Of a stretch of DNA of 49,195 nt, positions 1-49,195 are shown in pieces. Source of the DNA: an uncultured bacterium (GTDB lineage: Bacteria; Krumholzibacteriota; Krumholzibacteriia; Krumholzibacteriales; Krumholzibacteriaceae); assembly GCA_965371515.1 (NCBI GenBank), contig CBDUYR010000021.1, forward strand, positions 1 through 49,195, written 5' to 3'. Made by a program: the position numbers and the translations under genes. How positions within the stretch are numbered: the first letter of the stretch is position 1; each line of letters starts with the position of its first letter. Below the pieces are notes generated by a model. The model was not told the origin of the DNA. It saw nothing but the letters and a program-made list of their open reading frames with translations, and did no database searches.

Positions 1-2
1 CT

Positions 3-1226
3 GCCGAGTATTATCATCGATCTTATTTTGTACGGGTTGCCGTTCAGCACAGACTCGGGGAGCGCGATGGCGTGGGCCTCGTCGCGGTACCTGATATATA
101 CTGGAAACTTGTCGCGCCCGAGCCTCGGCCCGACATCGGGGTTTTCTACGAGTCCGTCCCTGTTTATCGGGAAGTGGTTTGAGTCCATCGTGAAGCAGAG
201 CCCGCCGGGAACGTCGAGCTGGCCGGCGAGCGCCCAGAGGATCAGCGTCGCGCGTATGTTCTGGACCCCGCTGTTGGCGTACTCGAGGCCCGTGTACATC
301 AGCTGCGAGACACCCTTCGCAGCAGCGATCCGCCTGGCCAGCGCGGTGACCGTCTCCGCGGGAATCCCTGTGATGTGCTCGACCACCTCGGGCCGGTAGT
401 GCTGAACGTACTTCGCGAGACCGTCGAAGCCAATCGTCCAGTCGCGAACGAAGTCCTCGTCGTAGAGTTCCTCCTCGACGAGTACGTTTATCATGCCGAG
501 AGCCAGGGCGCCGTCTGTGCCGGGGCGTATCGGGATCCAGTCGCCGCCGGTCATCTTCGCGGTCGCCGTTCTGCGAGGATCGATAACGACGACCTCCGCG
601 CCCTTCTCGCGCGCCTGCATGATCCGCTGCATGTCGATCGGCGGCAGGTCTGTCGCCGGGTTTGTCCCCCAGACAACGATCAGCTCTGAGCTCTCGATGT
701 CGGAGAAGGTGTTCATGAACATCCGCCCCATAGTCACGTGGGGCGCGATCATACCATAGGCAACGTAGCAGAGTGCGCCGACGCCCATCGTGTTGGGAGA
801 GCCGAATGGAAAGAGCACGCTGCTCGCCGACGATATCGCGACACCCTTCGGCTGGTAGATGTCGCACATCGAAAGCTCGAAGGAGCCGACGCCGGTGTAT
901 ATCGCTGTCGCCTCCGCTCCGGATTCTTTCTTTATCGTATTGAGCCTGCCGGTAATCGTCTCGAACGCTTCGTCCCATGTGATCCGCTCGAAGTCGAGGG
1001 TCCCCTTCGGGCCCTTCCTCTTCATCGGGTAGAGAAGGCGGTCCTTTGAGTAGACGATCTCCGTTGAATGTTCACCGAGCCGGCAGATGATCCCCATCGG
1101 CGTGCCCTCGTCGGGCCTGACCGATACGAGCCTGCCGCCCCGATCGAGGGTGGCGACGATCCAGCAGCCTGCGCTGCAGATGCCGCATATCGCGCGTTTC
1201 TCCGTATGGCCGTTTTTCTTCGTCAT
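3..1226 (-). CDS. Molybdopterin (bis-MGD) oxidoreductase, 3' end outside the window; candidate metallopterin-dependent ergothioneine synthase
   Basis: Not in the ORF track; translated by hand from ATG 1226. N-terminus MTKKNGHTEKRAICGICSAGCW...IICRLG is a 4Fe-4S motif. Further motifs: DRLLYPMKRKG, FERITWDEA, GALCY, LIVVWGTNP, VIDPRRT, PIRPGTDGALALG. Starts 3 nt after the egtD stop. Confidence 0.9.
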   Translation of the reverse strand, partial: MTKKNGHTEKRAICGICSAGCWIVATLDRGGRLVSVRPDEGTPMGIICRLGEHSTEIVYSKDRLLYPMKRKGPKGTLDFERITWDEAFETITGRLNTIKKESGAEATAIYTGVGSFELSMCDIYQPKGVAISSASSVLFPFGSPNTMGVGALCYVAYGMIAPHVTMGRMFMNTFSDIESSELIVVWGTNPATDLPPIDMQRIMQAREKGAEVVVIDPRRTATAKMTGGDWIPIRPGTDGALALGMINVLVEEELYDEDFVRDWTIGFDGLAKYVQHYRPEVVEHITGIPAETVTALARRIAAAKGVSQLMYTGLEYANSGVQNIRATLILWALAGQLDVPGGLCFTMDSNHFPINRDGLVENPDVGPRLGRDKFPVYIRYRDEAHAIALPESVLNGNPYKIRSMIILG

Positions 1227-1229
1227 TGG

Positions 1230-2225
1230 TTATTTTGTCGGGGCGAAGAGCGTCAGGTTGAACATTCGCTTCGGATCCTGCCACTGCCGGATTATATGCA
1301 GGCCGGATTCATCGGCTATTTCTTCTATCGCTTCGCGGGTGTACTTGTGCGAGTTCTCCGTGTGGATCCTCTCGCCCTCATTGAAATGAAAGGTGCGGCC
1401 GAGGTGCTCTATGGGAATGTCCTGGTCCCGGGCGCTGACCAGGTACATCTCGATCCTGTCCTTGTCCCGGTTGTACTCGGCGATGTGCTCGAATGAATCG
1501 ATGTCGAACCCGCCTCCGAGCTCGCGGTTTATCCGTGCGAGGAGGTTGAGGTTGAACGCAGCGGTGACTCCGCGCGAATCGTTGTACGCCTTCTCCAGTA
1601 TGTTGACGTCCTTGACCAGGTCGAATCCTATGAGCAGCCTGTCGCGGGGCGAGAGGTCCCTGACGATATCCTTGAGAAATCCTTCAGCGGCGCCGCGCTC
1701 GAAGTTGCCGATGCTCGAACCGAGCCACAGGATCAGCTCGGGCCTTTTGTCAAAATGTCTCAACTGCGCCAGGCCTGTACTGTATTCGGCCGCGATCGAG
1801 ACGATCTCGAGCCTGTCGTACCTGACACGCAGTTTCGCCGTGCTCTCCTCGAGCATCGAGTGGGAGATATCTATCGGTGTGTATGAGGCTCTCCCATGCT
1901 TTTCAAGAAGAGCCTCGATGATGATCGTCGTCTTTACAGAGCTCCCACTTCCCAGTTCCACCAGAACGACGTTCCCCGGCATGCCACCGATGATCTCCCC
2001 GGCGCCGGCTTCCAGTATCGTCGCTTCGGTCCTCGTCTGGTAGTACTCGGGCAGCCTGCAGATCTCCTCGAAGAGAAGCGATCCCTCGTAGTCGTAGAAA
2101 TATCTGCAGTCGAGGTGCTTCGGTGAATCGCCGAGTCCTCGCGCGACATCCTCGGCAAATGACGAAACAGGATCTGCTGCAGCGGATGCTGTTTTCGCTG
2201 CTCTTTCCGTCCGGGAAAGCTGCAT
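1230..2225 (-). CDS. egtD: L-histidine N-alpha-trimethyltransferase
   Basis: Motifs RYFYDYEGSLLFEEICRLPEYYQTRTE, ELGSGSSVKT, GSSIGNF, AYNDSRGVTAAFNLNLL, IHTENSHKY. Confidence 0.92.
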   Translation of the reverse strand: MQLSRTERAAKTASAAADPVSSFAEDVARGLGDSPKHLDCRYFYDYEGSLLFEEICRLPEYYQTRTEATILEAGAGEIIGGMPGNVVLVELGSGSSVKTTIIIEALLEKHGRASYTPIDISHSMLEESTAKLRVRYDRLEIVSIAAEYSTGLAQLRHFDKRPELILWLGSSIGNFERGAAEGFLKDIVRDLSPRDRLLIGFDLVKDVNILEKAYNDSRGVTAAFNLNLLARINRELGGGFDIDSFEHIAEYNRDKDRIEMYLVSARDQDIPIEHLGRTFHFNEGERIHTENSHKYTREAIEEIADESGLHIIRQWQDPKRMFNLTLFAPTK

Positions 2226-2259
2226 CGATGCTCCTCGCTGTGAATTCAGATTCTCCTGA

Positions 2260-3129
2260 CTACAGATCCAGTGCGCTGCGCAGGTAGCTCGCGACCGGTT
2301 CGGGGGGCCTGCCGGTCAGCTTCTCTACATGATCTGTCACCTGCTCGAACTCCCCGTTGTCCACCGCGTGATAGAGCGTGGTGAGCATCGGTATGATAAT
2401 CTCGGGCACCTCTTCCTTCCCCGTGCGGCAGATCCCGGCGTATTCTTCGTCGGTGATGCTGTCGAAACGGATCGGTTTGCCCGTCACCTCCGAGATGATC
2501 TCAGCCAGCTTCGTCATACTGAGCGCCTCGGCGCCGGTCAACTCGTAGATCCTGCCGGCATGCCCTTCGCCGGTGCAGGCGGCTGCCGTGGCCCTGGCAA
2601 GATCGTCCCTCGAGATGTAGGCGACCTTCCCCTCCTTTACCGGGTACGGCAGGCGTCCCATCGAAACAAGCTCGGGGATCCAGTCTGCGATCGGGTCGAG
2701 ATACATTCCGCTTCTCAAAATCGTCCAGTCGAGCCTGCTTTCGCGCAGTTTCGATTCGGCAAAGACTATAAACGGCGCGACATGGAACTTCGATTCGGGA
2801 GAGGCGGTGGCAAAGCTCGAAAAGACCACCCGGCCGACTCCCGCTGCCTTCGCCGCCTCGACGGCGTTGGTATGCTGAATCATTCGCGGTTCGATCGGAG
2901 CGAGGGTCGGGATGAGCGAGAGGACGTCGGTCCCTTCAAACGCTTCCTTCATCGAATCGATATCGTCGTAATCGGCATGGCGGACCTCGACGCCCATCTC
3001 CGCAAAATGCTTCGCCTTCGCCGGAGTGCGGACGCTGGCGATCAGCGAATCAGCGGGGACACGATCCAGCAGCGACTGCATGATCTTCCCGCCCAGGTGC
3101 CCGGTCGGAGACATCACATTTATCTTCAC
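2260..3129 (-). CDS. NAD(P)-binding atypical SDR (NmrA/QOR2-YtfG-like)
   Basis: TGHLG Rossmann start, ADYDDIDSM...AFEG, AAKAAGVGRVVFSS, ISRDDLA, YELTG. Likely GTG start at 3129 behind GGAGG. Confidence 0.85.
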   Translation of the reverse strand: MKINVMSPTGHLGGKIMQSLLDRVPADSLIASVRTPAKAKHFAEMGVEVRHADYDDIDSMKEAFEGTDVLSLIPTLAPIEPRMIQHTNAVEAAKAAGVGRVVFSSFATASPESKFHVAPFIVFAESKLRESRLDWTILRSGMYLDPIADWIPELVSMGRLPYPVKEGKVAYISRDDLARATAAACTGEGHAGRIYELTGAEALSMTKLAEIISEVTGKPIRFDSITDEEYAGICRTGKEEVPEIIIPMLTTLYHAVDNGEFEQVTDHVEKLTGRPPEPVASYLRSALDL

Positions 3130-3745
3130 CGTATCCTCCAGTAGCGGCGACATCCGCCATCGCGGAGTTATCCGCCATCGCGGTCATATCCGCCTTTGTA
3201 TTTATATTCCGGAAAAGGTCCCTATCGCGGAAGATCTCGATCTGCGCGCCCATCCGGGTAAGTGCGTTATGCAGTTTGTAGTCTTGTCTGGAAATCTGTT
3301 CTTCGAGGATCGGCAGAGCCGATCTGTGGTAGCAGCCTATGAGCGGTTCGATGAAACCGTCTTCAGTCCCCGCAATACACGCAGGGGGATGCGCCGCACT
3401 GGCAACGGCGAAAAGCCTTTCGAATACATCGATGGTAACGAGCGGCGTGTCGCAGGGAATCACGATATGGCGCGCGGCCCGCGAGTATCTCAGCACCGCG
3501 TGCAGTCCGGCTATCGGCCCGATGCCGCGATGCTCGTCATTGACCAGCGGATATCCGAGATACGCGAGATCGGGATTATTCGTGCTGACCAGGATGTCGT
3601 CGCAGAGAGGCTCGATGATAGATATCGCCCTCGCAACGAGACGCATCCCTCCCCATTCGAGCAGAGCCTTGTCCCGCCCTATCCTCGAGCTCTTCCCTCC
3701 TGCCAGCACTATACCCGTCGGTTTCATATCAACGTCTTTCATCAA
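3050..3745 (-). CDS. mobA: Molybdenum cofactor guanylyltransferase
   Basis: GIVLAGGKSSRIGRDKA, GPIAGL, IPCDTP, EPLIGCY, FRNINT. Confidence 0.9.
   Translation of the reverse strand: MMKDVDMKPTGIVLAGGKSSRIGRDKALLEWGGMRLVARAISIIEPLCDDILVSTNNPDLAYLGYPLVNDEHRGIGPIAGLHAVLRYSRAARHIVIPCDTPLVTIDVFERLFAVASAAHPPACIAGTEDGFIEPLIGCYHRSALPILEEQISRQDYKLHNALTRMGAQIEIFRDRDLFRNINTKADMTAMADNSAMADVAATGGYGEDKCDVSDRAPGREDHAVAAGSCPR
3152..3194. repeat. 18-bp-period tandem repeat in the 3' end of mobA
   Basis: ATCCGCCATCGCGG at 3152 and 3170, partial ATCCGCC at 3188. Confidence 0.8.
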
Positions 3746-3775
3746 ACGATTCTTCCCGGCAGCACTCCCGGGCGC

Positions 3776-4060
3776 CTATTTCCTGGCCGGCGGGAACGAT
3801 CCGATCATCTTCTCGTCGACGTAGCACCATCCCCAGTCATCTCCCGGCTCGAAGGACTGCATCGTCTGGTGCCCCGTCTCGTGGTAATGCGCCGTGGCAT
3901 GCTTGCCGATCGAGCTGTCGCAGCAGCCTACGTGACCGCATGTCCTGCATATCCGCAGTTTGACCCACATCTGCCCGATCTCCATACATTCCTCGCACCC
4001 GGATGTCTTCGGCTCGGGCGGCGGCCCCTCGGTCATATGCTCGCATTTGTTTTCGTACAT
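3776..4060 (-). CDS. UBP-type zinc finger protein
   Basis: CEH...GCEECM...LRICRTCGHVGCCDSSIGKHATAHY...WGWCYVD; AAGGAG before ATG 4060. Confidence 0.88.
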   Translation of the reverse strand: MYENKCEHMTEGPPPEPKTSGCEECMEIGQMWVKLRICRTCGHVGCCDSSIGKHATAHYHETGHQTMQSFEPGDDWGWCYVDEKMIGSFPPARK

Positions 4061-4209
4061 GATCAAGCTCCTTGCCCTATGGACTTTCTCGCTCAAGGAA
4101 TACCCCACCAAAACACTTTGAGATTATACCGCATAATCCGGAACAGTTCCAGAAGACAGATCGGCACCTACCCTCCATTTACGCTTTGCAGCCCGTCTGG
4201 CAGGGTTCG

Positions 4210-5373
4210 TCAAAGAATATCAGCTGATAATTTCGTCCAGGGCACAGCTCGCACACCAGTGGCCAATACTGGCGCCACCGTATCTGACCTGGCTGGTTGG
4301 TGGACAACAAATGCATCAGTTTCATGTCCTTTTATCGCCGATAATAGTTGGCGCAGGGATTTGGCCATGCTGACTTGAGGAGTGCGAGTCGCTTTGGCTT
4401 CGATCAGTGTAAGCCGGTTTTCCCCACGCGGAACGATAAAGTCGACCTCCAGCCCCTGACGGTCCCGGAAATGATATAGAGCTTTGAGTTTTCCGTGGTG
4501 AATCTGCTGCTTGACGATCTCGGAAGCCACCAGCCCTTCAAAGAGAGATCCTAAAAAGGGCGATTTGCGCAGCGCCGCCTCAGTTTCGATGCCCAGCAGA
4601 TGCGCGGCCAGGCCGGAGTCTGCGAAATAAATCTTGGGCGCCTTTGTGATCCGCTTGCCGAAGTTCTCGTAGAACGGTGGTACAATAATTATCTGGGCGG
4701 TGATTTCCAGTACGCCCAGCCACTCGGTGATCGTTGGAACCGAGACACCAAGGGGGCCTGCCAGAGTAGTCTTGTTGAGAACCTGCCCAACCCGGGTGGC
4801 CAGCAGCGCCAGGAAACGCCGGAAAGTGGCCAGGTCCTTGATCGCGAGTACCGCACGAACATCGCGCTCAAGGTAGGTTTGAATATAGGAACGGAACCAG
4901 ATATCCCGTGTTGAAGGCCTGGCGATCACTTCGGGAAAGCCGCCCTTCAGCAGCGATACGGCAGGTTCTTCGGTGTGGGAGAATGGCAAGAGCTGAAAAA
5001 CGGCTGCGCGTCCGGCCATGGACTCCGATACGCCTCGCATCAGAGCGGCTTCCTGTGAGCCGGTCAGGAGCCAGACACCCTTCTGCTCGGGCGAGGCATC
5101 GATTTCGGCCCGGATATAGTTCAGAAGTTCCGGTGTGTTTTGGATCTCATCCAGGATAGCGGGGCGACCGAGTTCCTCCAGAAAGCTTCTGGGGTCATTG
5201 CGAACACTGTCGATGACATCAGGTTCTTCAAGGAGTACATAGGTGGCATCGGGAAAGCAGTGTCTAAGCATTGTCGTTTTGCCGGAGCGTCGCGGACCGG
5301 TTAAAATGGTGGCAGAAAAGGCGGTTGCAGCCCGACGTATTTCATTCTCCTGTGTTCTCTTTATGTATTTCAT
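4210..5373 (-). CDS. AAA+ ATP-binding protein (AAA_14 + DUF4143 type)
   Basis: Walker A GPRRSGKT, Walker B ILDEIQ, LTGS, ESMAGR, PKIYFADSG, C-terminal EVDF...IEAK. Confidence 0.88.
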   Translation of the reverse strand: MKYIKRTQENEIRRAATAFSATILTGPRRSGKTTMLRHCFPDATYVLLEEPDVIDSVRNDPRSFLEELGRPAILDEIQNTPELLNYIRAEIDASPEQKGVWLLTGSQEAALMRGVSESMAGRAAVFQLLPFSHTEEPAVSLLKGGFPEVIARPSTRDIWFRSYIQTYLERDVRAVLAIKDLATFRRFLALLATRVGQVLNKTTLAGPLGVSVPTITEWLGVLEITAQIIIVPPFYENFGKRITKAPKIYFADSGLAAHLLGIETEAALRKSPFLGSLFEGLVASEIVKQQIHHGKLKALYHFRDRQGLEVDFIVPRGENRLTLIEAKATRTPQVSMAKSLRQLLSAIKGHETDAFVVHQPARSDTVAPVLATGVRAVPWTKLSADIL

Positions 5374-5380
5374 ATGGACA

Positions 5381-5409
5381 ATCCTAAAGCAGCATTTAAG
5401 ATATGTCAA
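5381..5409 (-). promoter_or_regulatory. sigma70-type promoter of the AAA gene, probably leaderless
   Basis: TTGACA-17 nt-TAGGAT on the minus strand, 7 nt before ATG 5373; no SD. Confidence 0.6.
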
Positions 5410-5679
5410 TAGTATATTGATCGTCGGGGGCGCTGCTGGAGAACATCTCAAGAAACTCCTGGACAAGTATTCGAACGGATAAGAAAGCGGTCGGCTCCAG
5501 GCTGACAACGCCTTTACTTTCCATAGCTTCTGTGATATAATTTGTTTTCATCAATTAATTCAAGGCATTAAGGGAAAATGGCACGGCCATACTCCCATTG
5601 TGCTTCACCGCGCTGATTTCCCTTTGTTTAAATAAATCGATTCAGATCCGAAGTGATCTCTTCACAAGGAGGAATGGTC

Positions 5680-8100
5680 ATGAGTAAGGTCATGAGAATC
5701 CTGTTCCTGCTCTGTTCCCTTATCATCGCGGCGCCATCGCTCTGGGCTTTGTGGATCGATGATGGTGTTCCCCTCTGCACAGTAAAGGGAGATCAGGACT
5801 ATCCACAGGTTACATCCGATGGAGCCGGCGGGGCGATCGTAACGTGGCAGGACTACCGCGACGAAACCGACTATGACATTTATGCCCAGCATATAAACGC
5901 CTCGGGAACAGTCCAGTGGACAGCGAATGGAGTCCCCCTCAGCAGGGCAACGGGGTATCAGAACTATCCTCAAATCACATCCGATGGAGCAGGCGGGGCA
6001 ATCGTAACGTGGCAGGACAATCACAGCGGCAACTATGACATCTATGCCCAGAGGATAGATGCCTCGGGCACTGCCCTGTGGACTGCTAACGGGATACCCC
6101 TCTGCACGGCTACGGGGCATCAGGAGAATGTCCAGATTACGTCCGATGGAACGGGCGGAGCGATCGTAACGTGGCATGACTACCGCAACGGCAACTATGA
6201 CATCTATGCCCAACGCGTAAATGCTTCAGGAACGGTCCAGTGGACCGCAGATGGAGTCCCCATCTGCACGGCATCGTGGACTCAGCAGTATCCCCAGGTT
6301 ACATCCGATGGAGCAGGCGGGGCTATCATAACGTGGCAGGACCTTCGCAGCATTATTTACTCTGACATCTATGCCCAGCGCATAAACGCCTCAGGAACGG
6401 TTCAGTGGGCAGTGGATGGAGTGCTCCTCTGCACGGCAACAGGATTTCAGGGCTACCCCCAGGTAACATCCGATGGAGCCGGCGGGGCGATCGTAACGTG
6501 GCAGGACACTCGTAGCGGTAACTCTGACATCTATGCCCAGTTCATAAATGCCTCGGGAACGGTCCAGTGGACCGCAGATGGAATATCCCTCTGCACGGCT
6601 GCGGGGGATCAGAATTATCCGCGGGTGACATCCGATGGAGCAGGCGGGGCGATCATGACGTGGCAAGATCCTCGCAGCGGCAGCTATGACATCTATACCC
6701 AGAGCGTAAATGCTTCAGGAACGGTCCAGTGGACCGCAGATGGAGTGCCCCTCTGCACAGCAACCGGGCTTCAGTACTATCCCCAGGTAACATCCGATGG
6801 AGCAGGCGGGGCGATCATGACGTGGCGAGACACTCGTAACGGCAACGGTCACATATATACGCAGCGCATAAACGCCGCGGGAACAGTTCAGTGGACTACA
6901 GATGGAGTCCCCCTCTGCACGACAACAGGGGATCGGTTCTATCCGCAGGTGACATCCGATGGAGCAGGCGGGGCGATCATGACGTGGCAAGACACTCGCG
7001 GCGATAACTCGGATATCTATGCCCAGCAGATCGATTCGCAGGGAAGGATCGGCTTTCTCTCGCCGGTCATTCACTCAGTCAACGATGTTCCCGGCGATGA
7101 GGGTGGCTTCGTGAATCTGACCTGGGAAGCCTCCCCACTCGACTACCATCTGGGTGAGATCACTGAGTATACGGTATGGCGGGCGCTGGAAGCATCGGCG
7201 GCAGCAACCTGGCTTTCAAACGGCGGCACAATCGTTTCGAGCCCGGCGGCAGCGTTGGAAACTTCGCCGACAGGGACCGAGAGACCCATCCTTCGGCACG
7301 CTTCCCTGAACGGGGAGATGTTCTTCTGGGAATTGATCGCTTCTCAGGCCGGTTACCGCCTCGAAGGTTATGCCAGGATCGTACCGACTGCATTTGACTC
7401 GACGGCGGTCTGTGACGATTATCATTATTTCCAGATCATCGCTCACACATCCGACCCCTCGATCTTCTATGTCTCCGATCCCGACAGCGGATACTCGGTC
7501 GACAATCTCAGCCCCTGTCCTCCCCTTGCTTTTACCGGCGAGCAGATCTACACGCCTGAAGGGCTCGCGCTCACCTGGGAACCAGGCAGCGAACCGGACC
7601 TTGGATGCTACCGGATCTATCGGGGGACAGATGAGTCGTTCGTGCCGGGAGCAGGGAACCTGCTCACCGAATCGGAGGACGCCGAACACTTCGACGACAC
7701 ATGGACCTGGAACGCCGGATATTATTACAAACTCTCAGCGGTAGACATGCACGGCAACGAGAGCGGCTTTGCGCTGCTCAGCCCGGGCGCTGTCACGGGG
7801 GACGATCCGATTGCGACCCCGACAGCGACATATCTTGCGCAGAACTTCCCCAACCCTTTCAATCCCATCACTAACATCGGGTTCGGGATAAAAGAGTCCG
7901 GGCATGTATCAATCCGGATCTATGACGCTGCGGGACGGCTCGTAACGACTCTTGTCGACGAATCGAGACCCGCAGGCAGATATACCACTGAGTGGAACGG
8001 CATGGCCTCTGACGGACACAGGGCCTCGTCAGGCGTTTACTTCTGCCGCCTCAGTACGAAGGCATTTACAGAGAACAGGAAGATGATCTTGCTGAGATAA
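5680..8100 (+). CDS. Secreted 8-repeat beta-propeller protein with FN3-like region and T9SS type-A/FlgD-like C-terminal domain
   Basis: Signal peptide; 8 repeats WTADGVPLCT..G.Q.YPQVTSDGAGGAIVTWQD.R....DIYAQRINASG; tail QNFPNPFNP...SSGVYFCRL...RKMILLR; SD AAGGAGG. Confidence 0.85.
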   Translation: MSKVMRILFLLCSLIIAAPSLWALWIDDGVPLCTVKGDQDYPQVTSDGAGGAIVTWQDYRDETDYDIYAQHINASGTVQWTANGVPLSRATGYQNYPQITSDGAGGAIVTWQDNHSGNYDIYAQRIDASGTALWTANGIPLCTATGHQENVQITSDGTGGAIVTWHDYRNGNYDIYAQRVNASGTVQWTADGVPICTASWTQQYPQVTSDGAGGAIITWQDLRSIIYSDIYAQRINASGTVQWAVDGVLLCTATGFQGYPQVTSDGAGGAIVTWQDTRSGNSDIYAQFINASGTVQWTADGISLCTAAGDQNYPRVTSDGAGGAIMTWQDPRSGSYDIYTQSVNASGTVQWTADGVPLCTATGLQYYPQVTSDGAGGAIMTWRDTRNGNGHIYTQRINAAGTVQWTTDGVPLCTTTGDRFYPQVTSDGAGGAIMTWQDTRGDNSDIYAQQIDSQGRIGFLSPVIHSVNDVPGDEGGFVNLTWEASPLDYHLGEITEYTVWRALEASAAATWLSNGGTIVSSPAAALETSPTGTERPILRHASLNGEMFFWELIASQAGYRLEGYARIVPTAFDSTAVCDDYHYFQIIAHTSDPSIFYVSDPDSGYSVDNLSPCPPLAFTGEQIYTPEGLALTWEPGSEPDLGCYRIYRGTDESFVPGAGNLLTESEDAEHFDDTWTWNAGYYYKLSAVDMHGNESGFALLSPGAVTGDDPIATPTATYLAQNFPNPFNPITNIGFGIKESGHVSIRIYDAAGRLVTTLVDESRPAGRYTTEWNGMASDGHRASSGVYFCRLSTKAFTENRKMILLR
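5752..7053 (+). repeat. Eight intragenic tandem repeats of 162-165 bp
   Basis: Anchor AC(A/G)TCCGATGGA at 5812, 5977, 6139, 6301, 6466, 6628, 6790 and 6952. Confidence 0.95.
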
Positions 8101-8206
8101 CAAATGTCTCTTCTGAGTAATCGAAGGGGTTTAAAAGAATAAAGGAGCTGACGCTCAGGTCATACTGATGCCTGCATGGGGAGAGACCACCTATGAACTT
8201 GATATG

Positions 8207-8358
8207 TGATGTGACCCCCTAGAACTGGTCCAGATTTAGAGTTATAATCTGGCGGCAAATAAGGGGGCATTTTCATGTCCAGAAAACGGTATTCAACCGA
8301 GCAGATCATCTCAATCTGTCAGGCAGGATCAGGCACAGATCAAGGGGACATGGTATGA
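8207..8358 (+). mobile_element. IS3-family remnant: left inverted repeat plus truncated orfA
   Basis: TGATGTGACCCCCTAGAACTGGTCCA resembles IS3/IS911 IRL; TATAAT at 8243; ORF 8275-8358 begins MSRKRYSTEQII and stops after 27 aa. Confidence 0.7.
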
Positions 8359-8514
8359 AAAGCCGTCAAATACCGCTTTCTAAAGATATGCGGGTCTATT
8401 ATGTTTTCCGGGTCTTTGCTTTAATCGGCCCGCGGACCGTAAATAACGGCGCGGCTCCCGGATTTCCACTCTATGCTCGGGCAATGGCAGGCATTGCCCG
8501 GTGAGGAACCGAGT

Positions 8515-8772
8515 ATGTTTGCAGAAGGCCTGATGCTGATGGTTCTCGGCATGTCGGTTGTCTTTCTGTTCCTCGGCCTGCTGGTACTTACGATCAATGC
8601 GACCTCGTTCGTCCTGCGGAAAATCATCGGTAATGGACCCGAAGAGGAATCCCCTGCGGCCAGGACATCAATACCTGTAAAAAAAGACAAGGCTGCCATT
8701 GCCGCGGTCGTGGCCTCGGTAATCGATTACTCCAGGGAAATGTCCGTGAAGGCGGCTGATAATAATGGGTAA
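8515..8772 (+). CDS. oadG: Na+-translocating decarboxylase gamma subunit
   Basis: GLMLMVLGMSVVFLFLGLL single TM helix, IAAVVASV; overlaps the oadA start. Confidence 0.85.
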   Translation: MFAEGLMLMVLGMSVVFLFLGLLVLTINATSFVLRKIIGNGPEEESPAARTSIPVKKDKAAIAAVVASVIDYSREMSVKAADNNG

Positions 8773-10633
8773 GAAACGCATAGAATTCATGGTGACCGCC
8801 TTCAGGGACGGTTTTCAGTCAGTCTACGGCAGCAGGGTCCTGACAGAGGATTTTCTTCCCGCCGTCGAGGCCGCCGTCGACGCTGGACTGCTTCATCTCG
8901 AAGCGGGCGGAGGGGCCCGGTTCCAGTCCCTCTACTTCTACTGCAACGAAGACGCCTTTGAGATGATGGATGCCATCAGAAAGGCGGTCGGCCCCCGGGC
9001 CGACCTGCAGACCCTCGGGAGAGGCGTCAACGTGGTGGGCCTGGAATCCCAGAGCAGCGACATTATAAGACTCCATGCGAAGCTTTTCAAAAAGCACGGG
9101 ATCACGACCATAAGAAATTTCGATGCGCTGAACAACGTCGAGAACCTCGATTTCTCCGGCCGCTGCATCGTCGACGAGGGACTCAAGCACGAAATATGCG
9201 TAACACTCATGGGGCTGCCGCCGGGATTGGCGGGCGCCCACACCCCCGAATTCTACATGAAGGTGCTCAGAGAGATCCTCGATGCCGGGATCCCCTTTCA
9301 CTCGCTGTGCTTCAAGGACGCCTCCGGAACTACCTCGCCGGGAACCGTCCACGAAACGGTGAAGCAGGCGAAGGCTATGCTGCCTGAAGGAACGCCCCTG
9401 CGGTTCCACACCCACGAAACGGCGGGAACGAGCATCGCCTGTTATCTGGCGGCGATCGAGGCGGGCGCTACCGCCATCGACCTCTCTCTCGCCCCTGTCT
9501 CCGGCGGGACCTGCCAGCCCGATGTCGTCGCCATGTGGCAGGCCCTGCGGGATTCGGACTACACCCTCGATGTCGACATTAACAAGGTGCGCGGTGTCGA
9601 GAGGGTCTTCAAGGACTGCATGAAAGACTACTTCCTCCCTCCCGAGGCCAGAAGGGTCGAGCCGGTCATCCCGTTCTCGCCCATGCCGGGCGGCGCCTTC
9701 ACCGCCAACACCCAGATGATGAGGGATAACGACGTGCTCGACAGGTTTCCCGAGGTAATAACCGCGATGGAAGAGGTCGTGGCCCGTGGCGGCTTCGGCA
9801 CCTCCGTCACCCCGGTCTCTCAATTCTACTTCCAGCAGGCATTCAACAACGCGATATTCGGCCCCTGGAAAAAAATCGCCGAAGGGTACGGCAGGATGGT
9901 GCTCGGTTATTTCGGCAGAACGCCTGTCCCGCCCGATCCGGAGATCGTGCAGCTCGCGATCGAGCAGCTGGGCCTGGAACCGACAGACAGGAGCCCGCGG
10001 CTGATCAACGACGAAGACCCGGAAAAGGGGATTGCGGCCGCGGAGAAGATGCTCGACGCAGCCGGGCTTCCCGTAACGGACGAAAATGTTTTTATCGCGG
10101 CGACCTGCGGGGAAAAGGGCATCGCATTTCTGAAAGGCGAAGCCCGGGAAAATATAAGAAAGATAAAGACCGATAAAGACCGGGGCTACACAGTGACAGT
10201 AGACGGAGATACGTACTCGGTCACCCTCGATGGAAACACGGCGCTCGTGAACGGGAGACAGTATTCGATAGGAATCAAGGAAGGTGCCGGCAGAGACGGG
10301 TCCGCGGATGCCGCTCTTTCCCGCCATGCGATACCAGGGGCGGACTCCGGCGACCGCCCCAACGCACCCAGGTCCACTGCCGGACCGGACGCTTCTCCTT
10401 CATCAGGATATACAGGCACAATTCCCATACCGTCCCCGATACCGGGAATAATCATCAGGATCAACGTCGAGAAGGGTGACAGCGTCAGATACGGGGACAT
10501 CCTCGCCATCGTCGAAGTCATGAAAATGGAAACCGAGATCAAGTCGCCCGCAAACGGCGTCGTATCGTCGATAGAAGTATCCCGGGGAGATCACCTGTCG
10601 ACCGGGGAGATCATCATGAGGCTGAGCGAATGA
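8765..10633 (+). CDS. oadA: Oxaloacetate decarboxylase alpha subunit (carboxyltransferase + biotinyl domain)
   Basis: [40 protein letters not shown]; biotin site EVMKM. Confidence 0.88.
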
Positions 10634-10658
10634 CCGCTCATCGATCGGAAATGCAGGC

Positions 10659-11801
10659 ATGATCTATATAGACTCTTTTCAACAGTTGTGGCACGCCACC
10701 GGCCTGGTAAATTTCACCTGGGGCCAGGCCTGCATGATACTGATCAGTTTCCTGCTCATCTACCTCGCGATCTATAAAAAATTCGAGCCCCTCCTCCTTC
10801 TTCCTATCGGTTTCGGAGGGATCCTCTCGAACATACCGGCCGCCGGCATTGCGGAAGCAGGCGGTTTTCTGGGGATGATATATTCTTTCGGTATATCCAC
10901 CGGCGTTTTCCCCCTGCTCATATTCATGGGGGTAGGCGCCATGACCGATTTCGGCCCCCTGATCGCTAATCCCAGGACGGCCCTCCTCGGAGCCGCCGCA
11001 CAGTTCGGGATCTTCACCTCGCTGCTCGGAGCCATAGCCCTGAACCAGCACCTCGGCCTGACCTTCAGCCTGAAGGATGCCGCCTCCATAGCCATCATAG
11101 GAGGAGCCGACGGTCCGACGGCCATCTTCCTCTCCTCCCGCCTTTCCCCGCACCTTCTCGGATCGATCGCTGTCGCGGCCTATTCCTATATGGCTCTCGT
11201 CCCGGTCATCCAGCCTCCGATCATGCGCCTGCTCACATCAAAAAAAGAGCGTGCCATCGAGATGAAACAGCTGCGCCCTGTCAGTCAGCGGGAGAAGATC
11301 GTCTTCCCCCTCGTCACCCTGGGAATCTGCATATTGCTCATTCCGGCAGCGACCCCGCTTATCGGGTCGTTCATGTTCGGTAACCTCGCGAGGGAATCGA
11401 AGGTCGTCGACCGCCTGTCCAAGACGATGCAGGGCTCGATGATCAACATCGTAACGATACTCCTCGGACTTGCGATCGGAACCAAGCTCGCGGCAGATAA
11501 ATTCCTCAATGTCGAGACGATCGGGATCCTGTTTCTCGGACTGTTCGCCTTTTCTATCGGAACAGCTTCGGGAGTCCTGCTCGCCAAGCTCATGAACCGG
11601 TTCTCAAGGGATCCCATCAACCCCCTTATAGGGGCCGCCGGCGTCTCGGCAGTACCCATGGCCGCCCGCGTCGTCAACAAGGTCGGCCTCGAAGCAAGGC
11701 CCGACAGCTTTCTCCTCATGCACGCGATGGGACCGAACGTTGCGGGCGTTATCGGCTCCGCGGTGGCTGCAGGAATACTTCTTTCCATCTTTGCCGGTTA
11801 A
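10659..11801 (+). CDS. oadB: Na+-translocating decarboxylase beta subunit
   Basis: [61 protein letters not shown]. Confidence 0.95.
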
Positions 11802-11816
11802 AAGGACACGGAACGA

Positions 11817-12635
11817 TCATTTTCCCCTTACCCTTATCAGCGCGGCAGCGATCAGGACGATGCCGAGCACCGTTACAACGGCGGGGCCGCACGAGAAATC
11901 GAGGAAGTACGAGATCAGCAGGCCTGCGACCACGGCGAACACACCCACCCCCCACGCGATCAGGAGCCGCATCCTCCACGAACTTGCGAACATCGCCGAG
12001 AATGTCGCGGGAATAATCAGGAACGAAAATATCACCAGGACCCCGGCGATCCTTACCGAAAAGGTGATCACCAGGCCCATGGAGACGTAAAATAGAAAAT
12101 CCCACCATACATCGCTTCGTTCCTTGACCTGGCTCGATCCGTATTTCTCGGAGAGACTGATGAACCGCTTTCTGAAGATCAGGTGAAAGAGCCCGACTAG
12201 AGCGAACAGTCCCCCGATTGCGGCGATATCGGACCACCCGGCCCAGAGGATACTGCCGGTCAGCATGTGCTCCATGTGCACGTCGCCGCCCGCCGCGAGT
12301 GCGAGAAAGAAGAGGCCGGCCGCGGCGGCGATCGCGTACGTCACCCCGATGATCGCCTCGTGGGAGATCTGCGTGATCCTCCTGTCGATCTGCGCGAAGA
12401 AGAGTGAGGCGATCACAGTGAAACCGAAGGCGCAGAGAAAGGCCGGCAGGCCGTTCTCCTCCGCCCCTAAAAAGGCGTGGGCGAAAATAGCGCCCACCGC
12501 CGCAATCTGCGCGAGGGCGATGTCGATGAATATGATCTCGCGCTTGAGGACGTGAATGCCGAGATATCCCATCAGCCCCAGTATCGTCACGCAGGCCACG
12601 AAGGGCGGCAGCAGGAACCATATGATATCAAGCAT
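11817..12635 (-). CDS. Metal ABC transporter permease (ABC-3/ZnuB-like)
   Basis: YLGIHVLKREIIFIDIALAQIA, HEAIIG, AGVLVIFSFLIIPA; highly hydrophobic. Confidence 0.85.
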   Translation of the reverse strand: MLDIIWFLLPPFVACVTILGLMGYLGIHVLKREIIFIDIALAQIAAVGAIFAHAFLGAEENGLPAFLCAFGFTVIASLFFAQIDRRITQISHEAIIGVTYAIAAAAGLFFLALAAGGDVHMEHMLTGSILWAGWSDIAAIGGLFALVGLFHLIFRKRFISLSEKYGSSQVKERSDVWWDFLFYVSMGLVITFSVRIAGVLVIFSFLIIPATFSAMFASSWRMRLLIAWGVGVFAVVAGLLISYFLDFSCGPAVVTVLGIVLIAAALIRVRGK

Positions 12636-13464
12636 GCCGGCCTCCTTTCCGCGCCTGCCCGACAGGCAGGATACACCTGAGCGCGAGCGCTCCGATGAAG
12701 AAGGCCCCCAGCGTGAGGACCAGTGTCGGCCCGTACGGAAGGTCGAATGAGTACGAGAGCATCAGGCCGGCCAGGGACGAGACGAATCCGACGCCCCATC
12801 CGATCTTCAGCGCCCTGCCCCAATCCTTCGTAAAGAGCGTCGCGATGGCCGCCGGTATCATGAGGAACGCATACGCGAGAAGGACCCCGGCTATCGGAAC
12901 GATCAGCACCGTGATGATGCCGAGAGAGATGAAGAAGAGCAGGTCCCAGAAGTTCTCGTTCGGCAGCGTTCCGCCGCCCTCCGTGATAGCTATGAACCTG
13001 CCCCTGAACAGGTAATGGAAGACCGCCAGACCGACATACACCGCCGCAGTCACGATCACGAGCGGCCAGCTCACCCACAGCATGACCCCCGTCAGGGTCT
13101 GGGTAACGTAGGCGAGCCCTCCCGAGATCTTGTCCGCGACCATGATCGAAGCGACCAGCGCGAGGCCGTAGATGATCCCGATGACCGCCTCGTGCGGGAT
13201 GTTTTTGTTTTTCGGCTTCACGTAGGCCAGCAGGACCGATCCCAGAAGAACGGCGACAAACGACACGACGTACGACCAGGCGCTTCCGCCCTGTATACCC
13301 ATGCCAATACCCACGATCACACCGAAGGCGGCCAGCTGGTCGAGCGACAGGTCGGAGAAGACAATGCCCCGCCTTATTACGTGAAGGCCCAGGTAGGTGT
13401 GCACCGAGGTCACAATAAGCAGCAGGACGATCTGGATCGAAAGAAAATTCAGCGTCTCGAGCAT
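12628..13464 (-). CDS. Metal ABC transporter permease (ABC-3/ZnuB-like), paralog of the adjacent gene
   Basis: YLGLHVIRRGIVFSDLSLDQLA, HEAVIG, AGVLLAYAFLMIPA; ATG 13464 behind GGAGG. Confidence 0.85.
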   Translation of the reverse strand: MLETLNFLSIQIVLLLIVTSVHTYLGLHVIRRGIVFSDLSLDQLAAFGVIVGIGMGIQGGSAWSYVVSFVAVLLGSVLLAYVKPKNKNIPHEAVIGIIYGLALVASIMVADKISGGLAYVTQTLTGVMLWVSWPLVIVTAAVYVGLAVFHYLFRGRFIAITEGGGTLPNENFWDLLFFISLGIITVLIVPIAGVLLAYAFLMIPAAIATLFTKDWGRALKIGWGVGFVSSLAGLMLSYSFDLPYGPTLVLTLGAFFIGALALRCILPVGQARKGGRHA

Positions 13465-13471
13465 AACCCTC

Positions 13472-14530
13472 CTACCTCTCCGCGGTGGTTTCGCTGCGTC
13501 CGACGACCGCGGCGTTGAGGTGATCGATCCAGTAGTCCACCAGCGAGAAGACATCGGTCGCTTCCGGCACCGCGCCGACCGAGATGGGCAGGAAGACCGC
13601 CTCGATCCCGGTCTTCTTCGATATCGTCATCGGCTTTCTCTTCTCGAAATATGTCGCGACAAGCATCAGGTCTATGCCCCTGTCGCCGATCAGCTTGATC
13701 GTCTGTTCCACATGCCTCGGAGTCGGCGGTATCCCCGGCTTCGGTTCGATGTAGCCGAGCACAGTCAGGCCGAAGTCCCTTACAAAGTAAGCCCAGTTCT
13801 TGTGGTAGGCCACAACATCCATACCCCTGAACGGCATCGCCCTGTCGATCCATCCCCCGAGCTTCGTCTCGAGCTTTTCTCCCTCGTACTCGTGATCGAG
13901 AAATTCGAACAGCGTGCCGGCCCGAAGCAGATTCCCCAGGCGCTCTCCGCCGAACATGTCGACCAGGTCGTCGCCGAACATCGACCTGTACATCCTGTCG
14001 ACGAACGCCTTCTGGTTGGCCTCGTAGATATCGGTGTTCGCCGGGTCCACCCTCCTCAGGCCGATAAGGATATTCTCCGAGATCTGCTTCCAGTTCAGCG
14101 GGCTCGTGTGGAAATGCGGATTGCCCATTATATGGACGTCGCCCTCCGAGCGGCTGAGCGTTGTCGGCTTCTGGAGGACCTCGATGCCCGGCGAGACGGT
14201 CACGTATCCCTGCGCGCCGTCCATGATCTCGCGATTTCGCGCCTTGTCCTGAAGGGTGGCGAGCCAGAGCTCGAGGTCGAAGCCTGTCGAGACAAGCATG
14301 TCGGCATCCTTGAGCTTCAGTGCCAGGCTCGGTTTGGGCGGGACGAAGTGAGGATCCTGATCGCCGTACGAAAGGTGTTCGACAACGGCGAGATCGCCTG
14401 TTATCTCACGGGCGATCGATGCGAAGTCCGAGAAGGTGGTAACCACTATTATCCTGTCGTCGGCTGACGCGCCCTGCCAGGTGAGCGCTGTCGCCGCGAT
14501 CAGGAAAATCGCTGTAAAAATCTTTTTCAT
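13472..14530 (-). CDS. Metal ABC substrate-binding protein (ZnuA/TroA cluster A-I)
   Basis: Signal peptide; VVTT, DPHF, GDVHIMGNPHF, YHKNW, EPKPGIPPTPRH. Confidence 0.88.
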   Translation of the reverse strand: MKKIFTAIFLIAATALTWQGASADDRIIVVTTFSDFASIAREITGDLAVVEHLSYGDQDPHFVPPKPSLALKLKDADMLVSTGFDLELWLATLQDKARNREIMDGAQGYVTVSPGIEVLQKPTTLSRSEGDVHIMGNPHFHTSPLNWKQISENILIGLRRVDPANTDIYEANQKAFVDRMYRSMFGDDLVDMFGGERLGNLLRAGTLFEFLDHEYEGEKLETKLGGWIDRAMPFRGMDVVAYHKNWAYFVRDFGLTVLGYIEPKPGIPPTPRHVEQTIKLIGDRGIDLMLVATYFEKRKPMTISKKTGIEAVFLPISVGAVPEATDVFSLVDYWIDHLNAAVVGRSETTAER

Positions 14531-14558
14531 CACATGTCTCCTTCCAGCCGCCATTATA

Positions 14559-15845
14559 TTAATAGGCCTCATGCTTGTGCGGTCCCATGGCCCACACGGC
14601 CTGGAAAACGATCCTGTTGTCGTTTTCGTCGAAGTTCCTCTCGAAATAACTGTACTGGAGCCTGAAGAAGACGAACTCGCTCTGCCAGAAATCGAGATTG
14701 ACCGTGCCGCCGTACTCCTCGGCACTGCTGTCGTCGGGCATCTGCGAATAGTCGAACCGCATACCTCCGACCCAGCTGGCCCCGAATCGATACTGGACCA
14801 TGGAGAACATCCCCCAGGAATCCACGTACCCGTCGGGCGTGTCGCGTTTCGAGAGAAGCGCCTCGGTCCACCAGAGGAATTCGCGGTACTTCGCGCGTCC
14901 GGGCGGCGTCCATCTTATCCTCAGGTCGGCTCCGCCGATCGTGGTGAGATACTGCTCCTCGGGATCGTTATGGCCGAGCGCGCCGCTCAGGCCGAACTCG
15001 AGGTATGTGCTGCGGCTCAGGTCCCAGTAGTTCTTGAGATGAGCCACTCCTATCAGGTCGTTTTTCCCCTCGTTCGTGAAGCTGAGGCCGGAACCGCCCG
15101 ATACCAGCTGCAGATCGAGCTCGTTCACGTGGGCAAAGATGGAGGGAAGAAGGATGTTCGCTCCTATACCGACCCCGCTGAGTGTCTCCATGCTGAAGTA
15201 GTTCGCCATCACCCGTGGACGGTCGAACTGCGGCAGGGCATGGCAGTGGTACCGGTTGATCTCACCGAACTGCGTCTTGAACTTTCCGAGCTTCAGGTTG
15301 CTATTCAGGGGCATATTGAGAAGTTCAAAATAACCTTCCTCGACACCGGCCCCTTCTTCACCAAATCCGATATACACCTTCGCCCTGCTGTACGGGTCGA
15401 GAACAGCCTCGAACGCCAACTCGATCTCCTTGAGATAGAAACGGTCCGTCCCGTAGTCGGTCTCGGACCACTGCGTGTTGTACTCGCTGTCGGACGAGCT
15501 CTGCGCGTAGTAGAAATTGCCCCCGACGCTGATGTTCGGGTTGAGGGCCGAGTGCTGTCTGAGCCCGCTGTAGAATTTTCTGTCCTCAGGGATCTCCGAT
15601 TCGTCCTTCTTCTCCCGGGAGAGCTTATCCGCTTCCTCCAGGAGTTTTTTCATCTCGTCTTCCTGCTCGGTCTTCTCGATCTTCTTCTTGAGCTCCGTGA
15701 GCAGTTTCTCCAGTTCGTCGATCCTCCGTTCCTGCTCCTCCAGTTGCTTCTCGTCTTTATTCGAGCCCGATTCTTTCTCCTGTGCCGACACAGACAATGG
15801 CAGGAGGAGTATCAGCAGGACGGGCAACAGCCTGTTAATTTTCAT
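14559..15845 (-). CDS. Outer-membrane beta-barrel (porin-like) associated with metal uptake
   Basis: Signal peptide, coiled-coil N-terminus, LNPNISV, EIELAFEAVLDPY, GKFKTQFGEIN..HCH, SEFVFFRLQY, C-terminal GPHKHEAY. Confidence 0.75.
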   Translation of the reverse strand: MKINRLLPVLLILLLPLSVSAQEKESGSNKDEKQLEEQERRIDELEKLLTELKKKIEKTEQEDEMKKLLEEADKLSREKKDESEIPEDRKFYSGLRQHSALNPNISVGGNFYYAQSSSDSEYNTQWSETDYGTDRFYLKEIELAFEAVLDPYSRAKVYIGFGEEGAGVEEGYFELLNMPLNSNLKLGKFKTQFGEINRYHCHALPQFDRPRVMANYFSMETLSGVGIGANILLPSIFAHVNELDLQLVSGGSGLSFTNEGKNDLIGVAHLKNYWDLSRSTYLEFGLSGALGHNDPEEQYLTTIGGADLRIRWTPPGRAKYREFLWWTEALLSKRDTPDGYVDSWGMFSMVQYRFGASWVGGMRFDYSQMPDDSSAEEYGGTVNLDFWQSEFVFFRLQYSYFERNFDENDNRIVFQAVWAMGPHKHEAY

Positions 15846-15976
15846 CTTTATCCTCGTTTCAGAATCAGCGCCCGGCGGATGTATGGCCGGATCCTGCGCT
15901 GCATCCTACATACATACCTGCGCGGGCCGGACAGTTGCCGACCGCTTGACAGGATTCTCTGACTGTTTCCGGATTA

Positions 15977-16276
15977 TCAGACGGAGGGGGGAGGACCCCT
16001 CGAAGAAACTGTTTTCCCGCTGACATCAGATGGAATGATCAATACCTGAGACGCAGCCCAGGTGCTGATGAGCGTAATGCTGTTTCCCGGCATTTCACAG
16101 ATATCACCCGCGCCGGAGTAATCGTCCTGGTGCAGGTTGTTCCACTGGCAGGCCGGGCACATATCATGGGGCTCGTTGTCGGCCTCGTGGTGGTGGCAGA
16201 AGTCAACTCCCACACATACTGTCAGGAAGCCCGCGAGGACCAGGGCAGACATGACGCTCAGCCGATCGTATCTCAT
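15977..16276 (-). CDS. Small TM/His/CxxC protein with C-terminal RGPP (DUF2946/CruR/CutF-like leader peptide)
   Basis: MRYDRLSVMSALVLAGFLTVCVGVDFCHHHEADNEPHDMCPACQW...SSRGPPPSV; GGGAG SD; first gene of the metal operon. Confidence 0.75.
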   Translation of the reverse strand: MRYDRLSVMSALVLAGFLTVCVGVDFCHHHEADNEPHDMCPACQWNNLHQDDYSGAGDICEMPGNSITLISTWAASQVLIIPSDVSGKTVSSRGPPPSV

Positions 16277-16461
16277 AGCCACTCCCGATACCGTCACTTT
16301 CTGTAACCGCACTGTGAACCGTGAGTTGATGGTATCTTCAGCGAGAGTATTCCCCAGACGTTGAGCATGTCCAGATAAAAGAAAGGCAGCCCAAGCCTGT
16401 GTGATGTCGGTCCAAGCGTAACTGCCTCCAATATCACATGTTCCATGGGATAATAAGTCCG

Positions 16462-16512
16462 TAACTTGTCATTGTATTGCATGTTGACAATATGGCAAGT
16501 TATGAATATAAT
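16462..16512 (+). promoter_or_regulatory. Consensus sigma70 promoter overlapped by an inverted repeat (putative operator)
   Basis: TTGACA (16484)-17 nt-TATAAT (16507); inverted repeat TAACTTGTCAT (16462) / ATGGCAAGTTA (16492). Confidence 0.8.
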
Positions 16513-16540
16513 ATTGTTAACTGACTAGAGGAAGGGAGCC

Positions 16541-17674
16541 ATGAGCAAAGCACTCGCAATTAACCTGAGACGGTTGCGTAAGATAAGAAATGTCACTCAG
16601 TTAGAGCTGGCCAGGATGGCCGGCATCAGCAGGAACGCCTACAGAAGTATCGAGACCGGCATTTCCAGGCCCAGGACCTCCACCCTGCATTCGATCGCGA
16701 GGACCCTGAAGGTCTCGGTGTTTGATCTGGTCATCGAAATTCCGTCTATCAGAAACCTGAGATTCAGGGCGCAGCATACCTTGACCGCCAGGGAGAGGGC
16801 GGAACGGGAGCAGATCGCCGTGGATGTCACCAGATGGCTCAATGACTTCAATAGTATCGAGGAAATAACCAACGATCGAAGACCGTATCAGTTCGATGGA
16901 ATATCGTTCGAGAGAGAATATCCTGTCGACGCCGCTGCCCGGGCAAGATCCGTGCTGAAACTGGATGAGAACGACTTCATCAATGACATCTGCAGCCTGC
17001 TCGAAGATGCCGGCATAAAGATCAGGCCGATGAGTACCAGCCTGAAGAGATTCTTCGGACTCTCAGTCGGCATTCAGGACGGTGGCCCGGCTATCGCGGT
17101 AAACACCGACAGTTCGATCCCGGTCGAGAGACAGATTTTCGCTACTGCACTTGAGTTCGGCCACCTCCTGCTCCATCCTGACTCCTACAAATCCGACCAG
17201 GCCGAAGAGGACGAGCAGCAGGAGGCCGAGGCCAGCATGTTCGCCAGCTATTTCCTCATGCCGCAGAGTCACTTTGAGAAGGAGTGGTCGGAAGGCAGGG
17301 GTATTCACTGGGTGGACAGCGTTCTACACATCAAGAGGCTCTTCAAGGTCAGCTACAAGACCGTCCTGAACCGGATTGTAGAAGAGGGCATCGTTGACAG
17401 CGACATCTGTCAGGAATTCGTTCACTCGTATAACATTCGATATAACAAAAACCTGATATTCAAGGAGAAGCCGGAGGCATATCTGACAAGAAGCGAAGAA
17501 CCTTCCCTTCTGGACAGAGCCGATTTTGTCGAGGACCGACTTGCAAGGCTAGTTATAAATGCTCTGTATGACAGACTGATTTCCTTCAGCAGAGCAGCGG
17601 AGATCCTGCACATCAGCGTGAGAGAGATACGGGAACGGGTGGTGGAGTGGGGAATGTTCAATAGTAACAGGTAA
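16541..17674 (+). CDS. XRE-family HTH + ImmA/IrrE-like metallopeptidase domain protein (HExxH degenerate)
   Basis: LRRLRK..VTQLELARMAGISRNAYRSIETG; RQIFATALEFGHLLLH; EAEASMFASYFLMP. Confidence 0.88.
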   Translation: MSKALAINLRRLRKIRNVTQLELARMAGISRNAYRSIETGISRPRTSTLHSIARTLKVSVFDLVIEIPSIRNLRFRAQHTLTARERAEREQIAVDVTRWLNDFNSIEEITNDRRPYQFDGISFEREYPVDAAARARSVLKLDENDFINDICSLLEDAGIKIRPMSTSLKRFFGLSVGIQDGGPAIAVNTDSSIPVERQIFATALEFGHLLLHPDSYKSDQAEEDEQQEAEASMFASYFLMPQSHFEKEWSEGRGIHWVDSVLHIKRLFKVSYKTVLNRIVEEGIVDSDICQEFVHSYNIRYNKNLIFKEKPEAYLTRSEEPSLLDRADFVEDRLARLVINALYDRLISFSRAAEILHISVREIRERVVEWGMFNSNR

Positions 17675-17816
17675 GGAAACGGTGCTGTTATCCGAAAAGC
17701 CGCGGAAAATGGGAATCAACTGTGACTTGTACTAACTGTAGTATTGGAGGGGCGTTAAGTCTAACTGGCCGCAAATTGCGGCGAGTTGTGTATAACCATT
17801 TGATAATGCATATGTT

Positions 17817-18169
17817 ATGAAAAACATCCTATCAGTTGGTCAGGTTGAAAGTGTAGAGAGAAGAATCTTGCTGATCCAAGGAAGCAAGGTGATTATTGAC
17901 GTCGATCTTGCTGAGTTCTACGGCGTATCAACAAAGCGACTTCGAGAGCAGATCCGAAGGAATAAGGAACGATTTCCAGATGACTTCCTTTTCAGACTTA
18001 CTCATCAGGAGAAGAGGCAGGTTGCAGATGCATGTCCACACCTGGATAAATTAAGACATTTGTGGTCAGAGCATTTGTGAAGCTGCGAGAAGCAGTTTCG
18101 AGTGACAAGGAAACCGCTCAGAAGATCCTGGCCGATTTTACGGCCAGGATCGAAGAAATATTCGGATGA
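17817..18169 (+). pseudogene. ORF6N-domain DNA-binding protein with internal deletion and frameshift
   Basis: RILLIQGSKVIIDVDLAEFYGVSTKRLREQIRRNKERFPDDFLFRL. The family motif FVVRAFVKLRE resumes in another frame at 18059; the usual intervening PYAFTEHG segment is missing. Confidence 0.75.
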
Positions 18170-18331
18170 TAGACACACAGGAAGATACCAGAGCGAAAAC
18201 ACAATCATCATGATTCGTCGATTCATCAATATTGCATGGTTCAGTGGGCATTATCTCCATTTTCCCGTCATATCGTTGCCTGCAGACGTCAAAATGTTCG
18301 AATCGTGTTATGAACAGGAGTGGACGAATCC

Positions 18332-18655
18332 ATGAGCGTCTACGGAAAGATCGACCTCGAGATCCTTAGAGAGATTGCAAGGCGCCTGAAGCGCCGCAGG
18401 CTCAACATCAACATGCCCCAACAGGAGTTGGCCGACAAGGCGGGACTCAGCAGGTCCACAATCAGTGACATTGAACGTGGGAAGCCTTTTAGTGTTCTGA
18501 CACTGATACGGATACTTAGAACCCTGAACGCCCTGGAGGATCTCGATTCATTCCTCCCGGACCCTGGAATCAGTCCTCTCCAGCTTGCCAGGATGCAAGG
18601 TCGTGTGCGCAAACGTGCTTACAGGAAGAACAGCGAGAAAAAGGAAAAGCCGTGA
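18332..18655 (+). CDS. XRE-family HTH regulator (HipB/y4mF-like)
   Basis: LKRRRLNINMPQQELADKAGLSRSTISDIERG, ISPLQLARMQGRVRKRA. Confidence 0.85.
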   Translation: MSVYGKIDLEILREIARRLKRRRLNINMPQQELADKAGLSRSTISDIERGKPFSVLTLIRILRTLNALEDLDSFLPDPGISPLQLARMQGRVRKRAYRKNSEKKEKP

Positions 18656-18731
18656 TAGTATAATGCATCGATATAGCATATGAATTTATTCGGTAAGATA
18701 AACATCGACTACATACCGGAGGTTCACAGCA

Positions 18732-20942
18732 ATCGTCGCCAATCCTGAAAAGTCAAATGCGATCAACAGGCAGTCCCTGTTTGCAATAAGGATCGCATTC
18801 GGCCTTCTTATCCTACTCCATGGCCTGCCGCTTGTCTTCGGGAGTCTTCATCTCTGGGGACTGGACCAGTTGGAATATATCCCTGAGGGCTGGGCGTGGG
18901 CAGCCCTGGTCGCCGGTCTTCTGTTCCTGCTGCCTCCTGTCAGTGCATTACTTATAAAACCGATGGAGCGGATAGACAGATTCGCGGCGACGGAGAGATC
19001 GAAGCGTACCGGGATTCTGTTTTATCTTGTGTTTCTTGCAATCGCCGCCGTGATCTTCTGGACATTCAAGAACGCGACGCACTTCCTCGGGGACGGGTTC
19101 CTCTGGGCAAACCACCTCATGAAAGACATCGTCTTCCGCGAGCCGGTATCCACATGGCTGTACAGAGGGATTTACCGCGGGTTGAACGCGGCACATGTAT
19201 TAGACGAAATCAATACCGTAAGGTCGTCGGCGATAACAAGCGTCCTGGCAGGGTTGGTCTTTGTCGCCTTCGCCCACGGGACCGCGCGTCTCCTCTCAGA
19301 AAAGCGCGGAGGGTACGTCCTGTTCATCGCCTCCCTTCTCTCCTGCGGCATGATCATGCTCTTCTTCGGCTACGTCGAGACATACCCGCCTGTGGCGGCC
19401 GGTGTGATGGCTTTTCTCTATTTCGCGTTGAGATGGTTTAAACGCGGGGGTTCGATAATTCCTGCCGTGTTGGCATTTATCGTGACGGCGGTCCTCCACC
19501 TGTCGGCCATCGCCCTCCTGCCGGGGCTGCTGCTCCTGCTTCACTTCAATGCGGGAAAAGGTGTCGAGCTCAAACGTCTCGCTGTGGTTCTGCTCATAGT
19601 TACAGTCGGTGCTCTCGCCGTTTTGTGGGCCCTTCAGGCAACGGGAGCGTTCGGCGGATTCTTCAATGAGAACTTTCTCCCGCTGTTTGTTTCCTCCTCC
19701 AGCCAGGACGTCGCATATCCGGTTTTTTCGTTTCATGCCCTTTTCGATTTCGCCAACGAGCTCCTGCTCGTATGCCCGCTGATCGTCCTGCTGCCCATTC
19801 TGCTGATCGCCGGACGTGGGCGCAAGAACGCCACCGCAGGGAATGATCAGCCACATGGCCCGTCTCACGACCGGATGTTTCTCGCCGTTACCGCCCTCTT
19901 CTATGTAATGGCGTTCGTCGTATTCAACAAGGTCATCGGGACGAGCAGGGACTGGGACCTCTTCTCCCCCCTCGCGCTGCCCCTGGCGCTGTGGATCGCC
20001 CTGCTGATCCGGGACACTTTCCCTGAAAGATGCGGCGAGATGGCCGTCCTGACGGCGGCGATCATCATCACGCACACCGTTCCGTGGATAGCGCTCAACG
20101 CTGACACCGTCCGGTCGGAGAAGCGGTTCGTCGATCTCTGCGACAAGGGCTTCTGGAGCAATCGGGCGAAGGGGTACGGGTACAGCACCATCGGCCAATA
20201 CCGCCGTCACTACGGAAAAACGCTCGAGGCAATCCACTTCTACGGCAAGGCTGCCCTGCACGACCCGGGGAACGTGAAGTACAACTACTTCATCGGCGAG
20301 ATGTACTCGGGGCTGGGTAAACACGGCGCGGCGATCGAGCACTACTTCAAGGTCCTCGAGCAAAAGGGCGATCATCTCGATGCCCTGAACAATGCCGGTG
20401 TCTCGTACCTCGAGCTCGGACGACTCGGCGAGGCGGAGCCTTATTTCAAAAGAGCACTCGAGGTCGATCCGGCTTTCACGAGCGCGATGCAGAACCTCGG
20501 ATACATATACCTGGAGACGGGCCGGCCGCGTGAGTTGATCGAGTTGTACACCGACGCCGTCAGGACCGACGCGGAAACCGCGGAAAACCTGATGGGAATG
20601 GGACTGATGTATCTCGAGAGGCCGCAGAACCGGACCGCGGAAGTCTTTCTTCTCCAGCTGTCTGAAATGCGTCCCGTCGACATCAGGGTCCTCTACGGCC
20701 TCGCGCGAAAGTATATCCTCGAAAACAACTACGACCGTGCGATAGAGATGTTGAATAGAGCGGCCGATGAGACCCCCACAGATCCCAAGGTCCATATCGA
20801 CATCGCACGGGTTTATATAGCCGCGGGTGATATCGACAGCGCGAGGAAGCACGCCGAGGCCGCGCGGAACCTCGACCCACGTCTTCCCGGGGAACTTCTC
20901 GAGAACATCCAGCGTGAGGTCACGGACAGCCCGGAGAATTGA
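18732..20942 (+). CDS. Polytopic membrane protein with C-terminal TPR repeats (possible GT-C/TMTC-like glycosyltransferase); start uncertain
   Basis: Many TM segments, FLGDG, FFGYVETY, SRDWDL, then TPRs (ALNNAGVSYLELG). Frame is open from 18702; first canonical start is TTG 18870; GGAGG precedes ATC 18732. Confidence 0.75.
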   Translation: MVANPEKSNAINRQSLFAIRIAFGLLILLHGLPLVFGSLHLWGLDQLEYIPEGWAWAALVAGLLFLLPPVSALLIKPMERIDRFAATERSKRTGILFYLVFLAIAAVIFWTFKNATHFLGDGFLWANHLMKDIVFREPVSTWLYRGIYRGLNAAHVLDEINTVRSSAITSVLAGLVFVAFAHGTARLLSEKRGGYVLFIASLLSCGMIMLFFGYVETYPPVAAGVMAFLYFALRWFKRGGSIIPAVLAFIVTAVLHLSAIALLPGLLLLLHFNAGKGVELKRLAVVLLIVTVGALAVLWALQATGAFGGFFNENFLPLFVSSSSQDVAYPVFSFHALFDFANELLLVCPLIVLLPILLIAGRGRKNATAGNDQPHGPSHDRMFLAVTALFYVMAFVVFNKVIGTSRDWDLFSPLALPLALWIALLIRDTFPERCGEMAVLTAAIIITHTVPWIALNADTVRSEKRFVDLCDKGFWSNRAKGYGYSTIGQYRRHYGKTLEAIHFYGKAALHDPGNVKYNYFIGEMYSGLGKHGAAIEHYFKVLEQKGDHLDALNNAGVSYLELGRLGEAEPYFKRALEVDPAFTSAMQNLGYIYLETGRPRELIELYTDAVRTDAETAENLMGMGLMYLERPQNRTAEVFLLQLSEMRPVDIRVLYGLARKYILENNYDRAIEMLNRAADETPTDPKVHIDIARVYIAAGDIDSARKHAEAARNLDPRLPGELLENIQREVTDSPEN

Positions 20943-20966
20943 TCCTGCGCCCCCCGGCAGGCCCGG

Positions 20967-22118
20967 CTATTTTTTCGGAACGGGCCGCATGAAAAACACG
21001 AAGGGAATCGAACCGAGCGCGATAAAGGCGGATATCCTGTAGGTGAGGTCGAGACCGATCCTGTCCGCCGCAAATCCCACCGCCAGGACCATAAGTGAGC
21101 CGAGGACGAAATTAATGGTCATGTATATGCCGTTGATGAAAGACATCCGCCTCGAATCGATATCGTGAACCAGCGCTAGAAGTACCGGCCCGCTGGCAAA
21201 AAGGAAGAATCCCGTTATGATCAGGACCGGGATGGTAAATTTCCCGTCGAGCCCGACGAAGAGGTACATAAGGAATGGATTCACCGCCGAGATAATGAGA
21301 AGCGTTTTCTTTCTTCCGATCCTGTCCGAGATGGTCCCCGCCAGAACCGTCCCCGCGGCGCCTGAGAGCTGGAGCACCGACAGTGATATCCCCGCCATCC
21401 ACAGGGAAGCGCCCTTTGTTGTAAGGTAGGTGGGTAGATATATCGTCAGCGCGGATTTCATCGCAGCTCTGCAGAGAAATATCCCGGTCACGGAAACAAA
21501 GAACGGTATCAGGTCGACGAGGACCTTTCCCGCCCCGTCTTCCTTCTTCTCTACAGGCTCCCTCTCCAGGGAAACGTCCCGCAGCATGTAGTAGAAGAAG
21601 CCGGATGCGATCAGTCCGAAGGGCACCAGGCGATACGTTCCTTCCAATCCCCACAGCGAGATAGCACCGAGTATGATCAGCGGCCCGAGGGTGCGGGCGA
21701 GCTCTCCGCCGAGCATGTAGAAGCTCATCCCCCTGCCGATCCGCCCCATCGAGACATGCTTCATCATAACGGGGGCCGTCACGTGGAAGATGGCAGAGCT
21801 GACTCCAGACAGCAGCAGCAGGATGGTCAGAAACACATAGCTCGGAGCGGCGCCGAGCAGGCTCATCAGCGTGGCCGTTATCCCCGGCATGAGGATGATG
21901 AACCAGCGTATGCAGATCCTGTCGGCCATAAGGCCGAGAAAGGGATTCGCCAGGGACGGGATCCTCCTGTAGACGTCGAGCATGCCCGCCATCATCATGC
22001 TCAACCCGAACTTGTCCATCAGGATGGGCAGGATCGGCGCGAGAAATGACGTAGGCACATCATGCACGAGGTGCGCCAGCGATATCGCCAGCACCCTGTT
22101 GAATCTGCTGTTTTTCAT
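20967..22118 (-). CDS. MFS transporter (Fsr-like)
   Basis: LAHLVHD, GLMADR, GRGMSFYMLGGELARTLGP, GTISDRIGRK. Confidence 0.88.
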   Translation of the reverse strand: MKNSRFNRVLAISLAHLVHDVPTSFLAPILPILMDKFGLSMMMAGMLDVYRRIPSLANPFLGLMADRICIRWFIILMPGITATLMSLLGAAPSYVFLTILLLLSGVSSAIFHVTAPVMMKHVSMGRIGRGMSFYMLGGELARTLGPLIILGAISLWGLEGTYRLVPFGLIASGFFYYMLRDVSLEREPVEKKEDGAGKVLVDLIPFFVSVTGIFLCRAAMKSALTIYLPTYLTTKGASLWMAGISLSVLQLSGAAGTVLAGTISDRIGRKKTLLIISAVNPFLMYLFVGLDGKFTIPVLIITGFFLFASGPVLLALVHDIDSRRMSFINGIYMTINFVLGSLMVLAVGFAADRIGLDLTYRISAFIALGSIPFVFFMRPVPKK

Positions 22119-22119
22119 C

Positions 22120-24183
22120 TCAGAACACATGCGTCACCTTCAGGAAAAGCGTATTGCCCTGTATGGATCGCTGCCCGAATTCCGCCGTACCCCTCTGGAA
22201 GGCCAGCTGGATAGTACCGAAAGGCGGCTGGTACCGGTAGACAAAAACGGCCTGTACGTTACTGCGGTCGATAGTCGAATTGGACTGAAAAAACAGACGC
22301 AGATAGAGGTCCTTCGTGAAGAACTGGCTCGCCCTGATGACATTGATCCACGTGCTCTCGGACTCGGGGTCCGGATCGAGTATCAGCCGCTGCAGCTCAT
22401 ACTCGAGCGAGAACTTTGATGTGATCTTGTATCCGGCTTCGGCGGTCCAGAGGTGAAAGTCCAGATCGAAGTTCCTGCCGAATGCATAGGCGACCTGCAC
22501 GGACTGGAACTCCCGCGTGTTGTACCCGGCAACGAGTTCCATCTGCCTGTTTCGAAAGTCCTTTTCGTATCTCTTGAATTCTTCGATCCAGGAAGCCTCG
22601 AACGCGAACCTGTTGCGCAGCTCCGCCTCGAGGGCCTGGTAGATCTGCCAGCTTCGCAACATGCCGTTCTGGCTCCAGTATACGTTGTAATTGGACTCGT
22701 ACTGCGTCCGCTCCACCGCGCCACCGCGAAACCAGGTCTTTTCGAGGGCGCTGTCCAGCTCGCGCCGGTTGTCATCTCTAATGAACCCGACGGGGTTGAT
22801 GTTTTCCGCCACATGCACGCCGAGGTCGGTATATCGCACATGAAAGTGACCAGTCGGCGTATCATAGGAGGGCCGGAGAAAATATGCCCACGCCCCGTCC
22901 CTGCTGTAGCCGTAACTGTTCGCGACCTGCGCGGTCATCCCGAGGGTCTCGGTAAAGAACAGTGTGGCGTCCGCGCTCACCGAACCATAGGTCCTGTTTT
23001 CAAGTGTTCTGTTGGCTGTCATGAGGGCGACAGTGGATGATCCCTTCAGATCTTTCTGAAGACGCCCCACCGTATTAACGGCCCTGTCGGAATCGGGCAG
23101 GGGATCGGACAGGGTCGCCAGTGCGGCGAAGCTATATGAACCCTGCTTTCCCAGGACCTTTCCACCTGCCGTGATATCGGGGATGCGCCTGGAGTAGAAG
23201 GTGCGGATCCGCTGCCTGAACATCTCGTTGCCCTCGATAAAGAACTGTCGCTTCTCCGGCAGAAACAGTTCGAAGCGGGTCAGGTTGACCTGCTCCTGAT
23301 CGGCCTCGATCGTGGCGAAGTCCGGGTTGACGGTGGCGTAGACGGAGGTCTTCGGCGTGAGGGCATAGCGCATATCGATGCCCGCCTCCACCCTGCCCTT
23401 CTTTCCCTCTTCAAACCGGGCGAGCCCGTAGGGAATGATCTGATGCCTCCGCAGGGGCGGCGAGATGTCCATTCCGGTGAGAGTGCCCGCCTGTGAAACA
23501 CGGAAGACATTATTGAGCGGCCCCGACCAGAAACTGACCTCGAGGTTCCGGCGGCGGGTTCTTCCGAAATTGATCCCCCACGTCACCGATTCTCCCGCAT
23601 TGTATTTCAGTGAAGTAAGCGGGATCTCGATCTCGACCGTCCAGCCCGTTTCCGTGCGGCTCGCCGCTGATCGCCAGGGAGCGTCCCAGGTCTTGTCCAC
23701 CGTCCTGCCGTCTTCCGCGATCCGGCCGTCCGCCTGAGTGGAAACGGCATTTGTCATGAAGTAATAGGCCGTCCGGCTGTCGTGATACGTATCGAGCACG
23801 AGGATCACCGCATCGTCATTGAACAGATCATCGTCCCGCCTGGTAAGCTGCGCCGTCGGAGGCCCGATGTCCGTGAGCTCGAAAGCGACATAGAGGTATC
23901 TGGAATCATACAGCACCATAGCCCTCACGGCGGTCTCCGGCGGATGTCCGCGCATCGGCTCATACTGAATGAAGCTGTCGGCGACTGCGGCCCTTTCCCA
24001 GACCTCCTCTTCGATGACACCATCGATGGCAGGGGGGGACTCTATCTTCACGGCATCCAGAGTGAACGGATGCCCGGCAGAGACAGGACCGGACAGCGCG
24101 GACAGAACCAGCAGGGAAAGCATGCCTCGTACCAGGCTTCCAGTACACGCCTGAACAATGAATAGAGATGGATCCAGTCTCAT
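22120..24183 (-). CDS. CBM9-like + DUF5916-like outer-membrane protein; start uncertain
   Basis: PPAIDGVIEEEVW, GWTVEIEIP, TWGINFGR, ATVNPDFATIEAD, LFLPEKRQFFIEG, FYSRRI; C-terminal Phe. Confidence 0.78.
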   Translation of the reverse strand: MRLDPSLFIVQACTGSLVRGMLSLLVLSALSGPVSAGHPFTLDAVKIESPPAIDGVIEEEVWERAAVADSFIQYEPMRGHPPETAVRAMVLYDSRYLYVAFELTDIGPPTAQLTRRDDDLFNDDAVILVLDTYHDSRTAYYFMTNAVSTQADGRIAEDGRTVDKTWDAPWRSAASRTETGWTVEIEIPLTSLKYNAGESVTWGINFGRTRRRNLEVSFWSGPLNNVFRVSQAGTLTGMDISPPLRRHQIIPYGLARFEEGKKGRVEAGIDMRYALTPKTSVYATVNPDFATIEADQEQVNLTRFELFLPEKRQFFIEGNEMFRQRIRTFYSRRIPDITAGGKVLGKQGSYSFAALATLSDPLPDSDRAVNTVGRLQKDLKGSSTVALMTANRTLENRTYGSVSADATLFFTETLGMTAQVANSYGYSRDGAWAYFLRPSYDTPTGHFHVRYTDLGVHVAENINPVGFIRDDNRRELDSALEKTWFRGGAVERTQYESNYNVYWSQNGMLRSWQIYQALEAELRNRFAFEASWIEEFKRYEKDFRNRQMELVAGYNTREFQSVQVAYAFGRNFDLDFHLWTAEAGYKITSKFSLEYELQRLILDPDPESESTWINVIRASQFFTKDLYLRLFFQSNSTIDRSNVQAVFVYRYQPPFGTIQLAFQRGTAEFGQRSIQGNTLFLKVTHVF

Positions 24184-24399
24184 GAAGACATCTTCACAAG
24201 GAGCTGCGTCAAATGTATGGTCTCGATGACTACCTGTAAATTTCATCGGGCATCATAGCACAACAGCGGTGTCCTGCAACGGAATACCTGTCCGGAATAA
24301 TTCAGGGCGGGGATATATCACTTGTAATCAGACATATGGACGCTTATCGTCGGACAGGGTTCGAGAAGCCTCCAGGGGTTCTTCAAAAAGAGTGTTCTC

Positions 24400-25296
24400 A
24401 TGCATTCCAGAATATTTCCTGCCTGGATTCTCAGGATGATCGGTCGTGCAGCATTGATCGCTATGTTCCTCGCTGCGCTGCCCGCCGCAGCAAGTCCCGC
24501 CGACCCGGAACCACTCATCCTCGCCGTCCACCCCTACCTGCCGTATGAAGAACTGATGGAGCGGTTTACTCCGCTGGCCGATTATCTCGCCGGAGAGATC
24601 GGCCTCCCGGTCGTGGTCGGGATAGGGACAGATTACAGGGAACACATCGTAAATATCGGTAATGGAATCGTCGATATCGCCTACATGGGCCCGGCCGTCT
24701 ATGTGACATTGGTCGACAGGTTCGGTACGCATCCCCTGCTCGCTGTTATAGAGACGAACGGCACCCCGGACTTTACGGGTATGATCGTAGTACGCTTCGA
24801 CAGCCCCATTTCCGAGTTGTCCGAACTGCGCGGGAAAGAGATCGCATTCGTCGACGAGAATTCGACCATGGGATATGTCGTTCCGCTTTATATGCTCCTC
24901 CAGGTCATGAGCAGAGAAGACATCTTGAGGAACTCCAAAATCCTCCACAGTCACGTCAACGTGGCGCTGGGAGTGCTGACCGGCGATTTCTCCGCGGGCG
25001 CCGTCAAAGAAGAGGTGTTCTATCTTTTTCAGGACAGGGGCCTTGTTGAACTTGAGTCTTCACCGAAGATCCCGGAACATCTCTTTATTGCCAGGAAAAG
25101 TCTCTCGACGGAGACCGTCGAGGCAATAAGAAACGCATTATTCGAGCTGAAGGAAAGCGAATCGGGCAGGCTGATCATGAGCAACATCAAGAAAAACATG
25201 ACCGGGATGCTGCCGACCGAGGACAGCGATTATGACGGCCTTCGAGAGATATTGAGATTTCTGGAAGAAACCGGGAATTCAAATGACAACGACTGA
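24400..25296 (+). CDS. PhnD-like phosphate/phosphonate periplasmic binding protein
   Basis: FTPLADYL, VDIAYMGP, LRGKEIAFVDENSTMGYVVP, SHVNVALGVLTG. Confidence 0.82.
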   Translation: MHSRIFPAWILRMIGRAALIAMFLAALPAAASPADPEPLILAVHPYLPYEELMERFTPLADYLAGEIGLPVVVGIGTDYREHIVNIGNGIVDIAYMGPAVYVTLVDRFGTHPLLAVIETNGTPDFTGMIVVRFDSPISELSELRGKEIAFVDENSTMGYVVPLYMLLQVMSREDILRNSKILHSHVNVALGVLTGDFSAGAVKEEVFYLFQDRGLVELESSPKIPEHLFIARKSLSTETVEAIRNALFELKESESGRLIMSNIKKNMTGMLPTEDSDYDGLREILRFLEETGNSNDND

Positions 25297-27340
25297 CGTG
25301 AAAGCGCCGAAGTACTGGCTGGGCCTGATCACAGTAATATGCGTCCTTATCGCGACGTCTGTCGTGATCATAGGCAGGAAGAAACAGGTCCTGCTTCAGA
25401 GAGAGATGAATGATGCAAAAAATGAGCTGGTCTTCGTATCGCATCACGTACAAATTCACCTCCAGAGCAACGATTATGAAGCGCTCGAACCTTATCTGCT
25501 GGACTGGGCGCGGTATCACATTGAAAGAATCGCCGAGCTGAAGCTCACGGTGGCCAACGGGTTCGTAATCTCTCATATCGTGCAGGACTCGCTGCCCGCC
25601 CGGAGCTACAAGATCAGCGAGAAGATCCCATATTCCTATGACAATCAAGCTCTTCTGGAGATGACCGCGAATCTGGCCTCCGTCGACCAGACTATCAGCA
25701 ATGATATCAAGGCCCTGGGCCTGATCATATTTCTATCGATGGCGGCCATGGGTTTTATTCTGTGGCTCTCCCTCAAACGGCATTCGGCAGCCGTCGCCCT
25801 CCAGCTGCAGTCGGAAGAACTGAACAAGCTGTCGATCGCCATCGAACAGAGCCCCGTCGCGATCTTAATGACCGATGTAGACGGGACGATCGAGTATGTC
25901 AATCCCCGCTTCAAAGACCAGACCGGATATACAATGGACGATGTCATCGGTCACAATCCGCAGATCTTCAAATCGGGAGTGACGACCGACGAAGAATACG
26001 GGGATTTGTGGGAAACGATCCTGGATGGCCGGATATGGCGGGGCGAGTTTCTCAACGTCCGTAAAAACGGCGAACAGTTCTGGGAGAATGCCACTATCGG
26101 ACCGGTCAGGAACGAAGACGGAGTCATCACTCATTTCATAGCATTCAAGGAAGACATCACCGAGCAGAAATCCCTGAGGGAGCAACTGCTCCAGGGTCAG
26201 AAGCTCGAAGGAATCGGGAAGCTGGCCGGAGGGATCGCTCATGATTTCAACAATTTTCTTTCCGTTATCAGCGGGCATACGGAGCTGGCCCTGCTCGACG
26301 TGGACATAAATGAATCCGTCCATTCCGATCTCGTTCAGATCGCGAACGCCGCGAAGAACGCTGCGTTGCTGACGCGGCAGCTCCTGATGTTCAGCCGCAG
26401 ACAGGTCATCGAGCCGAAGATCATCGATCTCAACGTCCTGATCACGAACATGAACAGCATGATCAAACGCATTATCGGAGAGGACATAACAATCACGCTC
26501 GATCTCGACAGGGACATCTGTCCGATCAAAGCGGATTCGGGACAGCTCGAGCAGATATTCATGAATCTGATAATCAACGCAAAGGATGCTCTGACCCTGA
26601 AGGCTTCTTCCGCCGACGGAAAGAAGATCACCGTCGAGACTTCCGGGCTTTATCTCGATGCCGATTATGTTTCGATGCACGTGGACAGCAATATCGGCCA
26701 ACACGTACTCGTCGCCTTCAGCGACAACGGGATCGGCATGGATGCCGGGACAAGGGAAAAGGTGTTCGAACCGTTTTTCACGACGAAGGAGCACGGCAGA
26801 GGGACCGGGCTGGGCCTCTCCATGGTCTACGGCATCGTGAAGCAGAACAAAGGGATCATTTCCGTCTACAGCGAGCCGGGCCTGGGAACGACCTTCAAGA
26901 TCCTGTGGCCCTGTGAGGTAGATGCGGAACTGTCTGAGCTGAGCGGGGTGGATGAAGCGGAGATACGTGGCGGCGACGAGGCGGTCCTCATCGTGGAGGA
27001 TGACGAGGACGTCTGCGAGATGGCCTGCAGATCGCTGAAGCGCTACGGGTATGATATCCTGAAGGCGTCGGGCGGCAGTCAGGCCATCGAGATCACACGA
27101 TCGGGAAAGAAAATCGACCTGCTGCTCACCGATGTCGTCATGCCCGGCATGGGAGGACCGGAACTGGCCGAAGAGTTGAAGAAGATCGTCCCCGGCCTGA
27201 AAGTAATATTCTGCTCGGGATATACGAACAATCATATCCTCAACAGGGAGATCGTCGAGAAAAGGGCCCATTTCATCCAGAAACCGTACGCCTCGAGGGT
27301 CCTCGCGAGAAAAGTGCGGGCGGTTCTGGACGAGGATTGA
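25283..27340 (+). CDS. Hybrid sensor histidine kinase (TM, PAS/PAC, HisKA, HATPase, receiver)
   Basis: AIEQSP PAS, GGIAHDFNN, MNLIINAKDA, FEPFFTTK, GTGLGL, LLTDVVMP. Confidence 0.93.
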   Translation: MTTTDVKAPKYWLGLITVICVLIATSVVIIGRKKQVLLQREMNDAKNELVFVSHHVQIHLQSNDYEALEPYLLDWARYHIERIAELKLTVANGFVISHIVQDSLPARSYKISEKIPYSYDNQALLEMTANLASVDQTISNDIKALGLIIFLSMAAMGFILWLSLKRHSAAVALQLQSEELNKLSIAIEQSPVAILMTDVDGTIEYVNPRFKDQTGYTMDDVIGHNPQIFKSGVTTDEEYGDLWETILDGRIWRGEFLNVRKNGEQFWENATIGPVRNEDGVITHFIAFKEDITEQKSLREQLLQGQKLEGIGKLAGGIAHDFNNFLSVISGHTELALLDVDINESVHSDLVQIANAAKNAALLTRQLLMFSRRQVIEPKIIDLNVLITNMNSMIKRIIGEDITITLDLDRDICPIKADSGQLEQIFMNLIINAKDALTLKASSADGKKITVETSGLYLDADYVSMHVDSNIGQHVLVAFSDNGIGMDAGTREKVFEPFFTTKEHGRGTGLGLSMVYGIVKQNKGIISVYSEPGLGTTFKILWPCEVDAELSELSGVDEAEIRGGDEAVLIVEDDEDVCEMACRSLKRYGYDILKASGGSQAIEITRSGKKIDLLLTDVVMPGMGGPELAEELKKIVPGLKVIFCSGYTNNHILNREIVEKRAHFIQKPYASRVLARKVRAVLDED

Positions 27341-27579
27341 CGCGGCTCATTTTTCTGCGGGCTTTTTCGCGTGTTGCATTTTGGTTGTTCCCTTTTGTAC
27401 AGCCATATACCGTATGCTGCCGCGAAGTGCCCTGATGTGGCCTGTTGTTTCCGATACTCCCTCGAACTCCTTTCGTATGATGCAACACCTGCCGGCCGGC
27501 GGCGAGCCCTCACAGCCCCCTCTATACCCCTCTATCGGGTGATTATCATCTATACTTGAACGGCGCTAACACTCTATTT

Positions 27580-27649
27580 CATCAACGGCTTGCCTGTGCA
27601 GCCTATCCAGCCGACATGATCACTGAAGCGGCATGGCCTGCTTCTTGGT
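27580..27649 (+). promoter_or_regulatory. Possible sigma54 promoter with upstream IHF-like site
   Basis: TGGCCTGCTTCTTGGT (27634-27649; -12 is GG, not GC) and CATCAACGGCTTG (27580), close to WATCARNNNNTTR. Confidence 0.45.
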
Positions 27650-27839
27650 AGTAGGGCGGGTGAGGAATGCACACGTATATCTAAAGCTAGACGGAAACGT
27701 CAAGACCGGTACGGACAGAACAAAGGCGTTAAATGAACGCTGAGACATTTGAAGATATCTAAAGTACGACACATGAGGGCTGAAACATTAAGAATCACAT
27801 TATAGGAACACATTAACAGAGACATCGAATCGAGAGAAG

Positions 27840-30800
27840 GTGGAGATCGTGCGTAACGCTGCGAGAACATTCTTCCCTGTGGCTATTGCCGCATTAGTGT
27901 GCCTGCTCTTCACGGCGCTGACCAGTACGCCGGTTCAGGCACAAACCTACACGCGACTGCAGGTACTGCTTCCAGGCGAGGTCGTCGCCCCCGGTACGGC
28001 TGAAGGCAAGGCCGGAACGCCGGTCGCCCAGGCAGCGGGAGTGCCGTTCACGGTACGGATCAGGGCATGCGACGACACATGGAATGCGGTGACGTCGATC
28101 ACCCACGCCATTTCCATCTCTTGCACCGACGCGAGCGCCGACCTTGTGGACCAGGTGACTCTGGCCGGCGGGGAAGCAGAACTCACCGCCACTCTTAACG
28201 CCGGAGGGACTTTCACCTTCACGGCCGGCGATCTTACCGACCCGACGATTTCCGACGCCGTATCGGCGGCGGTCGACGTCATGGTCCTGCAGGGATTCCT
28301 GTTCAACACGATCAGCCAGAAACACTGCTACGCCGGTGTGGCCGAGAACTACACGCTCACCGCGGTCGACGCAGGCGGGTCACCGGTAACGGGATTTACC
28401 GGCACGGTCCGGCTACGCGAGATCACGAGCTTCGGCGAGGGACGCATTACCCCCGATCAGATCGTCCTCACCAACGGGACCTGGGCGGGACAGCTGACGA
28501 TGTTCCGCGCCGATGAGAGCAGCATCAACCGCGGGAACGTCAACATCTACGCATTCCTCGAATCGGCGCCGGCGAAGAACGGGACGAGCGATCCGTTCAT
28601 CGTCCACCCCGATGCGTTCGCCAGGCTGCAGCTGATAGTACCTGGCCAGGATCCGCTGCCGGGAAGCGTCAGCGGTCTGACCGGATCGCCCGCCACGCAA
28701 GCGGCCGGCACGGACTTCGTGGTCGATGTCTTCGCGACCGATCAGTACTGGAATCCCGTTCCGAGCACGGACGTCGCGCTGATCACATCGAGCGACGTCG
28801 CGGCGAGCACACCGGTCTCGGGAGCTCTCAGCAACGGCTACAGTCAGTTCACCCTTTCGCTAGGAACGGTCGGAGCACAGACGCTGAACGTGACCGACCA
28901 GTCAAACGGCTCGATAACAGGTATGACATGCGCGCCGATCAATGTGATTCCGAGCGCGCCGGATCATTTCGAGATAAGCGCCATCGCCTCTCCCGTCACG
29001 GCCGGAGTTCCGGTCAGCGTTACGATCAGCGCGGTCGACGTCGGCGGGAATACGATCCCCGATTTCCATGGCGACGGCAGGCTCGCGGCCAACACCGGCC
29101 CGGGCAGCATCTCGCCCGAGGCGATCACCTTTGCCGGCGGTGAATGGACCGGCTCGATGACCTTCAGGGGAGCGGGAGCCGCCGTCTCGTTCACATGCTC
29201 AGATTACTCTACACCCCCTCATACAGGAACGAGCGGAAGTTTCCAGGTCCTGCCCGGCCCGTTCACGGGGCTGCAGGTCCTTCTGCCCGGGCAGACGGCC
29301 CGCGGCGGCACCGCTACTGGATACAGCGGCGAGCCGGAGGCTCATAACGCGGGATCGCAGTTCACGATCAGGGTCCGCGCGGCGGATGAATACTGGAACC
29401 TCGTCCCCGATGTGACCGACCGTGTCTCGCTCGAGTCGACCGACCTCTTCGCCGACATGCCGGCCGAGACTACACTTGTCGGCGGCGAGATCTCGCTGCC
29501 GGTGACGCTGTACTCATGCGGGATGCAGACGATAAGCTCAGCCGATATCGACGTTCCCTCCATCACGCCGCATACCTCGCGGCCGGTAGAGATCATACCG
29601 GGCGCCTATGCAAAGATACTGCTGCTCGCGCCGGGTGAGGAACCCGCGCCGGGCACCGAAGAGGGACGCACCGGCACTGCGACCGACCAATCGATCAACT
29701 ACTCATTTACAGTAATAGTCTATGCGACCGACCAGTGGTGGAACCCCGTAACGGGCGTCAGTGACGTGGTGCATATCACGTCGAACGATCCGCTGGCCGA
29801 GCTGCCGCCCGACACTCCGATGTCGAACGGGCGTGCCGACATGTCGCTGCGTCTCTCGACCGGGGGCTACCAGCAGATCACCGCGTCGAACGTCACGCAG
29901 CCGGCAATGCCGGTGAGCACGACGCAGGTACGCGCGATCTCCAGCGGGTTCCATCTCGAGGCCGAGGTGATCCCTTCGGCGGTGCAGGCGGGCGAAGAGT
30001 TCTCGCTCATCGTCAAGGTGACCAACGACGCGGGAAGCGTGATCCAGGAGATCAACTCGTTCGTCGAGCTGACATTCATGAACGCTTCGACGCAGGATCC
30101 GGGACGCGGCGAACTGCTCGTGACGAGCTTCCAGCTCCTCCAGGGCCAGCGCACCGTAACCGAGACTTACACCTTCGCCGAGCCGATCATCATCGTCGCC
30201 ACCGACGACGCGGGGAACTCTCCGGCAGTGACAGGCGTGCTCATCGTGAGTCCGGGTGATCCGGACGCGATAGAGCTGTCGTGCAGCCCCTCATGGGTCG
30301 GCGGCAACAAACACGCGACAGTCTCAGCGGCCGTGGTAGACGCGTTCGGCAACGGCATCCCCGACCAGGAGGTCGTGTTCGAGCTGATCGCGGGCGAGGG
30401 CACACTCACGCAGATCGACACGCTGACCGGCGACGACGGCGTAGCAGACGCCGATTTCCTCAGCTCGAAGGTGCCGGGGTTCAGCCGGGTGCGCGCTGAG
30501 GCCGGTGTGCAGGCCGCCGAACTCGACATCGAGACGGCGCTGGTCGATCCGAGCCTGCCCGGCGGGACGATAACGAACTATCCGAATCCATTCCATCCGG
30601 GAGATGGATCGACAACTATCGCATACAAGCTTTCGGACAACGCAAACGTCACGCTCCGCATCTTCACGGTGACCGGCAGTTACGTTCTGCGGAAGGATTT
30701 CCGCAGCGGCTCACCGGGCGGCATGTCGGGGCTGAACGAGTTCGCATGGGACGGCCGCAACGGAAACGGCAATTACGTCTCGAGCGGCGGGTATATCGTT

Positions 30801-30869
30801 CTCGTCGAGGCAGAGGGCCACGGCGAGACACTGCACGTGATGCGCCGCAGGGTCGGCGTCGTACGCTAA
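27840..30869 (+). CDS. Large secreted Ig-repeat protein with invasin-like domain and FlgD/T9SS-like C-terminal domain
   Basis: Signal peptide; four LQVLLPG..PG...G.P..Q.AG..F.V...A.D..WN.V repeats interspersed with other Ig-like units; VVDAFGNGIPDQEVVF; NYPNPF...WDGRNGNG...SSGGY. Confidence 0.78.
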   Translation: MEIVRNAARTFFPVAIAALVCLLFTALTSTPVQAQTYTRLQVLLPGEVVAPGTAEGKAGTPVAQAAGVPFTVRIRACDDTWNAVTSITHAISISCTDASADLVDQVTLAGGEAELTATLNAGGTFTFTAGDLTDPTISDAVSAAVDVMVLQGFLFNTISQKHCYAGVAENYTLTAVDAGGSPVTGFTGTVRLREITSFGEGRITPDQIVLTNGTWAGQLTMFRADESSINRGNVNIYAFLESAPAKNGTSDPFIVHPDAFARLQLIVPGQDPLPGSVSGLTGSPATQAAGTDFVVDVFATDQYWNPVPSTDVALITSSDVAASTPVSGALSNGYSQFTLSLGTVGAQTLNVTDQSNGSITGMTCAPINVIPSAPDHFEISAIASPVTAGVPVSVTISAVDVGGNTIPDFHGDGRLAANTGPGSISPEAITFAGGEWTGSMTFRGAGAAVSFTCSDYSTPPHTGTSGSFQVLPGPFTGLQVLLPGQTARGGTATGYSGEPEAHNAGSQFTIRVRAADEYWNLVPDVTDRVSLESTDLFADMPAETTLVGGEISLPVTLYSCGMQTISSADIDVPSITPHTSRPVEIIPGAYAKILLLAPGEEPAPGTEEGRTGTATDQSINYSFTVIVYATDQWWNPVTGVSDVVHITSNDPLAELPPDTPMSNGRADMSLRLSTGGYQQITASNVTQPAMPVSTTQVRAISSGFHLEAEVIPSAVQAGEEFSLIVKVTNDAGSVIQEINSFVELTFMNASTQDPGRGELLVTSFQLLQGQRTVTETYTFAEPIIIVATDDAGNSPAVTGVLIVSPGDPDAIELSCSPSWVGGNKHATVSAAVVDAFGNGIPDQEVVFELIAGEGTLTQIDTLTGDDGVADADFLSSKVPGFSRVRAEAGVQAAELDIETALVDPSLPGGTITNYPNPFHPGDGSTTIAYKLSDNANVTLRIFTVTGSYVLRKDFRSGSPGGMSGLNEFAWDGRNGNGNYVSSGGYIVLVEAEGHGETLHVMRRRVGVVR

Positions 30870-30882
30870 CGCAGGAGGAGCC

Positions 30883-32163
30883 ATGAATCGCATGCATACA
30901 TACAAACACAGAAGACGTGCGGCGTCCCTGGCTCTCGGTCTCTGCATCATCGCGGCCACCGGGACCAGCGTCCTAGCCCAGGAGGAAACAGGCGGCGCAC
31001 CGGGAGACTGGCTGTCGCGCTATGCCACGGCCCGCACGGTGGGATTCGGCGGCGCCTTCGTCGCCGTTGCCGATGAACCGATCGGCGCGCTCTGGAACCC
31101 GGCGAGCCTGACGCAGGTCTACCAGAACATGATCTTCGTCGAGACCGCCCGCCTCTTCGAGGAGACGACAATCAACAGCCTGAGCTTCGGCACGCCCGAG
31201 CGGCGTGTCATGCCCGGGTTCGGAATCACCATCATCTCGCTCAACTCGGGGACGTTCGAACGGACCAACGAGCTCAACGACGTCACGGGAGAATTCGGGG
31301 AGGGCGAGTTGGCATTTGTGCTCTCCGCCTCCAAGAGCGTTTCGCAGCGCTTCTCCCTCGGAGCCAACATCAAGCTGATCAGGCAGAAAATCGACGAATT
31401 CAGCGCTTCCGGCGCGGGCGTCGACCTCGGACTGCTCTTCCACCTGCTGCCTTCGCTGACAGTCGGCGCGTCGGCGCTCAATATCGGCGGCCCCAGTCTG
31501 ACGCTGCGTGAGACAAAGGAGACCTACCCGGTCGACTATCGGGGCGGCCTCACACTGCGCTTCCTCGCCGGTCGCGGGATGATAACTGCCGAGATCTCAA
31601 GCCGTCCGGATTACGAGACGAAGTTCCACGCGGGAACAGAGTTCTGGGCACACCCGATGCTCGCGCTCCGCGTTGGATACAATGACAGGTATTTTGCCGG
31701 CGGCGCCGGATTCGCGTTTCCGAACGGTATACGGATAGACTACGGAATGTCCGATCACCTGCTCGGCGTCACGCACCGCATAGGCCTCTCGTACGCATTC
31801 GGCGGTTTCTACGCCAGTTCGCAGGCCGACCCTCCGGTTTTCTCGCCGATCGGCGCGCAGTCGGTCACGAGATTCGACCTGGAGGCAAGGACCAAGGCCG
31901 AGGCGGTAAGCTGGAGTCTCGATATCGTCGATAAATCCGGTCAGATCGTACGCCGGTTCAGCGGAGCCGGCCTTCCGCCTGCCCACGTGATGTGGGACGG
32001 CAAGAACGAGACTGGCATGCCGCTGGCCGACGGCGTCTATACATATCAGCTCGTCGTCATCGACGCCGAGGGACGCAAAGTCGTCGGCAGGAAACGCTCT
32101 GTAGAGATCACGACGGCCGGCCCCCAGGGGGACGTGCCGATCATAATCGGAGAGGGCCTATAA
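30883..32163 (+). CDS. PorV/PorQ/PorP-like (FadL-type) beta-barrel fused to a C-terminal FlgD-like Ig domain
   Basis: ARTVGFGGAFVAVADEPIGALWNPASL, GVDLG, LALRVGY, IDYG..LGVTHRIGLSYAFG; then WSLDI...WDGKNETGMPLADGVYTY. Confidence 0.78.
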   Translation: MNRMHTYKHRRRAASLALGLCIIAATGTSVLAQEETGGAPGDWLSRYATARTVGFGGAFVAVADEPIGALWNPASLTQVYQNMIFVETARLFEETTINSLSFGTPERRVMPGFGITIISLNSGTFERTNELNDVTGEFGEGELAFVLSASKSVSQRFSLGANIKLIRQKIDEFSASGAGVDLGLLFHLLPSLTVGASALNIGGPSLTLRETKETYPVDYRGGLTLRFLAGRGMITAEISSRPDYETKFHAGTEFWAHPMLALRVGYNDRYFAGGAGFAFPNGIRIDYGMSDHLLGVTHRIGLSYAFGGFYASSQADPPVFSPIGAQSVTRFDLEARTKAEAVSWSLDIVDKSGQIVRRFSGAGLPPAHVMWDGKNETGMPLADGVYTYQLVVIDAEGRKVVGRKRSVEITTAGPQGDVPIIIGEGL

Positions 32164-32188
32164 CGTGGCCGCCGGGGGAGTGATAAGG

Positions 32189-35100
32189 ATGATCCTGACA
32201 GGACACATAAAGACATGGACCGCGGTGACGATACTGTCGCTGTGCCTCGCGTCCGGCGTTGCGAATGCCGGCGAAAAAGATGACGGAAAAGAAGCGGCTG
32301 TAAAGGGTAACGCCTCTGCCGTGAGCCCCGCGACGCTGGCGAGTGTCGGCATGGCTCTGGAAAATGCCAGGCTGCTCCCTCACGGGAAAAGACACGAAGC
32401 GCTCGAGAGGACCGCCGCGTCGATGGCGTCGATCTTCGAGTCGGGCCTGCCGAAGGAGAAGCGCTGCGCTGCGCACTTCCTCTCGGCGGAGATAAGCTTT
32501 TCCCTCGGCCTCTACGAACGCGCCGCGGAAGAATACCGTCGCGCCGGCGACAAGGATAAAGAAAAGATCTACAGGGACGATGCCGAAGCGGCGTACATCC
32601 TGGCGCTCGAGGCGTCCGGAAACGACGCGGAGGCAGCAAAGGCATGGATCAAATGGCGGAAAAAGTATTCCGACAGTCCGCTTATGCCCGAGGCGAAACT
32701 TGCCTCGGCGTGGAACGCCCTTCGCCGGGGCGACCTCAACGAGGCGGCCGGGATACTTGAAGATATCGGATCGCGCTACCCGTGGATGGGACAGGACCGG
32801 CGGGTCGTTCTTGCCGGATCGGTCATCGGGTACACCGGACAGTTCTACGAGGAGACTCTCGCGGAACTCGAGCCTCTCGAGGATTCGCCGGCGGTCGTCT
32901 ACCTGCGCGCCCTCTGCTACGAGGCGCTCGGCGAGACGCTCAAGGCGGCCTCGCGATACCAGGAAACAGCCGAACGCTGGCCGCATTCGCCCCTTCGCGA
33001 TACGGCGATGATGGCGAAGGCCGACATCTTCCTGCACGCCGGCGCCTACAGGAGCGCCGCGGAGGAGATGTCCCGAATCGTCGAAAAGTCGCGTCGCGAA
33101 GACATCAGGAGTGAGGCGGCGCTGCGCCAGGCGGTCGCAGTATGTCTCGACGGCGATACGGAACAGGCTATTCAGCTTCTGCGCGGCGTCACCGGTAAAT
33201 ACGCCGGCTCGACGGTAGCGGCGCGCGCCCAGTTTTTCCTGGGCGAAACGCTCTTCAGCACGGCCGCCTACAGGGAAGCGATCGTGGAGTTCAACCGCGT
33301 TCTCGCCAATTACTTCGAGCACGATCTCGCCGCGCGGGCACAGTACCGCGTTGGACGCAGCCTCGACGCCCTCGATCGCGGCGCAGAGGCGACAAGCGCC
33401 TACCAGGCCGTCGTCGCGGGATATCCCCTCTCGCCTGAAGCCCCCGCCGCCGCCTACCTGGCCGGCGTGGGACTGATGGACCTCGGGCGTCCGCTCGCCG
33501 CGGCGCCCTACTTCCAGCTCGTGATGGACAGGTACGCGAGGGCCGACAGTTCGGGGATGTTCGTATTCGCCAGCAGCGAGCACCAGGAACTCGTTGAGGC
33601 GTCGCTCTGCCTCCTCGAATACGCCTACCACACCGCCGGCGACCTCGGGCAGCTCTCGGGCGCTCCGCACCTTATGCTGCAGAAGATGCCGCCGAGCAAT
33701 TCGTCGTGGCGAGTCTACTCCATACTGATCGACGCCGACGCTCTCGCCTCACAGGGACGCTATGCCGAGGCGGAGTCGATGCTGAAAGGGCTGATCGACG
33801 AATTTCCCGCCCACACCGCCGTCATCCCGGCGAGCAGGCTGCTCGCATGGACGTACGCGCGCCAGGGCAACGACCAGCTGGCGATCGAAACGGAAGAGCG
33901 GATGCTCACCAGGTACGCCTCCAGCGGCGACAACGAGCACCTCAGCTCAGCATATTTCAACAAGGCAAATATCCTGTTCAACAGGAAGGAATACGAGGAA
34001 GCGGGCGCTTCGTACGACGATTTCCTCAGGAGATTCCCGGAGCACGACAAGTGTCTCGAGGCGCTGTACCGTTCAGGGCTCTGCTACCAGCGGCTCGAAC
34101 AGAACGGCGACGCCGTCGACCGCTGGGAAACGCTCGTGGCGACCGATTCGACAGGCGCGATCTGCGAGCAGGCGCTCGTGCGCGCCGGCGACCTGTATTT
34201 CAGGGCCGGGCATTACGAGGACGCGAAGCGCTGCTACGAAGCGCTGCTCGAGCGTTTCTGCTCGAGCGACAAGGCGCCTCTCGCCATGCTGAGGCTGGCC
34301 CAGAGCGAATACAACGCGGGTAACGACGAGGAAGCGCTGAAGCTTTATTCAGAGGTTACCTCACGCTTCCCGGAAAGCTATGCGGCCGACGAGGCCTTGC
34401 GCGGCATGGAACAGGCACTCTACAGGCTCGGCCAGGGCGACGATGGCAACGAGGTCCTCGCCAGACTCGTCGAGAACTTCGGCACAAGCCCGTTCGCGGC
34501 CGACGCCCAGTTCGAGATCGCCATGCGAAGCTACAAGGCCGAACAGTACGACGAGGCGGCGGAACAGTTCCGCCGCGTGACAAGCCAGTTCCCCGGTTAC
34601 TCGGCCGGAGACAGGGCCCACTACCTCATGGCCGAATCGTACCGCAAGGCGGGGAGCGTAAAGGAATCGGGGCTCTCCTATGAGCAGTTCCTGAATTTCT
34701 TCCCGCATAGCGAGTTCAGGTCGACGGTCCACTTCCGCCTCGGATCGATCAGGTTCGAGGAAGGAAGATACCTGCAGGCCGCCATAGATTTCACCGGCGT
34801 TCTCGACGAGGGGGCCCCGGAAGAGATAACAGCCGCATCTCTCTTCAACCTCGCCCTCTGCAGGCGCATGCTCGGCGAGACCGAGGCTGCAAGAGAGACT
34901 CTCGAGAAGTACAGAACGACCTACCCGTCCGGCAACGGCCGGACAGCGGAGATCGCCTACCAGCTCGGTGACATACACGAAGAGACGGGCAACGCCGCCG
35001 AGGCGATCAAGGAATTCAAGCGTGCCCTCGGCGCGAAGCCTCCCGCGGCGCTGACGATAGAGCTGCGCTACCGTATAGGTACGAGCAGGGAACAGCTCGG

Positions 35101-35329
35101 CGAGACCGACGAGGCCATACGGTCGTACGAAAAGGCGATGAAGGGCAGCAAAAAGACCGATCCGTTCCGTCTGCTCGCCGTGGTGAAATGTGCGGCGCTT
35201 TACGAGGAACAGGAAGCCTGGAAGAAGGCGATCAGCGCCTACCGGGATCTGATAAGAAATTCACAGGACGAGGAGCTGGTACTGGCGGCGAATGAGCGCG
35301 TCACCCAGCTCGAGGCTGTCGCCAGGTGA
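32189..35329 (+). CDS. Large exported TPR protein (CpoB/BamD-like TPR pairs)
   Basis: Signal peptide; repeated YP.S..A..A.F.LG TPR motifs throughout; alternative GTG start at 32165. Confidence 0.85.
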   Translation: MILTGHIKTWTAVTILSLCLASGVANAGEKDDGKEAAVKGNASAVSPATLASVGMALENARLLPHGKRHEALERTAASMASIFESGLPKEKRCAAHFLSAEISFSLGLYERAAEEYRRAGDKDKEKIYRDDAEAAYILALEASGNDAEAAKAWIKWRKKYSDSPLMPEAKLASAWNALRRGDLNEAAGILEDIGSRYPWMGQDRRVVLAGSVIGYTGQFYEETLAELEPLEDSPAVVYLRALCYEALGETLKAASRYQETAERWPHSPLRDTAMMAKADIFLHAGAYRSAAEEMSRIVEKSRREDIRSEAALRQAVAVCLDGDTEQAIQLLRGVTGKYAGSTVAARAQFFLGETLFSTAAYREAIVEFNRVLANYFEHDLAARAQYRVGRSLDALDRGAEATSAYQAVVAGYPLSPEAPAAAYLAGVGLMDLGRPLAAAPYFQLVMDRYARADSSGMFVFASSEHQELVEASLCLLEYAYHTAGDLGQLSGAPHLMLQKMPPSNSSWRVYSILIDADALASQGRYAEAESMLKGLIDEFPAHTAVIPASRLLAWTYARQGNDQLAIETEERMLTRYASSGDNEHLSSAYFNKANILFNRKEYEEAGASYDDFLRRFPEHDKCLEALYRSGLCYQRLEQNGDAVDRWETLVATDSTGAICEQALVRAGDLYFRAGHYEDAKRCYEALLERFCSSDKAPLAMLRLAQSEYNAGNDEEALKLYSEVTSRFPESYAADEALRGMEQALYRLGQGDDGNEVLARLVENFGTSPFAADAQFEIAMRSYKAEQYDEAAEQFRRVTSQFPGYSAGDRAHYLMAESYRKAGSVKESGLSYEQFLNFFPHSEFRSTVHFRLGSIRFEEGRYLQAAIDFTGVLDEGAPEEITAASLFNLALCRRMLGETEAARETLEKYRTTYPSGNGRTAEIAYQLGDIHEETGNAAEAIKEFKRALGAKPPAALTIELRYRIGTSREQLGETDEAIRSYEKAMKGSKKTDPFRLLAVVKCAALYEEQEAWKKAISAYRDLIRNSQDEELVLAANERVTQLEAVAR

Positions 35330-35356
35330 CCCCCGGCGATCACGGAGAAGGAGAGT

Positions 35357-36112
35357 GTGAAGATGTATTCAAACATCAACTGGCTTGAGGCCATAGGCAG
35401 CAGCCCGATATTCATCGTGCTTATCGGACTGAGCGTGGTCACGCTGGCAGCCGCCATAGAACGTTTGCATTACTTCTGGAAACGTAATGGTCAGGCCGAC
35501 GAGGCGCTCGACCGCGCGGCCAGGGAAATCCGACGCGGCGACCGCAAGGAGGCGAAACGGATCTGCGATTCCTGCAGTCACCCGTTCGGAGCAGTGGCCG
35601 GCTCGATCATAGAAACCGAAGGGCTCGACAGTGAGAAGACCGAGGAGCAGCTCCAGGTCTCACTGAGCCAGCAGCGGCTTCTTCTCGAGAACAATCTCGG
35701 CATCCTCGGCACGATGGCTGCCATCGCGCCGCTGGTCGGCCTGCTCGGAACGGTATGGGGCATCATGCGGGCCTTCCGCGACATGTCTTCGACCGGATCG
35801 GCAGCGCCGGCAATAGTGGCGGCCGGCATCGCCGAGGCACTGACTACCACTGCGGCCGGACTGATCATCGCCGTTCCGGCCCTGATGCTCTACAACCATC
35901 TCGCGCGGCGGATCAGCGTGATGCTCACGATCGCGGAGAACAACTCCCGTACACTTCGGCAGGAGCTCGAGAAATCGCCTGCCCCGGCTAAGTCGGACGA
36001 ACGATCCGGCAGCTCCGATCGTGAAGATGCCGCGTCAGGTGACGGACGAAAAGCCGATGAGATGAAAATCGAGGATGTAGCCGAGGAACTCGAGACAGTA
36101 ATGGCCGAGTGA
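35357..36112 (+). CDS. exbB: MotA/TolQ/ExbB proton channel protein
   Basis: LGTMAAIAPLVGLLGTVWGIMRAF, GIAEALTTTAAGLIIAVPA. Confidence 0.92.
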   Translation: MKMYSNINWLEAIGSSPIFIVLIGLSVVTLAAAIERLHYFWKRNGQADEALDRAAREIRRGDRKEAKRICDSCSHPFGAVAGSIIETEGLDSEKTEEQLQVSLSQQRLLLENNLGILGTMAAIAPLVGLLGTVWGIMRAFRDMSSTGSAAPAIVAAGIAEALTTTAAGLIIAVPALMLYNHLARRISVMLTIAENNSRTLRQELEKSPAPAKSDERSGSSDREDAASGDGRKADEMKIEDVAEELETVMAE

Positions 36113-36119
36113 GGTACTG

Positions 36120-36533
36120 GTGATGTCAGGAACGTCAAAGCCCGAAAAGGACAAAGGAATGCACGAGATCAACATGACGCCGCTGATCGACGTCTCGCTC
36201 GTGCTGGTCATCATGCTCCTGCTGCTCACACCGCTGGCCTTCGAATCGAGCATCGCGATCCGCAAGGCGGTCGCAAGCGCGAAGACCTCGGAAAAGAAGC
36301 TGAAGGAAGAGCGGATCGAGCTGAGTGTCGTCTCCGAGGACAGCATCCTCGTGAACAGGGCGCTCATCGCCCGCGTGGAACTGGCCGGCACGCTGCGGCC
36401 CATGCTGGAAAATAAGACCGACCGGCGGGTCGTTATTGAATGCAGCGACCAGGTCTCGCACGGCGTATTCGTGGACGTCCTCGACCAGGTAAAACTGTGC
36501 GGGGCCGGCGAGATAGCCGTGCTGGGGAGGTAG
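36120..36533 (+). CDS. exbD: ExbD/TolR family protein
   Basis: EINMTPLIDVSLVLVI with the conserved Asp; D..V.HG.FVDVLD. Confidence 0.9.
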   Translation: MMSGTSKPEKDKGMHEINMTPLIDVSLVLVIMLLLLTPLAFESSIAIRKAVASAKTSEKKLKEERIELSVVSEDSILVNRALIARVELAGTLRPMLENKTDRRVVIECSDQVSHGVFVDVLDQVKLCGAGEIAVLGR

Positions 36534-36540
36534 TGGAACT

Positions 36541-36966
36541 ATGAAACGCAAGATCTGCAGCAACGGTATACCGCTGCGTGCGGCGATAAACTTGACGCCG
36601 ATCATAGATGTAGCCCTCGTGCTGGTAATCATCCTGCTGATCACCGCACCGATGCTGGCGCTCGCCGACCTCGACATTACGCTGCCGGCAGCGGTGACAA
36701 GGGACGCCGAGGATGACCTCAAGATCAATATAACGCTGAGTAGTGATGGCGAGGTGGCGATAAACGAACATATCATCGGCAGGGAGAGATTCGAACAGGT
36801 ACTCGAAGGGCTGCTGTCGAGCGGGGATAACTATGATGTACTCGTCGTGCTCCGCGCCGACACGGAGGTACCGTACTCGTCTATCAGGATGGTACTCGCC
36901 GAGGCGAAATCGGCGGGAGCGCGCAGGCTTGCTATCGCGACGATCCAGAGAGGCGGAGGTGAATGA
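36541..36966 (+). CDS. exbD: ExbD/TolR family protein, second copy
   Basis: INLTPIIDVALVLVIILLITAP, LRADTEVPY. Confidence 0.9.
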   Translation: MKRKICSNGIPLRAAINLTPIIDVALVLVIILLITAPMLALADLDITLPAAVTRDAEDDLKINITLSSDGEVAINEHIIGRERFEQVLEGLLSSGDNYDVLVVLRADTEVPYSSIRMVLAEAKSAGARRLAIATIQRGGGE

Positions 36967-37892
36967 TGAACGCATTCGCGCTCAGCCTCGAACTGGGGAG
37001 ACAGCAGTCGAGGAGGAGAAAGACCGCGGGCGTCAGCCTGATCCTCCACGCACTGCTGCTACTGTGGCTTATTCTGCACAGGACGATGGCGCCGGAGTCT
37101 GAAGCGCTCACGGAGATCACCTGGATAGAGCCGGAACCGATCCGGCCCGCCGCGGCCGCTGCTTCAATAGAGCCGTCGCGTCCTGTCAGACGCACTCCGC
37201 CGTCGCCGATGCAGACGCCCGAGCATTTCGTGCGCAAGACCAAAAAGAGCGATTTCGCCCCGCAGCCGCAGATGGTCCGGGCCGCGAAGGACAGGCTGCA
37301 GAGCAAGCTGACCTCGCTCGAGAGAACGACGCAATCTAACCGGCCGAAGATCGCCTCCCTGGCTACATCCAGGATATCCGACCACCCGTCTCTGGCGGCG
37401 GTCCCCGACAGGACCGCGACCGAGAGAGGATCGATCGCGCTCGACCGCAGCGAAAGTACGGATGCGAGGCCGGTTCAGCTGGCCCGCAGCGATAAGCCCC
37501 AGGCCAGATCGCCCGTGAGGCTCGGGACCATCCCCGAGAAGACCGTGACGCAGGCGAACGTCGCCAGTGCCGATTCTACGGCACGGCGAATGATCGACGG
37601 GATGAGTCTCGTCGGCCCGGTCGCCGACAGGATGCTCATCAGCTACGGCAAGCCCGGTTATCCAGACTGGGCCAAACGCGAGGGTATCGAGGGCGCGGTG
37701 GATCTCTACTTCATCGTACTGCCCAATGGAAAGGTAAAGGAAAACATACTTGTACAGAGAACATCGGGATTCAAGGATTTCGACCGCAACGCGATCGATG
37801 CGCTTATCGCCTGGAAGTTCGAGCCGCTCAGCGGCGGACAGACCGGAGAGCAGTGGGGCGCGATCACGTTCGACTACCGGCTCAGCGATTGA
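36963..37892 (+). CDS. tonB: TonB-family energy transducer
   Basis: TM with SLILH, Pro-rich linker, TonB_C YPDWAKREGIEGAVDLYFIVLPNGKV...SG..FDRNAIDA...WKFEP. Confidence 0.88.
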   Translation: MMNAFALSLELGRQQSRRRKTAGVSLILHALLLLWLILHRTMAPESEALTEITWIEPEPIRPAAAAASIEPSRPVRRTPPSPMQTPEHFVRKTKKSDFAPQPQMVRAAKDRLQSKLTSLERTTQSNRPKIASLATSRISDHPSLAAVPDRTATERGSIALDRSESTDARPVQLARSDKPQARSPVRLGTIPEKTVTQANVASADSTARRMIDGMSLVGPVADRMLISYGKPGYPDWAKREGIEGAVDLYFIVLPNGKVKENILVQRTSGFKDFDRNAIDALIAWKFEPLSGGQTGEQWGAITFDYRLSD

Positions 37893-37928
37893 GGGCCGGA
37901 CCCGAAGGAACGAGGGGAGTACTGGATC

Positions 37929-38879
37929 ATGAAAAGTAACAGATTACGACTACTGATGTTCCCTGTCATCGTCTTCACCGCTGCGGCGATTTGCGTCCCC
38001 GCGCGGGCGGACGGGACCAAGGCTGAGCCCGACAGCGGCATGGTGCTCGAGGGAGGCAAGGAAGGGACCGCATTCAAGAGGATGACGATCGAGGGCGAGG
38101 ACCGTTTCAGGATCGACTTCGAACGTCCCTCGCTGAGGATCGACCTCGATCCCTCCAAGGCCCCCGGCCTCGACTGGGACAACACCTGGGAAATTCTCGC
38201 TGAAGGCACGATCGACCTTCAGGCTCCACTTCTCATGATTTCCGCCGCGGAATCATCGCCCTATCTCCCGCGCCCGTGGTTCAATGAATACGCCAGCGGG
38301 GACATCGTGCAGTTCCGTCCCTCTCTGACCGACGTGGATCACTGGCGGTTGACGATCGCCGATTCGCGAAGCGGAGAGGTCAGGGCATTCGAGGGCAAGG
38401 GAAATCCCCCGAAGAAGATCGGGTGGGACGGCCTCTCGCAGGCCGGCACGCCGATGCCGCCCGGATATACCTATTCGTACATGGTCGAGGCGTGGGACCG
38501 TGCGGGGAACAAACGAAACTTCGTGGGAAAGGGCTTCGGCCTGCCGGCCTACCGCGTCGAGACCAATGAGGGGATTGTATTCCTCTTTCCCGGCAGTGAT
38601 CTCGGAGGCCGCGCTTCCTCCCGGGGGCCGGCGAAAAGAACGCACCCTCCCGCAATTCTCGAAGCGGCGAGCAGGATCAATCAGGATAACGACTGCCGCA
38701 GGACTATCCGTATACTGGCGACCGCGAGGACCTACGACCAGGCGGGAAGTATGGCCGAGTCCGTCGCTAACTCGCTCGGCGACCTGATTCTGGGTGACAC
38801 GGCGCGGATACAGCACATAGCCGATGTGCAGCCCGATGCCCCCGAGGCGGGTACGGTCGCTATCGTCCTCGATCGCTAA
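37929..38879 (+). CDS. Exported protein with FlgD-like Ig domain and possible degenerate OmpA-like C-terminus
   Basis: Signal peptide; WRLTIAD...FEGKGNPP..IGWDG...YSYMVEAWDRAGN resembles the C-terminal domain of 30883-32163. Confidence 0.65.
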   Translation: MKSNRLRLLMFPVIVFTAAAICVPARADGTKAEPDSGMVLEGGKEGTAFKRMTIEGEDRFRIDFERPSLRIDLDPSKAPGLDWDNTWEILAEGTIDLQAPLLMISAAESSPYLPRPWFNEYASGDIVQFRPSLTDVDHWRLTIADSRSGEVRAFEGKGNPPKKIGWDGLSQAGTPMPPGYTYSYMVEAWDRAGNKRNFVGKGFGLPAYRVETNEGIVFLFPGSDLGGRASSRGPAKRTHPPAILEAASRINQDNDCRRTIRILATARTYDQAGSMAESVANSLGDLILGDTARIQHIADVQPDAPEAGTVAIVLDR

Positions 38880-38929
38880 GAGCAAAACTGTGAGTCTGGA
38901 GTCGATTCCGGCTTCGGTCCACAATTCCC

Positions 38930-39067
38930 GAAACAGGAGAAGGCCGGGTTCCCTTTTTACAGGTACCCGGCCTCCTCAGGACAACCCCGCTGCTCACCTC
39001 TTCCGCTTTCTTCAGCAAAAGCTTCTTCGCAACTCGGTTTTCCCTCCGGTTCGCGAATTGCTGGCGA
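38930..39067 (-). ncRNA. Candidate sigma54-dependent small RNA (~140 nt)
   Basis: Lies between the -24/-12 promoter at 39078-39093 and the 38935-38976 hairpin; no credible ORF. Confidence 0.5.
38935..38976. terminator. GC-rich hairpin between the operon end and the convergent candidate sRNA
   Basis: AGAAGGCCGGG...CCCGGCCTCCT stem; only a weak U-tract on the minus strand. Confidence 0.55.
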
Positions 39068-39077
39068 GGTATATATA

Positions 39078-39216
39078 TGCATCTGTTGTACCAGAATAAT
39101 AACGATTTTTAAAACACCTTAACTCGTATGATTATAGCAAGTTAGTGTTTAACGGCGCCTGCAGGAGAGGCAAATCAGTGCGCAATTACTGCATACCAAT
39201 GCGCACATATTGCGCG
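39078..39216 (-). promoter_or_regulatory. sigma54 promoter with tandem enhancer sites
   Basis: TGGTACAACAGATGCA (GG-N10-GC); AT-rich TAACT...AGTTA at 39120-39144; TGCGCA-N5-TGCATA (39179) and TGCGCA-N5-TGCGCG (39200), 21 bp apart. Confidence 0.75.
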
Positions 39217-39242
39217 GTTGGCCGTGTCGAGGCGGGTTGGAA

Positions 39243-40622
39243 TCAGCTCGAAATACCGTAATCGGCCATGCCGTACGACTTGAGTTTATTCTGCAGGGTG
39301 CGCCTGCCGATGCCGAGGGCATCGGCGGCCTTCGTGCGGTTGCCGTCGAATTTATCGAGCGCCGCGATGATCGCCTGCTTCTCTATCTCCCGCATCGGGC
39401 GAACCTGGAACTCCGGCTTTCCGGTCGCGGACTGCCGGAGAAGCGCTTTAACGTCATCTGCCGATATTGTAGTCCCGGACATCGTGATCGCGAGCCGCTC
39501 CACGAAGTTCTTCAGCTCGCGCAGGTTCCCCGGCCACGGGTAATCGATCAGGACGGCGACGGCATCATCGTCGATCTCGGCGAATCTCCCGAGGCTGCCA
39601 CTGGAACCGATCCGCAGGAAGTGCCTCGCCAGCTCGGGGATATCCTCCCTCCTGTTGCGCAGCGGCGGCAGTGTGATCGGAAACACGTTGAGGCGATAGT
39701 AAAGGTCCTCCCTGAACCTGTCCTCCTCCATCAGCTTCTCGAGGTGCTGGTGCGTGGAGGCTATTATCCTCGCACGGCTGTACTGAACCGTTTTCCCTCC
39801 CACCTTCTTGAACGATCCGTCCTCGAGCACGCGCAGGATCTTGGCCTGAAGGTCGTGATTCAGATCGCCTATCTCGTCCAGGAGCAGGGTGCCGTTGCCC
39901 GCCGTCTCGAAGACCCCCGCATGGTCAGAGATCGCGTTGGTAAAGGAACCCTTGACGTGACCGAACATCTCGCTCTCCATCAGCTCCCGCGGTATCGCCG
40001 CGCAGTTCGCCACGACAAAGGGCCTCTTCCTCCTCGACGAGAGCCGGCGGATCGCACGTGCGATCACTTCCTTACCCGTGCCCGTCTCTCCTCGAAGAAG
40101 CACCGTCGTATCGGAATCTGCCACGCTGCGGACGAGTTCCATGGCCCTTCGAAGGCCTCTCCTCTCGCCGATTATCGCGGTGAAGGGCTCGTCGGCGGCG
40201 CGCCTCAGGTAATCGACCTCCTTGCGCAGCTGAAAACTCTCGATGGCCCTCTCGACGAGGACCCCGAGGCGCTTGAAGTCGAGCGGTTTCGTGATGAACT
40301 CGTAGGCGCCTTCCTTTATGGCCTCTACGGCCATATCGATCGTGCCGTGTGCGGTCATGATGATCACGGGCACTGACGGGAATCGGTCCCGGATCTGCTT
40401 GAGTCCCTCCAGCCCGCTCTGGTCGGGCAGAAAGATATCGAGCAGGGCGAGCTGGCAGCTTTCCCGGTCGAGCACTTCCAGGGCCTCCGCGAGGCTGGAG
40501 GCCTGGCTGACCCTGTACCCCCCGTCGACGAGACGGTCGGACAGAATTATCCGAAGGTTCTCGTCGTCCTCGACGACAAGTATCCGTGCCGCGCCGTTAC
40601 GTCCATTTTCAGGCTGGTTCAT
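39243..40622 (-). CDS. sigma54-dependent response regulator (NtrC family)
   Basis: ILVVEDD / LLDIFLP receiver, GETGTGKE, ESEMFGHVKGSFTNA, LLDEIG, FREDLYYRL, WPGNLREL, Fis-type HTH. Confidence 0.93.
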   Translation of the reverse strand: MNQPENGRNGAARILVVEDDENLRIILSDRLVDGGYRVSQASSLAEALEVLDRESCQLALLDIFLPDQSGLEGLKQIRDRFPSVPVIIMTAHGTIDMAVEAIKEGAYEFITKPLDFKRLGVLVERAIESFQLRKEVDYLRRAADEPFTAIIGERRGLRRAMELVRSVADSDTTVLLRGETGTGKEVIARAIRRLSSRRKRPFVVANCAAIPRELMESEMFGHVKGSFTNAISDHAGVFETAGNGTLLLDEIGDLNHDLQAKILRVLEDGSFKKVGGKTVQYSRARIIASTHQHLEKLMEEDRFREDLYYRLNVFPITLPPLRNRREDIPELARHFLRIGSSGSLGRFAEIDDDAVAVLIDYPWPGNLRELKNFVERLAITMSGTTISADDVKALLRQSATGKPEFQVRPMREIEKQAIIAALDKFDGNRTKAADALGIGRRTLQNKLKSYGMADYGISS

Positions 40623-40667
40623 AATCGAAGTCCCGTTTAAATTCCGTGGATTCAGTGTATTATTTAT

Positions 40668-40805
40668 TGCACATAACATACCACCGGCCGGCCGCCGGCT
40701 CCGAGGAGTTTACTCGTTATATATAAGCATGTTACGATTTCAATCACCTCTCCAGTGAAAGAGATCCATGCAATCGCCGCCTAAAAATTGCGCAGTTTCT
40801 GCGCA
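40668..40805 (-). promoter_or_regulatory. sigma54 promoter and enhancer site of the response regulator gene
   Basis: TGGTATGTTATGTGCA (40683-40668, GG-N10-GC); perfect TGCGCA-GTTTC-TGCGCA at 40789-40805. Confidence 0.72.
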
Positions 40806-40891
40806 GCGATTATGCCTCCCATCCACTATGGAAGTACACTGTTTTTTAGGATTGAATGCGGTCGACGGAATTATCGCCGCCGGTCCATGAT

Positions 40892-43800
40892 TCAGAGGGG
40901 CAGCGTGAAGGTGATGACCGCGCCTCCTGCCGGAGAGTTCATCAACGTTACCGAGCCGCCGTGGAGCTCGACGAGCTGCTTGACGATCGCCAGCCCCAGT
41001 CCGGCCCCGCGCTTCCCCTTCGATCCCGCGGGACGTGAATAGAACGGCTCGAACAGCCTGGACGCATCCTCCTCCGATATCCCCGGCCCCTGGTCGAGGA
41101 CCGAGATCCGCAGCATCCGGCGACCATCCGTCTCGTCGACCGGAATATCCTCGATCCTCATCTCGATCATCCCTCCTTCGGGAGAGTGCTGCACGGCGTT
41201 CGATACGATGTTGTTGACTATCTGCCAGACTCTCGTCCTGTCCACCTGGACGACAGTCCCCTGGGCAGTGACAGTCAGCCGGCTCGTCAGCCCTTCCCTC
41301 TCGAGGAGAGGCTGAATGGAGCGCAGCAGATCCTCCGCCTCCCGCCGGATATCGAGCGGCTCGATATCGAGGACCAGGCGGCCGCTCTCGATCCTCGAGA
41401 GATCGAGCAGGTCGGTGATCATTCCCTGCAGGTTGCCGCTGCTCTTCAAGATCATTTCGAGGTAGGTCCGCTGGCGGTCGGTGACCGGGCCGGCGACCTC
41501 CTCGAGGATGTTCTCGGCGGCTCCTCTTATCGACGAAAGCGGCGTCTTCAGGTCGTGGCTGACCATCGATATGAAATGGCTCTTGAGCTCGCTTACTTCC
41601 TCGACCTTCTGCTTCTCCGCGAGTTCCCTGATCGTTTCTCTCAGGCTGTCCGCCATACTGTCGAACGAACGCGCGGCCAGACCGATCTCCGACCTGCCCG
41701 TATCCTCGAGACGGTAATCGAGATCGCCCTCGCCCACCCTTCTGAGCCCGGTCAGCAGACGGGTCAGGGGACGGGCAGTCCGTCTGAAGGTCGTGTATGC
41801 CCCCCAGAACGAAAGCCCCAGCGGTAGAAGGATCAGAAGGATGACCGGCATGAGGACCCGCGGCATATCGCCGCCGGCCGGGACGTAGAAGTTTGCCCTG
41901 TAGACTACCCAGCGCGTCGTCCCGGAGTTCCAGTCCCGCGCCTGCAGCACCAGCTCGCTGTTGTAGGGAATATACCATCCCTCGGGCCGGCTTCTGTCGG
42001 TAGTCGACTCGAGCCACGCGGGCTCCAGATGGACACGTGGAAGAAAGTCAAGGACCCGGAGGCACTCTTCCAGATTTCTGAGGATCTTGTCGTCGATGGG
42101 AATATGACTCACCAGCTGGGCCTCGATATTACTGCTGCGAAGCGTTCGCATGGCGCGGATGACCACCGTACCGTTGTCCAGAAAGAGACCCTTGATATTA
42201 TCCCCGCCCGTCCAGGACGGCCTCGTGTAGTAAAGCTTCCCCGTTCGCGGAGCGCGATAGGAATACCCGGTGAAATACCGGCCGGGATCCTCCCTGTCCC
42301 TGGCCCACAGCGTTATGTATGCCGTCGGCAGGTCGTAGGTGAACAGCAATTCCGATTCGGCCACAAAGTTCAGCCAGCTCGTCTCCGTGGTCTGATCGAG
42401 CAGTTCGCCCGCTCTATTGTCGAGCCCGGCGACGAAATTCGCGTTCCCCATGTATGAAAGGACCATGTTATCGGCCCTTGTCTCCAGTTCGCTCATCGTT
42501 TCCTCGATGATGTTCCGCTGAACACCCAGAAAGAGACTCGCGCCGACGATTATTATCACCGACAGCGGAATGAGGCTGACGACAAGATATGAACCCAGCA
42601 GTGCGAAGTTCAGTCTCCTGCTCCTTCGTGAGGTGAGGATGCGATGCAGCGCCACCACCACTCCTGTAAAGCCCACCATGTGCAGAAGGACTTCGAGCGT
42701 GCGGCCGGCTGCCGGAACCGGGCCGGTATTCAGCCGCCCCTGGTGAAGGATAACGGTTCCGGTCACGTAGAGCACACCGAAGGTCACGATCCACCACCAG
42801 CTCAATCTTGCCTTCGCTTTATCCCTCTGCCTGCCCGCGAACAGCAGATATATGAATGGCAGAAGAAGAACGGTCGCAAGATCCATCCACTGCGAGCTGG
42901 GCCTTTCGAAATCCTCCATGGTCAGAAGGATCGACAGTTTCGGGCCGCCGGAAGGATACGCCATCTTGAACTCCCGGGCAGGCTGCACGATGCCGAGCCA
43001 CGGACTGATGCTCCGGTAGGGCCTGACGCTGGCCCCACCCCAGGCCAGTGTCCTTCCATCGACCTGGATATGGGCCGACAGACCTGTAGCATCCGCGATT
43101 TCGTTGGGAACCCTGTTCAGAAGGCTCGAGAGCAGGAAGAAACGAAGCGTATCCTGTCCTGCTACAACACCTGATGAGCTTTCCCCCGCATATACGGGCG
43201 TATTTCCCACCAGGATCAGATCCGGCACGCCTGTTCCTGAGAGGCCCAGCTCCGAGAGATGCGTCCATCCCCTGGCCAGCCCCACTCCCTGTATGACATT
43301 GCCGGACAGATCGGCGAGCAGCAGGCCGGTAAAACTGTATTCGAGCCGGTTATGATCGGCCAGCCGCTCGAGACAGCGGAGCGCCTTCATGGGATCCTTC
43401 AGGCTGCCGGCACGGCATGAATCCAGGCCGGCTGCCAGCTCGTCCGCCATCGACAGGACCTTCGCGTGCTCTTCTGCCAGGACGCTCTGGACGGTAACTT
43501 CCGCTTCCGCCAGACGATCCTTCGCTGCCGCGTACCTTCGCAGATCGCCCGTGAAAAAAATCGCCCGTATGACTATGATCAGAAGTATTAAGAGCAGAGT
43601 CCCTTTCAGCCACCGCTTCGGAGAATCGGAATATCCCGGTAACTCCGTCCTGAGGATGTGCACCAGAAGCAGCAGCAGGATTATGATCGCGATCAGAATT
43701 GCGTAGTAGACCGGAGGCCATTCCGAGAATACGCGCGAATCCGGTCGCCGGCCGGCGCCGTCGATCTTCCACGGACGGCCGGGATCGAGATGATAAGCGA

Positions 43801-45178
43801 ACACCGTCTCCCCGAACTGCCCGACAACGAGTTCCTTCATGCCCTCACCGTCGAGCTGCGCGAGTGCCAGCCCCTGCACTATGAAATCTTCGAGAACGAC
43901 CGGCCATCCGGGAACGGGCGTTCCGTCGAGCTCGAAGCAATAGAGGTGAAGATCGTAGCATCCCAGTATCACCTCCTGCTCGCCGTCTCCATCCACGTCG
44001 GACATGATCGGCGGGCCGTACACCATATGATTTTCCTGCTTTTCAGGGATGCCGTATATGAACCCGTCCAGACGCACCGGCCATCCCGGCAGCAGATTTC
44101 CTTCCAGATCCCAGATATATACGTAGCCATCGTGGGTAGACGTCAGCACGAGATCGGCCTTCCGTTCCGGCTCTCCCCGGGATGAAAGAAACCAGGGCGC
44201 CGTGAAAATCCTGCTGTCACGGTTCACAGGCGAAAACGATCTGACACTGTCGCCTTTCAGATCGAGAAGGAACACCTCGTTTATCGTCGTGCACGCGATG
44301 TACCGTGGATTCGCTCTGTCGTCTACCGCAAGACCGAAGCCGCGATGATCTCCCATCGCGACGGGAAATCCCGGATATTCCATCCCGTCAATATGCCAGG
44401 CGTAGAGAAATGCCGGCCATGAAGTGAGGTGGAGTATCTCCTGCGACCCGTCCCCGTCGAGATCGACCGCCCATGTCGACCGATAGTCAAAACTACCTGC
44501 CGAAGTCCTGTGCGGAAGCGTTTTCGGCCATCCTTTACGGCTCACTCCCCTCGGGGAAAGGAGGTGAACGATGCCGGGCTCGACGGAAACGAGTACAGAT
44601 GCGTCACTCGACGAACCGGAGCGGACGAGTATCGGTGCGGAAACCGCTGTGCCCTCCAGGTCCAGGGGCCAGCCGCTCACGATGCTTCCATCCTCATGCC
44701 ACATATGCAGGAAGCCGTCGATGCTTCCCGCGGCTATCTCGTATTCGCCGTCGCCGTCGATATCCTCCAGCATCGGGCCCCGGGCTATCCAGGAGGCAGT
44801 CTCACGGGGCCAGCCGGGCAGGTTCTTCCCGTCCCCGTCGAGCAGGAACACGCGGCAGTCCTTTACGCCGACGGCGATCTCGTCCCTGCCGTCGCCGTCG
44901 ATGTCGGCCACGGCGGGAGTGTACCTGATGGAGTTGTCGAGGATGACGGGCCAGTTCCTCACCGGGCGCGGACCGGCGGGAAGGATCCTCCGTATCGTGT
45001 CGGGGGAATCGTTTGCCTTCACCGCCGTTGGTGACAGCGAGAACGGCAGGAGGACGGCAAGCGCCATTATAAGTGCGGACAGCCCTGAAGTGAAAGGCCG
45101 CCGTCGGACGGCGGCGCTATCGGCCTTATGACGGGATGTGGAATGCATCCCCTGTATTCTAGCATTTTCAGCGGGCAC
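40892..45178 (-). CDS. Giant sensor histidine kinase with N-terminal FG-GAP/VCBS-like propeller, several TM and extracytoplasmic segments, HAMP, HisKA, HATPase; start uncertain
   Basis: DIDGDG..EI and PGWP repeats; HAMP PLTRLLTGLRRVGEGDL..EIG; SHDLKTPL; NIVSNA, DQGPGI, GAGLGL. Confidence 0.88.
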   Translation of the reverse strand: MPAENARIQGMHSTSRHKADSAAVRRRPFTSGLSALIMALAVLLPFSLSPTAVKANDSPDTIRRILPAGPRPVRNWPVILDNSIRYTPAVADIDGDGRDEIAVGVKDCRVFLLDGDGKNLPGWPRETASWIARGPMLEDIDGDGEYEIAAGSIDGFLHMWHEDGSIVSGWPLDLEGTAVSAPILVRSGSSSDASVLVSVEPGIVHLLSPRGVSRKGWPKTLPHRTSAGSFDYRSTWAVDLDGDGSQEILHLTSWPAFLYAWHIDGMEYPGFPVAMGDHRGFGLAVDDRANPRYIACTTINEVFLLDLKGDSVRSFSPVNRDSRIFTAPWFLSSRGEPERKADLVLTSTHDGYVYIWDLEGNLLPGWPVRLDGFIYGIPEKQENHMVYGPPIMSDVDGDGEQEVILGCYDLHLYCFELDGTPVPGWPVVLEDFIVQGLALAQLDGEGMKELVVGQFGETVFAYHLDPGRPWKIDGAGRRPDSRVFSEWPPVYYAILIAIIILLLLLVHILRTELPGYSDSPKRWLKGTLLLILLIIVIRAIFFTGDLRRYAAAKDRLAEAEVTVQSVLAEEHAKVLSMADELAAGLDSCRAGSLKDPMKALRCLERLADHNRLEYSFTGLLLADLSGNVIQGVGLARGWTHLSELGLSGTGVPDLILVGNTPVYAGESSSGVVAGQDTLRFFLLSSLLNRVPNEIADATGLSAHIQVDGRTLAWGGASVRPYRSISPWLGIVQPAREFKMAYPSGGPKLSILLTMEDFERPSSQWMDLATVLLLPFIYLLFAGRQRDKAKARLSWWWIVTFGVLYVTGTVILHQGRLNTGPVPAAGRTLEVLLHMVGFTGVVVALHRILTSRRSRRLNFALLGSYLVVSLIPLSVIIIVGASLFLGVQRNIIEETMSELETRADNMVLSYMGNANFVAGLDNRAGELLDQTTETSWLNFVAESELLFTYDLPTAYITLWARDREDPGRYFTGYSYRAPRTGKLYYTRPSWTGGDNIKGLFLDNGTVVIRAMRTLRSSNIEAQLVSHIPIDDKILRNLEECLRVLDFLPRVHLEPAWLESTTDRSRPEGWYIPYNSELVLQARDWNSGTTRWVVYRANFYVPAGGDMPRVLMPVILLILLPLGLSFWGAYTTFRRTARPLTRLLTGLRRVGEGDLDYRLEDTGRSEIGLAARSFDSMADSLRETIRELAEKQKVEEVSELKSHFISMVSHDLKTPLSSIRGAAENILEEVAGPVTDRQRTYLEMILKSSGNLQGMITDLLDLSRIESGRLVLDIEPLDIRREAEDLLRSIQPLLEREGLTSRLTVTAQGTVVQVDRTRVWQIVNNIVSNAVQHSPEGGMIEMRIEDIPVDETDGRRMLRISVLDQGPGISEEDASRLFEPFYSRPAGSKGKRGAGLGLAIVKQLVELHGGSVTLMNSPAGGAVITFTLPL

Positions 45179-45307
45179 GCCTGGAATGTTTCTTTATCGT
45201 CACGAGATGTCACAGATTTGGTTTATGTGTTCAGGGGTCGCGTGATATACTACTCTCGTTTTCACAAGGGTATGAACCTTGTTCCACAATTCAAAGGAGG
45301 CCGCACG

Positions 45308-47983
45308 ATGAATCGTTGCCTGAAAGTCGTATCTATCCTCTCCATTATGGCGATCTTTGCAGGGATACCTGCGCTTCGCGCGAACTGGCAACCCAACGGG
45401 ACCATCGTCTGCAATGCGGCCGGCGATCAGTACGAAGCCCTGGTAATAAACGACGGTGCGGGAGGAATCATAACGGCATGGCTCGATGACAGGGGATCAG
45501 ACGCGGATATCTACGCCCGGAGGGTGGACGGACATGGAAACGCCCTCTGGACCGTGGACGGCGTGCCTGTCTGTACGGCGGCCGGCTGGCAAAACAATAT
45601 GAAGATCGTATCCGACGGCGCGGGCAGCGCGATCATAGCCTGGCTGGACCAACGAATTCCCATCGAGGCAATATTCGCTCAGCGGATCGATTCGACAGGA
45701 GCCGCGATGTGGACCGCGGACGGCGACACCGTCTTCACCGAGATTAATTCGATTGATGAGTTTAACATGATCTCGGACGGCGCCGGGGGGGCGATCGTCG
45801 TCTGGATGGATAACCGCCACGGCGAATACGATCTCTTCGCCCAGCGAATCGACGGGAATGGAACGAGACTCTGGGCACACACTGGCGTTCCCGTCTGCAC
45901 ATACGCAGGAACCCAACGCGATATGGAAATCATCGCGGCCGGTGGAGGAGAGTTCATCATCGTATGGACAGACGACAGGGCAATCAATGACGATATCTAC
46001 GCGCAGAAAATTGATATGACCGGTGCGCTTCTCTGGAACTCCGACGGCGTAGCGGTCTGCGCCGATCCCGACGCGCAGGATTCGCCGGTCCTCGCAACGG
46101 ACGGCGCGGGCGGCGCTATCATAGCCTGGAACGACGGGCGGGGTGGAGATGGGGAGGCCTATGGCCAGCGCATCCACAGCGCCGGCTGGACACTGTGGGC
46201 GGTCGACGGCATCAGTCTTGTCAGCGGCCCGGGCGATCGCACCATGCCGCAGATTATCACGGATGGAACGGGAGGCGCGATCTTCGTCTTCATATCGTTC
46301 GACGGGATGTACGTCAAGGTGCTGGCGCAGAGAATAGACGGTTCCGGTATCCCGCAGTGGTGGGAAGAAGGAGTGATGGTCTGTCCCGGTGAATGGGAGA
46401 CCTACTCCGAGTTCATCGCCTCCGACGGGGCAGGAGGAGCGATCATCGGCTTTGCCGACATGCGTGATGATAGTTATGTGAAACTGTACGCGCAGCGACT
46501 GGATCATAACGGAGAACCCCTCTGGAAATATTATAGCGTCCCCCTCTACGAGGAAGACGCCGAGCCCGACTGGCTCGCCCTTGTCGGCGACGGGGCTGGC
46601 GGCGCTTTCTTCGTCTGGCCGGACGACCGCAACGGCGACTATGATGTCTTTGCTTTGCGGATCAACGCGTACGGCGGTATCGGCGAATTCTACTCGCCGC
46701 CACTGATCACTTCGGCAGCCGACGTCCCGAACGACCAGGGCGGAAAGTTGACCCTCATGTGGAACGCGAGCCCTGCCGACACGCTTCCCGATTCGAATAT
46801 CGAGTACTACTCCGCCTGGAGGTTGCTGCCCGGACTCGGCGAGAGCGCCGTTACCACGATCGGGGAACTCGAGCAGCTGGGAATGGAGGAGAATTTCAGC
46901 GGCGACGCGGTCAGGTGGATCAACACAGCGGCCGGCGACGCATGGGAATGGCTCGCCAACATTCCGGCACGCCAGTCAGAGGAATACGCACTCATGATCG
47001 AGAGCCTTTACGATTCAATGGGATCGGATCCGGGATGGCAGTATTTCGTCGTCACGGCGCATTCCGCCGATCCGGCGATCTACTTCGACTCACCCGTCGA
47101 CAGCGGCTACTCTGTTGACAACCTGTCGCCTGCGCTGCCGCTGGCGTTCGGCGGCATCCAGAGCCTGGCGCCGCCGGGCCTGCACCTCTACTGGGAACTC
47201 GGGACCGAGCCCGACCTCTCCCACTACGAGGTCTACAAGGGAGCGACGGAGGATTTCGTGCCCGACGAATCGAACTTCGTAGGGAGCGTGGCCGATTCGA
47301 TTCTGCTCGACACCGGTTGGACGCCGGCGGACGAGGACTTCTTCAAGCTTGTCGCGGTCGACGTGCACGGGAACAAGGGGCCGGACGCCCTGTTGAAGCC
47401 AGAGAACATCTACGTCGGAACCCTGTTGCAGAGCTTCCAGGCGTCGTGGACCGATTCATGGATCGAGCTCGCCTGGACCTTGTCCGAAGCGGGTGACGGC
47501 CTGGAGTTCCACGCCACGCGGGCCGAGAGCCCTGGCGGTGAGTTCACCGAGATCACCGGCTACTCGCTGGAGAGGGACGGGATGTCGTTTGTGCTAAGGG
47601 ACCACAGTTGCGAGCCGGGCGTGACCTACGTCTACCGTGTAGAAGTCAACGACTCGGACGGCCTCAGGGTTCTGTTCGAGACGGAAGAAATAGAAGCGCC
47701 GGAGATGCCACTTACACTCTTCCAGAACGTGCCCAATCCGTTCAACCCGTCTACATCGATCGCCTTCTACCTGCCCGAGAGATCGAACGTGCGCATCGAT
47801 ATATACGATGTGGCAGGAAGACTCGTCACGACGCTCGTCGAAGGGACTCGCCCGGGCGGCAGACACACAGTCGAGTGGAACGGCAGCGATGTCTCGGGAA
47901 GAACCGCCGCGAGCGGTGTCTACTTCTACCGGTTGGTAGCCGGCAAGTTCGCGCAGACGAGGAAGATGATCCTGCTGAGATAA
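45308..47983 (+). CDS. Secreted 8-repeat beta-propeller protein with T9SS type-A/FlgD-like tail; paralog of 5680-8100
   Basis: SD AAGGAGG; 8 diverged DGAGGAII.W.D.R...DIYAQRID repeats; DVPNDQGG, SGYSVDNLSP; QNVPNPFNP...SGVYFYRL...RKMILLR. Confidence 0.85.
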   Translation: MNRCLKVVSILSIMAIFAGIPALRANWQPNGTIVCNAAGDQYEALVINDGAGGIITAWLDDRGSDADIYARRVDGHGNALWTVDGVPVCTAAGWQNNMKIVSDGAGSAIIAWLDQRIPIEAIFAQRIDSTGAAMWTADGDTVFTEINSIDEFNMISDGAGGAIVVWMDNRHGEYDLFAQRIDGNGTRLWAHTGVPVCTYAGTQRDMEIIAAGGGEFIIVWTDDRAINDDIYAQKIDMTGALLWNSDGVAVCADPDAQDSPVLATDGAGGAIIAWNDGRGGDGEAYGQRIHSAGWTLWAVDGISLVSGPGDRTMPQIITDGTGGAIFVFISFDGMYVKVLAQRIDGSGIPQWWEEGVMVCPGEWETYSEFIASDGAGGAIIGFADMRDDSYVKLYAQRLDHNGEPLWKYYSVPLYEEDAEPDWLALVGDGAGGAFFVWPDDRNGDYDVFALRINAYGGIGEFYSPPLITSAADVPNDQGGKLTLMWNASPADTLPDSNIEYYSAWRLLPGLGESAVTTIGELEQLGMEENFSGDAVRWINTAAGDAWEWLANIPARQSEEYALMIESLYDSMGSDPGWQYFVVTAHSADPAIYFDSPVDSGYSVDNLSPALPLAFGGIQSLAPPGLHLYWELGTEPDLSHYEVYKGATEDFVPDESNFVGSVADSILLDTGWTPADEDFFKLVAVDVHGNKGPDALLKPENIYVGTLLQSFQASWTDSWIELAWTLSEAGDGLEFHATRAESPGGEFTEITGYSLERDGMSFVLRDHSCEPGVTYVYRVEVNDSDGLRVLFETEEIEAPEMPLTLFQNVPNPFNPSTSIAFYLPERSNVRIDIYDVAGRLVTTLVEGTRPGGRHTVEWNGSDVSGRTAASGVYFYRLVAGKFAQTRKMILLR

Positions 47984-48055
47984 GCTTGTGACCGCTGCTG
48001 CGTACAGCGCATCTTTATGTAAGGGGCATGTGGAGTCCGAATGATTCGACCCCGT

Positions 48056-48931
48056 TCATGCAGTGACAGGGCTGTCGCTGTTGCTCGTGATCACGCCTCG
48101 TTCGACCGAGAAGAGCGTGTTCGCCGCCGCTATCCGCCCCATGATCTCGAGAGACAGGTTCAGGTAGTCCTCCATACCGTAACTTCTCGGACGGTAGCTG
48201 AAGACGTCTTTCCCGAACCTCGGTGACTCGGCGAGGACGATGTTCTCCCTGATGATCGTGTCGAGAAGCAGTGCGCCGTACTGTTGCTTCAGCGACTCGA
48301 CGACCGTGCGGCTCAACACCTTCCTGCCGTCGTAACGCGTGGCGATGAGGCCGCCGATCGTCAGATCGGGGTTAAGCCCGGTCATCACCGATTCGATCTT
48401 CTCCATAAGGCTCTCGAGGCTCTTCAGCGCGAGGTATTCCGTCTGGACGGGAACGAAGACTTTCCGTGAAGCGACGAGCGCGTTGGTCGAGATCAATCCG
48501 AGGCTCGGCGGGCAATCGAAGAGTATATAGTCGTAATCGCCGTTGATCCTCGCGATGGCCCTCCTGAGAAGATGCTCACGCTCGAAGGTGTTGGCAAATG
48601 CCGTATCGGCTTCGGCCATATCAAGCGAGGCCGGGATCACAGAGATAGAGAGCTGCGATTCACTGCCGCCGATGAAAATGCGCGCCCTCAAGGGCTTCGT
48701 GATGATCGCCTCGCGCGGATGGACCCTGCCGCGCATCACGTCGTATATCGTGTAATCTATCTCCTCAGGATCAATGCCGAGAAAACCCGTCAGATGACTC
48801 TGCGGATCGAGATCTATTATGAGGACTTTCTTCCCCAGGATAGTCAATCCCGCGCCGACGTTCACCACCGACGTTGTCTTGCCTACCCCGCCCTTCTGAT
48901 TAAGGAACGCTGCCGTCTCTGCCTGATGCAT
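48056..48931 (-). CDS. parA: ParA/Soj family ATPase
   Basis: NQKGGVGKTT, IDLDPQ, DYILFDCPPSLG, PVQTEY, IRENIVLAESP. Confidence 0.9.
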   Translation of the reverse strand: MHQAETAAFLNQKGGVGKTTSVVNVGAGLTILGKKVLIIDLDPQSHLTGFLGIDPEEIDYTIYDVMRGRVHPREAIITKPLRARIFIGGSESQLSISVIPASLDMAEADTAFANTFEREHLLRRAIARINGDYDYILFDCPPSLGLISTNALVASRKVFVPVQTEYLALKSLESLMEKIESVMTGLNPDLTIGGLIATRYDGRKVLSRTVVESLKQQYGALLLDTIIRENIVLAESPRFGKDVFSYRPRSYGMEDYLNLSLEIMGRIAAANTLFSVERGVITSNSDSPVTA

Positions 48932-49087
48932 CTTTCCTCCTAAATAAAATTATCCGGCCTGAAGGCCAGAAATAAGCCGCTCTGCAAAACCGGTGAAGTG
49001 GGCATTCTTACCCGAAGCCCCGTTTTATTCAATATTTATTTTTCGGGATCAGGCTGATTTCTATTGCGGAGCGTTTGAGCATACCAC

Positions 49088-49115
49088 AAAAAAAGGCGGG
49101 CCCGCGGGCCCGCCT
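49088..49115 (-). terminator. Rho-independent terminator
   Basis: AGGCGGGCCC-GC-GGGCCCGCCT hairpin followed by a T-run on the minus strand. Confidence 0.85.
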
Positions 49116-49138
49116 CAACTTGTTGTACGGCCAGGATT

Positions 49139-49195
49139 CTACCTCAGGAGGACCATTTTCCTTGTCAGGACTTCGTCCCCGGCCCTTAGCCTGTA
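49139..49195 (-). CDS. C-terminal fragment of another T9SS type-A/FlgD-tail protein
   Basis: Reads YRLRAGDEVLTRKMVLLR-stop, like the tails of 5680-8100 and 45308-47983. Confidence 0.75.
   Translation of the reverse strand, partial: YRLRAGDEVLTRKMVLLR

Follow-up and report, generated by a model that had tools for sequence, protein, structure and literature searches.

An eight-gene operon of Krumholzibacteriota places a putative type IX secretion cargo and a PorV-family carrier beside a Ton-type motor

To our knowledge, carriers in type IX secretion (the T9SS) receive force from GldLM alone, by way of the GldKN track. In the ExbB–ExbD family, proton flow is converted into a pull on TonB, and a membrane Asp of ExbD has a role in such Ton-type motors. 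The membrane His of TonB is also described as having a role in the motor (PMC7066135). Within the T9SS, release of the carrier–substrate complex from SprA is described as the energy-requiring step (PMC10994853), and Bacteroidota cargo–carrier–anchor triplets have been described that include PG1035–PorP–PorE and five operons of F. johnsoniae (PMC12618676). In the myxobacterial Agl–Glt machinery, GltF is reported to be unfolded and is predicted to supply an additional strand to TonB_C (PMC11761067, PMC9946355).

The window, a stretch of 49,195 nucleotides from a Krumholzibacteriota genome, carries eight open reading frames (g1 to g8) on the forward strand between 27840 and 38879. Their coordinates, short gaps and HMM matches agree with the original prediction of eight packed same-strand genes of the families given below. 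The gaps from g1 to g8 are, in order, 13, 1, 27, 7, 7, −4, and 36 nt. A promoter scan returned one site against 2.9 expected. The hairpin 3' of g8 belongs to a 60-nt fragment that folds at −26.7 kcal/mol, a value obtained without a shuffle control, and is absent from the list of the terminator scan.

27840..30869, + strand: g1, cargo of 1009 aa with a signal peptide, about eight Ig-like repeats, and a C-terminal T9SS-type sorting domain
30552..30866, + strand: sorting domain (CTD) of g1, about residues 905–1009, of a variant class
30883..32163, + strand: g2, PorV/PorQ-family outer-membrane barrel with a FlgD-type Ig domain, 426 aa (HMM, model, Foldseek)
32165..35329, + strand: g3, exported TPR scaffold of 1054 aa with many TPR matches in Pfam and NCBIfam
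35357..36112, + strand: g4, ExbB/TolQ-family subunit of 251 aa, PF01618 (MotA_ExbB) at 116.8 bits, three hydrophobic segments
36120..36533, + strand: g5, first ExbD/TolR-family subunit, 137 aa, PF02472 at 73.7 bits, membrane Asp24
36541..36966, + strand: g6, second ExbD/TolR-family subunit, 141 aa, PF02472 at 83.9 bits, membrane Asp23
36963..37892, + strand: g7, TonB of 309 aa, PF03544 at 52.5 bits, conserved TonB_C
37929..38879, + strand: g8, exported adaptor of 316 aa with an N-terminal arm, a CTD/FlgD-like Ig domain, and an OmpA-like domain (model, folds, alignments)
38076..38099, + strand: TonB-box-like strand, g8 residues 50–57, candidate TonB target (arm conservation, low pLDDT, relaxed pattern)
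38541..38876, + strand: OmpA-like domain of g8, mature residues 178–289 (fold comparison)
38937..38977, + strand: G+C-rich hairpin 3' of g8, possible terminator

The full eight-gene order is intact in all 43 long GTDB loci (those with ≥9 kb upstream) and is kept in 18 of 20 distant loci, and the neighbors are present wherever the contig reaches, for example, TonB in 70/70 and the cargo in 44/44. With every gene in order in the 43 long loci, the set is not a chance assembly, and the cargo–barrel pair and the exbBD–tonB block are conserved together, as had been predicted. The operon is accessory and patchily distributed: it occurs in 0/5 of its own genus, and many other complete-looking relatives also lack it. 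SprA accompanies it in 23 of the 25 operon-bearing genomes and is retained by 12 of 17 relatives without it. Because of these 12 relatives, we rejected a role for the operon as a general replacement T9SS motor. A literature search for the eight-gene operon that covered titles and the starts of abstracts, in a collection with few subscription papers, found no paper on it.

The presence of SprA had been raised as a check on the prediction, and the genome does encode SprA (TIGR04189, 468.6 bits with a cut-off of 200), together with PorU (559.4 bits, cut-off 420) and PorV. In genome G000, there are 74 FlgD_ig matches and several other cargo–carrier pairs that have no such motor adjoining. The Gld models gave no match at cut-off (GldM 0/61, GldN 0/5, and GldL 0/4 genomes), and GldK reached at best 100 bits with a cut-off of 350, in searches for which no positive control gave a match. 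Among the controls, a sprA-bearing record of Parabacteroides was unmatched by GldL, and no GldK was found among 60 of 452 records listed. The absence of GldKLMN is thus to be read as an HMM negative.

The cargo g1 has the build of a T9SS substrate, with a signal peptide (hydrophobic residues 6–34) and a C-terminal Ig-fold sorting domain. Pfam matched Big_1 (40.5 bits) and FlgD_ig (30.4 bits), both over cut-off, and phmmer located internal repeats at residues 40, 263, 478, and 593 as well as a second repeat type; a BLAST self-search missed repeats that phmmer detects. The Atlas look-alikes of g1 are Ig-like, a PDB sequence search gave no match, and no catalytic or recognized binding domain was found, so that the label of adhesin follows from the Ig-rod build. 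The CTD scored 17.1 bits against the type A model TIGR04183, under the cut-off of 23, and did not match the type B model CHU_C; the C terminus also matches the CTD regions of PorZ and PorU. It is closest to a CTD on contig C12 beside a PorV-family gene, at 55.7 bits compared with at most 39.2 for the other listed CTDs of the genome. Among the loci, g1 occurs in two fixed lengths.

Of the original description of g2 as a PorV/PorP-like barrel, the first half holds. The protein matches NF033709 (PorV/PorQ) at 106.6 bits over a cut-off of 90, its model has 14 strands (pLDDT 81), and its top Foldseek matches are the PorV chains 8gl6_F and 6h3i_F (E 5.8e-10). The PorP/SprF half was discarded because neither Pfam nor NCBIfam listed such a family at E 0.01. 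FlgD_ig was also matched in g2, and this Ig domain is probably periplasmic. A flagellar FlgD identity for the Ig domains of g2 and g8 was rejected, as none of the four PF01618 genes of the genome resembles flagellar MotA by context and the domains match the PorU CTD and Ig–OmpA struts.

The motor genes show the features of Ton-system subunits, namely ExbB, a membrane Asp in ExbD, a membrane His in TonB, and TonB_C. In g7, a membrane anchor at residues 20–40, with Ser25 and His29 invariant in the alignments, is followed by a linker of about 175 residues and a TonB_C that is a normal member of TIGR01352. In a tree that contained no AglR sequence, the 12 rows of operon ExbB make up a separate clade (100/99), apart from TolQ and from the TonB-dependent receptor (TBDR)-linked ExbB, and the ExbB of the window does not group with the receptor-linked or Tol–Pal paralogs of its genome. 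Co-conservation and this separate clade leave the original proposal standing on both synteny and grouping. As had been noted, no TonB-dependent receptor, TolB, or Pal was found among the eight genes with Pfam and NCBIfam. Such genes are encoded elsewhere in the genome: four TonB-dependent transporter (TBDT) matches over cut-off (PF00593), all on other contigs, a complete Tol–Pal locus on contig C17, and two further ExbBD–TonB sets, one of which lies beside a TBDT. PilB and PilT are present as well. The two ExbDs, from which a parallel to AglRQS had been drawn, do not in themselves indicate such a motor, since a TBDR-linked operon on contig C1 has the same ExbB–ExbD–ExbD–TonB layout.

The scaffold g3 is over the YbgF/CpoB cut-off by virtue of its many repeats (270 versus 90.1 bits) and matches SprE/PorW weakly (106.4 bits, cut-off 250). 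Natural fusions join the families of the operon in other proteins. In P0275–P0277, a PorV-type barrel is fused to a g3-family TPR in a single chain, the TPR scoring 608–808 bits (profile or best domain sum) compared with at most 203 for other TPRs of the genome, and P0271 unites PorV, four Ig domains, and a canonical OmpA domain in one chain. The fusion proteins are only 25–33% identical.

The adaptor g8 had been described as an exported FlgD-like protein, which captured its Ig domain (FlgD_ig 19.3 bits, under the cut-off of 27) but left out two further parts, a conserved arm at the N terminus and a fold resembling OmpA. The arm is as conserved as the folded Ig domain (0.75 versus 0.73) and was unfolded when modeled alone (pLDDT under 60). 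A relaxed TonB-box pattern, picked after the alignment had been viewed, fits 65 of 86 g8 homologs, which are not independent of one another, compared with 2.25 in shuffles. Elsewhere, it fits 0/15 barrels, 0/14 TPRs, and 1/11 cargos, and among distant operon-linked g8 proteins, it fits 14 of 19 while five arms do not; it also fits 83 of 2561 long ORFs of the genome. A strict pattern recovers 4/4 E. coli transporters, 0/86 g8 homologs, and 2/24 of the distant set, and the strand of the window's own g8 fits neither pattern. The sole armless g8-like gene examined, L171, has no operon. Covariation between TonB_C and g8 (MI-APC, 71 pairs, effective 48) did not rise above row shuffles, with a top z of 8.5 and a shuffle maximum of 9.0.

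The OmpA-like domain of g8 aligns with 4b62_A (VIA-align Z 10.5, rmsd 3.1, 107 aligned) and reaches Z 10.5 and 10.4 with several OmpA-like domains, while Foldseek returned YfiB, PA0833, and MotB. PF00691 was not matched in Pfam, and there was no profile match to the Pal of the genome or to the OmpA domain of P0271. Canonical OmpA-like wall anchors carry an Asp/Arg peptidoglycan-binding motif. Where these domains have Gly-His-Thr-Asp, g8 has Ala-Thr-Ala-Arg, and across the family, as judged by eye, T-A-R and A-x-x-L-A occupy the places of the canonical Asp/Arg motif. A conserved Arg of the g8 domain is mature residue 240. Given the changed motif and the missing profile matches, the g8 domain may not bind the wall.

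The reading that we favor, to which we give slightly less than an even chance, is that the motor switches an anchor: TonB would pull the g8 arm and thereby shift, tension, or release a dedicated barrel–adhesin complex after export. Judging from its CTD class and the gene pairing, g1 would be exported via SprA and remain on g2 as its dedicated barrel. The natural fusions suggest that the g2 Ig domain would connect to the g3 TPR and the g8 Ig domain, and from there to the g8 OmpA-like domain at the cell wall. As in other members of the family, ExbB–ExbD–ExbD would use the flow of protons to pull on TonB. TonB_C may pair with g8 at its TonB-box-like strand, in the manner of TolA with TolB, as the motif and this analogy suggest. 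In line with the patchy distribution, the pull would alter the state of the anchor after export rather than power secretion in general. The fixed gene order, the separate ExbB clade, the conserved unfolded arm, the relaxed box counts, the armless L171 without an operon, the fusions, the co-occurrence with SprA, and the accessory distribution argue for this anchor reading. It is weakened by the failure of the strict box, covariation within shuffles, the changed OmpA-like motif, the low identity of the fusions, and the cargo's lack of a recognized binding domain. The hybrid machine originally envisaged, with a TonB motor energizing export, display, or movement, is thus supported in part, by synteny and ExbB grouping, but weakened as a general export motor. 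A bolder version, which we regard as unlikely, is a third surface-force machine of Krumholzibacteriota and neighboring phyla, independent of GldLM and Agl–Glt, in which Ton-driven T9SS adhesins are actively retracted or moved in a gliding-like manner through a soluble TonB-box anchor.

Alternatively, the same chain could be a private export energizer that extracts the g2–cargo complex from the SprA translocon and is idle afterward. The energy requirement described for SprA release (PMC10994853), the missing GldL/M/N matches, a GldK far under its cut-off, the weak SprE/PorW match of g3, and SprA in nearly all operon genomes would suit such a role. However, the operon-less relatives that keep SprA and the other cargo–carrier pairs of G000 indicate that extraction is managed without the operon motor, and the OmpA-like domain would be superfluous for extraction; we therefore consider this role doubtful. 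Quite improbable, in our view, is a Tol–Pal-like tether, in which the motor regulates an outer membrane–wall link of g2, g3, and g8 while the cargo plays a passive part as surface layer or spacer. Although g8 joins a TolB-like unfolded N-terminal strand to a Pal-like fold (compare PMC7066135) and g3 exceeds the YbgF/CpoB cut-off, a full Tol–Pal locus already exists on C17, the operon is missing from its own genus and many other relatives, and the cargo is kept in every locus reached, in two fixed lengths. A processive surface motor, driving the adhesin along the cell for gliding-like motility, is favored by a parts list equal to that described for Agl–Glt (PMC11761067, PMC9946355) and by the lack, judged by context, of a flagellar MotA-like gene among the four PF01618 genes. 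Yet no Glt family reached cut-off, g7 has no cytoplasmic FHA domain, the operon encodes no cytoskeletal or track component, the Agl–Glt core is described as not driving motility alone (PMC3169522), and pili could supply movement because PilB and PilT are encoded; such a motor is similarly improbable. An ordinary TonB set that serves distant transporters and merely adjoins the cargo–carrier pair, for which the four TBDT matches and the normal TIGR01352 domain might speak, is highly improbable and appears largely refuted by synteny, given the strict eight-gene linkage, the separate ExbB clade, and two other ExbBD–TonB sets, one beside a TBDT.

If the motor-switched anchor is correct, a T9SS carrier would be coupled to an unrelated motor family, by a previously undescribed route of force onto a type IX-secreted adhesin. 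Its named link, TonB_C with a short strand of a soluble adaptor, could be tested with purified proteins even though the hosts are uncultured. These genomes encode SprA, PorU, and PorV along with CTD proteins by the dozen, GldKLMN was not detected in them, and many are also without the operon.

Comparing the operon with known systems, the Bacteroidota T9SS triplets likewise unite in one operon a cargo with a CTD, the barrel that carries it, and a TPR-bearing wall anchor of OmpA fold (PMC12618676). Here, however, the carrier is of the PorV/PorQ family, TPR and OmpA-like modules lie on different chains that are not lipoproteins, the motif for binding is altered, and a Ton motor joins the set, whereas the triplets are described as static (PMC12618676). 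In SprB–SprF with GldLM–GldJKN, inner-membrane force acts on a carrier-held surface adhesin (PMC10994853, PMC12635249), as is proposed here, but GldL/M/N are unmatched, the power would come from ExbBD–TonB, and the g2 tail has no conserved cysteine for disulfide coupling, the only one being Cys21. Agl–Glt likewise has one TolQ-type and two TolR-type subunits, a TonB-like transducer, a TPR scaffold, an unfolded strand donor, a barrel, and an adhesin (PMC3169522, PMC11761067, PMC9946355). In contrast to GltG with its FHA domain, g7 has only about 20 residues before the membrane helix; NF033768 (19.8 of 40 bits) and GltE (16.7 of 225 bits) fall short, Glt families are absent among the 86 g8 homologs, and both barrel and adhesin are of T9SS origin; the resemblance is likely convergent. 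Salmonella SiiAB–SiiE likewise has a pair of proton-channel proteins, with a divergent domain for wall binding, next to a giant Ig-repeat adhesin, but SiiE is exported by type I secretion, and the system as described has no TonB, barrel carrier, or TPR (10.1101/641415). In Tol–Pal, a motor pulls a box at the unfolded N terminus of a soluble protein in the periplasm and the wall anchor changes (PMC7066135), as proposed here; the operon, however, has no TolB propeller or Pal lipoprotein, carries box and OmpA-like fold on one chain, and has a carrier–cargo complex as its output. With the Ton system, it shares the motor subunits and TonB_C, but no transporter stands in the operon, and the candidate box lies instead on a soluble adaptor.

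The operon lies where the original prediction placed it, with eight open reading frames on the + strand at 27840–38879 and intergenic gaps of -4 to 36 nt. By Pfam and NCBIfam, g1 (the cargo) carries Big_1 and FlgD_ig, g2 (the barrel) belongs to the PorV/PorQ family above the cut-off and also has FlgD_ig, g3 contains TPR repeats, g4 is ExbB/TolQ, g5 and g6 are ExbD/TolR, g7 has TonB_C, and g8 has a weak FlgD_ig as its sole family match. The proposal that the cargo/barrel pair and the exbBD-tonB block are conserved together was borne out: of 91 GTDB loci, the best 80 include 43 with at least 9 kb upstream, and in every one of these 43 the eight genes keep their order. Where the contig reaches, the 80 loci retain TonB (70/70), the two ExbD (65/65 and 60/60), ExbB (58/58), TPR (52/52), barrel (46/46), and cargo (44/44). 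Some of their genomes overlap with a second set, in which g8 is present in 18/40 relatives; 12 of the 18 hold the eight genes in one stretch and in order, the cargo being in three pieces in one of them, and six are broken by contig ends. A distant-member profile matches 82/121 phylum genomes, two or three times in some. The distant loci (cargo ∼2240–2410 aa, TonB ∼400–460 aa) show the complete order in 18/20 cases, one being truncated by the contig and one an armless g8-like gene without the operon. Because the flanking genes vary from genome to genome, the eight-gene block behaves as one module. By its nearest named relatives, Candidatus Krumholzibacteriota followed by Eisenbacteria, Latescibacterota, and one Zixibacteria record, the genome is assigned to Krumholzibacteriota; the few records under other phylum labels may be mislabelled.

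Several irregular or neighboring genes were also noted. The cargo gene of genome G007 (L019:10185-13218) is split into three overlapping frames beside seven intact genes, by either sequencing error or decay, and in G148 (L160:15661-17412) ExbD2 and TonB share a single 584-aa reading frame, either a real fusion or an assembly error. The genes convergent to the operon (39243-45178, -) encode a Sigma-54 response regulator and a histidine kinase of 1428 aa whose sensor is an FG-GAP propeller; among the loci examined, this pair adjoins the operon in the closest relative only. Two more CTD proteins of the generic class, with DUF1491-like repeats, lie at 5653-8100 and 45128-47983 (+).

The cargo is a rod of ∼eight Ig-like repeats, and family, structure-likeness, and PDB sequence searches recognized no catalytic or binding domain in its short or long form. 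Its CTD scores best against a CTD beside a PorV-family gene (55.7 bits; others listed, at most 39.2), which fits a cognate cargo–carrier class. In the g2 model, a barrel of 14 strands precedes an Ig domain, and PorV is the closest structure; the even strand number would place the Ig domain in the periplasm. In TonB, Ser25 and His29 are invariant, and the mean column identity of TonB_C is 72% (71 sequences). In the model of g8 (mean pLDDT 80.7), an unfolded arm accompanies two folded domains, an Ig domain resembling the PorU CTD (Z 9.3, rmsd 2.2) and one of OmpA-like fold (fold search Z 10.5, rmsd 3.1). Since the latter lacks the canonical motif and any profile match to Pal or to a canonical OmpA domain, it may not bind the wall; a divergent domain in SiiA can still bind (10.1101/641415).

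A fusion search among longer proteins gave 33 matches from 7993 scored candidates. In P0271, a single chain joins a PorV barrel to four g2/g8-type Ig domains and then to a canonical OmpA domain. P0275–P0277 fuse a barrel to a g3-family TPR, whose profile score is 608–812 bits where the genome's other TPR proteins reach no more than 203 bits. The fusion proteins have identities of 25 to 33%. The next relatives of the g8 Ig domain are long Ig-repeat–OmpA proteins. From these sequence relationships, g2, g3, and g8 may be components of a single strut running from barrel to wall. P0122 and its kin (1000–4000 aa) carry 6 to 24 tandem FlgD-type Ig repeats, with an OmpA domain at the end in the four checked; these proteins probably act as struts that span the periplasm, although annotation names their repeats FlgD or CHU_C.

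Conservation of the g8 arm (0.75) is level with that of the folded Ig domain (0.73); short-type arms have the core S-L-T-V-E-G-E, and long-type arms have E-M-V-V-E-A-E. A strict, PROSITE-type TonB-box pattern matched 4/4 E. coli transporters and 0/86 g8 homologues. A relaxed pattern, picked once the alignment had been seen, matched 65/86 homologues (2.25 in shuffles), 0/15 barrels, 0/14 TPRs, 1/11 cargos, and 83/2561 long genome ORFs. It occurs in 14/19 distant arms, the remaining five having a stretch that resembles a strand in the equivalent position; the strand of the window's own g8 matches neither pattern. Covariation between TonB_C and g8 stayed within the range of row shuffles (top z 8.5, shuffle maximum 9.0). 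The arm motif is one modest line of evidence for g8 as a putative TonB target.

We tentatively read the operon as a motor-switched anchor for carrier-held cargo. The cargo would stay on g2 once exported, g2 would be linked through g3 and g8 toward the cell wall, and TonB would pull the candidate g8 arm as TolA pulls on TolB (PMC7066135), so that the complex shifts, tenses, or lets go.

A private extraction motor is possible but doubtful; in its favor, extraction is described in PMC10994853 as the T9SS step that needs energy. The genome (G000, 99.6% complete) encodes SprA and PorU, with adjoining PorV, and has 11 PorV-family matches and 74 FlgD_ig matches, mostly C-terminal sorting domains. SprA was thus confirmed among the components singled out by the original prediction, but GldKLMN stand as "not detected": none reached the cut-off in profile searches in which no positive control matched (GldM 0/61 class genomes, GldN 0/5, GldL 0/4, GldK with matches far under the cut-off only). 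SprA_N occurs in 23/25 operon-bearing genomes and also in 12/17 relatives without g8, so general type IX export in the group is independent of the operon, and a role as its general motor is weakened. In those 17 g8-less relatives, the only genomes in this comparison, matches to the operon TonB profile were partial and did not exceed 41.4 bits; we read them as ordinary TonBs. G000 and these 12 relatives combine SprA, PorU, PorV, and many CTD proteins, with no power source for general export detected among GldKLMN. Elsewhere in G000, a 2704-aa CTD protein lies beside a PorV barrel (C12:18860-28965, L151) whose long C-terminal extension is TPR-like by eye, with signalling-type genes next; C29:113-2002 encodes a similar extended barrel.

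An envelope tether and gliding-like movement are both unlikely. Separately, PilB-like and PilT ATPases adjoin at C8:46168-48265 (L176), making type IV pili a possible motility route. G000 encodes four ExbB/TolQ genes in all.

ExbB/TolQ sets of G000
Set 1, the window: operon g4
Set 2, contig C17: Tol-Pal locus
Set 3, contig C6: TonB-ExbB-ExbD
Set 4, contig C1: ExbB-ExbD-ExbD-TonB, preceded by TonB-dependent receptor, CTD-protein, and PorV-family barrel genes

An ordinary TonB set is highly improbable, as the operon ExbB clade stands apart from the TolQ, C6, and C1 groups. In this tree (41 rows, no AglR included, long branches on three rows), the clade of 12 rows has support of 100/99 and the distant type joins at 91/86. 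The C1 locus (88243-99086, L149), which also includes a GWxTD protein, constitutes a second hybrid operon; its ExbB group occurs both in relatives that have the eight-gene operon and in relatives that lack it. The locus may be a module for surface capture and uptake, or else the more general motor.

No published account of the operon was found in the literature searched; PMC12505986 and PMC6118199 offered background only. Compared with SprF/PorG, the operon's barrel lacks the disulfide-coupling tail cysteines described in PMC12635249. The operon mirrors the Agl-Glt parts list (PMC3169522, PMC11761067, and PMC9946355) but does not qualify as a Glt member. It resembles the Bacteroidota cargo–carrier–PorE operons, which are static as described in PMC12618676, with a motor added.
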